Source: Staphylococcus phage S6. Taken from it: a stretch of DNA of 64,000 nt. The position numbers and the translations under genes were made by a program. Under the pieces are notes generated by a model. The model did not search any database. It had not been told where the DNA came from and was given only the letters and a program-made list of their open reading frames with translations. Shown in pieces: positions 1 through 64,000 of this stretch (the first letter of the stretch is position 1; every line of letters starts with the position of its first letter). The DNA lies in the sequence record LC680885.1; one strand, given 5' to 3'.

Positions 1-8574: not shown

Positions 8575-10452
8575 ATGGAAAATAATACATTAAATTCGTA
8601 TATAAAGGATAATTTTAAATATTTTAAAGATGATAAATTAGAAATTGATAAAATATTTAAATTTAAAGATGATAAGACTAAAGAAAAATTTGAAATGTTT
8701 TTTAATGGAGTTATATATACATTGAAAAATTTAAGTTATAGTGAAGTATCTAAAATGTATAATGAAACAATTAAAGAGAAAAGTAATGTTCAAGGTAAAG
8801 CTGAAAGTTATATAAATTATTTAAATAATGAATTGAAAAATAGAGGACTAGATGAAGAAACTAAAAAACTTTATAAAGATTTATTAATGACTTTAAAAGC
8901 TGATTTGAAAAGATATAATGCTAATTTAGATGACAGCATTATAAATAAATTATTCAAAAATAAGAATATATCAATATCTTATTATAGTTTAATAGTACCT
9001 TATAATATTGCTAACGAAATTGAATTTAATAAAAACTATTATAGTTTTCTTGGATTAGATGATTTCACTAAATTCATAATCTTTCCATATTATCAACTTC
9101 TATATTTATCTAAAGGTAATCTAAAAAATATTCATATAAAGAATACAGACATAAATCTTCATAGTTACTTTATTGATATAATAAAGAAGTATATTAGAAA
9201 TTTAATAGATAATAAAGATTTAGATACATTAAAAGAATTATTAGACGTATTAACAAATGAGCACGAATATTTAAGATCTCTAAGACATACCGACTATAGA
9301 AAAGGTAATGGAAAAAATTTATTAGAGTTACTAATAGAAATGAATTTTAATGAATTTAAGGAAATATTATATGAAATGATATATATTATAATGAATAATA
9401 ACTTGAAAAAAGAATTAAAATCAGAAATGAATTATGATATATACAAGCATAGTATACTTTTAGTAAGTTTAATGAATAATGAGGTAGAAGAACATAGACA
9501 AACTAAATTTAATAGTAAATTTTTAATAGAGAGTAATAATACAATTAGAGCAACTGCTATTTCAGATTCATACGGTAAAAATGAGTACTACCAAAATAAC
9601 TTATTAGGTCACTATATTAATGATCTATATGTAGATAAAAATAAAATAAATAAATTTAAAAGAGTTAATAAAGTTAGAAGTTTTAAATCTTTTATTTATT
9701 TAACTAACCAAAGATGTATTATCGGTGGTGAGAAATATTATAAATACTTGTATAAATATTTATTTGATCCAAGTAATTTAACTAGAGAAGAGTTTGAAGT
9801 ATCTACATTATTAATTAAATTAATAACTTGTAAATCTAGTAATCAATTAAAGAAAGTTATGGAAAATGCTAAAACTGACTCTGTATTAAATAATATTTTA
9901 TTTGAAAATGAAATTAGTGATATAATTAAAATTGGTATACAGATGAATATTAATACTATATTCAATAAAAAAGGTTTAAGTAAAATTAATACAGTTGATT
10001 TAACTGTAGGAAATATTGTAAATCCTTTGTTATATAATAAAGCAAATGATTATGAAGAACAAACAGAAATCATTGATTCAGTATTTAAAAATTTTACTTA
10101 TGATATAGATATCAATTTTGATAAATATTATTATAAAGATTTAAATGAATATTTTGAAAATAAATTAAATTTAGGTCTTCTAAAAGAATCAAATATAGAT
10201 ATTAGTATTAATATTAATTATAATAAAATTGCAAAAACTATTGTAAATAATATTAAAGATAAGCTTAGAGGAAAATATCATTTTGAAAGGAATGAATTTA
10301 TTATTACTTACGATAAGATGAATATTACTCGTTTAACCACTACAGAATTTTGTAATGGTTTATGTGAATATTTAAGTAAATACTTCCCAGAAGAAGCTAA
10401 AAAGTTAAATAAGAGTTTTAGAGCTGAAATTGTAAATACAATGTTTAGATAA
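8575..10452 (+). CDS. hypothetical protein (about 625 aa; start taken at the second ATG)
   Basis: Long ORF. The first ATG at 8563 directly abuts the AAGGAG ribosome binding site with no spacer, so the ATG at 8575 is preferred. Lys/Asn/Tyr-rich with no recognisable motifs. Confidence 0.5.
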   Translation: MENNTLNSYIKDNFKYFKDDKLEIDKIFKFKDDKTKEKFEMFFNGVIYTLKNLSYSEVSKMYNETIKEKSNVQGKAESYINYLNNELKNRGLDEETKKLYKDLLMTLKADLKRYNANLDDSIINKLFKNKNISISYYSLIVPYNIANEIEFNKNYYSFLGLDDFTKFIIFPYYQLLYLSKGNLKNIHIKNTDINLHSYFIDIIKKYIRNLIDNKDLDTLKELLDVLTNEHEYLRSLRHTDYRKGNGKNLLELLIEMNFNEFKEILYEMIYIIMNNNLKKELKSEMNYDIYKHSILLVSLMNNEVEEHRQTKFNSKFLIESNNTIRATAISDSYGKNEYYQNNLLGHYINDLYVDKNKINKFKRVNKVRSFKSFIYLTNQRCIIGGEKYYKYLYKYLFDPSNLTREEFEVSTLLIKLITCKSSNQLKKVMENAKTDSVLNNILFENEISDIIKIGIQMNINTIFNKKGLSKINTVDLTVGNIVNPLLYNKANDYEEQTEIIDSVFKNFTYDIDINFDKYYYKDLNEYFENKLNLGLLKESNIDISININYNKIAKTIVNNIKDKLRGKYHFERNEFIITYDKMNITRLTTTEFCNGLCEYLSKYFPEEAKKLNKSFRAEIVNTMFR

Positions 10453-10468
10453 AAAGGAGAAATTAAAG

Positions 10469-11023
10469 ATGGATGTTAAAAAAACGTTTAATGCAGATAT
10501 TATGGAGACAGATAGAAGAATTTTCTATAACATTATTAACGTAGAAATGTCTCTTAGTGATAAAAGAAAAATGTATAATAAAGTCAATGATGAAAATGAG
10601 GTTTTAACATATGTATTTGATAGTTACACAGATTACGTATTGATGGAAAATGAAGGTATAATGACTATGGCAAAAGATTTAAATGATTTCATTAAACATT
10701 CTATTTTCGATTACCATTTTTCCTCTTTAATAAAACAATTTTTACCTTCGACCAACTTCCGGAATTTTGGAGATTTTGTCCTTATGTTAGAAAGAGAATT
10801 ATTTGCACCTAATCAAGAAACTTTAAGTCAATTCTCTTCAAAAGATGATATAATTTATGTGTACTATAATACTACTCTAAATAAAATAATTATTGTTGAT
10901 CACATTATGTACTTAAAAGCACTAATGGAGTACGTTAAAGAAGAAAAAGATTTCTATGAAGATTTATATATAGAATTTGAAAAAGAAGTTAAAAAATATT
11001 TAGTTGAAAATAACTTTAAATAG
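10469..11023 (+). CDS. ENFK-tail family protein (dispersed member)
   Basis: C-terminus EKEVKKYLVENNFK matches the family tail. AAAGGAGAAA ribosome binding site. Confidence 0.5.
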   Translation: MDVKKTFNADIMETDRRIFYNIINVEMSLSDKRKMYNKVNDENEVLTYVFDSYTDYVLMENEGIMTMAKDLNDFIKHSIFDYHFSSLIKQFLPSTNFRNFGDFVLMLERELFAPNQETLSQFSSKDDIIYVYYNTTLNKIIIVDHIMYLKALMEYVKEEKDFYEDLYIEFEKEVKKYLVENNFK

Positions 11024-11040
11024 AGGAGAGATAATATTTA

Positions 11041-11781
11041 ATGAATGAATATGGTAAAATTAATAAAAAAGTTTTTAATATAGATCGTAGCAACTTTGAA
11101 GTAGTTTTAATGGACTACATGGATACTAAACAGATGAAAAATAATTACAATAGAAATATAACCGATCAAGAAAAAATTGATCGGTTAATACCTTTAATTA
11201 AACAACAAGAAAATGAACAAGATGAGGGTAGAATATTTGAAAATGCTAGAAGATATGAACTTCTTTTAGCTAAAACATTTGAATACTCTCTTAATGGAAA
11301 ATTAGAATTATACAAATTAAAAGAAGTATTAAATTATTACGAAGAAAAAAATCTTTTTAATATAGTATATCCAAATTTTAAATACACTTTTAATGTAGTT
11401 TCACCCAGTAAAGAGTATTCCTTATTGTCTTTAAAAACTAAAATATTTTTAATTATAGAAACTATTATAGACTTTATTAAAAATGATTATGTAGAAGATA
11501 ATCTTTCTATTAAGTTAATTTTAAATTCAGAAGAAATAATGATTGATACACTTGATTTAAACGAAAAATCATTGTATAATATCTTTAATCTATCAAGTAA
11601 ATATACAAATGAATTATTATCTTATAATGGAGATTATTTGTTCTCACATGATCAAATAAAACGTATAGAAAATATAAATAATATTTTATTTAACGATATA
11701 TACAAAGATAAAGATAAAGAAATTTTAGAATTTTTATCTAAGAAAGTAAAAAATAAATACATTTCAAAATATTTTAAATAA
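11041..11781 (+). CDS. hypothetical protein
   Basis: ORF with ribosome binding site. C-terminus KNKYISKYFK is only loosely family-like. Confidence 0.45.
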   Translation: MNEYGKINKKVFNIDRSNFEVVLMDYMDTKQMKNNYNRNITDQEKIDRLIPLIKQQENEQDEGRIFENARRYELLLAKTFEYSLNGKLELYKLKEVLNYYEEKNLFNIVYPNFKYTFNVVSPSKEYSLLSLKTKIFLIIETIIDFIKNDYVEDNLSIKLILNSEEIMIDTLDLNEKSLYNIFNLSSKYTNELLSYNGDYLFSHDQIKRIENINNILFNDIYKDKDKEILEFLSKKVKNKYISKYFK

Positions 11782-11798
11782 ACAGGAGTGAATAGGAT

Positions 11799-12968
11799 AT
11801 GTCAAATTTAACTATGCAAGAAAAAGACTTAATTATGATTGAAAATAAGTATAATAGATTTTTAGATAAAAAGGAAAAGATAATGAATAAAGAAACAGAC
11901 TTTATTAAAATTGCATTTGAAGAATTAATGGACTTCATTGTACATTTTGGTCATAATAAATTCTTTAAATCAGACACAATATTTTATAGATATTATGATG
12001 GAATGTTAGAGAATTATAAAATAGAATTAAATAAAATATCTAAAGTGGAAGATGATTTAGTACTAACGTATTTAAATAAAATTATTAATGATACTGATAA
12101 AGTTGAATTCTATAATAACATGAAGAAAATTTCAGAAAGTTATAGTAAAGAAAAATTAATCGTATCTATATCATATATAAAAGCTTTGGACTTCTATATA
12201 CACATGATGCGAAATGAAGAATTAATGAGTGATATGGGATCTCTTACAGTTCATCCTTACGATTTTAATAAACGATTAATAAGTGAATATAAAAAAGATA
12301 ATATATTTTGGAAAAAACTAAGTGATGAAGAAAAGTCAAATGCAATTCAAATGTCTAATATATATTTTGAAGGTATTGAAAATAAAGAAATTGGTAGATT
12401 TACCACTGAACATATAAACAGTGAAAAAGAAGGAACTGCATTTAATTTTAATATAAATACATTTCATAAATTCTTTGATCAATTTGTATCTTTGGATATA
12501 GCTTATACGGATGGTTTAATATTTAATTTAATGATGAATAGTAATATCAATAAATATTATGAGAGATACTATAAAGAAATAGATCATGATATCTTCAATG
12601 CTAGTTATATTTCTGATAAATATGAATATGAAAACTTAGAAAAAGATAAATTTTTAAAAACTTTAAATCGTATAGATATGTTTTATGATATAAATGTACC
12701 TTTATATATTTATAATAGTGAAGAACCATCAAATAAAAAATACTATAATTATCTAACTGCTATGAAGTCTTTTGCTTTAAATGATTTGGTTAATCGTTAT
12801 TATGATTCTTATGAATATATAGAATATTTTAGCGAAGTTAATGTCAATGATTCTTTCACGTTAGATATGTTAAGTGACGATGATGAAAGTGAATCAAATT
12901 ATTTTGAAGAATTGTTTAAAAAAATAAAGAAAGAAAATGAAGAAAGACAATGGTTACAAGCTTTTTAA
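11799..12968 (+). CDS. hypothetical protein
   Basis: 389-aa ORF preceded by GGAGTGAATAGGATATG, a variant of the conserved initiation context. Confidence 0.5.
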   Translation: MSNLTMQEKDLIMIENKYNRFLDKKEKIMNKETDFIKIAFEELMDFIVHFGHNKFFKSDTIFYRYYDGMLENYKIELNKISKVEDDLVLTYLNKIINDTDKVEFYNNMKKISESYSKEKLIVSISYIKALDFYIHMMRNEELMSDMGSLTVHPYDFNKRLISEYKKDNIFWKKLSDEEKSNAIQMSNIYFEGIENKEIGRFTTEHINSEKEGTAFNFNINTFHKFFDQFVSLDIAYTDGLIFNLMMNSNINKYYERYYKEIDHDIFNASYISDKYEYENLEKDKFLKTLNRIDMFYDINVPLYIYNSEEPSNKKYYNYLTAMKSFALNDLVNRYYDSYEYIEYFSEVNVNDSFTLDMLSDDDESESNYFEELFKKIKKENEERQWLQAF

Positions 12969-13001
12969 AAATGAATTAAAAAGATAGAGAGGAGAAAATT
13001 T

Positions 13002-13187
13002 ATGACATTTTTAATTGGTATCTTAACTATTATTTTAATTTGTTTAGTGATAATAGGAGTGTTTTTATTTGTATCAGGTCTGATAAGTTTGTTACTTTCA
13101 ACAAGTAATTTTGAAGAAGATATAATAACAACGAGTATATCAGGTTTATTTGCCATCATATTCTTTCTTATACTGTCATCGTTCTAA
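13002..13187 (+). CDS. small membrane peptide (2 TM)
   Basis: GAGAGGAGAAAA ribosome binding site. Hydrophobic throughout. Paralog of the next gene. Confidence 0.45.
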   Translation: MTFLIGILTIILICLVIIGVFLFVSGLISLLLSTSNFEEDIITTSISGLFAIIFFLILSSF

Positions 13188-13221
13188 CAAAAATATTTTT
13201 TAATAAAAAGGAGAGAAAATT

Positions 13222-13449
13222 ATGTTTGCTTTATTAGGAATATTAGCAATAATATTTTTATTATTAATATTTATAGGTTTACCTTTATTTGTCATGGGAG
13301 TAGCTTGCATATTTATGTCACTTTATGAAATCTTTGTGGAAAAAGAAAAAGATATTGATATGCTACTGACATCAACTTATATAACTCTCGGTTCATCAAT
13401 GGCATTAGGTTTAGCTATCTTTATATCATTTTGTGTTGAAAACATGTAA
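13222..13449 (+). CDS. small membrane peptide (2 TM), paralog of 13002..13187
   Basis: AAAGGAGAGAAAA ribosome binding site. MFALLGILAIIFLLLIFIG aligns with MTFLIGILTIILICLVIIG. Confidence 0.45.
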   Translation: MFALLGILAIIFLLLIFIGLPLFVMGVACIFMSLYEIFVEKEKDIDMLLTSTYITLGSSMALGLAIFISFCVENM

Positions 13450-13476
13450 TCATTTAAAATAAAAAGGAGAAATATT

Positions 13477-15468
13477 ATGTTAAAATTTAATGAAATTAAT
13501 GAAAGTAATTTAGATGACGTACAAAAATATTTAGAGGAGCAATCTTATGTATATTATAATACATCAGATCAACCAGAATTAACTGATGAAGAATTTGACA
13601 AACTATTAAGAGAATACGAAAAGTTCCGTCCATTTAATGGCGGAGCTTTACCTTCTAAAGGTAAAAAATTAGTAGATGTTTCACATGAATATCCTGAATT
13701 AGTAGGAACAGTTTCTAAGGTTAATTCAGTTGAAGAATTAGCTGAATGGATTGAAGAAAAAGGACTAATTAATAGAGAATTATTAATTACACAGAAATAT
13801 GATGGTAATTCAGTATTAGTTATTTTAACTACTAAAGGAGATTATTTAGTAACTAAATCAGCATTAACTAGAGGTAAAGATGGTAAAGGTGCTGACTTAA
13901 CTGACTTCTTCAGTCATATTAAAATTAAAAAATCAGATGTCGATATTAATGCAGTTGATTTATCTGAAGACGATATTGATATCGCTATTAAGTGTGAAGC
14001 AGTAATGAGTTATAGTAACTTTAATAAGATTGATGAAGAGTATGCTAACCCTAGATCAATCGTTGCAGGATTATTAAACTCAGATGATGGATATAAGAAA
14101 CGTAAGTTAATTAATTTATTACCATTGAGAATTAATATTAGTAATAAAGAATTAACTCGACAAGAAGAATTAAATTTAATTTCAGCAATTACTAGTCATA
14201 GTACTGTATTTGATCAGCTTGATCCACAGTATAATTTTGTTATGGAAGATGAACACGATTATAAAGACTTTAATGAATTATATCATCAGATAGCTGATGA
14301 AAGAGAGTATTATGAATACATGATTGATGGATTAGTTATTGAAGCTCTTGATGAAGATGATAGAAATCGTTTAGGTAGATTAAATGATCGTAATAAGTTT
14401 GATGTAGCATTGAAATTCCCATATATGACTAAAAAGACTAATGTTATTGATATTGAATTTGATGTATCTGAAAATGGTACAGGTAGATATACACCTGTAG
14501 TTAGATTTGAACCTATTTATTTTAATGGTGCTAAATGTGAAAGAGTTTCTATTTCTAACTATAAACGTTTTAAAGAACTTCAATTAGTTAAAGGACAAGA
14601 AGTTATTATTGAATATCGTAATGATGTTTTGAGTTATTTAACTCCATCTCCTACTAACGAAATTACTGGAGAACCTATACCGTTCATTAAAGAGTGTGTA
14701 TACTGTGGTGAAGAACTTGAAGTTAATGAAAATGAAACATTTGTATCATGTATTAATAACGATTGTGAATGTAGAGTATTAGGTATTATTAACAACTATG
14801 TAGATAAAATGAGTATTAAAGGAATTGAATATTCTACTATTAATAAGCTTTATAAAGGTAACAAACTACCTAACGGAATCCAAAGTTTATATGAAATTGA
14901 TAAAAACGATATTATGCAAGTAGATACTTTTAAAGAAAAATCAGCTCAGAATATTATTAATACAATTCATAAAAATAAAGAATATTATGACTATGATGTA
15001 TTAGGTTCATTAGGATTAAATGGAGTTGGAAGAACTACATTTAAATTAGTTACTAAAGTCTATGATCCACAAGAAATAGATTATACAGATTTAAGTATTA
15101 AAGATTTAACTTCTATTAAAGGAATCGCTGATATTACTGCTGAGATTATTATTAATGGTTATAAACAGAATAAAGATTTAATTGAATTCTTATTTAATGA
15201 ATTGGATGTTAAATCACTTAAAAAAGAAATGGAAGCTAATAAAGATGATTCAGTTGAGCCAATGAATATTGTATTTAGTGGATTTAGAGATGCTGAATTT
15301 AAAGAACAGTTAGAACTTAAAGGTCATAAAGTAACTTCATCAGTTTCAGGTAAGACTGATTTATTAGTTACTCCAGATCCAAATTCAGGTTCATCTAAGA
15401 TTAATAAAGCTAAAGAAAAAGGTATCAAGATCATTGATATTGAAAGTTCTAAAGGTGAGTTGTTATAA
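13477..15468 (+). CDS. ligA: NAD-dependent DNA ligase (LigA architecture)
   Basis: N-terminal Ia-like segment YYNTSDQPELTDEEFDKLLREYE. Adenylation KxDG motif QKYDGNS. Cys4 zinc finger CVYCGEEL...CINNDCEC. Helix-hairpin-helix segments GLNGVGRTT and IKGIADITAE. C-terminal BRCT-like region FSGFRDAEF...LLVTPD. Confidence 0.7.
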   Translation: MLKFNEINESNLDDVQKYLEEQSYVYYNTSDQPELTDEEFDKLLREYEKFRPFNGGALPSKGKKLVDVSHEYPELVGTVSKVNSVEELAEWIEEKGLINRELLITQKYDGNSVLVILTTKGDYLVTKSALTRGKDGKGADLTDFFSHIKIKKSDVDINAVDLSEDDIDIAIKCEAVMSYSNFNKIDEEYANPRSIVAGLLNSDDGYKKRKLINLLPLRINISNKELTRQEELNLISAITSHSTVFDQLDPQYNFVMEDEHDYKDFNELYHQIADEREYYEYMIDGLVIEALDEDDRNRLGRLNDRNKFDVALKFPYMTKKTNVIDIEFDVSENGTGRYTPVVRFEPIYFNGAKCERVSISNYKRFKELQLVKGQEVIIEYRNDVLSYLTPSPTNEITGEPIPFIKECVYCGEELEVNENETFVSCINNDCECRVLGIINNYVDKMSIKGIEYSTINKLYKGNKLPNGIQSLYEIDKNDIMQVDTFKEKSAQNIINTIHKNKEYYDYDVLGSLGLNGVGRTTFKLVTKVYDPQEIDYTDLSIKDLTSIKGIADITAEIIINGYKQNKDLIEFLFNELDVKSLKKEMEANKDDSVEPMNIVFSGFRDAEFKEQLELKGHKVTSSVSGKTDLLVTPDPNSGSSKINKAKEKGIKIIDIESSKGELL

Positions 15469-15915
15469 ATGAAATATTATAAGGTTAATTATAATGGTAT
15501 ATTGAAAATATTGAATCTAGATGATTTTGAAGATGATAGAATTATTGAAACACTTAGTAATATTGAGTTATATTTAAAAGAAGATGAAGAAATTAGATTA
15601 TTGGATTTATTTAAAAAGCCAACTATAGCAATGGACACTCGAATTACAAAAGAAAGAGATAACCTTTATATGAATGGTCATCTCTTTTTAGAAGTTGAGA
15701 ATGCATCATGTAAACTATGGAGTTACCATATTAATTTAAATGGTGACGAAACATTAAATGAAATATATGAAAGGATATATAACGGATACGATAAAATTTT
15801 CTCTTTTAATAAAATGAGAGAAGATGGTCTATTATTTTTATATGAATATGAACATTATACAGAAATATCTGAAAAAGAATATAAAGAAAATAAGGTTAAA
15901 GAAAATTTTAAATAA
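15469..15915 (+). CDS. MKYY/ENFK-tail family protein, array 1 member 1
   Basis: Begins MKYYKVNYNGILKILNLDDF and ends EKEYKENKVKENFK. Directly abuts the ligase stop. Confidence 0.55.
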   Translation: MKYYKVNYNGILKILNLDDFEDDRIIETLSNIELYLKEDEEIRLLDLFKKPTIAMDTRITKERDNLYMNGHLFLEVENASCKLWSYHINLNGDETLNEIYERIYNGYDKIFSFNKMREDGLLFLYEYEHYTEISEKEYKENKVKENFK

Positions 15916-15933
15916 AAAAGGAGATTTTAAATT

Positions 15934-16386
15934 ATGAAATATTATATTTTAACACAACAGGGGATTGCTGAAGTTTTAGGTATTGATAGTGAATCGGTTT
16001 ATTGCTATAGAAATTTATTTAGAGATGATGAATTATATTTAAAAGAAGATGAAGAAATTAAATTTTCAGAAATTATTACTAATCAAACACCGGATATAGA
16101 ATACAAAGTTGTTGGAACAAATAAAGATACCGTAACAGTGATAGCTTATATGGAAATAGATTTAGGTGAAGGAGATTATCATCAAATTGGATCTTGCAGA
16201 ATGAAATTAGATAAAGATAGAACTCTAGAAGAAGTATACAATATTGTATATGAGAAAATGTCCAATAGAACTTTTTCATTCAATAAAGCTAAAGAAATGG
16301 GTATATCTTTATATGAAGAGAGTGATTATGAAGAAGTATCTAAAAAAGAATATAAAAAATACAAAGTAGAGAATAATTTTAAATAA
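15934..16386 (+). CDS. MKYY/ENFK-tail family protein, array 1 member 2
   Basis: Begins MKYYILTQQGIAEVLGID. Contains ...FSFNKAKEMGISLYE... and ends KKEYKKYKVENNFK. Confidence 0.55.
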   Translation: MKYYILTQQGIAEVLGIDSESVYCYRNLFRDDELYLKEDEEIKFSEIITNQTPDIEYKVVGTNKDTVTVIAYMEIDLGEGDYHQIGSCRMKLDKDRTLEEVYNIVYEKMSNRTFSFNKAKEMGISLYEESDYEEVSKKEYKKYKVENNFK

Positions 16387-16406
16387 TGGAATGAGTTGTT
16401 ATTGTT

Positions 16407-16886
16407 ATGGAAAAATATTATAGATTAACTTTAGAGGGTGTTAGTTTTATTTTAAATGATTGTGAAGAAAACGATATAGTTAAATCAACTTATAATGAAG
16501 ATGAAAATTATGTACATTTAGAATCTTTATTAAATGTAGGAATGCCTTATGAAACTATATATTTTAAAGATAGACATAAAATAGTATTTAAAGAAAATGA
16601 AAATATATTCAAGACATTGATAAATTCAATTAAAAATAAATATTATGACTTTGATGATAAAAATATGGAATTTCAAGTAGGCATTGGTGATGATGAAATA
16701 AAGGTCAAATCACCGATGCCAGTATTTTCTAAAGTGAATATATTTAATTTTAAAGTTAATAAAGAAATGGACATTATTGATTTTATGGACAATTATAAAA
16801 TTAATGTATTAATTAAAGATAAGCATTACATTGAAATTACTGAAAAAGAATATAAAAATATTATAATTAAAAATACATTTAAATAA
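16407..16886 (+). CDS. MKYY/ENFK-tail family protein, array 1 member 3
   Basis: Begins MEKYYRLTLEGVSFILND and ends TEKEYKNIIIKNTFK. Confidence 0.55.
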   Translation: MEKYYRLTLEGVSFILNDCEENDIVKSTYNEDENYVHLESLLNVGMPYETIYFKDRHKIVFKENENIFKTLINSIKNKYYDFDDKNMEFQVGIGDDEIKVKSPMPVFSKVNIFNFKVNKEMDIIDFMDNYKINVLIKDKHYIEITEKEYKNIIIKNTFK

Positions 16887-16902
16887 TAAGGAGATTTTAT
16901 AA

Positions 16903-17361
16903 TTGAAATATTATGAATTTAATAAAAAAGGAATTATTAAAATATTAGGATTAGATACAGCTTATTTAAGAGAAGATGAAGATATTTTTAGAGAAGGAAA
17001 TCTTTATTTAAAAGAAAATGAATCAATAAAAATAAAAGATATTATAACAAATAAAAAAGATATGAAATTTAATTGCAGTCTTTATGAAGGATCTGAAGAT
17101 AGCTCATTAATGAAAGCTAATTTAACTTTCAGACATGGGTCAGGGCAACTTTTATTGAATATTGAATATATTGATTTAAAAGAAATAAAAGATCACACTG
17201 TTGAAGAAGTTTACAAATACGCTAAAGATTTAGTTTTAAATAAAACATTTTCTTTTAATAAAGCTGAAGAGCTTGGTATATGTTTATATGAAGGAAAAGA
17301 ATATGAAGAAATTACTGAGGAAGAATATAAAAAATACAAAGTAGAAAATACTTTTAAATAA
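16903..17361 (+). CDS. MKYY/ENFK-tail family protein, array 1 member 4 (TTG start)
   Basis: TTGAAATATTAT start encodes MKYY. Contains ...FSFNKAEELGICLYE... and ends TEEEYKKYKVENTFK. Confidence 0.55.
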   Translation: MKYYEFNKKGIIKILGLDTAYLREDEDIFREGNLYLKENESIKIKDIITNKKDMKFNCSLYEGSEDSSLMKANLTFRHGSGQLLLNIEYIDLKEIKDHTVEEVYKYAKDLVLNKTFSFNKAEELGICLYEGKEYEEITEEEYKKYKVENTFK

Positions 17362-17381
17362 TGAAATGAGGTGTTATTGTT

Positions 17382-17831
17382 ATGGACAAATATTATAAAT
17401 TAACAGCGGAAGGTATATTTGATGTTTTCAAATTAGATAAAAAACACATTATATTCCCAGAAGATAAAAATACAATAATAGATTTCAGATCAAAGGAAGA
17501 ACGTATAGAGAAAATTAATGAACTTATATACTTTAAAGATAATCAAGAAATAACAATAAACTCATTATCTAATTTAACAGACAATATCGTAATAGATAAA
17601 TCAGGTTCTAAATATACATTTAACCATTTAATAGAAATATCATTCACTACTTTTAGTCATAAAAAAAGATATAACAAAACAATCAATGTACCGAATGTAT
17701 TTAAAGGAACTGTAAGAGAAAATAGTAGTAGAAGTGCCTTAGATATACCGATAGATATCAACAATATTGATAAAATAGAATTAACATTTAAAGAATATAA
17801 AGATCTAGTAATAAAAGAAACTTTTAAATAA
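17382..17831 (+). CDS. MKYY/ENFK-tail family protein, array 1 member 5
   Basis: Begins MDKYYKLTAEGIFDVFKLD and ends FKEYKDLVIKETFK. Confidence 0.55.
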   Translation: MDKYYKLTAEGIFDVFKLDKKHIIFPEDKNTIIDFRSKEERIEKINELIYFKDNQEITINSLSNLTDNIVIDKSGSKYTFNHLIEISFTTFSHKKRYNKTINVPNVFKGTVRENSSRSALDIPIDINNIDKIELTFKEYKDLVIKETFK

Positions 17832-17847
17832 TAAGGAGATTTTATAA

Positions 17848-18297
17848 TTGAAATATTATAAATTAAATAAGGATGGTTATATTAAATTTTTAGGGTTAGA
17901 TGTTTTGCCTGGACTTAAAACCTCAATTGTTGAAAAAGAAATAAAAAATAAAAACTTCATTGTCAAATATTGCAATGGAGCAGATTTTTGTTTTACATTA
18001 GATGAAATTAATAAAATGAAAAACAAAGATATTTACCCTAAACTTGGATTTGAAAGTCTAACTGAAAAAGTTAATCATGAAATAGAAAATAATCCAATAG
18101 TATTTGTTAATAGAAAATATGAAGATGCTAAAGCTTTAATTCATGTAGATTTAATTATTAATAATGAAGAAACTACATTAATGACTATGCCAAGATTTAA
18201 TATTAATTTTTTAAATCATAATTTGTATATGGAACACTTTGATGAAATAACAGAGAAACAGTATAAAAATATTATGGTAAAAGATTCATTTAAGTAA
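17848..18297 (+). CDS. MKYY/ENFK-tail family protein, array 1 member 6 (TTG start)
   Basis: TTG start. Begins MKYYKLNKDGYIKFLGLD and ends TEKQYKNIMVKDSFK. Confidence 0.55.
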   Translation: MKYYKLNKDGYIKFLGLDVLPGLKTSIVEKEIKNKNFIVKYCNGADFCFTLDEINKMKNKDIYPKLGFESLTEKVNHEIENNPIVFVNRKYEDAKALIHVDLIINNEETTLMTMPRFNINFLNHNLYMEHFDEITEKQYKNIMVKDSFK

Positions 18298-18328
18298 AAC
18301 TCAATTTAAATATATATTATAAAATTGT

Positions 18329-18372
18329 GAAAGATGTATGATACTTATACATCTTTCTAAAATATTTATTTA
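18329..18372 (+). promoter_or_regulatory. TATATATTATAAA box followed by hairpin (element family E)
   Basis: AAATATATATTATAAAATTGTGAAAGATGTAT, loop GATACTT, ATACATCTTTC, then TAAAATATTTATTT. Lies between array members 6 and 7. Confidence 0.45.
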
Positions 18373-18391
18373 AAGAGAGGTGAAAAAGATA

Positions 18392-18808
18392 ATGAGTTCT
18401 AATTTTGATTATTATATATTGCAATCGAGTATTTCAGAAGCTAGAAAAAGGATTAAGAATAATCTAGATGTAAATGGATATATGGTTATAAGACAAATAT
18501 TTTTCAGTCATTTAGATTATAAAGATTATTATAATATGTATCATAAAGTAAATAATGTAGAAGATTATTACAATGATATTATATTAGAAAGTATTAAGGA
18601 TATTATATTTGATGAAGAAGGTAAACTTAATGAAGAAGTAGCATTTAGTTTAATTAGAGGTTCTAATTCGAATATATGTGCTTTAATTAAAGATAATAAA
18701 GGCAATTACAAAATTTATAAAAAAGATAAATATGTAATTAAAGCTATAGAAGATTTATTATCTGAGAAAGATTATAAAAGAATATTGGTTAAAAATACTT
18801 TTAAATAA
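18392..18808 (+). CDS. ENFK-tail family protein, array 1 member 7 (divergent N-terminus)
   Basis: AGAGAGGTG ribosome binding site 9 nt before the ATG. Ends DYKRILVKNTFK. An alternative GTG start lies at 18380. Confidence 0.5.
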   Translation: MSSNFDYYILQSSISEARKRIKNNLDVNGYMVIRQIFFSHLDYKDYYNMYHKVNNVEDYYNDIILESIKDIIFDEEGKLNEEVAFSLIRGSNSNICALIKDNKGNYKIYKKDKYVIKAIEDLLSEKDYKRILVKNTFK

Positions 18809-18853
18809 TTTGAAAGTGAATGCAACTTACTTTTATTATATTACAAGTGAGAG

Positions 18854-19519
18854 TTGGTGATTTTATTGATAAAAATGCATTTAATAAACTTTCAAAAAAG
18901 GTCTATGAATAGTTATAAGAAGAATTTAAACACAATTGTACTTTTCATAGATTATGATAAAAATATTTTCAACCAAATTAATAATCAATTAGTTATAGAT
19001 GTATTAGGTAATGATACTATAAGATTAAATAATGCTAATTATTCATTAATGTTAGATGAGAAGATTTTTAGTTCTGAAAGGACAACAATTGATTTCTATA
19101 ATAAAATAGTAAATAATGATATATTAAATATTATTAAAGAAAATATATCTAATGTAGATAATTATTCTAAATTAAAAGAAATCAATAATATGACTGATAG
19201 TGAATTTAATGATATTATTAATAAAGATAATTTATTTAAATGTCAAAATAAATACTTCAGTATGAATAAAATACCTTATATAGAAAAAGAAATACCTGAA
19301 AGTTTTTATCTAGATCATTTTAAAGAGATTAATTTAGATTTTATATTTGAGAAGCTTTTTGAAGAGAATAGAGAAGATGAAGAAAAATTAAAGTACGTTT
19401 ATACTTTAGCTGAATTATTTCTAACACTCAAACAAGGTAAGAATATATTTTATAATTATAATAAAGAGGTAGATAAGAAATATTATAGATCTATATTTAT
19501 AAATTCTTTATTTAATTAA
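18854..19519 (+). CDS. hypothetical protein (start uncertain: GTG 18854, ATG 18876 or ATG 18906)
   Basis: Asn/Ile/Lys-rich ORF with several in-frame candidate starts. Confidence 0.4.
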   Translation: MVILLIKMHLINFQKRSMNSYKKNLNTIVLFIDYDKNIFNQINNQLVIDVLGNDTIRLNNANYSLMLDEKIFSSERTTIDFYNKIVNNDILNIIKENISNVDNYSKLKEINNMTDSEFNDIINKDNLFKCQNKYFSMNKIPYIEKEIPESFYLDHFKEINLDFIFEKLFEENREDEEKLKYVYTLAELFLTLKQGKNIFYNYNKEVDKKYYRSIFINSLFN

Positions 19520-19520
19520 T

Positions 19521-19838
19521 ATGATAAGAAAGGAGAGAAATAATATGAAGAAAATATACGGATTTAAAATAAAATATAATAAAAAAGTGGTAGATACTTT
19601 CACTTTTGAAAGTTTTGAAGAAGCTATGAATAAACTAGAATTATCATTATTAGAAATTTATGACTCAGAAGATTTTACAACTATGCAATTAATTTTAAAC
19701 ACATATGACATTGAAGAAATTAATGAAGATAGTTTTAAAGATAAATTAAGACTAAATCATCTTAATCACATTAAGAATTTTAGTATTGAATTGTTTTCTA
19801 AATATATTAACAATAATAAGGAAGAAGGAATTGCGTAA
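19521..19838 (+). CDS. hypothetical protein
   Basis: ORF preceded by an AAGAAAGGAGAGAAATAAT ribosome binding site. Confidence 0.45.
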   Translation: MIRKERNNMKKIYGFKIKYNKKVVDTFTFESFEEAMNKLELSLLEIYDSEDFTTMQLILNTYDIEEINEDSFKDKLRLNHLNHIKNFSIELFSKYINNNKEEGIA

Positions 19839-20053
19839 TGTTCGAGGAAAGTAAAGTACCATTTTCATTTATTTATAAAGAAACTAAATACTTCTTACAC
19901 AGAAGAAATATTAAGAATTTCCCTAATGGAGATTCTGAATTCTTATTGTATGGAGATGAAAATGGGAAGTCATTCATAATAGAAGAAAGTAAATTAGAAA
20001 ACTTAATTGAACAACATGAAGTTGAAGTATCTTACGAAGAAGATATTATTTAA
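19838..20053 (+). CDS. hypothetical small protein
   Basis: Start overlaps the upstream stop (TAATG). AAGGAAGAAGGAA ribosome binding site. Confidence 0.4.
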   Translation: MFEESKVPFSFIYKETKYFLHRRNIKNFPNGDSEFLLYGDENGKSFIIEESKLENLIEQHEVEVSYEEDII

Positions 20054-20056
20054 ATA

Positions 20057-20103
20057 TATATTATTAAATTGAGGTAATGACATACAATTTGTCATTACCT
20101 CTA
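20057..20103 (+). promoter_or_regulatory. TATATATTATTAA box followed by GAGGTAA...TTACCTC hairpin (element family E)
   Basis: ATATATATTATTAAATTGAGGTAATGAC, loop, GTCATTACCTC, then TAATATATT. Lies upstream of the lipoprotein gene. Confidence 0.45.
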
Positions 20104-20134
20104 ATATATTAAACAATCAAAGGAGAAAACGATC

Positions 20135-20518
20135 ATGAAGAAATTTTTAGTATTACCATTATTATTCGTTTTATTATTAACAGGGTGCTCTCAAGCTGAT
20201 AAAGTTAGTCAGAATATGTCTGAAGAGTCAGATAATTTTAATGTAGTTAGAAAAGTAACTGTCATTAATGCAATTAAAAATGACATAATATTCCAAATGT
20301 CTGGACGTATGTCTATTAAAGCAGATAATGAGGATAACCAATTAGAAATAGTTGTAGAAAATGAAGATGGCAAATATCAGAAACATATCATTGGTTTATC
20401 TGATAATGTTTCATATACTGTTGAAGATGTTACAACTAAAAATGTAAGTAAATATCAATATGAAATTAATTATAATCCTAAAATGTGGATCCCTGCAAAA
20501 CCAGATTATAAAGATTAA
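20135..20518 (+). CDS. lipoprotein (signal peptide with LTGC lipobox)
   Basis: MKKFLVLPLLFVLLLTGCSQ is a classic Gram-positive type II signal peptide. AAAGGAGAAAA ribosome binding site. Confidence 0.6.
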   Translation: MKKFLVLPLLFVLLLTGCSQADKVSQNMSEESDNFNVVRKVTVINAIKNDIIFQMSGRMSIKADNEDNQLEIVVENEDGKYQKHIIGLSDNVSYTVEDVTTKNVSKYQYEINYNPKMWIPAKPDYKD

Positions 20519-20543
20519 TATAATAGAATGGAGAGTATGATTT

Positions 20544-20840
20544 ATGTCTAAGAAAAAGAAATTAGAAAAAAGACTTAATGTAAGAATTAATCAAGAACAA
20601 AAGAAAGCTATTTTAAAACGTGAAGATATCGATAGAATGGATTTTGAGTTCATTACATTAGATAAAGAGAAACATGATGAAGAAGAAAAATTTGATATCA
20701 AAGTAAAATCTAACGATAAGTTTTCTCTAATTATCATTATTAAATTCTTTTCTAAATTGTTGAATTTTAGTATTAAAAGAGATAAGAAAAAAGAAGATAT
20801 AAAAGACGGTAATGAAGATTCTAATTTAGATAAAGAATAA
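20544..20840 (+). CDS. hypothetical Lys/Glu-rich protein
   Basis: ORF with GGAGAG ribosome binding site. Highly charged, with a hydrophobic segment IIIIKFFSKLL. Confidence 0.45.
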   Translation: MSKKKKLEKRLNVRINQEQKKAILKREDIDRMDFEFITLDKEKHDEEEKFDIKVKSNDKFSLIIIIKFFSKLLNFSIKRDKKKEDIKDGNEDSNLDKE

Positions 20841-20847
20841 TAAAAAT

Positions 20848-20894
20848 GCCATAATACACTTAAATTGTGTATTATGGCAAATTATTTATTTTTC
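20848..20894. terminator. bidirectional terminator between convergent genes
   Basis: Stem GCCATAATACAC / GTGTATTATGGC. T-runs follow on both strands: AAATTATTTATTTTTC on plus and ATTTTTATTATTC on minus. Confidence 0.65.
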
Positions 20895-21188
20895 AGGTTT
20901 AAAACGGTCTTTAAGTCTAGGATATAGACGTAGATGCGCTTTACGAGTAGGATCTGTAACAACAATTTGATTTGTTCTAGGATTTCTACGTTTACGCATA
21001 TCTTCAGGTTTAACTTCAAGGACACCAATTTCAGGGATAATAGTTTTAGTTTGATCAGCATCATTTGCAGATTCAACAATTATTTCTATCATCTCATTAT
21101 AAGCATCAACTAGTTCTCTTTGTGTTAATCCAGTACGTCTAGACCATTCTCTAAAGAAGTGTTTTTGATCTTGAATTTGATTTAGCAT
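20886..21188 (-). CDS. HU/IHF-family (TF1-like) DNA-binding protein
   Basis: IPEIGVLEVKPEDMRKRRNPRTNQIVVTDPTRKAHLRLYPRLKDRF resembles the HU arm [28 protein letters not shown]...F.AGKALKD. This is the only minus-strand gene in the 0-44 kb block. Confidence 0.65.
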   Translation of the reverse strand: MLNQIQDQKHFFREWSRRTGLTQRELVDAYNEMIEIIVESANDADQTKTIIPEIGVLEVKPEDMRKRRNPRTNQIVVTDPTRKAHLRLYPRLKDRFKPEK

Positions 21189-21249
21189 TTTATTAGTTCC
21201 TTTCCATATAATATATTTTTAATTTTTTTAGAAAATTGTTAATATTTTA

Positions 21250-21279
21250 CTAGCTTTTTTCTAAATTTTATGATATAAT
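21250..21279 (+). promoter_or_regulatory. promoter: CTAGCTTTTTT-N13-TGaTATAAT (extended -10)
   Basis: Same box and spacing as at 4175. Lies about 100 nt upstream of the RNAP beta N-terminal gene, in a 190-bp divergent intergenic region. The minus-strand HU gene has an ATATATTATATGG box 25 nt upstream of its start. Confidence 0.45.
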
Positions 21280-21379
21280 ATTGTTATGGAATTTCATAGT
21301 TGTAAAAAAATAATTTTTTGCAATAACTTAAATTTTTATATGGTTTCGAATTTTTAATTATAAGGAGAGTCAGATATCG

Positions 21380-23002
21380 TTGGGTAATTATTTAAGAAAA
21401 ATTACGAAGAATATACAAGATGAGGTCAGTACAAAAGAGTCATTTAATGAGGATGTAATATACTTTAGGGAGAATGAAAACCTAGAAGATATTATATCTG
21501 ATATTTACAAATCAGTAGAATTTATTAAAGGCGTAAAATTCATTGATTGTAAAGTTGTTCCTCCAAGTGAAGTTTATGAGTACAATCAAATGACAGACAA
21601 ACAATTTAAAGCAAGAGATTTTAGAAAAATCAACGTAGAAGAATCAAAACTATTAGAAGTTCAAATTACTGTAGAATTTGAATCAGCTGAAGGGGAAAAA
21701 GAATTATACACACATAAATTAGATTTCCCTGAACTTATAGAAGGTCAGTATTATTATATTAATGATAATAAGTTCTTCCCTATCTTACAATTAGCTGATA
21801 CTGAATTCTATAAACCTAAAGCAAGTACAGTAGTAATGAAAAACTTATTACAACCATTATCAGTAAATGGTTCTAAAAAAGATGAACTTATTGATGATGA
21901 TAAGAAAATGCCTAAGAAGTTAAGAGGTAGAACATTATACTTAGAAGTATTTAATAAAAATAAACCTGTTCCAGCATTTTTATTCTTTATTGCTAAAATG
22001 GGTCTAGATGAAACATTTGAATTCTTAGATATTAAAGAATATTGTGAATTAGTAGATACCAACGATGAAAAAGATGATGAACACTACTATTTTAGAATTA
22101 ATAATAAAATAACTATTCAAGTTGATAAAGAATGGTTAGATCAAGACGATAGATATAGAACTTCTATGGTCTTATGTATTAAAGATTTATTTAAAGGTAT
22201 GAGAGCAGGATTAGATAAAGTATATGATAAAGAATTCTGGCTTAAGAATTTAGGATCTGTATTTAGTGGTTCTACTAACGTTGACACTAAAATTGAAAAA
22301 TCTAATTCTATGATTTTATCATTTGATAGAATTTTAGATAGTCGTACTAAAAATATTTCTAGATTAGATCCAGAAGATAAAGAATCAACTTATCATGTAG
22401 TTAAATACATGTTTAAAAACTTTGATAATCTTAATTTATTAGATAATACAGATTTAGCTAATAAACGTTTAAGAGTATTAGAATACTTAACTTATCCACT
22501 GAATAGAAAGAACTCTGATACATCTTATCGTATGATTAATTTCACAGATAAGAAACGTACAATTAAAAATCTTAAAGGATTATTCTCAGGTGTACCTCGT
22601 GATTTCTTATTAAAAACTATAGGAACATCTGAAGGAATTAGATATTCCAATGCAGTTAATACAATTGACTTATTTACTAGAATTCTTAAAATGACTAAAG
22701 CAGGTCCACAAACTGCTGTTGATACTAGTAAACCATCTATTAGAACTATTAATATCAATAATACTTATTTCGGTAGAATTGATTTAATAGCAACATCTTC
22801 AAACAATCCAGGTATTACACGTACATTAACACCATTCTGTGAGGTTAAAGATCCTGGTGAGAATGGTTCATTCTATTTTGAAAATAAACCTAACATCAGA
22901 GAAAATATTGACACAGATAATTTAGATAAACTAGAGAAAGAATCTGAAGACAATGAAGTTGTATTAGATATTAAAGAAATTGTAGAAGAGGATGACGAAT
23001 AA
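21380..23002 (+). CDS. multisubunit RNA polymerase beta subunit, N-terminal portion (putative; TTG start)
   Basis: C-terminal end LKMTKAGPQT...TYFGRIDLIATSSNNPGITRTL aligns with the beta fork/Rif-region KRRISALGPGG...[20 protein letters not shown]. Ends where the 5704 beta C-terminal fragment begins. Stop overlaps the beta-prime gene start by 1 nt. Confidence 0.45.
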   Translation: MGNYLRKITKNIQDEVSTKESFNEDVIYFRENENLEDIISDIYKSVEFIKGVKFIDCKVVPPSEVYEYNQMTDKQFKARDFRKINVEESKLLEVQITVEFESAEGEKELYTHKLDFPELIEGQYYYINDNKFFPILQLADTEFYKPKASTVVMKNLLQPLSVNGSKKDELIDDDKKMPKKLRGRTLYLEVFNKNKPVPAFLFFIAKMGLDETFEFLDIKEYCELVDTNDEKDDEHYYFRINNKITIQVDKEWLDQDDRYRTSMVLCIKDLFKGMRAGLDKVYDKEFWLKNLGSVFSGSTNVDTKIEKSNSMILSFDRILDSRTKNISRLDPEDKESTYHVVKYMFKNFDNLNLLDNTDLANKRLRVLEYLTYPLNRKNSDTSYRMINFTDKKRTIKNLKGLFSGVPRDFLLKTIGTSEGIRYSNAVNTIDLFTRILKMTKAGPQTAVDTSKPSIRTININNTYFGRIDLIATSSNNPGITRTLTPFCEVKDPGENGSFYFENKPNIRENIDTDNLDKLEKESEDNEVVLDIKEIVEEDDE

Positions 23003-24312
23003 TGGCTAGATTTTTACTTAAGAATAAAGACTTATCAAAATTACCAGTAGTAACAAATCATGAATCAATTGATAAGAAAGGTGATTTCACTGAAGACGGT
23101 ATCTTCAGTGAGAAAATCTTTGGACCTGATTCAGATGTAGATAATATTACAAATGAAGCTATAGTTTATTTAGGTAATAACTATATTATTACACCTTTAG
23201 GATATGACAGAATTAAAAAATTAATAGGTAGAAAAAGATTTGCTGAAATTATTAGTTCTGAAAAACCTATTGATGAAAATGGTAATGTAATTGAACCAGA
23301 AGATGACCATAATTCATATATTGGTTTAGTTGAATTTAGAAAGAACTTCTTAAAGATTCTTAAAGAAGAAGTTAAACGTGATAAACGTAAAACTAAAGAT
23401 TACAATAGAGTTGTTCAATGGTATTTAAATGGAACATTATTCCAAAATTATGTAACTGTATTTAGTCCTAAATTAAGACCGGCTACAGTTAATAAAGCAA
23501 CTAAGACATTTAGACATTCAGAAATTAATAAAGAATTTAATTTATTAATTGCTCATAGTAATAGTCTTAAAGAATTAGATGAACATTATACAGATGATTC
23601 AGTTGAACTACAAAAGTTAAACCTACTTAATAAAATTCAAGATGACAACATGAATATCTATGATCGTATTATCAATGAAAACATTAAAGGTAAAATGGGT
23701 ACTATTCGTAAATTAATTATGGGTAGTCGTGTAGGATATTCAGCTCGTTCAGTAATTGTTCCAGCTCCTGATTTAAAATTAAATGAAATTAGAATGAATT
23801 ATACAATCTTCTTAGAAATATACAAACCACTATTAGCTAATTTAATGTATGTAACGGAAAATATTCCATTACCTAAAGCAGAAGAAATATTAGGTAGAGC
23901 TTTAGATAACTTTAATCCTAAAGTATATAAATATATGAAAGAATTAGTTAACAAAACTGAAGGTGGAATGAGAGTAATTTTGAACCGAAATCCATCTATC
24001 TCAGAATCATCAGTTCAAATATTAAAAATTAAAGATATCATTAGTGATATTGACTCAGCTGTAGTAGGTATTAGTAATAATATACTTGCAGGTATGGGTG
24101 CTGACTATGATGGAGACACATTGAATATTATAGCTCTCTTCTCAGAAGAGCAATATGATATGTTAAAAGTACAAGATCCAGTCAATCAATTAATATCATA
24201 TAATGATGGTCTATTTAATAGAACTTATTCACTTAATAAAGACTCACAGATTGCAGTTTATTTATTAAATAATCCTAAATCAAAAGATGTAAGTATAAAA
24301 GCTAGTAAATAG
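23002..24312 (+). CDS. multisubunit RNA polymerase beta-prime subunit, N-terminal portion (split subunit, lacks zinc-finger cysteines)
   Basis: TEDGIFSEKIFGP resembles beta-prime ERDGLFCARIFGP. ILNRNPSISESSVQ resembles LLNRAPTLHRLGIQ. ADYDGDTLNI matches the catalytic NADFDGDQM. The ORF ends shortly after the catalytic loop. Confidence 0.75.
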   Translation: MARFLLKNKDLSKLPVVTNHESIDKKGDFTEDGIFSEKIFGPDSDVDNITNEAIVYLGNNYIITPLGYDRIKKLIGRKRFAEIISSEKPIDENGNVIEPEDDHNSYIGLVEFRKNFLKILKEEVKRDKRKTKDYNRVVQWYLNGTLFQNYVTVFSPKLRPATVNKATKTFRHSEINKEFNLLIAHSNSLKELDEHYTDDSVELQKLNLLNKIQDDNMNIYDRIINENIKGKMGTIRKLIMGSRVGYSARSVIVPAPDLKLNEIRMNYTIFLEIYKPLLANLMYVTENIPLPKAEEILGRALDNFNPKVYKYMKELVNKTEGGMRVILNRNPSISESSVQILKIKDIISDIDSAVVGISNNILAGMGADYDGDTLNIIALFSEEQYDMLKVQDPVNQLISYNDGLFNRTYSLNKDSQIAVYLLNNPKSKDVSIKASK

Positions 24313-24320
24313 ATTTTTTA

Positions 24321-24356
24321 GAATAACGGTCTTATCAGATCGTTATTCTTATTAAA
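24321..24356 (+). terminator. hairpin terminator (weak T-tail)
   Basis: Stem GAATAACGGTC / GATCGTTATTC, followed by TTATTAAAT. Confidence 0.35.
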
Positions 24357-24380
24357 TAAATATGACTGGAGACATTGACC

Positions 24381-25013
24381 ATGAACAAAAGACAAAGAAA
24401 GAAATTAGAGAAGAAAAAATTAGAAGAACAAAGTAACGAAAAAATTATAGATTTGCCAAAATTAAAAGAAGAAAAGGATGAAGTTAAAATGAATAAAGAA
24501 GTTAAAAGAGAAGGATCTTACAAGAAATTAACTAAGGAACAAGTACATTATATTGCAGAATTAATTGACAAAGGACACGGAAACACTTATATTTTAAAAG
24601 AACTTAAAGCTAAGTTTGGTATTGACCGTAAATCACATTCAATCACACATATTAGACGTGGTGAACATCCTACATTTAAAGCACTTACAGATGACAATTA
24701 TCACTTTGCTGAAGTGGGATATCCTACATTTAATGAATACAAAAAGATTTTACGTGGAGAAGTTAAACCTAAAAGTAAAACACGTGTAAAAGCTGAAGAA
24801 AAGGTTAATAAAGTAAAAGAATCACCAGTAGTAGAAAAAGTATCTAATGTTACAGAAGAAAAAGTAGAACAAGTAAAAGAAAAAATGAGTAATATTCAAA
24901 AAGATAAAGAAACTGGTAAAGAATATCGTGATAAAGAAAGTATTCATAAAGCAGGTAAACCTCAAGAAACTATCTTTGATAAGATTATCAAACGTGTTTT
25001 AAATATTTTATAA
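24381..25013 (+). CDS. Lys-rich protein with putative DNA-binding domain; paralog of 1390..1998
   Basis: GGAGA ribosome binding site 9 nt before the ATG (the ORF track starts at TTG 24375). Shares the IDKG..N..IL......F...I..[VI]RRG...P....L..DNY.F...GYPT segment with the 1390 ORF. Basic Lys/Glu-rich termini. Confidence 0.5.
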   Translation: MNKRQRKKLEKKKLEEQSNEKIIDLPKLKEEKDEVKMNKEVKREGSYKKLTKEQVHYIAELIDKGHGNTYILKELKAKFGIDRKSHSITHIRRGEHPTFKALTDDNYHFAEVGYPTFNEYKKILRGEVKPKSKTRVKAEEKVNKVKESPVVEKVSNVTEEKVEQVKEKMSNIQKDKETGKEYRDKESIHKAGKPQETIFDKIIKRVLNIL

Positions 25014-25031
25014 TAGAAAAGATGATAAGAA

Positions 25032-26084
25032 ATGTCCAAATATGATTTAACTTTATATCATCATTTAAAACAAGAAGTAAAACCATGTAGATTAACAACT
25101 TCACAGGATGAGACAATGATACGTTGTCCTTTCTGTGGAGATTCTAAAAAGTCTAAAAGTTCAACACATTTATATATACAAAATAGAACTCCATTTAAAT
25201 ATTTCTGTCAAAGATGTAATGCTTCTGGAGTTATGAGTAATAAAGTTTTAGCTATGTTAAATAGTGGTAATGTAGAAATAAATAGTTATATTAACAATCA
25301 ATATAATGAATATATTTCTAATATGAATAAAAAATATGGCAAATCTTTTATCAATAGAAATACAAAAGAATTAAAATACTACCCAAATAAATATACCGAT
25401 TTAGAAATAAGCAAGATTAATTATATTAATGAAAGATTGGGTATTAACATAGATGAGAAGGATATTGAATTATATAAGATTATTTTAAATATAGAAGATT
25501 TTTATAAGAATAATGAATTTGATATAGATAATCAATATCAAATAAATAATCTTAATAATAATTATTTTAGTTATATGTTGAACGATAAGAACACTATTAA
25601 TTGTAGATTAATGAATAGTGACACATTTGGGGCTAATGGGAAGAAACATTTTAAACAAAAAATATTTAAGAATTTAGCTGATGAAAGTACTAGATTTTAT
25701 TCAATTAAGAATGAATTAAGATTGGATAGAAGAGTATATAATATTCATATAGCTGAAGGATTCTTTGATATATTGGGGATATTTAATCATGTGTATAATA
25801 AAGAAATAAATGACAATGATATATTTATAGCTAATAACGGAAAAGGTTATAAATTTGTATTAAATTATCTAAATAGTTTAGGTATACTTAATATGAATAT
25901 AAATATTTATTCCGATAGAGATGTTAAAATTACTGATTATCGCAGTAAGAGAATGCTCGGTAATTCGCTACCAGTAATTTTAAATGATGCTAATATATAT
26001 TATAATGAATTTGAAGATGAGAAAGATTTTGGGGTAACAAAAGATAAAATAAAATTATCAGAACCAATTAAGTTTAATCAATAA
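25032..26084 (+). CDS. DNA primase-like protein (DnaG-type zinc ribbon plus putative TOPRIM)
   Basis: N-terminal CPFCGDSKKSKSSTHLYI...FKYFCQRCNASG resembles the DnaG zinc-binding CPFH.EKTPSF....YHCFGCG. Downstream acidic motifs HIAEGFFDILG and YSDRDVKITD are consistent with TOPRIM. Confidence 0.45.
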   Translation: MSKYDLTLYHHLKQEVKPCRLTTSQDETMIRCPFCGDSKKSKSSTHLYIQNRTPFKYFCQRCNASGVMSNKVLAMLNSGNVEINSYINNQYNEYISNMNKKYGKSFINRNTKELKYYPNKYTDLEISKINYINERLGINIDEKDIELYKIILNIEDFYKNNEFDIDNQYQINNLNNNYFSYMLNDKNTINCRLMNSDTFGANGKKHFKQKIFKNLADESTRFYSIKNELRLDRRVYNIHIAEGFFDILGIFNHVYNKEINDNDIFIANNGKGYKFVLNYLNSLGILNMNINIYSDRDVKITDYRSKRMLGNSLPVILNDANIYYNEFEDEKDFGVTKDKIKLSEPIKFNQ

Positions 26085-26140
26085 ATAAATTTATATTATA
26101 AAAGTGAGGTAATGGATATTATATTCATTACCTCTAATAT
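26083..26140 (+). promoter_or_regulatory. TTATATTATAAA box followed by GAGGTAA...TTACCTC hairpin (element family E)
   Basis: TTTATATTATAAAAGTGAGGTAATGG, 12-nt loop, ATTACCTC, then TAATATTATTTACAC. Confidence 0.4.
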
Positions 26141-26167
26141 TATTTACACTAGGAGAGTGAATTGGAT

Positions 26168-26668
26168 ATGGCAAAAGAAATTTTTAGTTCAGAAGATATT
26201 TTTAAGGATTTAACAGATTTTCACACAGAAAGTAGATTAGAGGAATTTAGTCACAAGAATATTTTAACATCTTTATTAGAAAATGCAGATAGTAAAAATA
26301 ATTTAGAAAAAATAATATTGATTCTATCTATAAATATTAATTCATCTTTAAAAAATTTAAATTCTATTGAAGATGAAATGATAGATGTTTTTAGTAAAGA
26401 AATAGATATTAAGAAAGATAAAGATAATATTGATTTGCTATTAAAAAATCTTAGAAATGTTAAAGATAATTCAAGTATGGAAGACATTAAAGAATATTTA
26501 GTATTAGAAGTATCTTTAGATGAGGTTATTGATAAAATTAATGAAGATGATTTTTATAATGAAGAAGTAAAAGATTTATATCTTAAATTCTATAATAATC
26601 TTTCTATTTTAATTATATCTTTTAAATTGTTAACATTCTATAATGGTTTTAATAATGTAGTATCTTAA
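26168..26668 (+). CDS. hypothetical protein
   Basis: GGAGAGTGAATTGGATATG initiation context. The ORF track starts at an in-frame TTG at 26162. Confidence 0.45.
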   Translation: MAKEIFSSEDIFKDLTDFHTESRLEEFSHKNILTSLLENADSKNNLEKIILILSININSSLKNLNSIEDEMIDVFSKEIDIKKDKDNIDLLLKNLRNVKDNSSMEDIKEYLVLEVSLDEVIDKINEDDFYNEEVKDLYLKFYNNLSILIISFKLLTFYNGFNNVVS

Positions 26669-26688
26669 TTAAATTTAATATAAGGAGA

Positions 26689-27318
26689 ATGATTAGAATG
26701 AGAGATAAATTTTTATTATTTGAAAATGATGATAATAGCATATATATGCTATTATCAAATTTTAAATTCAATAAAGAAATTAAAATAGATTATACACATG
26801 ATATAAAAAATATCGATGATGTTCCTAAGTATTTTAATAAAGGAATAAAGAGATTTAAAATGAGATATGACTTTCATTCAGGCCATATTATTAGACAAGA
26901 TGAATTTTACAACTACATGGATAATTTAGATGCTGATTTTAAAAATTCAAATGCTAAAGCTTTAGAGAAAATAACTTTCTCTAATCTTATTAGTGATGAT
27001 AAAATCAATATAGTATATACAGGTAAGAAAGATGATAATAATAAAATTGTAAAAACTAATATTTACTTTATTGTCCCTGTTAGTATTGCTTCTGAAGAAA
27101 TAAATTCAAATCTAATATCTTTAGATATTACAGCTATGAATAAAAGATTAAATGATGTTTATAAATCTGAAACAACTAATCAGAAACTATTAGGAATAAA
27201 ACCTAGTGTTACAAATATCAATATTATTGATAGACAAAATAAAATTATTAATGAATACTTTAGAGATATAGGAGTAGATTATAACTTTATTAATGATTTT
27301 AGTAAATCAGAAGAATAA
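26689..27318 (+). CDS. hypothetical protein
   Basis: 209-aa ORF with AAGGAGAATGATT ribosome binding site. Confidence 0.45.
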   Translation: MIRMRDKFLLFENDDNSIYMLLSNFKFNKEIKIDYTHDIKNIDDVPKYFNKGIKRFKMRYDFHSGHIIRQDEFYNYMDNLDADFKNSNAKALEKITFSNLISDDKINIVYTGKKDDNNKIVKTNIYFIVPVSIASEEINSNLISLDITAMNKRLNDVYKSETTNQKLLGIKPSVTNINIIDRQNKIINEYFRDIGVDYNFINDFSKSEE

Positions 27319-27332
27319 AGGAGGATATATTT

Positions 27333-28064
27333 ATGATTGAAGAAGCTTTTAAATTGAATTTCATAAGTCTAATATTAAATATACCTTACTTTTTAATATC
27401 AATTTACTTATTTTATTATTTTTATACTTACAAGAAAATTAAAAATAATAAAGATGATATATACGATGTAGCACCAGTAGCTTTTACAAGTTATTTGAGT
27501 ATAATAATTATAATTATACTCAAATTATCTACTAATAGTTTATCTCAATATGGTAATTTGATATATCATCCTTTTAAAATATTTACTTTAATTATAGTAG
27601 GTTTGATGATGTATGTTGTACTGGATGCTTCATTATTTATATTTGATAAGATGAAAAGCTCATTAAAGATATTCATTGTATTGAATATCTTTTTAATTGC
27701 ATTATTAATATCTGATTCATTATTGTTTAATATGATTATTATGATAGTTATATCAATTCTATTAATTTTGACTTCATTATACTTTACAGTTGATCATTTA
27801 GATAGTAAAGATAAATATGTAAAAATAACTTTTTGCACATTCTTTACTTTATTCCCTCTATTTTTATCACTGTTAGTTATAAATATGGATGTAATTAAAT
27901 TTAACTTAATAGATGTTAATACTAATAATAAAATTGATAATATGCATTTAGTTATAATTGTGCAAATAATTTTACTAATATGGAACTTAGTAGTAATGAT
28001 ATTCAAAATATTTAATATCAATATATACACCGTTATATCAGAAGTATTTAAAAGAAATAAATGA
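27333..28064 (+). CDS. polytopic membrane protein (6-7 TM)
   Basis: AAGGAGGATAT ribosome binding site and a strongly hydrophobic 243-aa ORF. Confidence 0.5.
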   Translation: MIEEAFKLNFISLILNIPYFLISIYLFYYFYTYKKIKNNKDDIYDVAPVAFTSYLSIIIIIILKLSTNSLSQYGNLIYHPFKIFTLIIVGLMMYVVLDASLFIFDKMKSSLKIFIVLNIFLIALLISDSLLFNMIIMIVISILLILTSLYFTVDHLDSKDKYVKITFCTFFTLFPLFLSLLVINMDVIKFNLIDVNTNNKIDNMHLVIIVQIILLIWNLVVMIFKIFNINIYTVISEVFKRNK

Positions 28065-28070
28065 ATATTA

Positions 28071-28121
28071 GGATAATGATCAAATTAATGGTCATTATCC
28101 TAATATTATTTTCTTTTTTTT
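28071..28121 (+). terminator. rho-independent terminator
   Basis: Stem GGATAATGATC / GGTCATTATCC, followed by TAATATTATTTTCTTTTTTTT. Confidence 0.7.
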
Positions 28122-28175
28122 GTAACTACTATTATTTTAGATATATATTATAATTATGAAGGGAGGAATATAATA

Positions 28176-28421
28176 ATGATATTTAATATTCTAATAGCAA
28201 TTGCATATGAGATGCTTGTTTCTTTAGGTTTAGGTGTTTCAGCTTTTTATATATCTTTATTTTTATTAAGATATATAAAAAATAATATTATCAAGAAAGA
28301 AATTAAAAATGAAAATAGAAAGTTATTTTATTTTTCATTATTAATAGTTATAATATTTATGTCAATAAAATCATACGTTGATATAAAATTAAGTATTATA
28401 GAACAAATATTGAAAATGTAA
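28176..28421 (+). CDS. small membrane protein (2 TM)
   Basis: AGGGAGGAATAT ribosome binding site and a hydrophobic sequence. Confidence 0.45.
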   Translation: MIFNILIAIAYEMLVSLGLGVSAFYISLFLLRYIKNNIIKKEIKNENRKLFYFSLLIVIIFMSIKSYVDIKLSIIEQILKM

Positions 28422-28423
28422 AA

Positions 28424-28510
28424 AGCGTAACATAAGATATTTTAATTATATATTATAATTATGAAGATATAATAATATTAATTATATCTTTAATAAAAAT
28501 AAAGGAGAAA
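28424..28510 (+). repeat. intergenic repeat A copy 1 (GCGTAAC...TATATATTATAATTATGAAGA hairpin...AAAGGAGAAATTAAAATG)
   Basis: Shares 70-85% identity over about 90 nt with the copies at 29455, 30150 and 39425. Confidence 0.55.
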
Positions 28511-28515
28511 TTAAA

Positions 28516-28794
28516 ATGACAGAATTTGAAAATGAAATTAAAGTATCAAAAGAGGAGAAGAAGATTAAAAGATTTATTGATCAAGGTATTGATAATTTAT
28601 CTGATACTGTGGGAGAGAATATTGAAGGTATTCCATTATCTTTAACTGATTATTTTCCTAAAATAAAGAAATTAATTATTAAATTAATTGATCGAGAAGA
28701 AAGTGATGAAATTAAAATGACAAATGAATTAGGTGAAGTATTTAAATTTAATAGAACTTCACACGATATTTATTTAACATCAACTAAATTTTAA
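28516..28794 (+). CDS. hypothetical protein
   Basis: ORF directly after repeat A1. Acidic, 92 aa. Confidence 0.45.
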   Translation: MTEFENEIKVSKEEKKIKRFIDQGIDNLSDTVGENIEGIPLSLTDYFPKIKKLIIKLIDREESDEIKMTNELGEVFKFNRTSHDIYLTSTKF

Positions 28795-28840
28795 TGAAAA
28801 CTTTCTATGATCCAACAATAAAATTAAAGGTGTGGTATGT

Positions 28841-29464
28841 ATGATTAAAGTCAATGAGCTATTAACAGAAGTTAAGGAAATAAAAACAAATGACAGTTAT
28901 ACGAAATTAATAAATGAGTATAGGGATATTATTAATGAAGAATATATATCTTATAAACCGTTAAAAGATTATTACAATTTTATTATATATTATCTAGAGA
29001 AATCTAGAAATCAAGCATTGGAATCTAACAACTTTAATGAATCCAATTTAAATATCAAATTATTAATAGAAGATCTAATGATATTAAAAGATATTGTTAA
29101 ATCTAATATTTTTGATACTAAAGAAGTAATCAGATCTACTGGGTTTAAATTAACAAATGGTAGTACATTTGATAGAGTTATCAAATACATTAAAGATAAA
29201 CTAGATGAATTAATTATAGAAATAAATTCAAATAATTATAAATATCAAAATATCTATTTCTATCTACCTGAACTAAATAATCTATTGCATAATACAATTC
29301 ATATAGAACGTGTTTTAGATAAATATAAGAATAATGTAGATATTATTAATATAAATAAATATAATTTATTTGAAATGATGCCTTGTAATGATATTATGGA
29401 TAAAGATGAATTTTATATAATGGTTAATCATTTATATGATTTAGGTGTTTTAGAAAAAGCGTAA
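28841..29464 (+). CDS. hypothetical protein (alternative GTG start at 28832)
   Basis: TTTCTATGATCCA motif at 28803, AAAGGTG ribosome binding site, ATG at 28841. Confidence 0.45.
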   Translation: MIKVNELLTEVKEIKTNDSYTKLINEYRDIINEEYISYKPLKDYYNFIIYYLEKSRNQALESNNFNESNLNIKLLIEDLMILKDIVKSNIFDTKEVIRSTGFKLTNGSTFDRVIKYIKDKLDELIIEINSNNYKYQNIYFYLPELNNLLHNTIHIERVLDKYKNNVDIININKYNLFEMMPCNDIMDKDEFYIMVNHLYDLGVLEKA

Positions 29465-29551
29465 CATGTAATAAAATAAGTATATATTATAATTATGAAG
29501 AAAGATAAAGTATTAATATCTTTCTAAATAAATCAAATGGAGGAATTTAAA
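29455..29551 (+). repeat. intergenic repeat A copy 2
   Basis: GAAAAAGCGTAACATG...GTATATATTATAATTATGAAGAAAGATA (loop) TATCTTTCT...AAATGGAGGAATTTAAAATG. Confidence 0.55.
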
Positions 29552-29722
29552 ATGAAAAAGAATTTATTATTAAAATCAGCAGTGGGATTTGGGTTAGGTA
29601 TTGTATTAGGTGTAGTAAGTAATAAAATTGATGAAATGGTTATGCAAAAGGAAATGGAAAAGCAAATCTTTAAAAGAGCTTCAGAAATAACTTTTGAACA
29701 TCCATTCAATAATCTAAAATAA
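29552..29722 (+). CDS. small membrane peptide (56 aa), paralog of 30250..30354 and 30978..31172
   Basis: GGAGGA ribosome binding site 8 nt before the ATG. Begins MKKNLLLKSAVGFGLGIVLGVV. The ORF track starts at an upstream in-frame ATG within the ribosome binding site. Confidence 0.45.
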   Translation: MKKNLLLKSAVGFGLGIVLGVVSNKIDEMVMQKEMEKQIFKRASEITFEHPFNNLK

Positions 29723-29803
29723 AGGAGGAAAGAGGATAATTGTTTTAAAGACCTAATGGACAAGGATCAAGTTCATTAGGTCTATAATTTTCTATGATCC
29801 AAA
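29722..29803 (+). repeat. intergenic repeat B copy 1 (hairpin AGACCTAATGGA...TCATTAGGTCT plus TTTCTATGATCCA)
   Basis: Near-identical 80-nt copy at 30354-30435. Contains a 12-bp perfect stem with a 12-nt loop. Confidence 0.6.
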
Positions 29804-29825
29804 AAATAAAAAGGAGCTAAAATCA

Positions 29826-30140
29826 ATGAATAACAAAACTAAATTAGCAGAATTAAGAAAAGAATTAAAAATCGTATATTCGGATATACAATTGAGCAAA
29901 ACAAGTACTATAGAAGAAAGACTTCACAAGAAAAAGGAAAGACTAATTAAAGAAATTAATGAAATATTAGAAAAAGATCAAAATGTTTTCGATAGAGAAA
30001 AACATATAGCAAGAGTTAAAGATCAGAATAACGATAACATTCACAAGGGATCAGATGAATTTTCTAAGGCAGGTAGACTCCATAGAAAATATCAGAAGCA
30101 AGATAAACACAACATTTTCAATAATCCAGTACAAGATTAA
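29826..30140 (+). CDS. hypothetical basic protein; C-terminus paralogous to 30649..30954
   Basis: KGSDEFSKAGRLHRKYQKQDKHNIF aligns with KGKSDYAKAGRLHQSFQSKEEHKIW. Confidence 0.45.
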   Translation: MNNKTKLAELRKELKIVYSDIQLSKTSTIEERLHKKKERLIKEINEILEKDQNVFDREKHIARVKDQNNDNIHKGSDEFSKAGRLHRKYQKQDKHNIFNNPVQD

Positions 30141-30149
30141 AAAGTTGAA

Positions 30150-30249
30150 TTTGAAAAAGCGTAACGTAAGATATTTTAATTATATATTATAATAATGAAG
30201 AAAGAGATTATCATTAACTCTTTCTAATAAATTAAAAGGAGAAATTATT
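30150..30249 (+). repeat. intergenic repeat A copy 3
   Basis: GAAAAAGCGTAACGTAAGATATTTTAATTATATATTATAATAATGAAGAAAGAG...CTCTTTCT...AAAAGGAGAAATTATTATG. Confidence 0.55.
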
Positions 30250-30354
30250 ATGAAAAACTTAGTATTGAAATTAGTAGCAGGATTTGGATTAGGAATTGTG
30301 ATGGCAGTTGTTTTAGACAAGATTGAAGAAATGACGTTCTCTAATTTAAAATAA
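30250..30354 (+). CDS. 34-aa membrane peptide, paralog of 29552..29722
   Basis: MKNLVLKLVAGFGLGIVMAVVLDKIEEM aligns with MKKNLLLKSAVGFGLGIVLGVVSNKIDEM. Confidence 0.35.
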   Translation: MKNLVLKLVAGFGLGIVMAVVLDKIEEMTFSNLK

Positions 30355-30435
30355 AGGAGGAAAGAGGATAATTGTTTTAAAGACCTAATGGACAAGGATC
30401 AAGTTCATTAGGTCTATAATTTTCTATGATCCAAA
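30354..30435 (+). repeat. intergenic repeat B copy 2
   Basis: AAGGAGGAAAGAGGATAATTGTTTTAAAGACCTAATGGACAAGGATCAAGTTCATTAGGTCTATAATTTTCTATGATCCAAA. Confidence 0.6.
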
Positions 30436-30466
30436 CTAAAACTAAAAATAAAAAGGAGAAATTAAA

Positions 30467-30643
30467 ATGTTAGAATTAAATGGAATTGAATTTGTAAATG
30501 AAAAGGAAATTAAAGAAGAGGAATTATTATTTAATTATTCAGATGAAGCAAGATATCCATCTGAACAGGCTTATAGAGAAGTAGATTTAATCATTGAGAG
30601 CTTCGACAATACAGCTTTCGGATTAAGAAAATGGGGAGTGTAA
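30467..30643 (+). CDS. 58-aa hypothetical acidic protein
   Basis: AAAGGAGAAATTAAAATG start context. Absent from the ORF track because it is under 60 aa. Confidence 0.35.
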   Translation: MLELNGIEFVNEKEIKEEELLFNYSDEARYPSEQAYREVDLIIESFDNTAFGLRKWGV

Positions 30644-30648
30644 TTAAA

Positions 30649-30954
30649 ATGGTCAGAGAAGAAAAAATCAAACAAATGAAACAAGAATTACAAGCAATTT
30701 TAGACAAAGAAATTAGGTTTAATGGTAAACCAATTTCAAATAAACAATTTGAGAGAAAATTAGAACTAATGAAACAAATAGAAAAGTTAAAATTTGACAT
30801 TAGATCAGAAAGATATCTGAGAAATGTCAAAAAGAATAAAATCACTGAGTTTAAGGGTAAAAGTGATTATGCGAAAGCAGGAAGACTACATCAATCTTTC
30901 CAAAGTAAAGAAGAGCATAAAATATGGAAAGAAGATTTATTAGTAATTCAATAA
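30649..30954 (+). CDS. hypothetical basic protein; paralog of 29826..30140
   Basis: GGGGAG ribosome binding site 10 nt before the ATG at 30649. The ORF track starts at an upstream ATG at 30631 that overlaps the preceding ORF. Confidence 0.45.
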   Translation: MVREEKIKQMKQELQAILDKEIRFNGKPISNKQFERKLELMKQIEKLKFDIRSERYLRNVKKNKITEFKGKSDYAKAGRLHQSFQSKEEHKIWKEDLLVIQ

Positions 30955-30977
30955 TATATTAAATGGAGGAATTTAAA

Positions 30978-31172
30978 ATGAAAAAGATTATTAAATTAAA
31001 AACTGAGTATGCATTAATTTTAGGAATGTTAGTTGGGCTATTATTAGGATTATTAACTATGAATTTCTTTTTAGCGTTAGATATTATGTTCATGACAACT
31101 TTAGCATTTGTAGGTATGAATCATTATATCGGTGAAAAAAGAATGAATAATAGAAAAGGGGAAGTAAATTAA
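30978..31172 (+). CDS. small membrane peptide (2 TM), paralog of 29552..29722
   Basis: Same AAATGGAGGAATTTAAAATGAAAAAG start context as repeat A2. Hydrophobic. Confidence 0.45.
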   Translation: MKKIIKLKTEYALILGMLVGLLLGLLTMNFFLALDIMFMTTLAFVGMNHYIGEKRMNNRKGEVN

Positions 31173-31173
31173 T

Positions 31174-31368
31174 ATGCAGAATAAAATTAAGATAAAACCA
31201 TGGATAGTATTTTGGACCGTATTTATTATTGGATTTATAGTTGGAGAAATTCTAGGTTATGTAGAAGGTAAATCATTGTTTGTAGGTATCGTATCAGCAT
31301 TTATTTGTTTAGGAATTAATTATATGGTTGGAGAAATTAGAAGAGATATTATTAGAAATAGAAAATAA
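31174..31368 (+). CDS. small membrane peptide (2 TM)
   Basis: GGGGAAG ribosome binding site. Begins MQNKIKIKPWIVFWTVFIIGFIVGEILGY. Confidence 0.45.
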   Translation: MQNKIKIKPWIVFWTVFIIGFIVGEILGYVEGKSLFVGIVSAFICLGINYMVGEIRRDIIRNRK

Positions 31369-31401
31369 AAATTAATTAAATTATAAGGAGTTGAATTGGA
31401 T

Positions 31402-31509
31402 ATGTTATTAGAAAACTTCATTACAATTATCGTGTTACTTGGCTTAATGAAATTTACAGGTTGTTTCAAATTTATGAAAGAAATCTGGTCTAACAAAGGT
31501 AACAAATAG
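31402..31509 (+). CDS. 35-aa hydrophobic peptide
   Basis: GGAGTTGAATTGGATATG initiation context. Begins MLLENFITIIVLLGLMKFTGC. Confidence 0.3.
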   Translation: MLLENFITIIVLLGLMKFTGCFKFMKEIWSNKGNK

Positions 31510-31586
31510 CAATAAAAGAGTGGATTATTTTCTATGATCCACTCTACATATTTAAATTAAAAAAAAAACGAAAAGAGGAAATTAAA

Positions 31587-32093
31587 ATGAAAAAATTATT
31601 AATGACATTAGCATCAATCGCTTTAATCGCAGTTATCGGAGCAGCAGGGATATTTGGTTATAGTAGTTTTAAAAGCTTAACAGTCAATAAAGAAGATAGT
31701 AAGACTGAAGAAGTATCTAAAAAGAAAGAAGACAAAAAAGAAAAGAAAGAACAAGAAGAATCAGATAATGTAGAAGTAAATCAACAACAAGATCAAACTC
31801 AAGAAGTAAATAATAATGAACGACAAAATCAAACTACAGAAGATAATAATACAAATGTACAACAAAATCAACAACAAGAACCAGTAGTTGAAGAGAAAAC
31901 TCAAGTAACAGATAATGAAGGTAATAATATAGATGATATGGATTCAGAAGAATTTATTTCTAAATATACGGAAGGAATGGATGAAGAAGAAGCTCAAACA
32001 GTAAAAGACATGGCTGAAGAAGATTCAGGATATGAAGATTTCTTACGTGGACAAGTAGAAGCTAGACAAAACGGACAAGGCGGAAATTACTAA
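31587..32093 (+). CDS. membrane-anchored Gln/Asn/Glu-rich protein (paralog 1 of 3)
   Basis: N-terminal anchor MKKLLMTLASIALIAVIGAAGIFGYSSFKSL followed by a low-complexity acidic Q/N-rich region. Preceded by a TTTCTATGATCCA hairpin at 31518-31545. Confidence 0.55.
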   Translation: MKKLLMTLASIALIAVIGAAGIFGYSSFKSLTVNKEDSKTEEVSKKKEDKKEKKEQEESDNVEVNQQQDQTQEVNNNERQNQTTEDNNTNVQQNQQQEPVVEEKTQVTDNEGNNIDDMDSEEFISKYTEGMDEEEAQTVKDMAEEDSGYEDFLRGQVEARQNGQGGNY

Positions 32094-32116
32094 TAAGAAG
32101 AAAAGAGTGAAATGAA

Positions 32117-32584
32117 ATGAAAAAAATCTTAAGTATTTTAACAGCGATAGCTTTAATCACAGTTATCGGAGCAGCAGGAGTATTCGGCTATAGTAGTTTT
32201 AAAGAATTAAATAATAGTAAAGATAGTCATAAAGTTGAAACAAGTAAAAAACAAAAAGAATCAGATGATAAAAATAACACTCAACAACAAGAACAAAATA
32301 CATCAAAAGAAAACAACAATATCCAACAACAATCAAATGAAGATAGCCTAACAGAAAATATGGATGAAGAATATAAAAAACAACAGGAAATGTATGAAAG
32401 GCAATCAAAAGATGAAGCTCCAGAACCGGATTCTATAATTGGCAACCCACCAAAAAATTATGAAACTCCAGAAAAAGATAAAATAACTATAAGTGAGTTA
32501 AGAGAAGTTTTAGGCGATGATATTGATGAAAGTAAAATTGATGAAGCAAAAGCGTCTGGCGAATATATTAATGATGAAGAATAA
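32117..32584 (+). CDS. membrane-anchored Gln/Asn/Glu-rich protein (paralog 2 of 3)
   Basis: N-terminal anchor MKKILSILTAIALITVIGAAGVFGYSSFKEL. Confidence 0.55.
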   Translation: MKKILSILTAIALITVIGAAGVFGYSSFKELNNSKDSHKVETSKKQKESDDKNNTQQQEQNTSKENNNIQQQSNEDSLTENMDEEYKKQQEMYERQSKDEAPEPDSIIGNPPKNYETPEKDKITISELREVLGDDIDESKIDEAKASGEYINDEE

Positions 32585-32615
32585 AAAATAAATAAAAAGA
32601 ATAGAGGAAAATAAA

Positions 32616-33092
32616 ATGAAAAAATTATTAGTATCATTATCAATCTTAGCAGTAATTGTAGTATTAGTAGCGGCAGGTGTGTTTGGATATTCAAAATATA
32701 AAGAAGTAGAAATGAAACAACAGAATTTAGAAACACAATTAGAAGAAAAAAATTCCAATGAGCAAACTAATGAAAACGATCAACAACAAGAACAAGCAAA
32801 TACAAATGAATCTCAAAATCAAGAAAATAGTTCAACAAAAAACAATAACGACAATAAACAAAAAGTATCTAGAGACAATGTATTTGACTATGCTTTAGCT
32901 GCAGTAAATGAAGTAGGTGACGCTGATTTAATGAAATTCCAAGAACCTTCTTACAGTGATGGTGTATGGACAATTGACACTAATAATAAATCTGGTTCAG
33001 GATCTAATACTATAAAAGTATACGATGATGGCTGGGTACAGATATATGATGGATCTGGTGAAATAGCTCATGAAACAAAAATAGAACTATAA
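32616..33092 (+). CDS. membrane-anchored Gln/Asn-rich protein with C-terminal globular domain (paralog 3 of 3)
   Basis: N-terminal anchor MKKLLVSLSILAVIVVLVAAGVFGYSKYKEV, Q/N-rich linker, then a roughly 70-aa non-repetitive C-terminal domain. Confidence 0.55.
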   Translation: MKKLLVSLSILAVIVVLVAAGVFGYSKYKEVEMKQQNLETQLEEKNSNEQTNENDQQQEQANTNESQNQENSSTKNNNDNKQKVSRDNVFDYALAAVNEVGDADLMKFQEPSYSDGVWTIDTNNKSGSGSNTIKVYDDGWVQIYDGSGEIAHETKIEL

Positions 33093-33112
33093 TTATTAAG
33101 GAGTGTTGATGA

Positions 33113-33358
33113 ATGATTAAAACAGAAACAAAAAATGAACATTTATTTTTCAAATTTATTTCAGAATTAGGACTAACTAACGTGTATGATAACTTTATTG
33201 TAAGTGTTCCTTCAGGTCCTAAATTCATCAGATTAAATGAATTTGATGAGGTAGAAGTGTATGAAAAATGCAATGAAAACCTAATCAAAGTAGTCAATAT
33301 AGATACTAAATTTGATGATGTATTTTCGTTATTTTTCAAAATAACGAAAGGAATTTAA
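33113..33358 (+). CDS. hypothetical small protein
   Basis: AAGGAGTG ribosome binding site. 81 aa. Confidence 0.45.
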   Translation: MIKTETKNEHLFFKFISELGLTNVYDNFIVSVPSGPKFIRLNEFDEVEVYEKCNENLIKVVNIDTKFDDVFSLFFKITKGI

Positions 33359-33366
33359 AATATTAT

Positions 33367-33419
33367 AGTCATGAATCTATTCAAGTAGATTCATGACTAT
33401 TAATTATATATTTTTTTAT
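33367..33419 (+). terminator. rho-independent terminator
   Basis: Stem AGTCATGAATCTA / TAGATTCATGACT with a 5-nt loop, followed by ATTAATTATATATTTTTTTAT. Confidence 0.65.
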
Positions 33420-33436
33420 AAATATAAGAAAGAGAG

Positions 33437-34138
33437 ATGACATTAATTGTGTATGAAATTTCAGTAGCTCTAATGTTTTTAATCATAATATATTTTTCAT
33501 TCAATACAATATATAAAACATTAGTAAGTGCGTATAACGAAAAATTAAAAGGAAAATTCTTTTCCACAACGTTTTTGATATCTAGTTTATTATTTCCAAT
33601 AATGATTATTGTATTTTACAATATAGATGGAATAGATATTGAAATAGAATATGTTTTATTTTATTTTATACTATTAATAATTAACTTTGTATTAAATAAA
33701 TTTCTTAAAGTTCATGATATTATAGTATATACGTCATTATTCTATTCTTTATTTATAATGAATTATCATTATGAAATAGCTAACGACTTATATTTTGCTA
33801 TATTTATTATAATAATAAATTTAACAATTCCATTAATTAAAATTTATTTTCAATTAATGGAAATTGTAATTCAAACTGATGGAGAATATAAAGATATAGA
33901 TATTAAAAAGAATATATTAAGACAGAATTTAAAAATAGTTAATTTAAATGATAACAATGCAAAATTTTCATTAGATGATTTTCTTGAAAGTAAATTTAAT
34001 AATGATGAAGAATCAATAAGTGAATTCTTAGATAAAATGATTGAAAAAATATATTCTGAAAAAATAAATATAAAGTTGTATTGTTATCATATATTAATGG
34101 CATTATTAACTATATACTTTTTATTATCTCAAATTTAA
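33437..34138 (+). CDS. polytopic membrane protein with soluble C-terminal domain
   Basis: Five to six hydrophobic helices over residues 1-150, then a charged C-terminal region and a final TM segment. Confidence 0.45.
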   Translation: MTLIVYEISVALMFLIIIYFSFNTIYKTLVSAYNEKLKGKFFSTTFLISSLLFPIMIIVFYNIDGIDIEIEYVLFYFILLIINFVLNKFLKVHDIIVYTSLFYSLFIMNYHYEIANDLYFAIFIIIINLTIPLIKIYFQLMEIVIQTDGEYKDIDIKKNILRQNLKIVNLNDNNAKFSLDDFLESKFNNDEESISEFLDKMIEKIYSEKINIKLYCYHILMALLTIYFLLSQI

Positions 34139-34139
34139 A

Positions 34140-34190
34140 TATATATTATAAAAATGAGATTAATAATTTATTATTAATCTCAAATAAAAA
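34140..34190 (+). promoter_or_regulatory. TATATATTATAAAA box followed by hairpin (element family E)
   Basis: ATATATATTATAAAAATGAGATTAATAAT, loop TTAT, TATTAATCTCAAATAAAAATT. Confidence 0.45.
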
Positions 34191-34208
34191 TTAAAGGTGG
34201 AAATAATT

Positions 34209-34727
34209 ATGACACAAGAATTTTATGCAATCGTACAGTTTCAAACTAATAGAAAATTTCAAGGAAAAGAGTATATTTATAAAGTACCTAAAAGACTTAT
34301 TAAAAATGAAGATGAATTAGGATTAGAAAAATTTGCAATTGTATCTAATTTCAATCATAAAGATAGTAATTCAGTTCTAAGTCTTGCAGAAGATATTGCT
34401 AACGCTATTAGACCGGTAAAAATTAATAAAATCATGAATGAAGATGAATTTATTGAATCAGAATATGTTGAAGATGCAGATGATTTAAATTATAGAAAAA
34501 CCGATCAAGATGAAAGAGTTGAGTACAAATACTTATTATCTTTTATCAAAGATGATGTTTATGATTATATTGAAGATATTGAGAAAGAAAAGGAAAAAGA
34601 AAAAATTGAAAAATTAATGAGACTAAGATTACAGAAGTTAGAAAAGAAAAAATCGTTTGACAATATTGTTGCGAGTTATGATGATAAAGAATTAAATGAA
34701 TTATTTAATCGTTTTAAAGAATTATAA
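34209..34727 (+). CDS. hypothetical acidic protein
   Basis: AAAGGTGGA ribosome binding site 8 nt before the ATG at 34209. The ORF track begins at GTG 34197. Confidence 0.45.
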   Translation: MTQEFYAIVQFQTNRKFQGKEYIYKVPKRLIKNEDELGLEKFAIVSNFNHKDSNSVLSLAEDIANAIRPVKINKIMNEDEFIESEYVEDADDLNYRKTDQDERVEYKYLLSFIKDDVYDYIEDIEKEKEKEKIEKLMRLRLQKLEKKKSFDNIVASYDDKELNELFNRFKEL

Positions 34728-34734
34728 ATATAAT

Positions 34735-34780
34735 ATCCCAATGAGATGAATTATTCTCATTGGGATTATTTAATTACTTA
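34735..34780 (+). terminator. hairpin terminator (weak T-tail)
   Basis: Stem ATCCCAATGAGA / TCTCATTGGGAT with an 8-nt loop, followed by TATTTAATTACTT. Confidence 0.45.
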
Positions 34781-34799
34781 ATTAGGAGATGAAAAGGAT

Positions 34800-35630
34800 A
34801 TGTATAACAATAAAAATTTTATGTCAAGTTTAAATTTAAACGAAACAAAGTTGAGTGAATTTATAGATAAAGAAGATATAAATTCTGATGTGTCTAAGAA
34901 AGTGTATTATGAGAAAGTTATTGATTTGTACATGGATCAAATATTTAATGTAGATAATGAATTCTTAAAAAGTCTAATTGACTTTGATGATTTAAAATAT
35001 ACTAAAGATGAATTAGATTATATAATATATGAAGAAATGGGAGTAAATAGAAATAATAAAAAAGACTTATCTTTAATTCTTAATAGAGTATATGAATCTT
35101 ATAAAGAATCTAAATCAGATAAAAATTATTATTTAATGAAATATTTATTACCGTTTACTCTATATAATGATAGAATTTTTAATAAAAACTTTTATTTACA
35201 TTTTGGAGCTAATAGATTTTTTAAAAATGAATTTATAGATGCAATTACTGATACTTTTATGTATATTAGAGATAATAATATAGAATGTGAAGTTATAGAA
35301 TTATTATTTAACGATATACTCACTAAATTATATGTGCACAGTAATGAAGTAGTATCTAGAATTTTAGTTAGAATAGCTAAAAAAGACGCTAGTTTATTAT
35401 TTACCGATGATACTATATTTAATATACTATATTCTTTATATTCACATCAAACTATTAAGAAAATAAAAAGAAATATAAGTATAGAAAGTATCGAAAAAAT
35501 TATTAAAATGAATAGATATACTTATATTGAAAGAATTGAAAAAGCTATAGGAAGACAATTATCTTTTTATGATAATCCAAACGGTAAAGAAATAAAGAAT
35601 ATGATAAAAGAATTTAAAAATAATAAATAG
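34800..35630 (+). CDS. hypothetical protein
   Basis: AGGAGATGAAAAGGATATG initiation context. 276 aa. Confidence 0.5.
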   Translation: MYNNKNFMSSLNLNETKLSEFIDKEDINSDVSKKVYYEKVIDLYMDQIFNVDNEFLKSLIDFDDLKYTKDELDYIIYEEMGVNRNNKKDLSLILNRVYESYKESKSDKNYYLMKYLLPFTLYNDRIFNKNFYLHFGANRFFKNEFIDAITDTFMYIRDNNIECEVIELLFNDILTKLYVHSNEVVSRILVRIAKKDASLLFTDDTIFNILYSLYSHQTIKKIKRNISIESIEKIIKMNRYTYIERIEKAIGRQLSFYDNPNGKEIKNMIKEFKNNK

Positions 35631-35645
35631 GGAGTTGAAACGGAT

Positions 35646-36146
35646 ATGTTAAAAAATAAAAATATTGAAATTAACCAAGATATTATTAATCAAGAATTAA
35701 TGAAAACAAAATATATGGAAGAGGCGATGTTAAAAGTGTTAAATCAAGACCTAGTAATCAATTTAAGATTTTTAAAAGATAATCTACTAACTGGATGGGA
35801 ATTTGAAAATAATACAGCTGAATTTAAAGAAATAGAAAAATTCTATGATCCGTCACTAAAAATAAGATTAATTTTTAAAGTTAATAATGAAAAAGAAATC
35901 AAGTATACAATTAATGAAGATGTTCAAGATATTTTAGAAAACTTTATGATTAAAAAATCAAATGACGAAAGAGCTTGTGAAATTATTAAATCTGTTATTG
36001 AGTATGAATTCTTTAAGAAAGAAAATAAAAAGGGTCATGAACTTGATATGAATACAATAGATTTATTAATGGGTAAAGTTAATGAATTAAAAATTAAGTA
36101 CAATATCAGTAATAAACAAGCTAAGAAATTATATATAGCATTTTAA
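35646..36146 (+). CDS. hypothetical protein
   Basis: GGAGTTGAAACGGATATG initiation context. 166 aa. Confidence 0.5.
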   Translation: MLKNKNIEINQDIINQELMKTKYMEEAMLKVLNQDLVINLRFLKDNLLTGWEFENNTAEFKEIEKFYDPSLKIRLIFKVNNEKEIKYTINEDVQDILENFMIKKSNDERACEIIKSVIEYEFFKKENKKGHELDMNTIDLLMGKVNELKIKYNISNKQAKKLYIAF

Positions 36147-36171
36147 AATATAACTAAAGAGAGGTAATTTC

Positions 36172-36798
36172 ATGAGAAAAACAGTAAATCTATTTGATTG
36201 GTATATCTATAAAAATGGAGAATATACATTGATTCCTTACTTCTTCAGATTAGCTTCAGGATTATTAATATTAATTGTATTCTCATCTTTAACTGTAATT
36301 AATATTAAATTATCTTTTATATCATTAATGGTAACAATTCCAACATTTTTGATAATTAATCTATTAATTTATTTATATTTTAATAAAAATTGTCTTAGAG
36401 AATATGGAGAAATAAATAAATCTTTTAAAGTGAAAGATAAATATTATTCTTTTTGGTATATTGAATTAAATGAAGATAATGAGGTTTTTAAAGAAGCTTT
36501 TAATAATTTTAAAAATGAACACGAATGGATTATAGAAGAAGAAAATATAAAAAATCTATCAGAAATACTGTCACAAAAATTTTTTATAAAAGACACTAAA
36601 ATAGTAGAGACTGTAGCGAGAGAAAAAAGAAAACATTGGAAGAACAATATTGACACTAATAGACTGATAACTTATAGAGAGTTTCTTAAATATAGAAAGA
36701 ATAAAAAGAAATTTGAAGAGTCTAAGAAGTTAGAAAAGGAAATAAAAGAGTTTCAAGATTATTACAATTTAAACACTAAAGGAGAAATTAAAAAATGA
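36172..36798 (+). CDS. membrane protein (2 N-terminal TM) with basic C-terminal domain
   Basis: Hydrophobic residues 20-70, then a Lys/Arg/Glu-rich tail. Stop overlaps the next start (ATGA). Confidence 0.5.
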   Translation: MRKTVNLFDWYIYKNGEYTLIPYFFRLASGLLILIVFSSLTVINIKLSFISLMVTIPTFLIINLLIYLYFNKNCLREYGEINKSFKVKDKYYSFWYIELNEDNEVFKEAFNNFKNEHEWIIEEENIKNLSEILSQKFFIKDTKIVETVAREKRKHWKNNIDTNRLITYREFLKYRKNKKKFEESKKLEKEIKEFQDYYNLNTKGEIKK

Positions 36799-37259
36799 AT
36801 ACTAAAATAATCGCAGCATTTCCGGGTACAGGTAAATCTTACATCAAAAATAATATCTCATTCTTAAAAACATCTGATTCAGATTCAACTAGTTTTTCAT
36901 GGATAATTAAAGATGGAGAAAAAGTTAGAAATCCTAAATTTCCAACGAATTATATTAGTTATATTAAGGATCTCTATTATAAAAATGTAATGGATTATAT
37001 TTTCGTATCAACTCATAAAGAAGTTATCCAAGAGTTGATTGATAATAATTTAGAATTTGTAGTAGCTTATCCAAAACGTTCAGATAAAGAATTATATTTA
37101 AAGAGATACAAAGAAAGAGGTTCAGATAGTAAATTTATTGAGCTTCTTGATAATATGTTTGATAGTTTTATAGATGATATAGAGAATAGAGTTCCTGAAG
37201 AAAACAGAATTGAACTTAATCATAATGAATATTTAGCTAACGTATTAGATAAAATTTAA
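36795..37259 (+). CDS. P-loop NTPase, small kinase-like (dNMP/nucleoside kinase candidate)
   Basis: Walker A AAFPGTGKSY at residues 8-17 in a 154-aa protein, and a DxxD-containing acidic segment LLDNMFDSFIDD. Translationally coupled to the upstream gene. Confidence 0.45.
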   Translation: MNTKIIAAFPGTGKSYIKNNISFLKTSDSDSTSFSWIIKDGEKVRNPKFPTNYISYIKDLYYKNVMDYIFVSTHKEVIQELIDNNLEFVVAYPKRSDKELYLKRYKERGSDSKFIELLDNMFDSFIDDIENRVPEENRIELNHNEYLANVLDKI

Positions 37260-37276
37260 ATAAGGAGAAATTAAAA

Positions 37277-37735
37277 ATGAGATACTTTAAAGGTATAGTA
37301 GCAGGAAAAGACTTTTTCTTAAAAGCAGATAATGAAGAAAATGCCATTAAGGAATTAGCATCAAAAGAAATTAATTCTATAGGATCTTTTACAATGTTAA
37401 GTAATGAAAAACAGAAATACCTAATAATTTTCTTTAATGAAGATGAAGATAAATTTGTTGTTGGAAATGGATTAGAATCATATATATCATTAGACAGTCT
37501 TAAATCTGAATTAGAATCTAAAGATTTAGAATGTTATTATTTAGATTTAGGTAATACAGATAATATCGAGATAAACGGTATTATAAAAAATCAAGAATAC
37601 ACATTAACAGAAATAATAATGGAAAGTATTAAATTAACTATGAATGATTTTTATCAACAAGTTATAAATTCTGTATTAACTGAATTAACTGAAAAAGAAT
37701 ACAAAAATTCAATAGTTGTTAAAAATTTTAAATAA
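37277..37735 (+). CDS. MKYY/ENFK-tail family protein (dispersed member)
   Basis: Begins MRYFKGIVAGKDFFLKAD and ends TEKEYKNSIVVKNFK. Confidence 0.55.
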   Translation: MRYFKGIVAGKDFFLKADNEENAIKELASKEINSIGSFTMLSNEKQKYLIIFFNEDEDKFVVGNGLESYISLDSLKSELESKDLECYYLDLGNTDNIEINGIIKNQEYTLTEIIMESIKLTMNDFYQQVINSVLTELTEKEYKNSIVVKNFK

Positions 37736-37754
37736 CTAGGAAGGAATAAAAATA

Positions 37755-38225
37755 GTGAGAAATAAAAAAAGAAGCATAGATAGTTTGATAAATAATAATC
37801 TAGAATTACCAATTGAGATTACTGAAAATTATATAAATAATTTTATATACAAATCATTAACTGCTATAAATAAGAAAAAAGAAATAAAACCAAATCAAAC
37901 TTATATAATTAATCATAAGAATGAATTATTTAATAAAGCAGATAATTTCATAAATTGTATTTTAGAATTATTAAAAGGTGATGTGGGTACTTTAATAGAT
38001 AAAAAAGATTTAAAGTTAAAAAGAAATGTAAAGAAAGACAATATAAGTAATTGTCTTACAATATATACTATTGTAGAAACTTTAACTTACAATAATTCTA
38101 TAACAATGATGATGGTAAAAAATGTAAATAATACCAATAAGGAAGTAACTGGTGAACTAATATTTGATATTAATATAAGTGATAAATTAGGTAAAGATAA
38201 TTACAATGAAAATATTTATATTTAA
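37755..38225 (+). CDS. hypothetical protein (GTG start)
   Basis: AGGAAGGAATAAAAATAGTG ribosome binding site. 156 aa. Confidence 0.4.
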   Translation: MRNKKRSIDSLINNNLELPIEITENYINNFIYKSLTAINKKKEIKPNQTYIINHKNELFNKADNFINCILELLKGDVGTLIDKKDLKLKRNVKKDNISNCLTIYTIVETLTYNNSITMMMVKNVNNTNKEVTGELIFDINISDKLGKDNYNENIYI

Positions 38226-38286
38226 TTACTATTTAAATATATATTATATAAATGAAGTTAATTAAAATACAGGAGATGAATTGGAT

Positions 38287-38628
38287 ATGTTAAACGATAC
38301 TAAAAAGATTTTAGACAGAATATACGACAAAATAAATGGTGATTTAATTGTTATTTCAGAGTGTAAAGATCTATTTGATAAGGAATTAAATTACACTTTA
38401 ACTGAAGGTAATGAAGAAACAACAAATCTTGATTATTTGGCAGATTCTTTAATTGTAGTTGCTTCAGATATATTTACTTTAAAAGAAGTACTTAATATTG
38501 ACGAAGAAACTATTAATAATGAACTATTAGCAGAATTTAAACTAAGCTATAGAATGATACAAAATTTTCATATGAAATTAGAATTAAATAGTTATAAATT
38601 AAAAAAGATTAAAACCTCGGTTGAATAA
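38287..38628 (+). CDS. hypothetical acidic protein
   Basis: CAGGAGATGAATTGGATATG initiation context. The ORF track starts at TTG 38281. A TATATATTATATAAA box lies at 38238. Confidence 0.45.
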   Translation: MLNDTKKILDRIYDKINGDLIVISECKDLFDKELNYTLTEGNEETTNLDYLADSLIVVASDIFTLKEVLNIDEETINNELLAEFKLSYRMIQNFHMKLELNSYKLKKIKTSVE

Positions 38629-38647
38629 ATATAGGAGATGATTAGGA

Positions 38648-39133
38648 ATGAATTATTTAAAGAATGAAAAAGGGGAGGTCTTTCCAGTCAATGAAGAAGG
38701 AATGGAGAATATTATATTCTTTCTTCTAGACTACTCACAGAAAAATGATTATAACACAATGAATTTGATTAAAGAGATAAATGATCACGTGATGAAAGGC
38801 GAAAATATAAGTAATAAATTTATTAATGAAAAGACAAAAGAAACGATATTAACATTAGGTAAAGTAAAAGGTAATTTAACTAATGAATTAGCTAGAAGTG
38901 GTTATATAGTTAATTTCTCTAGAAATAAAATATCACTATCGATATATGTAAAAAATAATAGTTTTAAATTAGTAAGAATTTCAGATCATAATATTAATAA
39001 AAAAATAAATAAAAAAGGTGTAATCAGTAATAGATTTGACGGACAATTAGTATGTAAAAATAATCTAGTTAAATCTTCTGATTTGAAAAAGCATGGAATT
39101 GATATTAATGAAGGAATATATTATTTAGAATAG
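38648..39133 (+). CDS. hypothetical protein
   Basis: AGGAGATGATTAGGAATG initiation context. 161 aa, basic. Confidence 0.45.
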   Translation: MNYLKNEKGEVFPVNEEGMENIIFFLLDYSQKNDYNTMNLIKEINDHVMKGENISNKFINEKTKETILTLGKVKGNLTNELARSGYIVNFSRNKISLSIYVKNNSFKLVRISDHNINKKINKKGVISNRFDGQLVCKNNLVKSSDLKKHGIDINEGIYYLE

Positions 39134-39134
39134 G

Positions 39135-39428
39135 ATGAAACTATATATGAAAAAGATAATAATGTTTTTAGGTATTTTGTTACTAACAACGGTATTGGTC
39201 GGTTGTGGAGAAAGTGTTGATTCAAAAGATAAAAAAGATTCAATCAAAACAGTAACTATTTATAGTAAAGACGGTAAAGTATTACATCAATATGAAGGAA
39301 AAGTTAGTGCTGAGAGAGTAACGGATAACAAATTTACTAAAATTGATATAGACGGTAAGAAATTAAGAGTTGTAAATGCAGATGTAGTTATTGAAGAGAA
39401 AGGTATTGAGAAATTTGAAACAAAATAA
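39135..39428 (+). CDS. lipoprotein (LVGCG lipobox)
   Basis: MKKIIMFLGILLLTTVLVGCGES signal peptide. The probable start is the ATG at 39150. Overlaps the previous stop. Confidence 0.5.
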   Translation: MKLYMKKIIMFLGILLLTTVLVGCGESVDSKDKKDSIKTVTIYSKDGKVLHQYEGKVSAERVTDNKFTKIDIDGKKLRVVNADVVIEEKGIEKFETK

Positions 39429-39505
39429 AGATTAAGTATATATTATAATTATGAAGAAAGATATTATCATATATCTTTCTAATAAAATTAATGGAGGAAT
39501 TTGTT
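39425..39505 (+). repeat. intergenic repeat A copy 4
   Basis: AAGATTAAGTATATATTATAATTATGAAGAAAGATAT (loop) ATATCTTTCTAATAAAATTAATGGAGGAATTTGTTATG. Confidence 0.5.
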
Positions 39506-39802
39506 ATGGCAAAATTAAATGAAGAAGTATTAAGAGACTTTCAAGTAAAAACTGAAATTGATGGAGAATTTGAAGTAATGGAATCTGATGAGCTTGGTGT
39601 TGATGAAGCTTATGAAATTGAATTAATTAAAGAATTGGGATTAGATGTCGATTCAAGTGTATTCTCTTATGCAATATCAGAAAAAGATGATGAAGAAAAT
39701 ACGTATACTTTAGAATATAGTCATGAAGGCGTTCTATTAACTATTCATGATATCGATTTTGAAAATGGTATTCATGATACTATTTATAAAAATGTAATTT
39801 AA
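39506..39802 (+). CDS. small strongly acidic protein
   Basis: GGAGGA ribosome binding site 8 nt before the ATG at 39506. About 28% Asp+Glu. The ORF track begins at 39491 inside the ribosome binding site. Confidence 0.45.
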   Translation: MAKLNEEVLRDFQVKTEIDGEFEVMESDELGVDEAYEIELIKELGLDVDSSVFSYAISEKDDEENTYTLEYSHEGVLLTIHDIDFENGIHDTIYKNVI

Positions 39803-39885
39803 TGATTTAAGTATAGCTGATATCTTTAACGGATATCAGCTATATTATTTTTATTTTTTTACTTAAAGGAGATGAAAAGGATAAT

Positions 39886-40497
39886 ATGAATTATTTTGAA
39901 TTGGAATATACAGGTTTAATTAATAATAATAAATTAGATAATCTAGTTCTACACAAACAAGAAAATGAAGAAATTGAATCGGGTGTTTTAAATATGGTTT
40001 TATTTAAATTGTATCTAAAAGAATTCTATAATGATAATATGGATGATAATGATTTATGTAAGAAACTAAAAATGGAAATAAGAAGTATTCATAGTTATAA
40101 TAATTCAGAAATTTATATTAATGAAGACTTTGCTGAAATATATGATGGTATTAATCCGAATAATAATATTAAATCAGGAAAAATAAATAAAGATTATGAA
40201 TATTTATTTAAATTTATTAAAGATAATATAAATGAAAAAGATTTAAATAATATACATGTGATTAAATTTACAACATTTGAAATAGAGAAATATAAACCTG
40301 TTGTGATTTTTATAAACTCAGATAAACTTAGAATTAAGACCAATAAATCAATTAGTAGATATACATCAACAAATGAATTTGTATTCTATAATATTTCAAG
40401 CGAAAGTTTATATACATTAATGAAAAATACAAATAGAATAAGAAATATAACGGAAAAAGAATATAAAAAAGAATTAGTTAAAAGGAGTTTTTTATAA
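39886..40497 (+). CDS. MKYY/ENFK-tail family protein, array 2 member 1
   Basis: GGAGATGAAAAGGATAATATG initiation context. Begins MNYFELEYTGLINNNKLD and ends TEKEYKKELVKRSFL. Confidence 0.5.
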   Translation: MNYFELEYTGLINNNKLDNLVLHKQENEEIESGVLNMVLFKLYLKEFYNDNMDDNDLCKKLKMEIRSIHSYNNSEIYINEDFAEIYDGINPNNNIKSGKINKDYEYLFKFIKDNINEKDLNNIHVIKFTTFEIEKYKPVVIFINSDKLRIKTNKSISRYTSTNEFVFYNISSESLYTLMKNTNRIRNITEKEYKKELVKRSFL

Positions 40498-41045
40498 TGT
40501 ATGAAGTTAATAAAAAATTTAAATATGCTAAAAGAGATAAAGAATTCACATTATTCCACCATAAATCAAAAGAAAAAATAACTGATTCATTTATAATTAA
40601 TAATTATATTTCATATGTATTATATCAATGCTACGAAAGAACACCAGGAAATGCAGAAGTTTGGTTGGAAATTAATGATATAAATAATATAAAAGGTGAT
40701 TTCTTATTTAAATTTATGTTTGACAACAGACCTTCTTTTGGTTCTAATTATTTTCCTAAGTGTAAATTAAATATACAAGATAACAGTGATAATAATATTG
40801 TAACTATTGAATTTAGTGATAAATATAAAAGACATAATTTTATTCTAGAAGAAATATCTAAATTTAATAATGTTCATATTAATTTTTATGAAGAAGTATT
40901 ATTTACTAATGAAGATGAAGAATTCAAGTTATTAAAGAATGTATTTAAAACTGATAACATTAAATATTACCAAAATAAAGATTTAATTAGTTATATTTCA
41001 GACAAAGAAGCTAGAAAAATTTTAGTAAAAGAAAACTTTAAATAG
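40497..41045 (+). CDS. ENFK-tail family protein, array 2 member 2
   Basis: Start overlaps the upstream stop (TAATG). Ends DKEARKILVKENFK. Confidence 0.5.
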   Translation: MYEVNKKFKYAKRDKEFTLFHHKSKEKITDSFIINNYISYVLYQCYERTPGNAEVWLEINDINNIKGDFLFKFMFDNRPSFGSNYFPKCKLNIQDNSDNNIVTIEFSDKYKRHNFILEEISKFNNVHINFYEEVLFTNEDEEFKLLKNVFKTDNIKYYQNKDLISYISDKEARKILVKENFK

Positions 41046-41061
41046 AATAGGGGCAAATAAA

Positions 41062-41595
41062 TTGAATAAATATTTTAAATTTAAATTAAATAATAAAAGT
41101 GATTACGATGTATTTAAATTTTCAGGAAATGAAGAAGAAATAAGCGATTCTAAAATTATAGAGTCTTATTTTGATTATATGTTTAATTATTATATAAATG
41201 AAGCAATACCTGACTCCAGTATGATTAATATTGCTGTATTTACTGAAGGTAAAAGAAAAAGATTATTGAGATTTACTATAGATAAACCACCAATTTATAT
41301 AAAAGAGCCAGTTAGTACTTTATTTATGAATGAAAATGATGAAGATAAACAAATTAATTTTAAAGAATTTAACGAAATTAAAAAATTTATACACGAAAAG
41401 ATTATGGAATTGAATAAAGGTGAATTTTATATTTATATTGATTATAATTTTGATTATTCTTATAGAATAGATTACGATGATGTATTTGATAAAATATTAT
41501 TTAATAAAAATAATCTAAATCTTTATTCATCATTTATTAAAGAAACAGATGAAAATGAATATAAAAATTATCTAGTAAGAGAGAATTTTAAATAA
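41062..41595 (+). CDS. MKYY/ENFK-tail family protein, array 2 member 3 (TTG start)
   Basis: Begins MNKYFKFKLNNKSDYDVFKF and ends ENEYKNYLVRENFK. Confidence 0.5.
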   Translation: MNKYFKFKLNNKSDYDVFKFSGNEEEISDSKIIESYFDYMFNYYINEAIPDSSMINIAVFTEGKRKRLLRFTIDKPPIYIKEPVSTLFMNENDEDKQINFKEFNEIKKFIHEKIMELNKGEFYIYIDYNFDYSYRIDYDDVFDKILFNKNNLNLYSSFIKETDENEYKNYLVRENFK

Positions 41596-41612
41596 GGAAG
41601 TGAGACAGATAA

Positions 41613-42389
41613 ATGGAATATGTTATGATAAATAAATTATTAACAAAAAATGATTCATCTGAATTAAAAATAAACATGGTTAAACTATATAAAGAGGAAG
41701 AAGACTTTTTCAATTTCTTTTTAAACTTTATTATAGAATATAATTCATATTATATAGGAAATTATAAATACTTTTATAGTATAGATTCATTATCAGATTA
41801 TAATTCAGATTATCAAATAAATGGAAATCCTTATGTGCCATTTGAGGAAGGGATAAAGGTAAATGAAGTCATTCATATTTATAAAAATAAATTATTTAGG
41901 AATATAAGTAAAGATATTGAAAATAGAATAACCGTACTTTATGTAGAAGACAAAGAAGACGATATTTCCTATTATATATTAATATCTAATTACTTTAATA
42001 AAAAATTTAAAAAAGAATATAAAGAAGAACTTCCCGATAAAGAAAAATTGTTAGCTAGACTTATAGTAAGATCCTTTCTAAATGAAAAAATTTTATTAGA
42101 TTCACATTCAGAATTTTTAGTTATTAAAGATAAAGAAAAATTGAATAATTTAATTAATAATTTAATGAAAAATCAAAAATACAAAATTTTAAATTTTGAT
42201 TTCTTAAGTAATAGGGAATTAAAATATAATGGAGTAATATTTAATACAAATTTATATGATAATAAACTAATCCTGAAGTATTTAAAAGGAATAGACTACA
42301 AAGATATTATTAATAAAGATAAAGAAAAAATTACGTTTATAAATGAAAAAGGATATAAAAAACTAGCATTGAAAGAATCATTTAAATAA
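41613..42389 (+). CDS. ENFK-tail family protein, array 2 member 4
   Basis: 258 aa. Ends KGYKKLALKESFK. Confidence 0.45.
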   Translation: MEYVMINKLLTKNDSSELKINMVKLYKEEEDFFNFFLNFIIEYNSYYIGNYKYFYSIDSLSDYNSDYQINGNPYVPFEEGIKVNEVIHIYKNKLFRNISKDIENRITVLYVEDKEDDISYYILISNYFNKKFKKEYKEELPDKEKLLARLIVRSFLNEKILLDSHSEFLVIKDKEKLNNLINNLMKNQKYKILNFDFLSNRELKYNGVIFNTNLYDNKLILKYLKGIDYKDIINKDKEKITFINEKGYKKLALKESFK

Positions 42390-42401
42390 ATAATAAATAT
42401 T

Positions 42402-42458
42402 CTCATCCATTCATTATATAATAACTTTTAATTATATAATAATTTTTAGAATGGATGA
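42402..42458 (+). promoter_or_regulatory. long hairpin with internal direct repeat inside array 2
   Basis: Stem CTCATCCATTC / GAATGGATGAG encloses two 17-18-nt direct repeats, ATTATATAATAACTTTT and ATTATATAATAATTTTT. Confidence 0.35.
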
Positions 42459-42467
42459 GATGCTTTT

Positions 42468-43127
42468 ATGAGTAATTATTTATATCGTTTTAACAAAGAG
42501 AATGTAAATATCTTCTATCATAAAAGGACTAATAATGGTCATAAAATGTTATTTAATAATAGTAATGATAAAGATAGATCTATATACTTAATAAATACTG
42601 ATGAAGAAATCAATAATATGGAACTAGTATCTAAATATATTGCTGGAAAAGTATTTGAAATACTAAACCAAGAAAATATGAAAATAGTACATATGGATTT
42701 CTTTAATAGTAAATTAGAATTCTTTATAAGTAGATCATCCAAGAATAAATATATAATGAATATGTATTTTAGTTTAAAAAGTTATAATGATCTAATAGAA
42801 AATGAAAAAGAATTTATAGATAGTGTTAATGAGCTTAATTTAGACTTTTTAAAATCAGTTTCTTTAGATCAAGACAATAATCATGTATTAGATATGACAT
42901 TAATATTTTTAATAGATAAAAATAAAATAGATGAATTTATTAAAAATCTATTTTACATTAATTATGTAAAGATAATAGAATTTATAATAGATACTATATC
43001 AGTATATGCAGATGATTACAAGAAATTTAATGAAGAAATAAATATTCTTTTGGATCATAGAAATTTTGTAGAGGAAATAACATATAAAGAATATAAAAAG
43101 ATAATGACAAAAGAGATGTTTATTTAA
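42468..43127 (+). CDS. ENFK-tail family protein, array 2 member 5
   Basis: 219 aa. Ends TYKEYKKIMTKEMFI. Confidence 0.45.
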   Translation: MSNYLYRFNKENVNIFYHKRTNNGHKMLFNNSNDKDRSIYLINTDEEINNMELVSKYIAGKVFEILNQENMKIVHMDFFNSKLEFFISRSSKNKYIMNMYFSLKSYNDLIENEKEFIDSVNELNLDFLKSVSLDQDNNHVLDMTLIFLIDKNKIDEFIKNLFYINYVKIIEFIIDTISVYADDYKKFNEEINILLDHRNFVEEITYKEYKKIMTKEMFI

Positions 43128-43140
43128 GGAGTAATTAACT

Positions 43141-43851
43141 ATGAAGATTTCAGCCAATAAAGAATTATTAGGAAAGAAAGTTATACCTTTAGGTTTTAAA
43201 CAACTTAATAACTTATATAAAGATCATGATTATGTATATTTAAGAATTCCTGAAATATTTAATGTATTTGATAAGTATCAATTTAAAGATGATAAATTTG
43301 TATATCTTAAAACAGAAATAAAACCCAGTACTATTGTAGATTTAATAGATTCTTTATCAAGTGGTTTTAATTGGTTAATAAATGAATATATTTCTAATGA
43401 TATACTAAATATACATTATATAAAGAAAAATTTATTAGACATTTCCAATAGTGAATATAAAACTCTAGAAGAAACAAGATCTCAGTTAGATTTAGAATTA
43501 GAATTCATAAGTAGTAATGAAAAACAAAGAAAGCAATCTAATATTTTAATAAAGGATATTCATAAAGAAATAAATTATATAAGGAATGAATACACAAAAG
43601 TATTCACTCTTAAGAAAAGTAAAACCAGAAATAATAAACCAATAAAAATAAAAATTAGAAATTTATATGATGAAGATCCAATATCTATATTAAAAATAAT
43701 ATTAGACTTAGGAGAAGAATATTGTATGAATAGTACTATATTTAACGCATTTACTTATTCATTAATGTTAACAAATAATTTAGATTTCATAGACGAAAAA
43801 GAATTTCAGGATATAGTTAAGAAAGAGAAAGTGAAAAATACTTTCATTTAA
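43141..43851 (+). CDS. ENFK-tail family protein, array 2 member 6
   Basis: 236 aa. Ends EFQDIVKKEKVKNTFI. Confidence 0.45.
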   Translation: MKISANKELLGKKVIPLGFKQLNNLYKDHDYVYLRIPEIFNVFDKYQFKDDKFVYLKTEIKPSTIVDLIDSLSSGFNWLINEYISNDILNIHYIKKNLLDISNSEYKTLEETRSQLDLELEFISSNEKQRKQSNILIKDIHKEINYIRNEYTKVFTLKKSKTRNNKPIKIKIRNLYDEDPISILKIILDLGEEYCMNSTIFNAFTYSLMLTNNLDFIDEKEFQDIVKKEKVKNTFI

Positions 43852-43860
43852 AACATTATT

Positions 43861-43915
43861 CATATAGTTTGAGGAAATTTTCCTCAAACTATATGAATTA
43901 TTTTATTTTTTTTTC
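43861..43915 (+). terminator. rho-independent terminator
   Basis: Stem CATATAGTTTGAGG / CCTCAAACTATATG with a 7-nt loop, followed by AATTATTTTATTTTTTTTTC. Confidence 0.75.
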
Positions 43916-44048
43916 TAAAAATATAAACTAATTTATATTAATAATTTTTATAATGTATCATTCACTTAGTCGCAAATATTTATTTATTTTAAGAACATAA
44001 ATTTTATATCAAATAATATAGAATTTTTAAAAAGGAGAATTTAATTTT

Positions 44049-44612
44049 ATGGAAAAATATGATAAATTAACTGAAGAATTAGAAGCTTTATATGAGCAAT
44101 CTCAAGAAGAAGCTCTAGAAGAACAGTTCGAAAGCATTATCGAATCAACTGATGAAGATAAAGCAGAAGAAGTTGAAGATAAAGATTCTAAAGAAGATTC
44201 AGACGAAGAAGAAACATCTGTTGAAGAACAATTTAACAGTATCTTAGAATCAGAAGATGAAGAATCTGATGAGGAAGAAGATGACGAAGATTCAGAAGAA
44301 GAACCGGTTGAAGAATCTGATGAGGAAGATTCAGAAGACGATTCAGAAGATGATGAAGATTCTTTAGAAGAAGAATTAAATCGTTTATTTGAAGAAAATG
44401 AAGACCCAGAAATGGATGTCGAAAAGCAAACTACAAAAGCTAATGACATGAACTCAAAAAAATCATCTGACTCTACTGAACATCCTGAAGAAGATGTGAA
44501 AAAAATCACTTCAGAAGATGAAGACGAAGAAGAAGATGCTGAAGATGACGAAGAAGAATCTACTAATGAAGATGAATCATTAGAAGAATCATTAGATCGT
44601 ATCTTTGGTTAA
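44049..44612 (+). CDS. extremely acidic Glu/Asp/Ser-rich protein
   Basis: 187 aa with long runs such as EEDDEDSEEEPVEESDEEDSEDDSEDDEDS. AAAGGAGAATTTAATTTTATG start context. Confidence 0.5.
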   Translation: MEKYDKLTEELEALYEQSQEEALEEQFESIIESTDEDKAEEVEDKDSKEDSDEEETSVEEQFNSILESEDEESDEEEDDEDSEEEPVEESDEEDSEDDSEDDEDSLEEELNRLFEENEDPEMDVEKQTTKANDMNSKKSSDSTEHPEEDVKKITSEDEDEEEDAEDDEEESTNEDESLEESLDRIFG

Positions 44613-44633
44613 TTATTAATTAATCTTTAAAAT

Positions 44634-44685
44634 ATCCCCTAACCTTATTAATTTAAGGTTAGGGGATTAATATTGTATTTTTTAT
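44634..44685. terminator. bidirectional terminator at the plus/minus block junction
   Basis: Stem ATCCCCTAACCTT / AAGGTTAGGGGAT with an 8-nt loop, followed by TAATATTGTATTTTTTAT. It is the most GC-rich hairpin in the window. Confidence 0.7.
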
Positions 44686-45140
44686 CTGAAATAATTAGTA
44701 TTATCAGTCATTTTTCTTCCAAAAGCATCTAGTCCATCTAATGGATTAACTTTATCTCCAGTTGTTTTAAAATCATCTCCACCATAAGTGCCGCTAAAAT
44801 TTGTATCTACGCCTTTAGATAATTCTTCACTCATTTTATTTAAGTGTCTTACTCTTTCAACTTTTCTCTGATAATAGTCTTCTGCTTCTTGTTGAGATTT
44901 TAATCTATTTTCATCAATAGTTTCGTTATCTTTTAATTTAGTTACTGGAGTAAAACCATCCATAACTACATAAAATTTATCAATTTGATCCTGATAAATA
45001 AAAGGTATTTTAGTTTTTAAATGTAAAGTAGTTGGTTCATCTTCATACTGTAATGTCTCATATTCAAGTATATTACCTTCTTTATCGACAGTGACAGATA
45101 TATCCATCATAATTTCTTCTTTTTTCTTTTCTTCTGACAA
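44682..45140 (-). CDS. hypothetical protein (structural block)
   Basis: 152-aa ORF. First gene of the minus-strand block, reading toward the terminator. Confidence 0.45.
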   Translation of the reverse strand: MSEEKKKEEIMMDISVTVDKEGNILEYETLQYEDEPTTLHLKTKIPFIYQDQIDKFYVVMDGFTPVTKLKDNETIDENRLKSQQEAEDYYQRKVERVRHLNKMSEELSKGVDTNFSGTYGGDDFKTTGDKVNPLDGLDAFGRKMTDNTNYFR

Positions 45141-45164
45141 GTCTTTTCATCTCTCTTTCATATT

Positions 45165-48161
45165 TTAGTTTCTTCCATAAATATAAGAGTTTAGGAACCA
45201 AGCATTTCCTTTTTGACCTGGTTTAACACGAGCTCGTATAGCTACTGAAGCTATAGATTGTTGTGGTATTCCTAAATCAACAATAATCTCTTTAAATTTA
45301 GTTTTAGTAACACTAGTAGAAGTGTCTTTAGGTATTGATACAGTTTTATCAAAAATTACACCATTCTGTTCGTTAAAAGAGTCTACTTTAATATCTATAC
45401 CACATTGTGGAGTAGCATACCATATACCAATGTGTAACCATCTAGTTTCATGTTGACCGTATAATGTCATAGCACGTCTAAAGTAGCTACCTGTAGTCTT
45501 ATCACTAAACATAAATGCATTACCGACATTTTTAAATCTAGGAGTACCATTAGACATTAAATCTTGCACACCAGGTTCTGAACGTACATAAGCTGTAGTG
45601 AATCGTGGCATACCATTGTATACTAAATAACCACCATCAGGGCGTTTGATAGTGATACCGCCTTTAACTTCTCCCATAGCGTCTAACATAGTTTGAACAA
45701 CTATATTTTTAGACATTAAATTAGTAATAGCAGCTTCTTTAATAGTAGCTCTACCATTAGAAATTATTACATCACCATCATTAATATCAACCATCTTAGA
45801 TTTTAATTTAATACTATTAGGATCAATATCAAAAGAAGACAATTTATCATTAGAAGAAGATGACATAGTAATACCATCAGCTAATAAAGATAATGCAGAA
45901 CCCATTTTTTCTATTTTAGTTTTATCAGCATTGTAAGTTTCTTTAGTAACACTTAAAGCGATATTATTTTCTGTTTGACTAATTCTACTTTCCATATTAG
46001 TAATTCTAGCATTACTATCTTTAATAGATGGTTGCCAAGCAGTAGATTTATTACCTTCTTCAACTTTTAATCCTTCAATATCAACAGACATTGGGAAAGT
46101 TCCATTTTTATTAATAATCATATTAATTAATGTGTCAACTGTAAATGAATCATTAGGAATAAATACTACTTCTATTAATGTTAAAGCAGAAGTATCATCA
46201 AACGTAATATTACGTGAATCTTGACCTTTAGCAACACCATTAACAAAAGTATTAGTTATAGTTGAATTAGGTATACTAATATCAACATTAGTTAATGTAC
46301 CAGTTTTCTTTTCTAAGTTAAAGCTTAATATGTGTTCACGTCTATTTCTAACTTTATCTAATTTAAATTTAATACCTTGACCGTTAGCAGTTAAAGCTGC
46401 ATTAAGTTCTCCGTATTCTAAATAATTAGTTTTAGTTAAAGTTACAGAACCAATTGGTGTAATATTAGCAATGCTAATTAAGTTCATACCGCCAACTGTA
46501 ATTTTACCGGCTTCTGTAACAGCATAACCATTAGAAATACTGTCAATAGCTTTTTGAATAGCATCTTTAATATTCGATTGAGCTTCATTATATCTCAAGT
46601 AGTTAGTATTAAATTGAGCTATTTCTTCTTGAGTAGCTACACCGTCACTAATAGTATTAGTGATATCTTGTATTAGTATATTATATTTCTCATTAAATAA
46701 ATCATATTTATTTTTTAAATCTGTTTTTACTGAATTAGCCATCATTTTATTAGGATAAAGTGTATTAAAGATTTTATCTATTTCAGCTTTATCTTTATCA
46801 ATAACATTTTTCTGTTTATCAATAGCAATTCTTTCAGCATTAGATATAATACCATCTTTGAAAGCTTCAGTAACTGTATCACCTAAACCTACAGCATTCT
46901 TTTCGATATTAGTTATTTTACCATTAATGGTTTTATTATAGTTTTCTAACATATTATCATAATCTTCAGGTGCAGATGTCCAGTCAGAAGACACACTACC
47001 TCGTTCAACTTTAACTCTAGCAATATCAAATGTACCACTTAATCCATTAAGATCAGTGTCTACTCCAAGAAGTAATTTAGTATTATTTCTTCCAGTTAGT
47101 GTTTGTTTATATACGAATGAATATCTATGCCATTCTTCATCAATATCTAAATACTTTTCAGCGATTGGTGTAGAATAATTACCAGAAGGATCAATGAAGT
47201 AACAATAATCAAGTCTATTAAATGTATCTGATCTAAAATCAAATGAAATAGTATAAGTCTCATTGTATTCTAGTTTAAAACCATTATAACTTTGAGCACC
47301 TACTTGACCTTCAATACCTTCAGTATTAATTGTAAAATAACTTTTACCGTCACTATCTTGTCCAAAAGTTAAAGCATTTGGGTTTGATGAATTTAAAGCA
47401 TCCGGTTTTAACAACCAATTACCTGAAACAGCTAAAGAATTTTCTAATAAGTTTTTACCACCAATAACAATACCGTCAATTTCAGATTTAGAAACTGTTT
47501 GTTCTATTAAGTCTGCAAATTGAGATATCTGACTTTCAAATTCAGTTACTTTATTATTAACCGTATCTATATCAGCTCTAGTAACTGTATCTTGTAGAAC
47601 TCTAGCTGTTTGTTCTCTAAATGATTCTAATTTAGTAATACTATCATTAATTTCATTAAGAGTATAATCAGTAGCTATACTCTTAATGGACTCTGCAGTT
47701 TGTTCTACTTTAGTACTTAAATATTGTATAGATGATTCATATTTATTAACTTTAGACATTGCTATTGATAGGGACTCTTCATTAGATGAAACTCTTCCAT
47801 TTAAAGAATCTAGATTACCTTTAATATCAGAATCCCATCCACCTTCAGCAACGCTATCAATATAGTCAATACTTAGTTTTTGGTATTTTCTTAATTCAGT
47901 TTTTAATGTATCAAGTGTAACATAGTTAGATAAATCTAAATCAATATCGTGACTACCATCTAAATTTCTTAATTTTTCTATTAAATTATCATTTTCTTTA
48001 TCTAAAGAATCAATACTTGTATTTAAGACATTAATTCTATTTTTATTATCTTCTGACAGATTTTTAATGCTATCTTGTTCTTGTAATAAAGAATTGAATT
48101 TCGATTTAATAGAATTTATTTCTTCATTTATTTGAAGAAGATTTTTTTCTTTATCTTCCAT
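45165..48161 (-). CDS. tail fibre / receptor-binding protein (coiled-coil N-terminus plus beta-rich modules)
   Basis: 998 aa. N-terminal 230 aa rich in heptad-like segments. Contains IGGKNLLENS...VKVERGSVSSDWTSAPEDY and LKVEEGNKSTAWQPS modules, shared with the 2662-aa giant. Confidence 0.55.
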   Translation of the reverse strand: MEDKEKNLLQINEEINSIKSKFNSLLQEQDSIKNLSEDNKNRINVLNTSIDSLDKENDNLIEKLRNLDGSHDIDLDLSNYVTLDTLKTELRKYQKLSIDYIDSVAEGGWDSDIKGNLDSLNGRVSSNEESLSIAMSKVNKYESSIQYLSTKVEQTAESIKSIATDYTLNEINDSITKLESFREQTARVLQDTVTRADIDTVNNKVTEFESQISQFADLIEQTVSKSEIDGIVIGGKNLLENSLAVSGNWLLKPDALNSSNPNALTFGQDSDGKSYFTINTEGIEGQVGAQSYNGFKLEYNETYTISFDFRSDTFNRLDYCYFIDPSGNYSTPIAEKYLDIDEEWHRYSFVYKQTLTGRNNTKLLLGVDTDLNGLSGTFDIARVKVERGSVSSDWTSAPEDYDNMLENYNKTINGKITNIEKNAVGLGDTVTEAFKDGIISNAERIAIDKQKNVIDKDKAEIDKIFNTLYPNKMMANSVKTDLKNKYDLFNEKYNILIQDITNTISDGVATQEEIAQFNTNYLRYNEAQSNIKDAIQKAIDSISNGYAVTEAGKITVGGMNLISIANITPIGSVTLTKTNYLEYGELNAALTANGQGIKFKLDKVRNRREHILSFNLEKKTGTLTNVDISIPNSTITNTFVNGVAKGQDSRNITFDDTSALTLIEVVFIPNDSFTVDTLINMIINKNGTFPMSVDIEGLKVEEGNKSTAWQPSIKDSNARITNMESRISQTENNIALSVTKETYNADKTKIEKMGSALSLLADGITMSSSSNDKLSSFDIDPNSIKLKSKMVDINDGDVIISNGRATIKEAAITNLMSKNIVVQTMLDAMGEVKGGITIKRPDGGYLVYNGMPRFTTAYVRSEPGVQDLMSNGTPRFKNVGNAFMFSDKTTGSYFRRAMTLYGQHETRWLHIGIWYATPQCGIDIKVDSFNEQNGVIFDKTVSIPKDTSTSVTKTKFKEIIVDLGIPQQSIASVAIRARVKPGQKGNAWFLNSYIYGRN

Positions 48162-48223
48162 TATTAAATTTCACCAAACTTTCATTTTTATTTAAATAAT
48201 AAGTTGATGTTTTATGATTTTAA

Positions 48224-48730
48224 TTAAACGAATAATGAAAGATTGATTGCATTTGTATAAGGATCTGATAATTTATATACATAAATATTAGTAATCATTA
48301 AATCTTTCATTTCAATTTCATTATTTTTCATCAATTCATCTAACTCTGTATCTTCTTTAATAGAATCAAAAATAGCTGGGCCGATATACTTTAATACTTC
48401 TTTGTCTAATTTGTCAGCTACATCTTCTTCATATTCTCTTAAGTAAGCTTCATACTCATCATTATTTCCCTGAAAACTTTGTTTATTTTTAGCATGCAAA
48501 TCTTCATCATCTAATTTAATAACAAATGTTGGTTTTTTAACATCAATATGTTTTTCTGCCGCTTCAGATCTAAATTTAAAGTTTTCAGATTTATTAATAG
48601 TATCACGAATAATATCAACTGTATTCTCTAAATCGATATAGTTCATAATGTTATTTCTAATTCTCATTATTAACTGCAAATCTCTAATATCTTTTTCTTC
48701 ATTAACTAATACATCTTTATTATTTCTCAT
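48224..48730 (-). CDS. hypothetical protein
   Basis: 168-aa ORF. Confidence 0.45.
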   Translation of the reverse strand: MRNNKDVLVNEEKDIRDLQLIMRIRNNIMNYIDLENTVDIIRDTINKSENFKFRSEAAEKHIDVKKPTFVIKLDDEDLHAKNKQSFQGNNDEYEAYLREYEEDVADKLDKEVLKYIGPAIFDSIKEDTELDELMKNNEIEMKDLMITNIYVYKLSDPYTNAINLSLFV

Positions 48731-48732
48731 TT

Positions 48733-49359
48733 TTATTTATTCTCCATTCTTTTCTCTTTTATTTTTTCTATTAATGTTTTATACTTGTCTAATAATACTT
48801 TATCCATTCTACCTTTAGATTCTTCTAGATCATCTTTTACATATTTAATATGTATGAATGTTTTATCTTTAAAATCACTAGAATACTTCTTAAGAGAAGT
48901 TACTTTAAATATCTGAGCATCATCTTTCCAAAACATTTCATTCATAACATCAAATGTAGTTTTTTGGAAATTATCAACATCAGGAGTATTTGTTCTCTTA
49001 ATTAAACCTAAAAGTTTAAATAATATAAGTTTTATTGAATCAGTATTATTACAAGGATTTCTTTCTGTAATTAATTCAAATTCAATAGGTTTTTCAAAAT
49101 TATTTTTAATGATATCTTTTATAAAATCTTCTTTTAATTCTTCTTTCATTCTTTTCTTTAGTTCTTTTTTATATGTGTGTAAAGGATCATAAGTTCTCAT
49201 TCCGCTTTTTCTATGTCTAAGATATTGATAAACTTCATGATCATCTATAGAAATAATAATTTCATTATCATTTACACTTTTATATTCAATATTACAATTT
49301 TTAACTTCTTCAATTTTATCTAATATCTTTTTAGGTACTTCTTTTTTCTTTTTAGGCAT
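48733..49359 (-). CDS. hypothetical basic protein
   Basis: 208-aa Lys-rich ORF. Confidence 0.45.
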   Translation of the reverse strand: MPKKKKEVPKKILDKIEEVKNCNIEYKSVNDNEIIISIDDHEVYQYLRHRKSGMRTYDPLHTYKKELKKRMKEELKEDFIKDIIKNNFEKPIEFELITERNPCNNTDSIKLILFKLLGLIKRTNTPDVDNFQKTTFDVMNEMFWKDDAQIFKVTSLKKYSSDFKDKTFIHIKYVKDDLEESKGRMDKVLLDKYKTLIEKIKEKRMENK

Positions 49360-49418
49360 TTTTCATTCAATTCCTTTAGCAAAGTGTATATTTATAATAA
49401 TAACGTTATATGTATATT

Positions 49419-49469
49419 AAAATTTTTTATAAAATAAACGGTAACATTCAATTTAATGAATGTTACCGT
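49419..49469 (-). terminator. minus-strand terminator after the holin-like gene
   Basis: Stem ACGGTAACATTCA / TGAATGTTACCGT. On the minus strand it is followed by TTATTTTATAAAAAATTTT. Confidence 0.5.
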
Positions 49470-49477
49470 AAAATATA

Positions 49478-50017
49478 TTAATTTGATTGATCTCCAGCAG
49501 ATCCTCCACCTAAGATTTCAGGATTGTAATTAGCATCAGCTCTAACATCTGATTCTATTAATTCTTCATCATCTTCAGTAGAAACTTGTTGTTCTAAACC
49601 TTCACTCTCAGGGATTTCTGGATCCTTTGACAAGTTTGTAGTTTCTTGGTTGCTCTCTTGCTCCAAAAAAGGTTTCACTGGAGGAAGAACCGTACCGTCA
49701 TAGTCCATTGCTTGAAGAGATTTTTCATTATTTGTAGTAGGTCTACTTTTAGCTAAGTTACGTTCAGAGTCAGCTATTCCTTCAGTAGTACTATCTACAA
49801 AACGACCAACTAAACTAGATATAACCCCTGCTAAAACTTGAACAATACTTAAAACATTAGTTTCAGTGTCACCAGAAACTTCTCCGCCAAAAGCACGAAT
49901 TAAGAAAATAACTACGTTGACTAATTGAACTAATAGGGCTGCTGTCCATGCTTTATTTTTAAATCTAACTAATACGTTAATCTGTTTATCTTTACCAATT
50001 TTTAAATTTTTTCCCAA
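49478..50017 (-). CDS. holin-like membrane protein (SPP1/phage_holin_1-like N-terminus) with long acidic C-terminal extension
   Basis: N-terminus KQINVLVRFKNKAWTAALLVQLVNVVIFLIRAFGG resembles SPP1-family holins (D.GT.IRT..L.LAL.NQ.L...G). Roughly 100 extra acidic C-terminal residues. Confidence 0.35.
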   Translation of the reverse strand: MGKNLKIGKDKQINVLVRFKNKAWTAALLVQLVNVVIFLIRAFGGEVSGDTETNVLSIVQVLAGVISSLVGRFVDSTTEGIADSERNLAKSRPTTNNEKSLQAMDYDGTVLPPVKPFLEQESNQETTNLSKDPEIPESEGLEQQVSTEDDEELIESDVRADANYNPEILGGGSAGDQSN

Positions 50018-50056
50018 TTTAATATTTCTCCTTTTTATTAAAATAAATATTTAAAA

Positions 50057-50614
50057 CTATCCTCCAAATATTCTTCTAAGTATATCTAAGATTACTGAAG
50101 GAGCTAATATCAAAGACACTATATTGACAAATAAATTTCTTTTAAAAGTTTTATTTTCTTTTTCATCATTAGAACCGTCTTCAATCTTCTTAAACTCAAT
50201 TTCAAAGTCTTCTATATTAAGTTTACTATCTAAACCCAATCTTAAATCTTGTATATCACTAGTTATTTTTCTTTCAACTTGTTCAACATTTTGATTTAAT
50301 TCTTGTTTAACAGATTGTATTTGTGATTCTAATTCATAATGTCTTCTTTTTCTTTCTTCTTCTTCAATTTTTCTATTTTCTCTATCTTCTTTCATTTCTT
50401 TTCTAATTTCTTCAGTATTTTTACCCATGCTTTCAAGTAATACTTCTACACGTACTAAAGTGTTACTTGTTTTTTGACTCTCGGATTTAACTTCATCTAT
50501 TTTCTTATCAAACTTCTCTTCAATTTCTTCTTTAAGTGAATTATTTGACTTTAGTAATTCTAATTCAGTTATAGATTTACTATTTTCATACAATCTTCTT
50601 TTATCTTCTTCCAT
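50057..50614 (-). CDS. coiled-coil protein with C-terminal TM anchor
   Basis: Charged heptad-rich sequence ending in the hydrophobic NLFVNIVSLILAPSVILDIL. Confidence 0.45.
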   Translation of the reverse strand: MEEDKRRLYENSKSITELELLKSNNSLKEEIEEKFDKKIDEVKSESQKTSNTLVRVEVLLESMGKNTEEIRKEMKEDRENRKIEEEERKRRHYELESQIQSVKQELNQNVEQVERKITSDIQDLRLGLDSKLNIEDFEIEFKKIEDGSNDEKENKTFKRNLFVNIVSLILAPSVILDILRRIFGG

Positions 50615-51095
50615 TTATAATAGATTCCATTCTCATTTCAAGAATTGTAAATACTGCAAAGAAGAGATTTAGGAAAGAGATGATGATTTTTAATATTATA
50701 GTAGATTGCATACCAGCACTATCTAAAGATAGAATAGCGTATATTAAAAATAGAGCGAAGTTAATAAATGCACCTATAGTCATTAAAGGTTTTGTCATGA
50801 AATTATCCAAGAATAGGGAAGCGGCTAAAGCCAATCCTCCAATAATTAAAAATACTCCATATGTTTTTAAATCCATAAAATGAGAAATAGCCACATAAAT
50901 ATCTGATGTTCTATAAGCTTCTCTTGTTCTAAAAACAAATTGAAAACCATAAATTAAAGAATAAACAGCTAAGAAAATAGGAGTTATATAATATTTAAAT
51001 TGCTTAAGAAAATAATATAATTTGATGACTAAACTATTTGCTTCTTCAACACTTAGATTATCTTCTCTATCATTATTTTTATTATCGTCCGTCAT
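50601..51095 (-). CDS. membrane protein (4 TM)
   Basis: Four hydrophobic helices. Overlaps the downstream gene by 14 nt. Confidence 0.45.
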   Translation of the reverse strand: MTDDNKNNDREDNLSVEEANSLVIKLYYFLKQFKYYITPIFLAVYSLIYGFQFVFRTREAYRTSDIYVAISHFMDLKTYGVFLIIGGLALAASLFLDNFMTKPLMTIGAFINFALFLIYAILSLDSAGMQSTIILKIIISFLNLFFAVFTILEMRMESIINGRR

Positions 51096-51368
51096 AGTTA
51101 TTTTTCACATCCTATTCTTTTATTATAAATCTTTATTATAAACCTTTGTTCCTTTAATAGTCTTGATGAGTCCTATAAATTTTCGAGCAAAATAAAGTCC
51201 CTAACACTCAAATAAGAATGTTAGGGACTGTTTGAAGACTTTGCCAAAATTAAAAGAAAAAAGAATAAAGATAGACAAGAACAAAGAAATTGTATGAAAG
51301 ATATTTATGTAAATAACTTTCATATAAATATGTTCTATTTTTCTTTATTCAATTGATGCTGATAAGAA

Positions 51369-51785
51369 TTACTGGTTAGGTAAAGATCCACCTTGAGCTG
51401 TTGAAGGGTTTTCAGGATCTTCTTCTTGAGGATCTACTTCTGTAGCTCGACCAACGCCTTGAACTTCAGAATCTTCAACTGAATCTTCAACCATATGTTC
51501 TTCATCAATAGGATCGATTTCTTCAACTAATTCTTCACTACTATTGTGGGTTCCGCTTGTATACCATGTTTGAGATCCTCTAAAATCATTAGCTGGATCA
51601 TATGATGGATCCGTCACCCAATCACCATTATTAGAATTTTCTTCATTGAAAGCAATTTCATTTAAAATTTCTTCAACTAATGCTTTTAACCCATTGCCTT
51701 CAGAAACTTCTTCTAATTCCAATACTCCTTTAGCAACTAAGGTTGCATGAAAAGTTACAATAAAAGATTTTTTACTAAATTCCAT
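51369..51785 (-). CDS. hypothetical acidic protein
   Basis: 138-aa ORF. Confidence 0.4.
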   Translation of the reverse strand: MEFSKKSFIVTFHATLVAKGVLELEEVSEGNGLKALVEEILNEIAFNEENSNNGDWVTDPSYDPANDFRGSQTWYTSGTHNSSEELVEEIDPIDEEHMVEDSVEDSEVQGVGRATEVDPQEEDPENPSTAQGGSLPNQ

Positions 51786-51800
51786 AATATAAAATTCCTC

Positions 51801-52169
51801 CTATTTTCTATTAGCCATTAAAGCAGCTAATCTCTCTTGAAGCTCACGAATTTCTTTTTCTTCAGGAGTTTCTTCTGGTTCTTCTTTCTTATTAAAAGTT
51901 TCACCTGGTTTTTCAGCTAATCTAGGAGTAGCATTTTCATATTCTATTTTTAATTTTTCCATCTGTTCACGAATATTATGGTCTACAATAAATATTACAG
52001 ATTCTTTAGTTGAATCATTCATATTTCCTATAGAATAACCATAGAAATATCCTTCTTCATCTATATCTTGCATATTTATGATTAGCCAGAATCGACCATC
52101 AATTCTTTTTCCTCTTTCATCATACATATTTTTATGTGTTTCTACAAATGCCAATAAGAAAACCTCCAC
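51801..52169 (-). CDS. hypothetical protein
   Basis: 122-aa ORF. Confidence 0.4.
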   Translation of the reverse strand: MEVFLLAFVETHKNMYDERGKRIDGRFWLIINMQDIDEEGYFYGYSIGNMNDSTKESVIFIVDHNIREQMEKLKIEYENATPRLAEKPGETFNKKEEPEETPEEKEIRELQERLAALMANRK

Positions 52170-52215
52170 TATATTATTTTAATTTATAAATAATAGTTTA
52201 AAATAATATAGTTAG

Positions 52216-55200
52216 TTATCTCACATCACTTTCAAAATTACTTAATGACATACGCACTATAGATATTTGACCTAATTGTGCACTTCCTGTAGAACCTGTT
52301 ATAGAAAGCTGTATCAGTAAATATTTATTAAAATTATCAGGAACTCCTAAATCTATAGTTGCTATTCTTGTTGAAGTATCAACTTTAGAACTTCCTGTTA
52401 CCCCTATTTCTTTATGCATTTTTATATCACTATTTGTTTTCCAACCCATACCATCACTAAATGTAATATAAAGATTATTGCCTTCAGTTACTGTTGCCCT
52501 GTAAACAAATTTTAGATATCTTCTATTATGATGATAACTAAATACATTTAGTGTCGCTTTGTCTTTACCTGATGATTCATCTAATTGTGCATTATCGTAA
52601 CCATATTTATAAATATCTCTATAAATATTATATGTTCCAGCTCTAGTATCGTCTAATACTATAGGTCTAAAGTTTTTTTCATTGGTAGCATGAGCAGATC
52701 CACTAACCCAGTTCCAAGTTCTAACTCCAGGCATAGTAGGCATAAAGTTAGTTTCAGATAAGAACATACCTTCAACCATTTGGTCAACACCGTTTTTTCT
52801 TATATTTAATCCAGTTGAATTTATTTCCACAAAATTATCAGTATCTAGAGCACTTTTTGATATTCTCAATACATCATTTGTAAATGAAAGATTGCCTTTA
52901 TTATTATATATTTTAACTTTATCCGTATTTAGATCTATACTACTAGATATCATTTTAATTGATTCCGAGTTCATAGTTATCTTACTTGATAAAGAACTAG
53001 TGCTATATTTATCTAATGCCGAAGGTGTCCATGGTTTTAATTGATTACCTTTTTCTAATTTTGGAAGAGCGTAATAAAATACAGTTCCATCATTATAAGC
53101 ATCAGTTTTATCATAGTTGTTATAACGTAATAGAAATCTTAGATAATTGGTTCTTCCATTACTAGAGTTTCTAGGTATTTTAGCTGTAAAACTATATCTA
53201 ACCCATTTATCAAATATAAATTCACTAGCAGGTATCTCAACTACACCAAATTTAGGATTGGTAGTTTGTTGTATATTCTCATAAGTTGCCACCTCAAAAT
53301 ATATCTTATAAGTAAGGAATTTTCTAGCTGTTGCAGGAATGTATATATAAACAGAGCCTGTTACTTCATCTCCAATACTAAATTGACCTTCTTGACCTAC
53401 AGGTAAATAGCTTGACATTACTGCAGGCCATGTTGTTCCAAAGTTATTATGTTTATATTTGAAGACATCTTTTACTTTATTAATATCAAAACTAGTATCG
53501 TCATTAGAATCTTTCGACTCAATTACAGTTATATTTTCAAAAGAGGCAGTTATATCAGCATTATCTGTAGTTCCTGCTTTTGCAGCATAAAATAACAACT
53601 GATTAATTTTATCCTCATTAGGAGTAGTAATTTCTATTACGTTTCTTTTAGTTGTGCTAACAGGATAATCTATTCTATTAACTGAACTAATTTCAGGTAA
53701 TGTATCCAAATCAGTTGAATACCCTGAACCTTTATAAGGATATCTATATGGGTACAATGAAATTAAACCTTCACTATTTTTCCCAGATTGTATATTATAA
53801 TCAAATGCTACTTTATATTTAGTATTCTTTTTTAGATATCCATTTAATGGAAGAGTCATTCTTTTATAAGTTCCTCTGGATACATTGTTTACACGATAAA
53901 CTGAACCTAAAGCTAGATTGTTATCGGTATTAAAAGTCATATCATCTTCAGAAGCTATTGAAAATCTAGGATTTTTAGGATAATTTCCTTCATCCAGTCT
54001 TATATTTTTAAAGTAAAACTTACCATCTGAATATGGTGAAACGGAGGCTATTATTAATCTTAATTGAGTCATTCCGCTTAAATCTGAGCTAGTTAGATTG
54101 AACGTAGTTTGGAAAGTACTCCAATCATCATTGATATCATTTTCAGCAGATATTGTATAACTTAAAGGATTGATTGAACTTGATGATTTGTTCACACGTA
54201 AACTTACAGTAATAGACCCTTTAGTAGTTTCTAAAGATTTTCTAACATCAAAACTAAAAGTATAAGTACCTGGCTTAATTTTAGATAATTTTAAACTTCC
54301 ATCTGCATCTTTATAATCAATATTAGATGTTTGCCATTGTTTCCATCCTTCATTAGAATTTGAAATTATAGAAAGATAATCTCTATAATTTGTAGTTGTA
54401 TCTGTTGGATTTGATTCAGTTGATCCACTAAATGTGTATGTCCAGTAAGGTGAGTCAATCTTATCCGCAAAGTTTAAATTGTTTGATGTATCATCATCAT
54501 TAGTTTTCCAACCTTCCCATCCATTTCTAAGATCAGAGTTAATAAGTGCGTTATCTGCATTAAGATAATTATTTATTTTATTAACAGATAACTCAATAGA
54601 ATCTGCCTTTTGATCTATTTTAGAAGAAACAGTCGATATTGAAGTCTCAATATCTTCGGGAGCTGGTGTCCAATCAGTAGATTTATTACCTTTTTCAAGT
54701 TTAATCCATTCTATAGTTGATAGATAATTTCCATCTTTAGGCATATCGTATATTGTTAATAACTTACTTAAATTTCTTGAAGATTGTTTGGCAACCCCAG
54801 TACCTATCCATAAACCCTTTTTAGAATCATATGTTAAATTACATAAGTTTGTATAACCGTCATCAATATAAGCACTGAAATAGTGGTCTTTATTATTTGT
54901 ATTACCTTTTATTGTAACTGTATAAGTCTCATCCACTATCCAATCTAATGACAAATTATATGGTTTCCCATATAATGTATGATTTACATATTTATTATTT
55001 TTACTATCTAAAACTAAATTTCTTCCACCAATTCGAATATCATTAATTTGAGAGTTTACATCTTCGGGAGCTGGAGACCAGTCAGTTGCTTTATTACCCT
55101 TTTCAATTTTAATATTTTCAATAGAGAATTTATCTCCATTGTTATTGTTATAAGCATATATAGCCCATCTAGTGTTAGTTCCAGAAGTCTTAGTTATTTT

Positions 55201-58200
55201 AGAAGTGTATTTATATCTAAATTTTTTATTACCAACATTAGTTATTGTATCGCTACCAATAGACATACCTGGATCTACTACACTATCATATATTCTGAAA
55301 ACATCTCCACGTTCCATTTGTAAGTCAAATGATATAGAAATTTCATCTCCGACTTTTACTTTATTCAATAACTCATCAATATAAATTCTCCATAAATATT
55401 GATAAGATCCATTTGAATTATCTTCAAAGCCTTTATTCCAAGATAAACTGTTTTCTAATAAGTTTCTTGCACCAATCTGTATATTATTAATATTTTCATT
55501 AACTCTATTTTCTACTGCAGTAACTTGTGATGTAATTTGATTTGGTAATTGTTGGATACTAGAAGTATTAGCAGCAATTTTACCATCCATCTCATCTTGT
55601 TTACTAACAATACTAGTAATCTTATCAGTTTCTACTTTTAATTCACTGTATTGATTTGTAGTTTTAGTATCTAATGTCGTAATAGAAGAAGCGTTAAGTG
55701 TAATATCTTTCTCAGTTTGAGTTATACGAGTTTCATTTTTAGCAAATCTACTTCTATAATCTTCTGGCGATACGTCCCAAGAAGAAGCCACATTACCTTC
55801 TTCTAATTGAATATGACCTACATAAGTATCCTTAGTTGTATTATCAGCAGTAAACTGAATTTTAAGGAAATTATTAGTTTTAGAATTGAATCTCAACTCA
55901 TAACGAGTAGGAGTTGTTGTCAATGTCTTAGCAGATTCAGTCATAGTAATAAGATAATCTTTAGGAGAAACTTCAGTAGTTAAACTTGAAGCTTTCGTAA
56001 TAGGTGTTTTAATTACTGGAGACGCAGCTGCTGAATAAGCATCATAGCTTAATACATAATTCGTATTAGGTTTAACTGCAACTATTTGAGATACTTCGGA
56101 TAAATTTGTTCTAGTATTAGCATAAGTTATACTATTATTAACTTTTTTAGTAATACTAGCTAAGAAAGGTAAATCAAATTTTTCAGTTCCAGCAAGCATG
56201 TTCTTAGTACCAATTTTAACTTTTCCCGATATAGCTTCAGTACTAGTCTCAGTTGTTACTCTTTGATCTATTCTACCAATTTCAGCAGTAATATTTGTAT
56301 TTAAATTTGATACAGTTTCATTAACGCTAGTTTTAGTGGCATAATCTTTAGAAATATCTTGTTTAATAGAATCAGCTGTAGTAGTAATGCTAGCCTGTAA
56401 AGTTTGTTTAGTGTCATTAATAGCAGATTGTCTATCTGTAACTTCTTGAGTTATTTTATCATTAGCTACTTTTAATTCACCAGTTAAATCACTGATATTG
56501 CCTTCATTTTTAGTAACTTTATCAGCAGTAATAGTATAGCTATCATTAAGTTGGGTTACTTTAGTTGACAAATCAGAATAATTTTCATCACTTCTATCTA
56601 TTCTAGAAACTAATGATGTGATATTATCAGTGGCTACTTTTAAACTACCTTCTAAATTAGTGACATTTTCTTGAGTGACTTTTTGTTCTTCAGAAATAGC
56701 TTTAATTTCTCCAGCAACTGTTTCTAATCTAGATGATATATCTCTGACAACTTTATCATCTAAATCTTCTATTTTCTTAGATACTTCTTGACGAATCATA
56801 TCTACTGTTTGACTGACTTCAGAGAAACCTTCGACTACCTGTTTACGATAATCATCCATTTCTTTTTTAGTCATCATAGTGGCTACTAATTCATTAGTGT
56901 CAATTACAGTTTTCTTAACAGATTCTAATCCAGTGACATCGTACATTTCTAAATTAGTAACCCAGAATTTAGGTTCATCAGAACCATCTTCAAATTCTGT
57001 TACATCTGAATCTTCAGATTGGTTTACCTTAAAGTATAATGTCATATAGAAAGCACCGTATAAGAAACCATTAGTACCTCTAACATTTTCTTTAGTAATT
57101 AAACCTTGACGGTGATACCAACCATTAAATTCTTCAGGATCGTCATCTTCTTCTGTATTAGGAATATCTTCATCTTTAATTAAAGACCATTCAACATTAC
57201 TATCAGTGAATGTTCCTGAAACTTTAGTTCCGGCAGGGAAACCTCCATCTTCAGAATCGTAATTAATTAAATCAAAAGGTCTATTTAAATAGATACAATT
57301 GTTTTCTCTATCAATAGCTCCAAAATCCCAACCGTTCATGAATACATTTCTAGAATAAGTTGATTCTCCATAATTATAACCATCATTACTCTTGAAATTC
57401 CAAATAACTAATGAATGATTATCATTATAATCTACTAAATTAGGATTAATATTTTTATTAACTATTCCTGCATTTGATACATTATAATTATTAGTCATAT
57501 TCTTAATAGCTTCTTCTTCATCTACCGGAGTTGAATTAGTTTCAACTGGTTCTTCAGATTCAGACATAGGGAGATCAGGTTCTGTAGTTTTATCTTCTTC
57601 AGGAGTATCATCTGCATATATTACACTATCTTCTTCTTCATCAGGTAATGCATTAGGATCATCTATAGAAAGAATATCATCTGCATCACTAGGTAATATA
57701 ACTGATCCATCTCTATCATAATCATAAACAGGAGTATCATCTTCTTCATCTAACGGTGCAGATTGGAATCTGTAAGTATCATCAAGACCATCAAGACTAT
57801 TGAAATAAATAACTTTATCTCCTTGTCTTAATTCTTGAGCTAATTCAATTACAGGTTTTTCACTACCCATTACATGTTGAGATTCTATTAACTGTCCGTC
57901 TTTATCATAACTTAAATGACCTATAGAAGAAGGAAGAGAATTATTATTCTTCATAAACATAGAAAGTTTATATGTCTTCTCTGGATTAATAGGTATTAAT
58001 CTTTCAGAAGAAATAGTAGAGTTAAATCCTTCCATTCTAAATGAAGCTGCTGATTGGAAGGCATCTGAATTATCGTAATACATTCCAGGAAAGTTTGATT
58101 CATCTCCTTGATCTGCATTACCATTAAAAATTAAGTTATCTCCACGAGAATCCATGTAGTAATTAAATTCTTGTTGTGATACTTCTAATTCTTGACCTAA

Positions 58201-60204
58201 ATCTTCTCTAACACTATTAGCTTCAGCCATAGCTTTATCTATATCTTTAGATTTTTGATCTAACTCTTCTTGTTGTTTTTCTAACTCTGTTTTAGTATTC
58301 TCTAAATTAACTTTGGATTCAGCAATTTCATCTTTAGTTTTTTGAATCTGTTCTTGAATAAGGTCAAACATATCTTGTTTATCTATAGTGCCATCTATTA
58401 AACCAGATTCAGAATTAAGCGGTAAACCTAATACACTTGATAGATTTTCTTTTAATTGATTTAAATTTTCTTTTAATCCTCTATCGGAATCATTAAGGTC
58501 ATTTTCAATTCTGTTAACTTTAACTCTCATTAATTCTAAAGAAGTTTTTACTTCATTAATATCTTCAGTTACATTGATATTTCCTGTTAATTTTTGAGTT
58601 TTACTATCATAAGACAATCCTAAAACTCTTCCAATTTCAGAAAATACAGTATCTTTAATACCATGAGAATATTCATTTTGAAGTTTATTCATTTCTAAGT
58701 TAATAGCTTCATTAGATAATTCAATAATACTTTTAGTACTATTAACTACAGAATAGAATCCTACAAACGATTTATTAATATCTTTCATTAATGCTTCATT
58801 TTGATCAGCTCTATTAAGTTTATTGACTTCAGATTTTATTTTATCAAAGTCATTATTAATTTCTTTAATTTTATCTCTAACCTGAATTTTAATTGCATCT
58901 TCTTTAAGATAAGCTGAATCAAATATAGATTTTAATTGGTTAACAACTTGATCTTTTTGAGATTTAATTAAACCAAAATCAGAAATAATAGCATCAAAGT
59001 TAAGTTCTTTATTTGATTGCAATACACTTGATCCATCTGTACTGCTATTGTTACCATTACTAATATCATTAATATAATTTTTAAATGATTCTAATTGTTT
59101 ATTAACTAGAGATTCAACTAATTTAACATCATTACTTTTAGAAGTTGTACTGTCTTTAATAAAGATATTATCATTAGCATATTTAGTATAATTCTCTAAC
59201 ATTTCAGGTTTATAAACTTCATTAGAATCTTTATACTTAGCAAAGAAGTTAAATTTCTCTATATTGTAATCGAATAAACTTCTCTCTAATTTATATATTT
59301 GAAAACCTGCTGTTAACTCAGGTTTAATATTTTTATAATTGATGAATATTTGACTTGATATAAATTTATTATAATGACAGTTAGTCCAGTTTCTTAGCAC
59401 TAAACCAGTCATTTTTAAATCTATAGCATTCAAAGAACTGTCATTAAGGTATTTAGAAGCAATTTCTTCCATTTCATCTCTAGTTTTTCCTTTAACTTCC
59501 ATAGTGTCAAATATATAATTTTCATCTTTAATAAATCTAGCTTGATTTAATGAGTCTTTAACAGTAATAGATTCATTATTGTCATTATACATGATTAAGC
59601 CAGTTTTAATATTTGATTTATCCACATTAAATTCAAAACCAGGAATTCTACCAGAAACTTCTTTAGGATTAGATTTTCTTAAATCTTTACCTTTATTAAT
59701 TATTAAAGTTCTTTCATTTGTATTAATATCATACTTATGTCTAATAGATAAATCTTTTTCAAATAAAATATCTAATAATTTTTCAAATACAGATTTATTA
59801 TTTTTAGATAAAGTAATTTCTTCATCAACAACCAAATCATTATATTCAATATTATATCCTGTATTCAATAATAGAGTACTTAATACTGATTTTAATTGCC
59901 CTTTTAATTCTTCATTAGAATTCATAAAGACATTATTTAAATCTTTTACATAAGCAGGAATTAATGAAGATTTTAAACCATTTTCTTCAATACAAACAAA
60001 TTCAGAATCATTCTTACTTTCATCTTTAATAATTATATGTGTATTTTCTGAAATATAGTTTTTACTTTTGAATTCAATATTAATAATTTCAGTTTTCTTA
60101 CTAAAATCATATACTAATTTCTCACTAGAAATTACATTTTCAAAAGTTTCTGCAACTAATTTACCTTCAATTCTTTTACGTTCTTTATCTAGAATACTAA
60201 TCAA
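52216..60204 (-). CDS. giant modular virion/tail protein (2662 aa): N-terminal hub-like region, coiled coils, acidic linker, five or more repeated beta-sandwich-like modules
   Basis: Uninterrupted 7989-nt ORF. Coiled-coil tracts at about aa 400-700 and 1100-1500. Acidic D/E/P linker at about aa 800-900. Modules begin IGxxNLL and end [IV]KxEKGNKxTDW[ST]PAPED, seen as NVASSWDVSPEDY, NKATDWSPAPEDV, NKSTDWTPAPEDI, NYPKNPRFSIASEDD and NQLKPWTPSALDKY. Confidence 0.6.
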   Translation of the reverse strand: MISILDKERKRIEGKLVAETFENVISSEKLVYDFSKKTEIINIEFKSKNYISENTHIIIKDESKNDSEFVCIEENGLKSSLIPAYVKDLNNVFMNSNEELKGQLKSVLSTLLLNTGYNIEYNDLVVDEEITLSKNNKSVFEKLLDILFEKDLSIRHKYDINTNERTLIINKGKDLRKSNPKEVSGRIPGFEFNVDKSNIKTGLIMYNDNNESITVKDSLNQARFIKDENYIFDTMEVKGKTRDEMEEIASKYLNDSSLNAIDLKMTGLVLRNWTNCHYNKFISSQIFINYKNIKPELTAGFQIYKLERSLFDYNIEKFNFFAKYKDSNEVYKPEMLENYTKYANDNIFIKDSTTSKSNDVKLVESLVNKQLESFKNYINDISNGNNSSTDGSSVLQSNKELNFDAIISDFGLIKSQKDQVVNQLKSIFDSAYLKEDAIKIQVRDKIKEINNDFDKIKSEVNKLNRADQNEALMKDINKSFVGFYSVVNSTKSIIELSNEAINLEMNKLQNEYSHGIKDTVFSEIGRVLGLSYDSKTQKLTGNINVTEDINEVKTSLELMRVKVNRIENDLNDSDRGLKENLNQLKENLSSVLGLPLNSESGLIDGTIDKQDMFDLIQEQIQKTKDEIAESKVNLENTKTELEKQQEELDQKSKDIDKAMAEANSVREDLGQELEVSQQEFNYYMDSRGDNLIFNGNADQGDESNFPGMYYDNSDAFQSAASFRMEGFNSTISSERLIPINPEKTYKLSMFMKNNNSLPSSIGHLSYDKDGQLIESQHVMGSEKPVIELAQELRQGDKVIYFNSLDGLDDTYRFQSAPLDEEDDTPVYDYDRDGSVILPSDADDILSIDDPNALPDEEEDSVIYADDTPEEDKTTEPDLPMSESEEPVETNSTPVDEEEAIKNMTNNYNVSNAGIVNKNINPNLVDYNDNHSLVIWNFKSNDGYNYGESTYSRNVFMNGWDFGAIDRENNCIYLNRPFDLINYDSEDGGFPAGTKVSGTFTDSNVEWSLIKDEDIPNTEEDDDPEEFNGWYHRQGLITKENVRGTNGFLYGAFYMTLYFKVNQSEDSDVTEFEDGSDEPKFWVTNLEMYDVTGLESVKKTVIDTNELVATMMTKKEMDDYRKQVVEGFSEVSQTVDMIRQEVSKKIEDLDDKVVRDISSRLETVAGEIKAISEEQKVTQENVTNLEGSLKVATDNITSLVSRIDRSDENYSDLSTKVTQLNDSYTITADKVTKNEGNISDLTGELKVANDKITQEVTDRQSAINDTKQTLQASITTTADSIKQDISKDYATKTSVNETVSNLNTNITAEIGRIDQRVTTETSTEAISGKVKIGTKNMLAGTEKFDLPFLASITKKVNNSITYANTRTNLSEVSQIVAVKPNTNYVLSYDAYSAAASPVIKTPITKASSLTTEVSPKDYLITMTESAKTLTTTPTRYELRFNSKTNNFLKIQFTADNTTKDTYVGHIQLEEGNVASSWDVSPEDYRSRFAKNETRITQTEKDITLNASSITTLDTKTTNQYSELKVETDKITSIVSKQDEMDGKIAANTSSIQQLPNQITSQVTAVENRVNENINNIQIGARNLLENSLSWNKGFEDNSNGSYQYLWRIYIDELLNKVKVGDEISISFDLQMERGDVFRIYDSVVDPGMSIGSDTITNVGNKKFRYKYTSKITKTSGTNTRWAIYAYNNNNGDKFSIENIKIEKGNKATDWSPAPEDVNSQINDIRIGGRNLVLDSKNNKYVNHTLYGKPYNLSLDWIVDETYTVTIKGNTNNKDHYFSAYIDDGYTNLCNLTYDSKKGLWIGTGVAKQSSRNLSKLLTIYDMPKDGNYLSTIEWIKLEKGNKSTDWTPAPEDIETSISTVSSKIDQKADSIELSVNKINNYLNADNALINSDLRNGWEGWKTNDDDTSNNLNFADKIDSPYWTYTFSGSTESNPTDTTTNYRDYLSIISNSNEGWKQWQTSNIDYKDADGSLKLSKIKPGTYTFSFDVRKSLETTKGSITVSLRVNKSSSSINPLSYTISAENDINDDWSTFQTTFNLTSSDLSGMTQLRLIIASVSPYSDGKFYFKNIRLDEGNYPKNPRFSIASEDDMTFNTDNNLALGSVYRVNNVSRGTYKRMTLPLNGYLKKNTKYKVAFDYNIQSGKNSEGLISLYPYRYPYKGSGYSTDLDTLPEISSVNRIDYPVSTTKRNVIEITTPNEDKINQLLFYAAKAGTTDNADITASFENITVIESKDSNDDTSFDINKVKDVFKYKHNNFGTTWPAVMSSYLPVGQEGQFSIGDEVTGSVYIYIPATARKFLTYKIYFEVATYENIQQTTNPKFGVVEIPASEFIFDKWVRYSFTAKIPRNSSNGRTNYLRFLLRYNNYDKTDAYNDGTVFYYALPKLEKGNQLKPWTPSALDKYSTSSLSSKITMNSESIKMISSSIDLNTDKVKIYNNKGNLSFTNDVLRISKSALDTDNFVEINSTGLNIRKNGVDQMVEGMFLSETNFMPTMPGVRTWNWVSGSAHATNEKNFRPIVLDDTRAGTYNIYRDIYKYGYDNAQLDESSGKDKATLNVFSYHHNRRYLKFVYRATVTEGNNLYITFSDGMGWKTNSDIKMHKEIGVTGSSKVDTSTRIATIDLGVPDNFNKYLLIQLSITGSTGSAQLGQISIVRMSLSNFESDVR

Positions 60205-60258
60205 ATTTAATTCACCATCCTTTCATTTAATTGATATTAATGTGTTCCATGTCAATAA

Positions 60259-60681
60259 TTAATAGTCTTCTAATTGTTCAGCTAGCGTATCAATAATAGC
60301 AGCTTTTTTCCCTGATAGTTGAGTTTCCATATTATCAATAATATTTAATAAAATAGATTTATCTCTAACAGTAATAACTGCTTTTTCTTCATCAATAGCT
60401 AATATATCTTCTTTAGCATTTGGGAATTCACTTACATTAAGAATAATACTTTCTGGATCTTTAGGGTCTTTAACAATATTACCATTTTCATCTTTTTTAG
60501 AAAATTCGTCAACCATATCTTTTCTATCTTTAGCATATTCTTCATAAGATTCTTTAAGTTGATTAATGAATTTAGTTCTATGTCTAGATTTATTACCATT
60601 AAGTGGAATATTGAATAACACATCATATACAGTTTGTAAATCTTCATTTTTAATTGTAACTTGTTCAATTGTTTCTACCAT
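60259..60681 (-). CDS. hypothetical protein
   Basis: 140-aa ORF upstream of the giant gene. Confidence 0.45.
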   Translation of the reverse strand: MVETIEQVTIKNEDLQTVYDVLFNIPLNGNKSRHRTKFINQLKESYEEYAKDRKDMVDEFSKKDENGNIVKDPKDPESIILNVSEFPNAKEDILAIDEEKAVITVRDKSILLNIIDNMETQLSGKKAAIIDTLAEQLEDY

Positions 60682-60798
60682 TTTTAGAAAACTCCTTTTA
60701 AATTGATATTTATAATATAAATTAAGTTATTATGGCATTTTAAAAAATTACTCAACATTTTATTTATTATGAAACTAATAGAAAGTGGGTAGAAATAT

Positions 60799-62061
60799 AT
60801 GCCTCATTTAGGAAAAGAAAATGGTTATTCCATGTGTACTGCATCACCTTCATTATCTAGTGTTATATCAGGTGTACAATCATTCATGTGGACATATTTT
60901 AAATCAATGTTCCCTAGTAATTTTTTTGCTTCAACTTATGTAAATACTTCTCTTAATTCAAATTCACTAAAAGATATGAAGGAACGTAAAAAAGGTTTTC
61001 CTCATTTATCAATGAATACACAATTTGAATTGGGTGATGGTTTTATGTCAGGTTTACCTATGTGGCATAAGACTGATAGATTTGTAATGAAAAATCTTAA
61101 AAGAAATTATAGATTAATATTTGAAGATGATACGAGAGGAATTAGAATATATACTGTTCCTCAAAGATATAAGATAGTATTTAATTACGGTATACTATTA
61201 CAAACAGAAATGAGTGCTTGGAACGTTCTTAATCACATTAATCAAACATTTGAAAATGGTGGTTATAATTATGCTAATGAAATAAGAATACCAACAAAAT
61301 TACCAGAAATATTTATTGTTAATATATGTAAAAAATTAGGTCTAGATATTAATAACAATAAAGATAGAATGCAATTAAATGATTATATGATGACAAATGG
61401 TTTAGGTCCAATTACTAATAAAAAAGATTTATCTACAGGTAAAGAAAAGTATACTTATGATTATACTACTAATATATTATTAAATTATCCTGATTTAACT
61501 AATTATGAAAAAGAAGTAACTAATCTAATAAATAAATCAGCTTCAGTTAGATATGCGATATCTGCTGAATTATGGGTACCTGGTAGTTATATATTAGAAA
61601 TTGAAGATGATTTCAATATTCAAAGAGAAATTGATTCACTTTCAGATGATGTTTTACAATTCGACATTGCTATTTTACAAGATATGATTCCTAAGGAAAA
61701 TGAAAGAGGAATGAAATTATTATTAGAAAGAAACTTTAATACTGAAATGAATGTTAAATTTGATTCAACTCAGATTGAAGAAATATTAGATAAAGATGTT
61801 ATAAATTCAATTAAAGAACTTAATAAGATTAATGGGGACATTCAAAAAATCGTAGAATTCAAATTGTTTAAAAATAATAAACCTATGAGTAAAGATGAAT
61901 ATTTCGTTGATTATGATACATTTGAATTAATTGTAAAAGAACCTGAAGATAATAAAGTTCATACGCTTGTAATGTATGCAGATACACGTAAGATTAATAT
62001 GATAAATGAATTAATAAATCAAGGAAGAAAAAAAGATTTATACAAAATGGACATATTTTAG
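60799..62061 (+). CDS. hypothetical protein (plus-strand island inside the structural block)
   Basis: 420-aa ORF with AAAGTGGG ribosome binding site. Confidence 0.45.
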   Translation: MPHLGKENGYSMCTASPSLSSVISGVQSFMWTYFKSMFPSNFFASTYVNTSLNSNSLKDMKERKKGFPHLSMNTQFELGDGFMSGLPMWHKTDRFVMKNLKRNYRLIFEDDTRGIRIYTVPQRYKIVFNYGILLQTEMSAWNVLNHINQTFENGGYNYANEIRIPTKLPEIFIVNICKKLGLDINNNKDRMQLNDYMMTNGLGPITNKKDLSTGKEKYTYDYTTNILLNYPDLTNYEKEVTNLINKSASVRYAISAELWVPGSYILEIEDDFNIQREIDSLSDDVLQFDIAILQDMIPKENERGMKLLLERNFNTEMNVKFDSTQIEEILDKDVINSIKELNKINGDIQKIVEFKLFKNNKPMSKDEYFVDYDTFELIVKEPEDNKVHTLVMYADTRKINMINELINQGRKKDLYKMDIF

Positions 62062-62081
62062 AAAAAAAAATCAAAATATTA

Positions 62082-62128
62082 GAGGTAACTATCAAATTAA
62101 TGATAGTTACCTCAATTTTATTATTTTA
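62082..62128. terminator. bidirectional terminator (GAGGTAA...TTACCTC hairpin)
   Basis: Stem GAGGTAACTATCA / TGATAGTTACCTC with a 6-nt loop, followed by AATTTTATTATTTTA. It lies between convergent genes. Confidence 0.6.
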
Positions 62129-62927
62129 CATTAGTTCTATATTCAAGAATAGTTTTTACTAAAAGCATATTAGCATTTAATTCTTTAGAAGTTCCTTCAG
62201 CTTCTTCAGCTTTAAGTTTACCTACTTGCTCTAAAGACATCATTTCCATTGGATTAATATTTTTAGGAATTTTACCGGAATTAAGTTTAATAACTTCACT
62301 AGCTTGCATAGCTTTAATAGATTCATTTAAAAATTCATTAATGACTGAATCTGAAAAGCTTTTAATAACTTTGTTATCTTCTTTTTTAGTGATATCATTA
62401 CCTTTAATTAAGTCTGCTCTGTTATAATATACGAATAAATCAATATAAGTTACTAAGATTATATTGTATATTTCTTGGAAGTTTAAATTGGTACCCATAT
62501 TCTCATCAGTATAATTCAACATTAATGCAAATACTCTTTCACTAATATTACTTTGTCCTTCTGGAAGAAATTCATCAAAACCTACACTTCTAGACATTGA
62601 TAAGAAGTCCATAATATTTCTTGCAAAGTTTTCTTCACTGTTTAATTCATTTTCATCAGTAAAGAATTTAACAAAATCAGAATATGATAAACCAGTAATA
62701 TCATCTGATTTTCTTCTAATCATTTTCATACTATAAAAATCTCTAAATGTTTTACTATCTCCAGTTGAACCTAATTTATCTTCTAAGATTTCTAATTCTT
62801 TTCTGTTAGATTCTTCTTTCATTTCTTTCATTAATACATTTGAAACATCCTCGTTAATTCTTTCTAAATCATTGTTAAATAATTCAATTGCTTGGTTTAA
62901 TTCTTCCATTATCCATTTCATCTCCAT
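62121..62927 (-). CDS. hypothetical acidic protein
   Basis: 268-aa ORF. Confidence 0.45.
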   Translation of the reverse strand: MEMKWIMEELNQAIELFNNDLERINEDVSNVLMKEMKEESNRKELEILEDKLGSTGDSKTFRDFYSMKMIRRKSDDITGLSYSDFVKFFTDENELNSEENFARNIMDFLSMSRSVGFDEFLPEGQSNISERVFALMLNYTDENMGTNLNFQEIYNIILVTYIDLFVYYNRADLIKGNDITKKEDNKVIKSFSDSVINEFLNESIKAMQASEVIKLNSGKIPKNINPMEMMSLEQVGKLKAEEAEGTSKELNANMLLVKTILEYRTNVK

Positions 62928-63008
62928 TTATAAAAATTATTTAAGATTATTTAATTACCATTAATCTCATTTATATAATATATATTTAAATAATGTTTAT
63001 AATTTTAT

Positions 63009-63662
63009 TTATATATCTGAAGCTTCTAATAATTCATTATACTGTTCTATTTGATGATCTAACATGTAATCTTTATAATACGAAACAAATTCATTTACTT
63101 TACCAAATATTGAAGATAATGGAATGATAATTTTACCTGCATGAGCTAATTGATGATTTGTTTTGGATAGTAATACTAAACCTACTTTATTATCGAAATG
63201 TAATTTCATAACTCTTTCTGCTATATCTATTGATGTAAATTGTTCATCTTCCATTATAGCTCTATTAACCACTATTTCTACAATCTCATATAATGTAAAA
63301 GGAAAGTGATGATATTCCATTGTAACCATGTCTTCTGTTAAATTTGACATTGTTATATCATTTTTTAGATTGTATTCTTCTTTTAATATTGATAAATACT
63401 TTTTATATTCATTTGATCTTCTTACTAATCCTTCTACATTCTTAATAAATTTCTTTAAACTATTTTCTGATTCTATTTCAAAGTATAAACTTGATATTTG
63501 AAATTTACTTTTTTTATTTACTAATGTTGTATTATTATTTGAATCTTTCTTGATTAATATATTATTAATTCTATTATTTTTATTTAGTTTAACTTTACTA
63601 CTTGAAAATTTCTTATTATTAAATTTTATATCTACATTTTTATTACTACTCATTTTATTCAA
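63009..63662 (-). CDS. hypothetical protein
   Basis: 217-aa ORF with a basic N-terminus. Confidence 0.45.
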   Translation of the reverse strand: MNKMSSNKNVDIKFNNKKFSSSKVKLNKNNRINNILIKKDSNNNTTLVNKKSKFQISSLYFEIESENSLKKFIKNVEGLVRRSNEYKKYLSILKEEYNLKNDITMSNLTEDMVTMEYHHFPFTLYEIVEIVVNRAIMEDEQFTSIDIAERVMKLHFDNKVGLVLLSKTNHQLAHAGKIIIPLSSIFGKVNEFVSYYKDYMLDHQIEQYNELLEASDI

Positions 63663-64000
63663 TTCCTTTTTATTAATTAAAAATTAATTAATTTATTATA
63701 TTTATATTCTTTATTTATTAAAAATTCTTTAATTAAAAATATATTTATTAAAAATTTATTAATAATATTTATATTAATTAAAATTTAATAATTAAAAATA
63801 AATAAACTACCCCCTAAATCCCCCTTCTTGTAAAACAAATTCCAAACTATATATTAAATTATTAGCTCAGAAAATTAAAAATTTTTACTAAATAATATAT
63901 CTGTTACAAAATGTATTAATCTAATACAGATATATTAATATTAAAAAACTAAAAATTTGAATTAATATATTTATATTTAAATATAAATATATTAATTCTT
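63663..64000. repeat. AT-rich low-complexity region with iterated TTATTAAAAAT-like units and palindromes
   Basis: At least 338 nt without an ORF. Repeated ATTAAAAAT and TTATTAAAAATT units. Inverted repeat AATATATCTGT...ACAGATATATT at 63896-63935. Perfect 34-bp palindrome TTAATATATTTATATTTAAATATAAATATATTAA at 63962-63995. Confidence 0.5.

Follow-up and report, generated by a model that had tools for sequence, protein, structure and literature searches.

Multigene families with one conserved terminal module are known from the poxvirus ankyrin/PRANC proteins, with their F-box-like C-terminus, and from the MGF360/505 proteins of ASFV; the poxvirus module brings many different binders to a single host hub, Skp1. 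In phages, the T4 capsid-targeting sequence lies at the N-terminus of late, virion-packaged proteins (the internal proteins and Alt) and is removed by the prohead protease. C-terminal docking peptides, e.g. the XB peptide of SspB, which binds ClpX, and the clamp-binding tails of T4 gp43, gp33 and gp55, are unstructured and hydrophobic; known C-terminal recognition tags include ssrA, MuA and the SspB XB peptide. In T4-type phages, promoter-early stem-loop cassettes shuffle early ORFans, the repeated element being non-coding DNA. A lineage-specific expansion in a jumbo phage has been described for Bacillus phage G, which has a zinc-ribbon family of ∼35 copies (Iyer et al. 2021, PMC7824862).

We analysed a stretch of 64,000 nucleotides (the window; sequence record LC680885.1) from Staphylococcus phage S6, a uracil-DNA jumbo phage. 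Fourteen + strand genes in the window, including seven at 15469-18808, have a common C-terminal tail of ∼18 residues, and up to four others are probable further members. The genes and candidates are:

15469-15915, + strand: member 1 of the ligase-adjacent array; 148 aa, MKYY N-terminus, tail ..ISEKEYKENKVKENFK; homologous to 15934 and 16903 along the whole length (hhalign 100%)
15934-16386, + strand: member 2 of the ligase-adjacent array; 150 aa, AlphaFold2 target; predicted strand 132-135 (YEEV) and helix 137-148 (KKEYKKYKVENN), then FK
16407-16886, + strand: member 3 of the ligase-adjacent array; 159 aa, MEKYY N-terminus, tail ..ITEKEYKNIIIKNTFK
16903-17361, + strand: member 4 of the ligase-adjacent array; 152 aa, tail ..ITEEEYKKYKVENTFK; in a ∼970-nt two-gene duplication unit (D3 and D5)
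17382-17831, + strand: member 5 of the ligase-adjacent array; 149 aa, tail ..LTFKEYKDLVIKETFK; first 50-60 aa linked to members 1, 2 and 4 (hhalign)
17848-18297, + strand: member 6 of the ligase-adjacent array; 149 aa, tail ..ITEKQYKNIMVKDSFK; resembles members 1, 2 and 4 in its first 18 aa and tail only
18380-18808, + strand: member 7 of the ligase-adjacent array; 142 aa, different N-terminus, tail ..LSEKDYKRILVKNTFK; AR9-type early promoter motif of its own at 18307-18320
18854-19519, + strand: probable divergent member 8, directly after the array; 221 aa, variant tail ..KKYYRSIFINSLFN
37277-37735, + strand: dispersed member; 152 aa, MRYF N-terminus, tail ..LTEKEYKNSIVVKNFK; held-out HMM 18.3 bits, match ending at the stop
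39886-40497, + strand: member 1 of the second array; 203 aa, tail ..ITEKEYKKELVKRSFL; next gene's RBS and start codon lie within its last codons
40497-41045, + strand: member 2 of the second array; 182 aa, tail ..ISDKEARKILVKENFK
41062-41595, + strand: member 3 of the second array; 177 aa, tail ..TDENEYKNYLVRENFK; second AlphaFold2 target, predicted helix 164-175 (ENEYKNYLVREN) in register as in 15934
41613-42389, + strand: member 4 of the second array; 258 aa, tail ..INEKGYKKLALKESFK; held-out HMM 11.4 bits
42468-43127, + strand: member 5 of the second array; 219 aa, tail ..ITYKEYKKIMTKEMFI; held-out HMM 14.6 bits
43141-43851, + strand: probable member 6 of the second array; 236 aa, 4-aa insertion in tail ..DEKEFQDIVKKEKVKNTFI; 7.4 bits; hairpin terminator downstream
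10469-11023, + strand: dispersed member; 184 aa, tail ..FEKEVKKYLVENNFK; held-out HMM 12.3 bits
7899-8453, + strand: weak candidate; 184 aa, tail ..LNNLTVKDNFS; tail HMM 2.2 bits
11041-11781, + strand: uncertain candidate; 246 aa, C-terminus ..KVKNKYISKYFK, resembling the tail in its F-K end only

Like the phage G zinc-ribbon family, the S6 family consists of tens of small paralogs and is restricted to one jumbo-phage clade. Unlike in phage G, however, the shared element is a 20-residue C-terminal strand-plus-helix with no recognisable domain and no match in Pfam or PHROGs, and the bodies have no detectable similarity to each other. The poxvirus and ASFV families resemble it in their variable body, conserved terminal module, tandem arrays and turnover of copy number and alleles between strains, but the S6 proteins have a bacterial host, a much shorter module and no sequence or fold relationship to those families.

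In the seven tandem ORFs (15469-18808, all + strand) the tail consensus is ..[TS]-E-K-E-Y-K-x-x-h-[VI]-K-x-x-F-K-stop. An HMM was trained on the C-terminal 18 aa of these genes; run over all 648 segments of the six-frame translation of the window, it matched seven held-out ORFs at 11-18 bits (37277, 41062, 39886, 42468, 40497, 10469 and 41613), each match ending 0-1 residue before the stop of a real + strand ORF; the best score below these was 6.5 bits. The preliminary description, made from the sequence alone, had reported that the tandem genes and others elsewhere end alike, and this is borne out for 14 window genes, seven of them through held-out matches. At a threshold of ≥10 bits, residue shuffles gave two matches in 30 replicates and fifth-order Markov genomes three in 20, i.e. 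∼0.1 match per replicate, so that the coincidence of AT-rich codon bias considered at the outset does not account for the tail. Two possible extra members had also been proposed: 7899-8453 can be kept as a weak candidate, its orthologs scoring higher with the tail HMM (4.5 bits in PALS_2; 7.8 bits in Machias, ..MNKYAVKDNFI), whereas 11041-11781 had no match to the profile. No match to the tail HMM was found for 18854-19519 either, and its variant tail ..YYRSIFINSLFN is kept in the SA1 and Machias orthologs.

The family is larger than first counted. Of the 279 ORFs in the near-identical genome of PALS_2, 24 are secure members and 12 weaker ones (∼13% of its genes), lying in tandem arrays within early-gene regions, and SA1 (host S. 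lentus) has at least 21 with the same consensus in the 124 kb examined. A HMMER search of 1.84 billion representatives returned 19 matches, all of them MKYY-plus-tail proteins, and tblastn with the consensus tail against 50,697 phage genomes matched eight, all Staphylococcus jumbo phages. No family member was found in IMG/VR, GTDB genomes, JGI metagenomes or the syntenic 40 kb of AR9, and nothing in Pfam, PHROGs or the PDB matched the family. The family is restricted to the Staphylococcus jumbo-phage clade and is so far undescribed; the earlier remark that no known phage biology uses this tail agrees with the literature searched, which held no description of it.

The family-wide feature is the tail rather than the N-terminus. 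The full motif MKYY..G..hL.LD, thought at first to be present in most members, holds for the ligase-adjacent subfamily only; a shorter [KNRIE][YF][YF] motif near the N-terminus is present in 17 of 36 members vs 6 of 128 control ORFs. The description of the middles as almost unrelated stands for most pairs: with tails removed, BLASTP matched 4 of 171 pairs at E<1e-3, phmmer left 30 of the 36 PALS_2 members as singletons, and hhalign of the bodies gave a median probability of 0.3%, exceeding 50% in 10 of 136 pairs, all inside the ligase array, with profiles so shallow (2-9 sequences each) that a common body fold could have escaped detection. It does not stand for 15469, 15934 and 16903, which are clearly homologous from end to end (E 1e-8 to 1e-23), nor for 40497 and 41062, which are more weakly related. 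Ordinary full-length paralogy is therefore found in small subgroups only, and the tail is conserved far above the bodies. In ortholog-like pairs identity is 83% in the tail, 74% in the head and 64% in the middle.

AlphaFold2 predicts the tail to be folded. The model of 15934 has pLDDT 84 and pTM 0.72, and the tail block 131-140, at pLDDT 94, is its most confident block; the second model (41062) is poor, and places a tail strand and capped helix in identical register. The shared C-terminal module (∼20 residues) is predicted to consist of a short beta-strand (h-x-E-[ILV]), then a 12-residue capped alpha-helix, an invariant Phe at -2 and exactly one further residue, usually Lys, before the stop. 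The helix has T/S/D as N-cap with E three residues on, a hydrophobic staple (I/L ahead of the N-cap and Y/I/V after), Lys recurring at -13, -10/-9 and -5, V/I at -6, and N/G/T as C-cap; the conserved positions match what a self-contained capped helix would require. This speaks against a disordered peptide, the preliminary description having envisaged a short linear interaction or targeting peptide. Phe at -2 is present in 32 of 32 PALS_2 tails and 39 of 39 database homologs, and exposed charged positions are also well kept in PALS_2 (K-13 and E-12 each in 24 of 32, K-10 in 26 and K-5 in 25). The final position is not fixed (K 23, I 4, R 2, S 2, L 1), and this makes recognition of the free C-terminus as such less plausible; one SA1 paralog carries a degenerate tail.

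The reading that we tentatively prefer is that Staphylococcus uracil-DNA jumbo phages (S6, PALS_2, MarsHill and relatives) have a lineage-specific family, enlarged by tandem expansion, of small proteins (∼140-290 aa) that are expressed early and may act as effectors or adaptors with a common C-terminal docking module. We infer the docking function, the shared partner and the effector role: the tail would be a common handle docking every member onto one shared partner, perhaps a conserved hub protein of the phage or of Staphylococcus, perhaps the other family members, and the bodies, which diverge fast, would differ in what they bind or inhibit during host takeover or counter-defence, with arrays that could grow, shrink and swap alleles through tandem duplication and recombination. 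However, the position of the tail as the most confident part of the good model and the aromatic N-terminal strand in about half of the members would also fit a purely intramolecular structural role, and the capping residues can explain much of the tail conservation without any partner.

The main alternative, which we consider possible but somewhat unlikely, is that the members are ordinary, very divergent paralogs with one ancestor and one fold, the C-terminal strand and helix forming a slow-evolving folding core with the N-terminal strand and the tail having no separate function. The regular, well-capped secondary structure of the tail, to which the good model gives its highest pLDDT, the enrichment of the N-terminal [YF][YF] strand and the broadly similar order of secondary-structure elements in both models are all consistent with this, as are the tandem arrangement with its 470-nt periodic repeats, which indicate duplication, and dN/dS values below 1. 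The median dN/dS is 0.23 in members vs 0.14 in other genes, moderately higher but still far below 1, and thus no arms race shows at the level of whole genes. Nevertheless, a core element would rarely keep 75-80% identity at exposed Lys/Glu, and a fixed end one residue past Phe, in 30 or more paralogs whose other 130-250 residues lack detectable similarity, and BFVD fold searches with each of the two models returned matches only in that model's own subgroup and none across subfamilies.

Copy number and alleles of the family turn over among these phages. The ligase locus has seven copies in S6, six in PALS_2, five in SA1 and two in Machias, and two S6 member genes have no PALS_2 ortholog: 15934 has no true ortholog there, and 16407 is missing from PALS_2 and found in MarsHill. 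The gene at 10469 is 64% identical to its PALS_2 counterpart, whereas the flanking genes are 96-98% identical. It is unlikely, in our view, that the tail marks a modular cassette boundary, i.e. that tail, intergenic RBS and the 5' end of the next gene form a recombination-promoting junction through which arrays capture or exchange unrelated bodies, the tail conservation being partly a trace of this recombination, by analogy with T4 gene shuffling via promoter-early stem-loops. Such a junction would be in keeping with the junction repeats (D3, D5), which are 77-80% identical over 145-193 nt while the gene middles are much less alike, with allele replacement and gene presence/absence among phages 94-99% identical, and with the lack of detected body homology. 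As with the T4 cassettes, there are early-gene regions, repeated boundary elements and rapid gene turnover, and early-promoter-plus-stem-loop units recur in S6 intergenic regions; unlike them, the S6 repeated element is a protein-level motif without excess DNA identity. Same-amino-acid tail pairs use the identical codon in 1540 of 2127 cases, genome codon usage predicting 1469, which means that identity is not being maintained in the DNA, and most tails are too different in bases to be recombination substrates. The conservation of the tail acts at the protein level, not the DNA level.

The early-gene context of the family is suggested by the ligase gene, which the first array directly adjoins and which in SA1 is classed as early, and by AR9-type early promoter motifs upstream of 18380 and 8563; upstream of 39886 there is only the 8-mer TATATTAT, after a stem-loop, and no promoter motif of their own was found for the six ligase-adjacent genes. 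This context, the strict position at the extreme C-terminus and the existence of tags such as those of ssrA, MuA and SspB would suit a degron or protease-adaptor tag that shortens the lifetime of early proteins and is read by ClpXP, ClpCP or a phage AAA+ protein. We regard this as quite unlikely, as the tail ends in F-K rather than in a non-polar LAA-like sequence, is predicted to be folded and does not match the known tags. The same comparison bears on docking peptides: the SspB XB and T4 gp43/gp33/gp55 tails are likewise short motifs, fixed at the very end of the protein, through which different proteins reach one partner, as proposed for S6, but the S6 tail is a predicted capped amphipathic helix, and LRVVK, QL[SD]LF and SLDFLFG do not match it. 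The clamp- or RNAP-binding motif and the degron named in the preliminary description are conjectural candidate functions.

A signal for packaging into the virion or for ejection had been suggested; such a signal, comparable to the T4 capsid-targeting sequence and delivering the members with the DNA, is very improbable. These phages do package proteins, e.g. the virion RNA polymerase, and a short terminal peptide common to unrelated phage proteins offers an analogy with the T4 internal proteins and Alt; the S6 tag, however, lies at the C-terminus and has a predicted fold, and its genes are apparently early, in early regions with AR9-type early promoters. The 15 proteins detected by LC-MS in UFV_DC4 virions, a shallow set compared by locus number, with the tail profile applied to only part of them at most, include none of the tagged members placed by name (00163, 00170, 00213 and 00214).

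Finally, the genome is 20-30% GC and the tail residues K, E, N, Y, I and F all have AT-rich codons, but an artefact of codon bias, or a nucleotide-level element (promoter, RBS or RNA structure) overlapping the gene ends, is hardly credible, as the tail is absent at the observed level from shuffle and Markov output, is confined to true C-termini on one strand, varies freely in its synonymous codons (GTT/GTA/GTG, ACT/ACA/ACG/ACC, TTT/TTC and the stops TAA/TAG/TGA) and has the RBS past the stop codon. Its back-translated DNA pattern gave 123 chance matches in 596 Gb of bacterial genomes and 241 million metagenome contigs, of which three ended an ORF of at least 70 aa, none resembling the tail; in the window the pattern occurs three times vs zero expected.

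Seven tandem ORFs lie on the + strand at 15469-18808, all with the common ending ..[TS]EKEYKxxh[VI]KxxFK. A profile HMM was built from the C-terminal 18 residues of the seven products and run against every stop-to-stop segment in the six frames of the window (648 in all). The tail HMM recovered seven held-out genes at 11-18 bits (those starting at 37277, 41062, 39886, 42468, 40497, 10469 and 41613), giving 14 secure family members in the window, and no other six-frame segment scored above 6.5 bits. Each match runs to within 0-1 residue of the stop in a real + strand gene. The residue-shuffle control produced 2 matches of at least 10 bits in 30 replicates and the fifth-order Markov control produced 3 in 20 genomes. 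When back-translated to a DNA pattern, the tail occurs 3 times in the window (0 expected). The strict DNA pattern had 0 matches in both the GTDB genomes and the JGI metagenomes; a loose pattern had 29 matches in 596 Gb of bacterial genomes (GTDB) and 94 in 241 million JGI metagenome contigs, nearly all of them in tiny chance ORFs, and none of the 3 that close an ORF of at least 70 amino acids is tail-like. Since the held-out matches fall at stop codons and the shuffle and Markov controls do not reproduce them, the tail is genuine and cannot be put down to AT-rich codon usage, even in a window of 19-30% GC. The shared C-terminal tail of the preliminary description therefore stands, and the codon-bias coincidence that it offered as a refutation does not account for the matches.

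The tail is conserved as protein. In the 24 secure tails of the related Staphylococcus jumbo phage PALS_2, 1540 of 2127 same-amino-acid pairs share their codon, compared with 1469 expected from genome codon usage, and the codons for Val, Thr, Phe, Lys and stop all vary. The RBS sits 3' of the stop codon in every case but 39886; that gene overlaps the next one, whose RBS is embedded in it, and its tail is altered to VKRSFL. The varying synonymous codons and the RBS beyond the stop therefore show that selection acts on the peptide rather than on any DNA or RNA element. The held-out matches, the controls and the codon counts together exclude chance and a DNA-level origin of the tail.

Some genes in the window carry weaker or variant tails, as follows.

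43141: weaker candidate, tail with a 4-residue insertion
7899: weaker candidate, weak tail score in S6 and a higher score in its ortholog in phage Machias
18854: variant tail YYRSIFINSLFN, kept in phages SA1 and Machias

Two genes had been proposed as possible further members; 7899 survives in this weak form, and 11041, an uncertain candidate, has no match to the tail profile. One paralog of the 18380-type member, in SA1 (L001 11357-11785), ends in a degenerate form of the tail, ..AIEDITRECEVLYFKRS, and the tail can therefore decay. Weakly tail-like ends were also seen on two larger PALS_2 proteins, i.e. an RNAP-subunit-like protein of 687 amino acids (177376-179439, ..SKYLVSRIFI) and a 395-aa protein (179512-180699, ..NETVKKTFI). 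The product of 8563-10452 in the window ends ..AEIVNTMFR.

We assembled the complete PALS_2 genome for a family census and found 24 members at 11 bits or more and 12 weaker ones, i.e. ~36 of 279 ORFs, all on the + strand, arranged in seven clusters and with the match ending 0-3 residues from the C-terminus. This is similar in size to an expansion of some 35 copies in phage G, which Iyer et al. termed unprecedented (PMC7824862). In SA1, whose host is S. lentus, 124 kb were examined and yielded at least 21 members of the same consensus. HMMER searches of 1.84 billion representative proteins returned 19 matches, each with MKYY and the tail, and tblastn of the consensus tail against 50,697 phage genomes matched eight Staphylococcus jumbo phages only. 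A 17-member alignment profile had only 8 matches in 5.8 billion proteins, because the gappy alignment made a poor profile; with improved alignments the matches were still confined to Staphylococcus jumbo phage proteins. Scans of IMG/VR with the DNA pattern and with the protein pattern returned no family members. The Bacillus phages AR9 and PBS1 are relatives of these phages, and the syntenic 40 kb of AR9 contains no family member (top tail score 3.8 bits). With many paralogs per genome, tandem arrays and a distribution limited to one clade, this is a lineage-specific expanded family. Searches of Pfam-A with 20 proteins and of PHROGs v4 with 10 gave no match at the curated cut-off (best E ~0.008, 15 bits), and the family is absent from the MarsHill/Madawaska/Machias, UFV_DC4 and PALS2 genome papers and from the review of Iyer et al. 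It is thus unannotated, and undescribed in the literature searched, in line with the earlier suggestion of an undescribed tail system.

The bodies are far less alike than the tails. BLASTP of the tail-less bodies from the window linked 4 of 171 pairs at E<1e-3, all inside the ligase-adjacent array; three of these, among 15469, 15934 and 16903, are full-length, and the fourth (16903-17848) covers the N-terminal 19 residues only. In phmmer comparisons of the tail-less PALS_2 members 30 of 36 were singletons. With ortholog-enriched, tail-trimmed alignments as hhalign input, the median probability between bodies was 0.3% and exceeded 50% in 10 of 136 pairs, all from the ligase array and mostly over 16-60 residues at the N-terminus, and pairs of a family member with a control never exceeded 50%. 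Column identity of the tail is ~54%, and ortholog-like pairs are 83% identical in the tail, 74% in the head and 64% in the middle. The claim of almost unrelated middles accordingly holds for most bodies and fails for 15469, 15934 and 16903; the alternative of ordinary full-length paralogs fits small subgroups only. Most bodies appear to have diverged past detection with the tail retained, and the few weak links suggest common descent.

The N-terminal motif MKYY..G..L.LD, previously ascribed to most members, occurs only in the ligase-adjacent array and was dropped as a family feature, as was LYLKEDEEI, tried as a second family-wide conserved block and present only in the same subfamily. A shorter motif, [KNRIE][YF][YF] within the first 16 residues, is present in 17 of 36 members and 6 of 128 controls (p = 7e-9), which hints at common descent.

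We modeled two members with AlphaFold2. The model of 15934, from an 18-sequence alignment, was good (pLDDT 84, pTM 0.72), and its tail forms a strand at 132-135 (YEEV) and a helix at 137-148 (KKEYKKYKVENN) followed by FK; residues 131-140 are the top-confidence block (pLDDT 94). The model of 41062 was poor (pLDDT 57); it has a strand near the N-terminus and a helix (ENEYKNYLVREN) whose register is identical. The confident model had no structural match in the PDB, and a BFVD fold search with the 41062 model, at its pLDDT of 57, matched only its own subgroup.

Standard helix-capping rules were applied to a logo of 32 tails, with positions counted back from the C-terminus. Position -16 (I/L/V) would be the N' residue of a hydrophobic staple with -11 (Y/I/V) as its partner, -15 (T/D/S) the N-cap, -12 (E) the residue completing the capping box and -3 (N/T/G/S) the C-cap. 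Position -7 is L/K, -6 is V/I in 31 of 32 tails, -2 is Phe in 32 of 32 and -1 is mostly Lys. Conservation is 70-80% for Lys at -13, -10/-9 and -5 and for Glu at -14 and -12, residues that should point to solvent. The stop codon always lies exactly one residue past the Phe, also in 39 of 39 database homologs, so that tails end F-K, F-I, F-R or F-S.

All members are co-oriented with genes of replication and transcription, namely the RecA-like recombinase, non-virion RNAP subunits, ligase and primase. The early promoter motif annotated in AR9, A[AG]xTATATATTAT, is found 5' of 8563 and 18380, and upstream of 39886 a stem-loop is followed by the 8-mer TATATTAT alone. Units of promoter motif and stem-loop, which resemble the promoter-early stem-loop cassettes of T4, were found at the following places.

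8478-8545, + strand: intergenic, AR9-type early promoter motif then stem-loop
18307-18360, + strand: intergenic, AR9-type early promoter motif then stem-loop
20054-20110, + strand: intergenic, AR9-type early promoter motif then stem-loop
26088-26140, + strand: intergenic, AR9-type early promoter motif then stem-loop
34139-34190, + strand: intergenic, AR9-type early promoter motif then stem-loop
39436-39480, + strand: intergenic, AR9-type early promoter motif then stem-loop

The first six genes of the ligase-adjacent array come immediately after the ligase, as first described, and lack a promoter motif of their own; in SA1 RNA-seq the ligase is an early gene. Position, promoter motifs and the early SA1 ligase together suggest that the family is placed among the early genes.

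The ligase-through-array region is 94% identical in nucleotides to PALS_2, UFV_DC4 and Madawaska, and one protein encoded in the window matches a phage S6 protein at 100% identity. The array has a 470-nt period throughout and an older two-gene duplication of approximately 970 nt, with junctions 77-80% identical. Copy number at the ligase locus is 7 in S6, 6 in PALS_2, 5 in SA1 and 2 in Machias; 15934-16386 and 16407-16886 of S6 have no PALS_2 ortholog, and 10469-11023 is 64% identical between S6 and PALS_2, compared with 96-98% for its neighbours. Allele replacement and gene turnover thus seem to cluster at the family loci. Median dN/dS is 0.23 for the family versus 0.14 for other genes.

These results show a clade-restricted, tandemly expanded family whose sole family-wide feature is a predicted C-terminal strand and capped helix, conserved at the protein level and set at a constant distance from the end of the protein. 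Our preferred mechanism, held tentatively, is that the tail is a common docking handle, which would tether many fast-evolving bodies to a single conserved partner, much as in those multigene families of large eukaryotic viruses that carry an adaptor tag. We favour it because the exposed charges are conserved, the protein end is fixed and the same consensus recurs across Staphylococcus hosts. The main rival, which we consider rather doubtful, is that the members are ordinary paralogs with the tail as their most constrained core element; in its favour are the tail's confident packing in the one good model and the N-terminal strand that members share.

A more specific version of the docking handle, which seems improbable to us, is that a single hub (e.g. 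an AAA+ protein of the phage, another conserved early protein or a conserved machine of the staphylococcal host) reads the tail as a portable docking or addressing helix, with at least one body perhaps being the missing inhibitor of host uracil-DNA glycosylase (Ung) or of other defences. If true, this would be a modular system of a new type: a uracil-DNA jumbo phage would plug effector bodies, ~20-40 of them and interchangeable, into one site. Uracil has been demonstrated to replace thymine in S6, and the same is presumed for MarsHill-like phages; no Ung inhibitor has been reported in the literature for Staphylococcus uracil-DNA phages, and one S6 candidate assayed negative. Inhibitors of the Ugi/SAUGI/p56 type are small, strongly acidic DNA mimics with an Ung-binding strand, and the pI of family members is 4.5-9.1 (median 5.5), like that of other phage proteins. 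When AR9 57852-97992 is compared with window 13477-23002, the stretch from the ligase to the non-virion RNAP beta N-terminal subunit is seen to carry Ugi (gp103), an Ung inhibitor, in AR9, where the tail family is absent, and the seven- to eight-gene family array in S6.

Less likely explanations are a degron, a packaging signal and recombination at cassette boundaries. ssrA-like (C-M1) ClpX degrons are unstructured with an LAA-like end of small non-polar residues; these tails end in Phe plus one residue and are predicted helical. T4-type capsid-targeting sequences are N-terminal and cleaved by the prohead protease; the conserved element here is the extreme C-terminus. In the shallow UFV_DC4 virion LC-MS set (15 proteins) no protein has the locus number of a tagged member that could be placed by name. 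A bacterial beta-clamp-binding pentapeptide of the QL[SD]LF type is not in the tail logo. An origin from the BRCT domain at the 3' end of the adjacent ligase had borderline support, with no profile or fold match, and was not adopted.

Lineage-specific expansions and tagged multigene families are already known as kinds; a short capped C-terminal helix on otherwise unrelated bodies, and its scale in one phage genome, are new. Up to ~13% of the genes in therapeutically relevant S. aureus jumbo phages belong to this one unannotated family, and any model of host-cell takeover by these phages must account for it. A variable body with a common adaptor tail is a design of multigene families in poxviruses and other large eukaryotic viruses; the 20-residue tail, as a peptide or GFP fusion, can be used to fish for its partner, which would test whether bacteriophages use this design too. 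The family is also a candidate pool for needed functions that lack a known gene in uracil-DNA phages, e.g. Ung inhibition (PMC10303552).

Other features of the window were noted in passing. The 12-mer TTCTATGATCCA has 5 exact copies, at 28803, 29790, 30422 and 31530 (+ strand) and 43051 (- strand), and 9 copies with at most one mismatch, where 0.8 would be expected. Of its four + strand copies, three precede the gene starts at 28832, 29826 and 31587 by ~25-55 nt, and a promoter or regulatory role is possible. Three tandem paralogs of ~155-168 amino acids at 31587-33092 have lipoprotein-like signal peptides (MKKLL...), and the N-terminus encoded at 20135-20518 is lipobox-like (LLTGCS). Two spurious-looking - strand ORFs, 29533-29763 and 30180-30395, have the same first 16 residues (MSIRSLKQLSSFLLYF), indicating a repeated element of ~200 nt in two long intergenic regions.

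Follow-up and report, generated by a model that had tools for sequence, protein, structure and literature searches.

Three genes for a split RNA polymerase in a Staphylococcus phage S6 sequence are very probably non-virion RNA polymerase genes of the AR9 type

A stretch of 64,000 nucleotides from Staphylococcus phage S6 (LC680885.1), referred to here as the window, carries genes for fragments of the two large RNA polymerase (RNAP) subunits, and raises the question of which polymerase they belong to, a virion-packaged enzyme (vRNAP) or a non-virion one (nvRNAP). The first-pass annotation, which was made from motifs, placed a beta N-terminal gene (beta-N) directly before a beta-prime N-terminal gene (beta-prime-N) and the beta C-terminal part (beta-C) 15 kb away. 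All three ORFs were present in the sequence (Table 1) and every motif that had been quoted was found in their translations. Beta-C contains NRSQM, PLIQTGFE, GGKGV and GEME at residues 36, 57, 372 and 586, and beta-prime-N contains IFGP at residue 39, NRNPS at 328, ES at 335 and ADYDGD at 367-372. Residues 462-483 of beta-N are TYFGRIDLIATSSNNPGITRTL, and its C-terminal part includes the fork-loop-like segment YFGRIDLIATSSNNPG. The reported 1-nt overlap was also found, the TAA stop of beta-N (23000-23002) sharing a nucleotide with the ATG of beta-prime-N (23002-23004; junction GAATAATGGCT). Beta-C does occupy a separate locus, but the distance needed correction. The end of beta-C is 13.5 kb from the start of beta-N (15.7 kb from start to start), and the gene lies upstream, not downstream, of beta-N.

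Table 1. Polymerase genes and putative signals in the window
Feature	Position	Strand	Remarks
Early (virion-RNAP) promoter-like 13-mer, AR9 type, AAATATATATTAT	5621..5633	+	71 nt upstream of beta-C start
nvRNAP beta C-terminal subunit (beta-C), very probable	5704..7845	+	Orthologue of AR9 gp089, 713 aa
Bidirectional terminator-like hairpin	20847..20879	.	13-bp stem, T tracts on both strands
Shine-Dalgarno AAGGAGAG for beta-N TTG start	21362..21369	+	Read from sequence
nvRNAP beta N-terminal subunit (beta-N), very probable	21380..23002	+	Orthologue of AR9 gp105, 540 aa, TTG start
Shine-Dalgarno GAGGA for beta-prime-N	22988..22992	+	Within 3' end of beta-N
nvRNAP beta-prime N-terminal subunit (beta-prime-N), very probable	23002..24312	+	Orthologue of AR9 gp270, 436 aa
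Late-promoter-like AACA-N6-TW, putative polymerase target	43994..44005	+	55 nt upstream of ORF 44049
Late-promoter-like AACATCAACTTA	48200..48211	-	50 nt upstream of 998-aa tail-fibre gene (45165-48161, -)
Late-promoter-like AACAAAGGTTTA	51139..51150	-	55 nt upstream of ORF 50601-51095 (-)
Late-promoter-like AACACATTAATA	60235..60246	-	42 nt upstream of 2662-aa tail-fibre gene (52216-60204, -)
Late-promoter-like AACATTTTATTT	60754..60765	+	45 nt upstream of ORF 60799-62061

When the ORFs were compared with known RNAP subunits, all three gave significant matches in PDB and PHROG searches, and beta-prime-N and beta-C did so in Pfam as well. Beta-C matched chain C of PDB 7S00 (4.9e-143), aligning to residues 10-652 of the 665 in AR9 gp089, together with PHROG 3295 (2.5e-104) and Pfam RNA_pol_Rpb2_6 (1.2e-9, above the curated cut-off). 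Beta-prime-N matched chain d of 7S00 and 7S01 (about 3e-69 to 4e-69 over residues 21-424), a PHROG RNAP family (8e-50) and Pfam RNA_pol_Rpb1_2 (3.2e-10, also above the cut-off); bacterial beta-prime chains scored ~1e-13 and cyanobacterial gamma chains ~2e-12. Beta-N matched chain c of 7S00 (1.6e-73 over residues 18-518), aligned to residues 13-493 of the 496 in AR9 gp105, and fell into PHROG 2943 (3e-41). The Pfam search of beta-N returned no match, so its identity rests on the PHROG, PDB and AR9 comparisons. Because the Pfam scores above curated cut-offs, the PHROG families and the AR9 PDB chains all agree, the assignment of the ORFs is not due to chance. For each of the three, the best PDB matches were the AR9 nvRNAP chains of 7S00.

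The ORFs had been read as fragments of a split multisubunit RNAP that lacks the zinc finger, and this was correct, all three being homologues of AR9 RNAP subunits. Beta is divided between the fork-loop region and the next conserved beta segment, as in AR9 gp105 and gp089, and beta-prime is divided after the catalytic double-psi beta-barrel, as in gp270 and gp154, leaving DxDGD in the N-terminal part. The alignment of beta-prime-N reaches the last residue of the AR9 gp270 chain, indicating the same beta-prime split site as in AR9. Since the ORFs and the AR9 chains align from one end to the other, the split sites of beta and beta-prime both coincide with those of AR9.

The four-cysteine zinc finger that follows IFGP in beta-prime of the bacterial type is absent; as had been noted, the 436 residues of beta-prime-N include 0 cysteines. 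Judged from its sequence, beta-prime-N is homologous to beta-prime without being canonical. It was considered whether the phage might depend on the host RNAP and the ORFs be remnants of an RNAP, non-functional or in decay, or else have been co-opted for something other than a polymerase. The missing zinc finger, the missing alpha and omega subunits, the failure of beta-N to match Pfam and a sigma-70-type extended -10-like element upstream of beta-N (TGATATAAT, 21270-21278) could all be read in this way. However, all three ORFs have their full length, neither the catalytic DYDGD nor any of the beta motifs is disrupted, and dN/dS across the clade is 0.11-0.17 (0.11 for beta-N against Machias, 0.17 for beta-prime-N), which is purifying selection. 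Moreover, the zinc-less and alpha-less architecture of AR9 is catalytically active (PMC9209446, PMC7598289), and sigma-70-like matches are near chance in DNA of 24% GC (10 vs 6.3+-2.6). Decay or recruitment was considered extremely improbable. A functional nvRNAP is the strongly favored reading, and in it the DYDGD loop of beta-prime-N would hold the catalytic Mg2+.

The choice between a virion and a non-virion enzyme had been called undecidable from the sequence. In a reciprocal tblastn against the AR9 genome, the nvRNAP genes scored from 1e-55 to 1e-146 and the vRNAP paralogues 4e-4 and 6e-3; beta-C retrieved AR9 73261-75174 at 1.75e-146 and the vRNAP beta gene at 0.006. Because the nvRNAP genes score so much better than their vRNAP paralogues, the sequence does answer the question, and the comparison assigns all three ORFs to the nvRNAP. 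If they instead encoded a vRNAP, the enzyme would be packaged, injected with the DNA and transcribe the early genes. Split beta/beta-prime genes come in two paralogous sets in the jumbo phages of this group (PMC7598289), and motifs alone cannot separate the virion set from the other. In addition to the reciprocal scores, this proposal is opposed by the split sites, which match the AR9 nvRNAP chains, whereas in the AR9 vRNAP beta-prime consists of three parts and beta is divided at another site (bioRxiv 10.1101/2020.12.14.422802; PMC7598289). A tblastx search with all AR9 vRNAP gene regions found no second, virion set in the window at E<=1e-2. Furthermore, in a passage on virion proteomics of the near-identical phage DC4, the RNAP subunit named as packaged is UFVDC4_00067, a beta gene different from the orthologues of those described here (PMC10638138). 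A packaged enzyme is therefore a very improbable source of these genes. In all likelihood they encode beta-N, beta-prime-N and beta-C of the nvRNAP of a Staphylococcus jumbo phage of the PALS_2/UFV_DC4/MarsHill clade, whose relatives include AR9 and PBS1, Bacillus phages with uracil DNA.

Origin from a jumbo phage, as originally proposed, was borne out by near-identical relatives that infect Staphylococcus; the window is ~97-99% identical in nucleotide sequence to PALS_2 and vB_SauM-UFV_DC4. The split subunits had also been taken as a hallmark of phages like either phiKZ or AR9/PBS1. The AR9/PBS1 uracil-DNA group proved to be the closest, and phiKZ is far behind. A phiKZ-like, nucleus-forming jumbo phage with thymine DNA would also carry a split nvRNAP, and beta-C does match phiKZ gp71 (7OGP chain C), but only at 1.4e-20 compared with 5e-143 for AR9. 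The PDB search with beta-N retrieved no phiKZ chain. At E<=1e-5, homologues of beta-N were confined to AR9/PBS1, BpSp, LPJP1, phiR1-37 and the Staphylococcus group. The phage records with a beta-N homologue number 20 in all, and homologues of gp226 occur in exactly these (Staphylococcus 9, Bacillus 8, Yersinia phiR1-37 2, Listeria LPJP1 1). The gene order matches that of AR9. Additionally, dU-DNA has been described for the staphylococcal jumbo phage S6, and DNA of the MarsHill type behaves as dU-DNA (bioRxiv 10.1101/2020.12.14.422802); in sequence files U is written as T. The probability of a phiKZ-like source was considered negligible, and the AR9-like origin is retained below.

A separate gene for the C-terminal part of beta-prime (beta-prime-C) had been predicted to lie elsewhere, and it exists in the closest complete genomes. 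Searches of the window with AR9 proteins found neither beta-prime-C (best E 3.8) nor an orthologue of the sigma-like gp226 (best E 0.97), and the region of the sigma-like AR9 gp148 had no tblastx match in the window at E<=1e-2. The beta-prime-C partner is present in PALS_2 (211650-213398), MarsHill and DC4. Nine records of Staphylococcus jumbo phages contain a gp226 orthologue, among them PALS_2 (257081-258379), where the protein keeps V206-I207-W208, the dU-discriminating helix of AR9 gp226 (PMC9209446). From these relatives, at 97-99% nucleotide identity, we infer that this exact genome has both beta-prime-C and the sigma-like subunit.

How the polymerase genes are themselves expressed was also considered. 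Translational coupling of beta-N and beta-prime-N is suggested, because GAGGA lies inside beta-N and the stop and start codons overlap as TAATG at 23000-23004. The MarsHill record annotates the same start and ribosome-binding site for beta-N, a ribosome-binding site at the place equivalent to the beta-prime-N Shine-Dalgarno sequence, and a terminator at the place equivalent to the hairpin in Table 1. In the window, this hairpin separates the upstream plus-strand unit from the HU-like gene and beta-N/beta-prime-N, and is predicted to block read-through from that unit into beta-N; two hairpins of this kind were found compared with 0.1 expected.

The consensus of 23 annotated AR9 early promoters is matched exactly by the 13-mer upstream of beta-C, a putative early promoter by this resemblance. 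Allowing up to 1 mismatch, the 13-mer occurs 20 times in the window compared with 7.65+-2.86 in shuffled sequences, and 0 of 100 shuffles reached 20. Only the full 13-mer is enriched, the 8-mer TATATTAT alone occurring 47 times (42.4+-6 in shuffles). The 191-nt gap upstream of beta-N contains no early promoter of the AR9 type with up to 3 mismatches, the best match having 4, and alignment of this region with the AR9 and LPJP1 intergenic regions yielded only a degenerate TATAT core. Scanning for sigma-70-type promoters upstream of beta-N gave matches at no more than the chance level.

The likely targets of the polymerase were sought as the late motif AACA-N6-TW. Of the 10 genes in the late block, 5 have it at a distance of 42-55 nt upstream, compared with 0.41 expected, and one of these 5 genes, ORF 60799-62061, is homologous to AR9 212233-213477. 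The distance window of 36-60 nt was first picked after the data had been seen, and only the replication in MarsHill was a priori. In that independent sequence the pre-specified count was 5 of 17 genes vs 0.70 expected (P=4e-4), and the distance was 45-50 nt in each of the 5. Judged by their placement, the sites are putative late promoters. The published description of MarsHill reported that late promoters of the AR9 type could not be found (bioRxiv 10.1101/2020.12.14.422802). Across the whole window the motif is rarer than in shuffles (110 vs 192+-12.6), and 6 is the spacer with the lowest AACA-TW count among spacers 0-18. Promoter avoidance was rejected as an explanation. AACA itself is not depleted relative to a second-order Markov model (O/E 0.99), and AR9, whose promoter has been defined experimentally, has no spacer-6 depletion (606 vs 599). 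For these two reasons the scarcity was dropped as evidence and left as an unexplained fluctuation.

Arg363 of AR9 beta-N, which stacks on the -10 uracil (PMC9209446), is invariant across the family and corresponds to R384 in the window. In the Staphylococcus clade K375 is replaced by N and N382 by G, so that 2 of the 3 residues contacting the -10 uracil are not conserved and promoter specificity could differ in detail from that of AR9. By orthology with AR9, at 33-39% identity, beta-N, beta-prime-N and beta-C would assemble with beta-prime-C and a gp226-like fifth subunit into a five-subunit holoenzyme that has neither alpha nor omega. The genes are presumably early, and at least beta-C may be transcribed from an AR9-type early promoter, by the virion RNAP that enters with the DNA. 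The nvRNAP would then transcribe the late, structural genes independently of the host RNAP. It would recognize a short motif, AACA-N6-TW in the non-template strand, as 3'-UUGU-5' in the template strand, with a dU-specific pocket to which beta-N and the sigma-like subunit both contribute.

A more specific proposal is tentative, its prospects being a little short of even. It holds that the clade uses AACA-N6-TA late promoters 42-55 nt upstream of its genes, together with a remodelled uracil pocket in beta-N (K375 to N, N382 to G) and a fused, coupled beta-N/beta-prime-N pair, possibly an assembly aid for an enzyme without alpha. If true, the clade would provide a natural variant for dissecting dU promoter recognition on the template strand in a phage that infects a pathogen. 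To our knowledge, the AR9-like nvRNAPs are the minimal multisubunit RNA polymerases, with no alpha or omega and with beta and beta-prime both split, and we know of no other enzymes that read promoters in the template strand, which they do only with uracil in the DNA. Transcription independent of the host would be relevant to phage therapy of S. aureus, generalized transduction and rifampicin insensitivity.

The enzyme is already known, having been annotated and published for near-identical phages. The motif-only reading had identified it correctly, and the present result for the window is confirmatory, placing the sequence firmly within a published clade. The small additions are the non-virion assignment by orthology and the placement of the AR9 late motif upstream of structural genes in the clade.

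The closest comparison is with other Staphylococcus jumbo phages. The window is a distinct isolate from PALS_2, with 96.9% nucleotide identity over 24 kb. PALS_2, vB_SauM-UFV_DC4, MarsHill, Madawaska, Machias and SA1 have the same genes, named non-viral RNA polymerase beta or beta-prime, and the orthologues carry these names in the MarsHill record and in the paper on that phage (bioRxiv 10.1101/2020.12.14.422802). The DC4 counterparts are UFVDC4_00159, _00178 and _00179. In PALS_2 and DC4 the amino acid identity is 100% for beta-prime-N and 99.4% for beta-N, and protein lengths in the Staphylococcus relatives are identical to those in the window (713, 540 and 436 residues). In the DC4 gene table, beta-N and beta-prime-N likewise have one coordinate in common, the 1-nt overlap (PMC10638138). 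UvsX, ligase, HU-like and primase genes are common neighbors. Beta-C and beta-prime-N are uninterrupted in the window, whereas MarsHill beta-C has two insertions and beta-prime-N has an insertion in Machias, AH12, PB50 and LY01; the only one of these four that was mapped, in Machias, lies just before the DYDGD codons. Machias also has a 3-nt gap in place of the beta-N/beta-prime-N overlap.

The nvRNAP of AR9/PBS1 (gp105 beta-N, gp089 beta-C, gp270 beta-prime-N, gp154 beta-prime-C and sigma-like gp226; PDB 7S00, 7S01, 7UM0 and 7UM1) provides one-to-one orthologues of the three genes with the same split points. The catalytic motifs, Arg363 of beta-N and the early-promoter 13-mer are shared, as is the order UvsX, beta-C, NAD ligase, HU-like gene (minus strand) and beta-N. 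In AR9, however, beta-N and beta-prime-N lie ~140 kb apart rather than adjacent, and beta-prime-N contains an HNH intron that its counterpart lacks; no tRNAs or Rfam families, group I introns included, were found within the window. Ugi, encoded in AR9 between the HU-like gene and beta-N, gave no homologue in a search of the window, and beta-N of the window has a ~20-residue acidic C-terminal extension, unlike AR9. The phiKZ nvRNAP (gp55, gp68, gp71-73, gp74 and gp123; PDB 7OGP) is similar in being split, alpha-less, five-subunit and made during infection, but is much more distant than AR9 and belongs to a phage with thymine DNA, a phage nucleus and another promoter logic (PMC7598289). With bacterial RNAP the window enzyme shares the double-psi beta-barrel catalytic core and the motifs NADFDGD/ADYDGD, NRAPTLH/NRNPSIS, GNKGV/GGKGV (bacterial/window) and GEME, and the beta-prime split coincides with that between gamma and beta-prime in cyanobacteria (PMC7598289). 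Unlike bacterial RNAP, it has no N-terminal zinc finger, alpha or omega, its beta is also split, and enzymes of the AR9 type read the template strand with a sigma-like subunit that looks non-homologous (PMC9209446).

The beta N-terminal (beta-N), beta-prime N-terminal (beta-prime-N) and beta C-terminal (beta-C) RNA polymerase (RNAP) genes proposed in the first-pass annotation were each present on the plus strand where it had placed them. The 1-nt overlap it described was read directly from the junction, GAATAATGGCT, in which a single A at position 23002 is common to the TAA stop and the ATG start. Beta-C was indeed separate from this pair, but the distance, put at 15 kb, was refined to 13.5 kb from the end of beta-C to the start of beta-N, with beta-C upstream. 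All of the motifs that had been quoted were located: IFGP, NRNPS and ADYDGD at residues 39, 328 and 367 of beta-prime-N, TYFGRIDLIATSSNNPGITRTL at residue 462 of beta-N, and NRSQM, PLIQTGFE, GGKGV and GEME at residues 36, 57, 372 and 586 of beta-C. The reported lack of zinc-finger cysteines extends to the whole beta-prime-N protein, which has 0 cysteines.

Features of the window discussed in the text
Feature	Position	Strand	Remarks
beta-N ORF	21380-23002	+	540 aa; start TTG; Shine-Dalgarno AAGGAGAG
beta-prime-N ORF	23002-24312	+	436 aa
beta-C ORF	5704-7845	+	713 aa
DNA primase gene	25032-26084	+	two genes downstream of beta-prime-N
127-aa ORF	20135-20518	+	lipoprotein-like N-terminus MKKFLVLPLLFVLLLTGC
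HU/IHF-like DNA-binding gene	20886-21188	-	upstream region 21189-21285
Exact AAATATATATTAT	5621-5633		71 nt upstream of beta-C
Further exact AAATATATATTAT copies	18308, 20052, 34137, 38235	+	
Further exact AAATATATATTAT copy	62975	-	
Early-promoter-like 13-mer	21208-21220	-	before HU/IHF-like gene; 1 mismatch
Late-motif copies	21229-21240, 21274-21285	-	before HU/IHF-like gene; two copies
Extended -10-like TGATATAAT	21270-21278		upstream of beta-N
Bidirectional terminator-like hairpin	20847-20879		shields beta-N/beta-prime-N from upstream unit
AACA-N6-TW sites (start positions)	43994 (+), 48211 (-), 51150 (-), 60246 (-), 60754 (+)		structural block

The comparison with RpoB/RpoC and with the phiKZ and AR9 subunits that had been suggested as a check bore out the assignment. 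Beta-prime-N matched Pfam RNA_pol_Rpb1_2 (3.2e-10, 40.9 bits against a cut-off of 25.3) and beta-C matched RNA_pol_Rpb2_6 (1.2e-9, 38.2 bits against 23.4); beta-N had no Pfam match. PHROG RNA-polymerase families matched beta-N, beta-prime-N and beta-C at 3e-41, 8e-50 and 2.5e-104. Among all PDB sequences, the top matches were chains c (beta-N, 1.6e-73), d (4e-69) and C (4.9e-143), respectively, of the non-virion RNAP (nvRNAP) of Bacillus phage AR9 (7S00), whereas bacterial beta and beta-prime chains were weaker (1e-8 to 1e-13), and phiKZ gp71 scored 1.4e-20. By sequence similarity, the predicted RNAP identity of the three ORFs is beyond chance. The alignments to the AR9 chains run essentially end to end for all three ORFs; therefore, the beta and beta-prime genes are cut at the same points as in AR9.

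The possibility was considered that the fragments belong to the paralogous enzyme packaged in the virion, a question that the first-pass annotation had held to be undecidable from sequence. Reciprocal tblastn, run locally against AR9 nucleotides 60001-251042 (the first 50 kb of AR9 hold no annotated RNAP genes), decided it. Beta-N, beta-prime-N and beta-C retrieved the annotated non-virion beta-N (83395-84834, 1.9e-73), beta-prime-N (227445-226384 plus a second exon, 1.7e-55) and beta-C (73261-75174, 1.8e-146), whereas the AR9 virion paralogues reached only 3.9e-4 (beta-prime) and 6e-3 (beta). A tblastx search with every AR9 virion-RNAP gene region detected no second, virion RNAP set in the window. 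Virion proteomics reported for the related Staphylococcus phage vB_SauM-UFV_DC4 (DC4) names a different beta gene, UFVDC4_00067, as the packaged RNAP subunit (PMC10638138). The order UvsX, beta-C, NAD ligase, minus-strand HU-like gene, beta-N is likewise that of AR9. The comparison supports and sharpens the original reading, pointing to the nvRNAP of the AR9-like uracil-DNA group.

The jumbo-phage origin proposed earlier was upheld by searches of the phage collection (tblastn, megablast), which identified the window as that of a Staphylococcus jumbo phage. Identity to PALS_2 and DC4 is 100% for beta-prime-N and 99.4% for beta-N; DNA identity is 98.7-98.8% over window 20000-26000 and, to PALS_2, 96.9% over window 1-24000. 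The phage is therefore a distinct isolate of the published clade (PALS_2, DC4, MarsHill, Madawaska, Machias, SA1, LY01, AH12, PB50). Beta-N and beta-prime-N are, from dN/dS against Machias (0.095/0.843 and 0.095/0.546), evidently under purifying selection.

Neither AR9 beta-prime-C (gp154; best E 3.8) nor the sigma-like gp226 (best E 0.97) has a counterpart in the window, which corresponds to ~59-123 kb of PALS_2. Both have clear orthologues in all Staphylococcus jumbo phages, in PALS_2 at 211650-213398 and 257081-258379, so that the separate beta-prime-C gene expected from the sequence should indeed lie elsewhere. In AR9, beta-N and gp226 together build the promoter-binding pocket (PMC9209446). 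Homologues of the two occur in the same 20 records of the phage collection (Staphylococcus 9, Bacillus 8, Yersinia phiR1-37 2, Listeria LPJP1 1), which fits a joint pocket. The template-strand -10 uracil of AR9 is stacked on beta-N Arg363, bonded to Lys375 and sterically gauged by gp226 Val206 (PMC9209446). When beta-N from six sources (window, Machias, LPJP1, AR9, BpSp, phiR1-37) was aligned, Arg363 was invariant (R384 in the window). The Staphylococcus clade had N at the Lys375 site, where the other phages had K, K, K and R, and G at the Asn382 site. V-I-W at AR9 positions 206-208 is kept in the PALS_2 gp226 orthologue. Since Arg363 and V-I-W are kept and the two other residues have changed, the device that reads dU seems to be preserved at its core and to differ at its rim in a clade-specific way.

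An early-promoter consensus, AAATATATATTAT, was derived from 23 annotated AR9 early promoters. The window has 20 copies with at most one mismatch, 14 of them with one mismatch, against 7.65+-2.86 in shuffles (0/100 reach 20). Besides the one before beta-C, the exact copies lie mostly 40-80 nt 5' of plus-strand ORFs in the 0-44 kb block. The copies probably mark a set of virion-RNAP transcription units, and the exact copy before beta-C is consistent with early transcription of this gene by the virion RNAP that is injected, as happens in AR9 (PMC7598289). The 191-nt gap before beta-N (21189-21379) contains no AR9-type early promoter (best match 4 mismatches), and sigma-70-like matches there were not above chance. 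The HU/IHF-like gene, with motifs of both kinds upstream, resembles the 'continuously expressed' class of AR9, in which genes carry both promoter types.

The AR9 late-promoter motif (non-template AACA-N6-TW) was found 42-55 nt before the start codon in 5 of the 10 structural-block genes (44-64 kb) that have 40 nt or more of space upstream; shuffled upstream regions averaged 0.41, and 0/20000 shuffles reached 5. The distance range of 36-60 nt had been picked after seeing these data and was therefore fixed beforehand for a test, with annotated starts, on MarsHill 44-94 kb, a region that has no overlap with the window. The motif was present in 5/17 upstream regions against 0.70 in shuffles (P=4e-4), always at 45-50 nt and with a TA end, before the prohead protease, tape measure and three hypothetical genes. 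This positional evidence, which is motif placement and not transcript mapping, suggests that the Staphylococcus clade has AR9-type late promoters. MEME did not identify a late-promoter signal in the MarsHill paper (bioRxiv 10.1101/2020.12.14.422802), and the placement is thus a small addition. Over the whole window, both strands, the motif is rarer than in dinucleotide shuffles (110 vs 192+-12.6), and spacer 6 gives the lowest AACA-spacer-TW count among spacers 0-18. Avoidance of spurious promoters was rejected as an explanation: a second-order model shows no depletion of the AACA tetramer, and AR9, the positive control, has no spacer-6 dip (606 vs 599). The deficit is possibly a fluctuation.

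Of the 82 window ORFs of at least 80 aa, only 11 have a homologue in AR9 at E<=1e-5. The AR9 primase gene is the immediate downstream neighbour of the gp226 gene, whereas in PALS_2 the gp226 orthologue is still beside GroEL and the primase is lost from there; a rearrangement therefore put the primase beside another nvRNAP subunit gene. The 127-aa ORF has ~84% nucleotide identity to a gene of the unrelated ~140-kb Staphylococcus myophages phiSA_BS1, phiSA_BS2 and JDF86, named 'recombination directionality factor' in RefSeq. It looks as though it had been exchanged horizontally among phage lineages, and it might encode a lipoprotein for superinfection exclusion. At ~44.6 kb, coding switches strand and the GC skew changes sign, marking where a minus-strand structural/lysis block (44650-64000) begins; it contains tail-fibre genes of 998 and 2662 aa, a RusA-like resolvase and a holin.

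Beta-C and beta-prime-N are uninterrupted in the window. In contrast, MarsHill beta-C has two insertions of ~360 and ~175 bp (MarsHill sequence L002:8198-8559, 9197-9373) and is annotated as a join of four pieces, and in Machias beta-prime-N an insertion of 368 bp falls exactly between G366 and A367, right before ADYDGD (Machias sequence L010:2798-3167). Two-piece matches indicate a beta-prime-N insertion in AH12, PB50 and LY01 too, with a homing endonuclease annotated there in PB50, and the HNH-endonuclease intron of AR9 lies a few codons downstream of the Machias insertion point. The active-site codons are repeatedly targeted by mobile elements. Beta-N and beta-prime-N are also neighbours in LPJP1, with a 96-aa ORF between them, but not in AR9, BpSp or phiR1-37; the 1-nt overlap recurs in MarsHill and DC4, whereas Machias has a 3-nt gap.

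The MarsHill record names the orthologues "non-viral RNA polymerase beta subunit" and "beta-prime subunit", citing AR9, and the accompanying paper reports the complete sets of five viral and five non-viral subunits and opened its genomes immediately upstream of the beta-N/beta-prime-N pair (bioRxiv 10.1101/2020.12.14.422802). The DC4 gene list gives UFVDC4_00159 (713 aa), _00178 (540 aa, 177264-178886) and _00179 (436 aa, 178886-180196) (PMC10638138), with three lengths identical to those in the window and a shared coordinate at the junction. In GenBank MN091626 (PALS_2) and MZ779063 (DC4), beta-N appears as a 'hypothetical protein', as does the gp226 orthologue, and beta-prime-C of PALS_2 is a 'delta subunit'; compared with MarsHill, the closest genomes are thus annotated incompletely or misleadingly. 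The additions made here are limited to the orthology-based nvRNAP assignment, the intron-free genes, the positional late-promoter evidence and the two diverged promoter-pocket residues. With its orthologues already annotated in MarsHill and listed for DC4, the finding was therefore known, and the feature is a textbook case of a published system.
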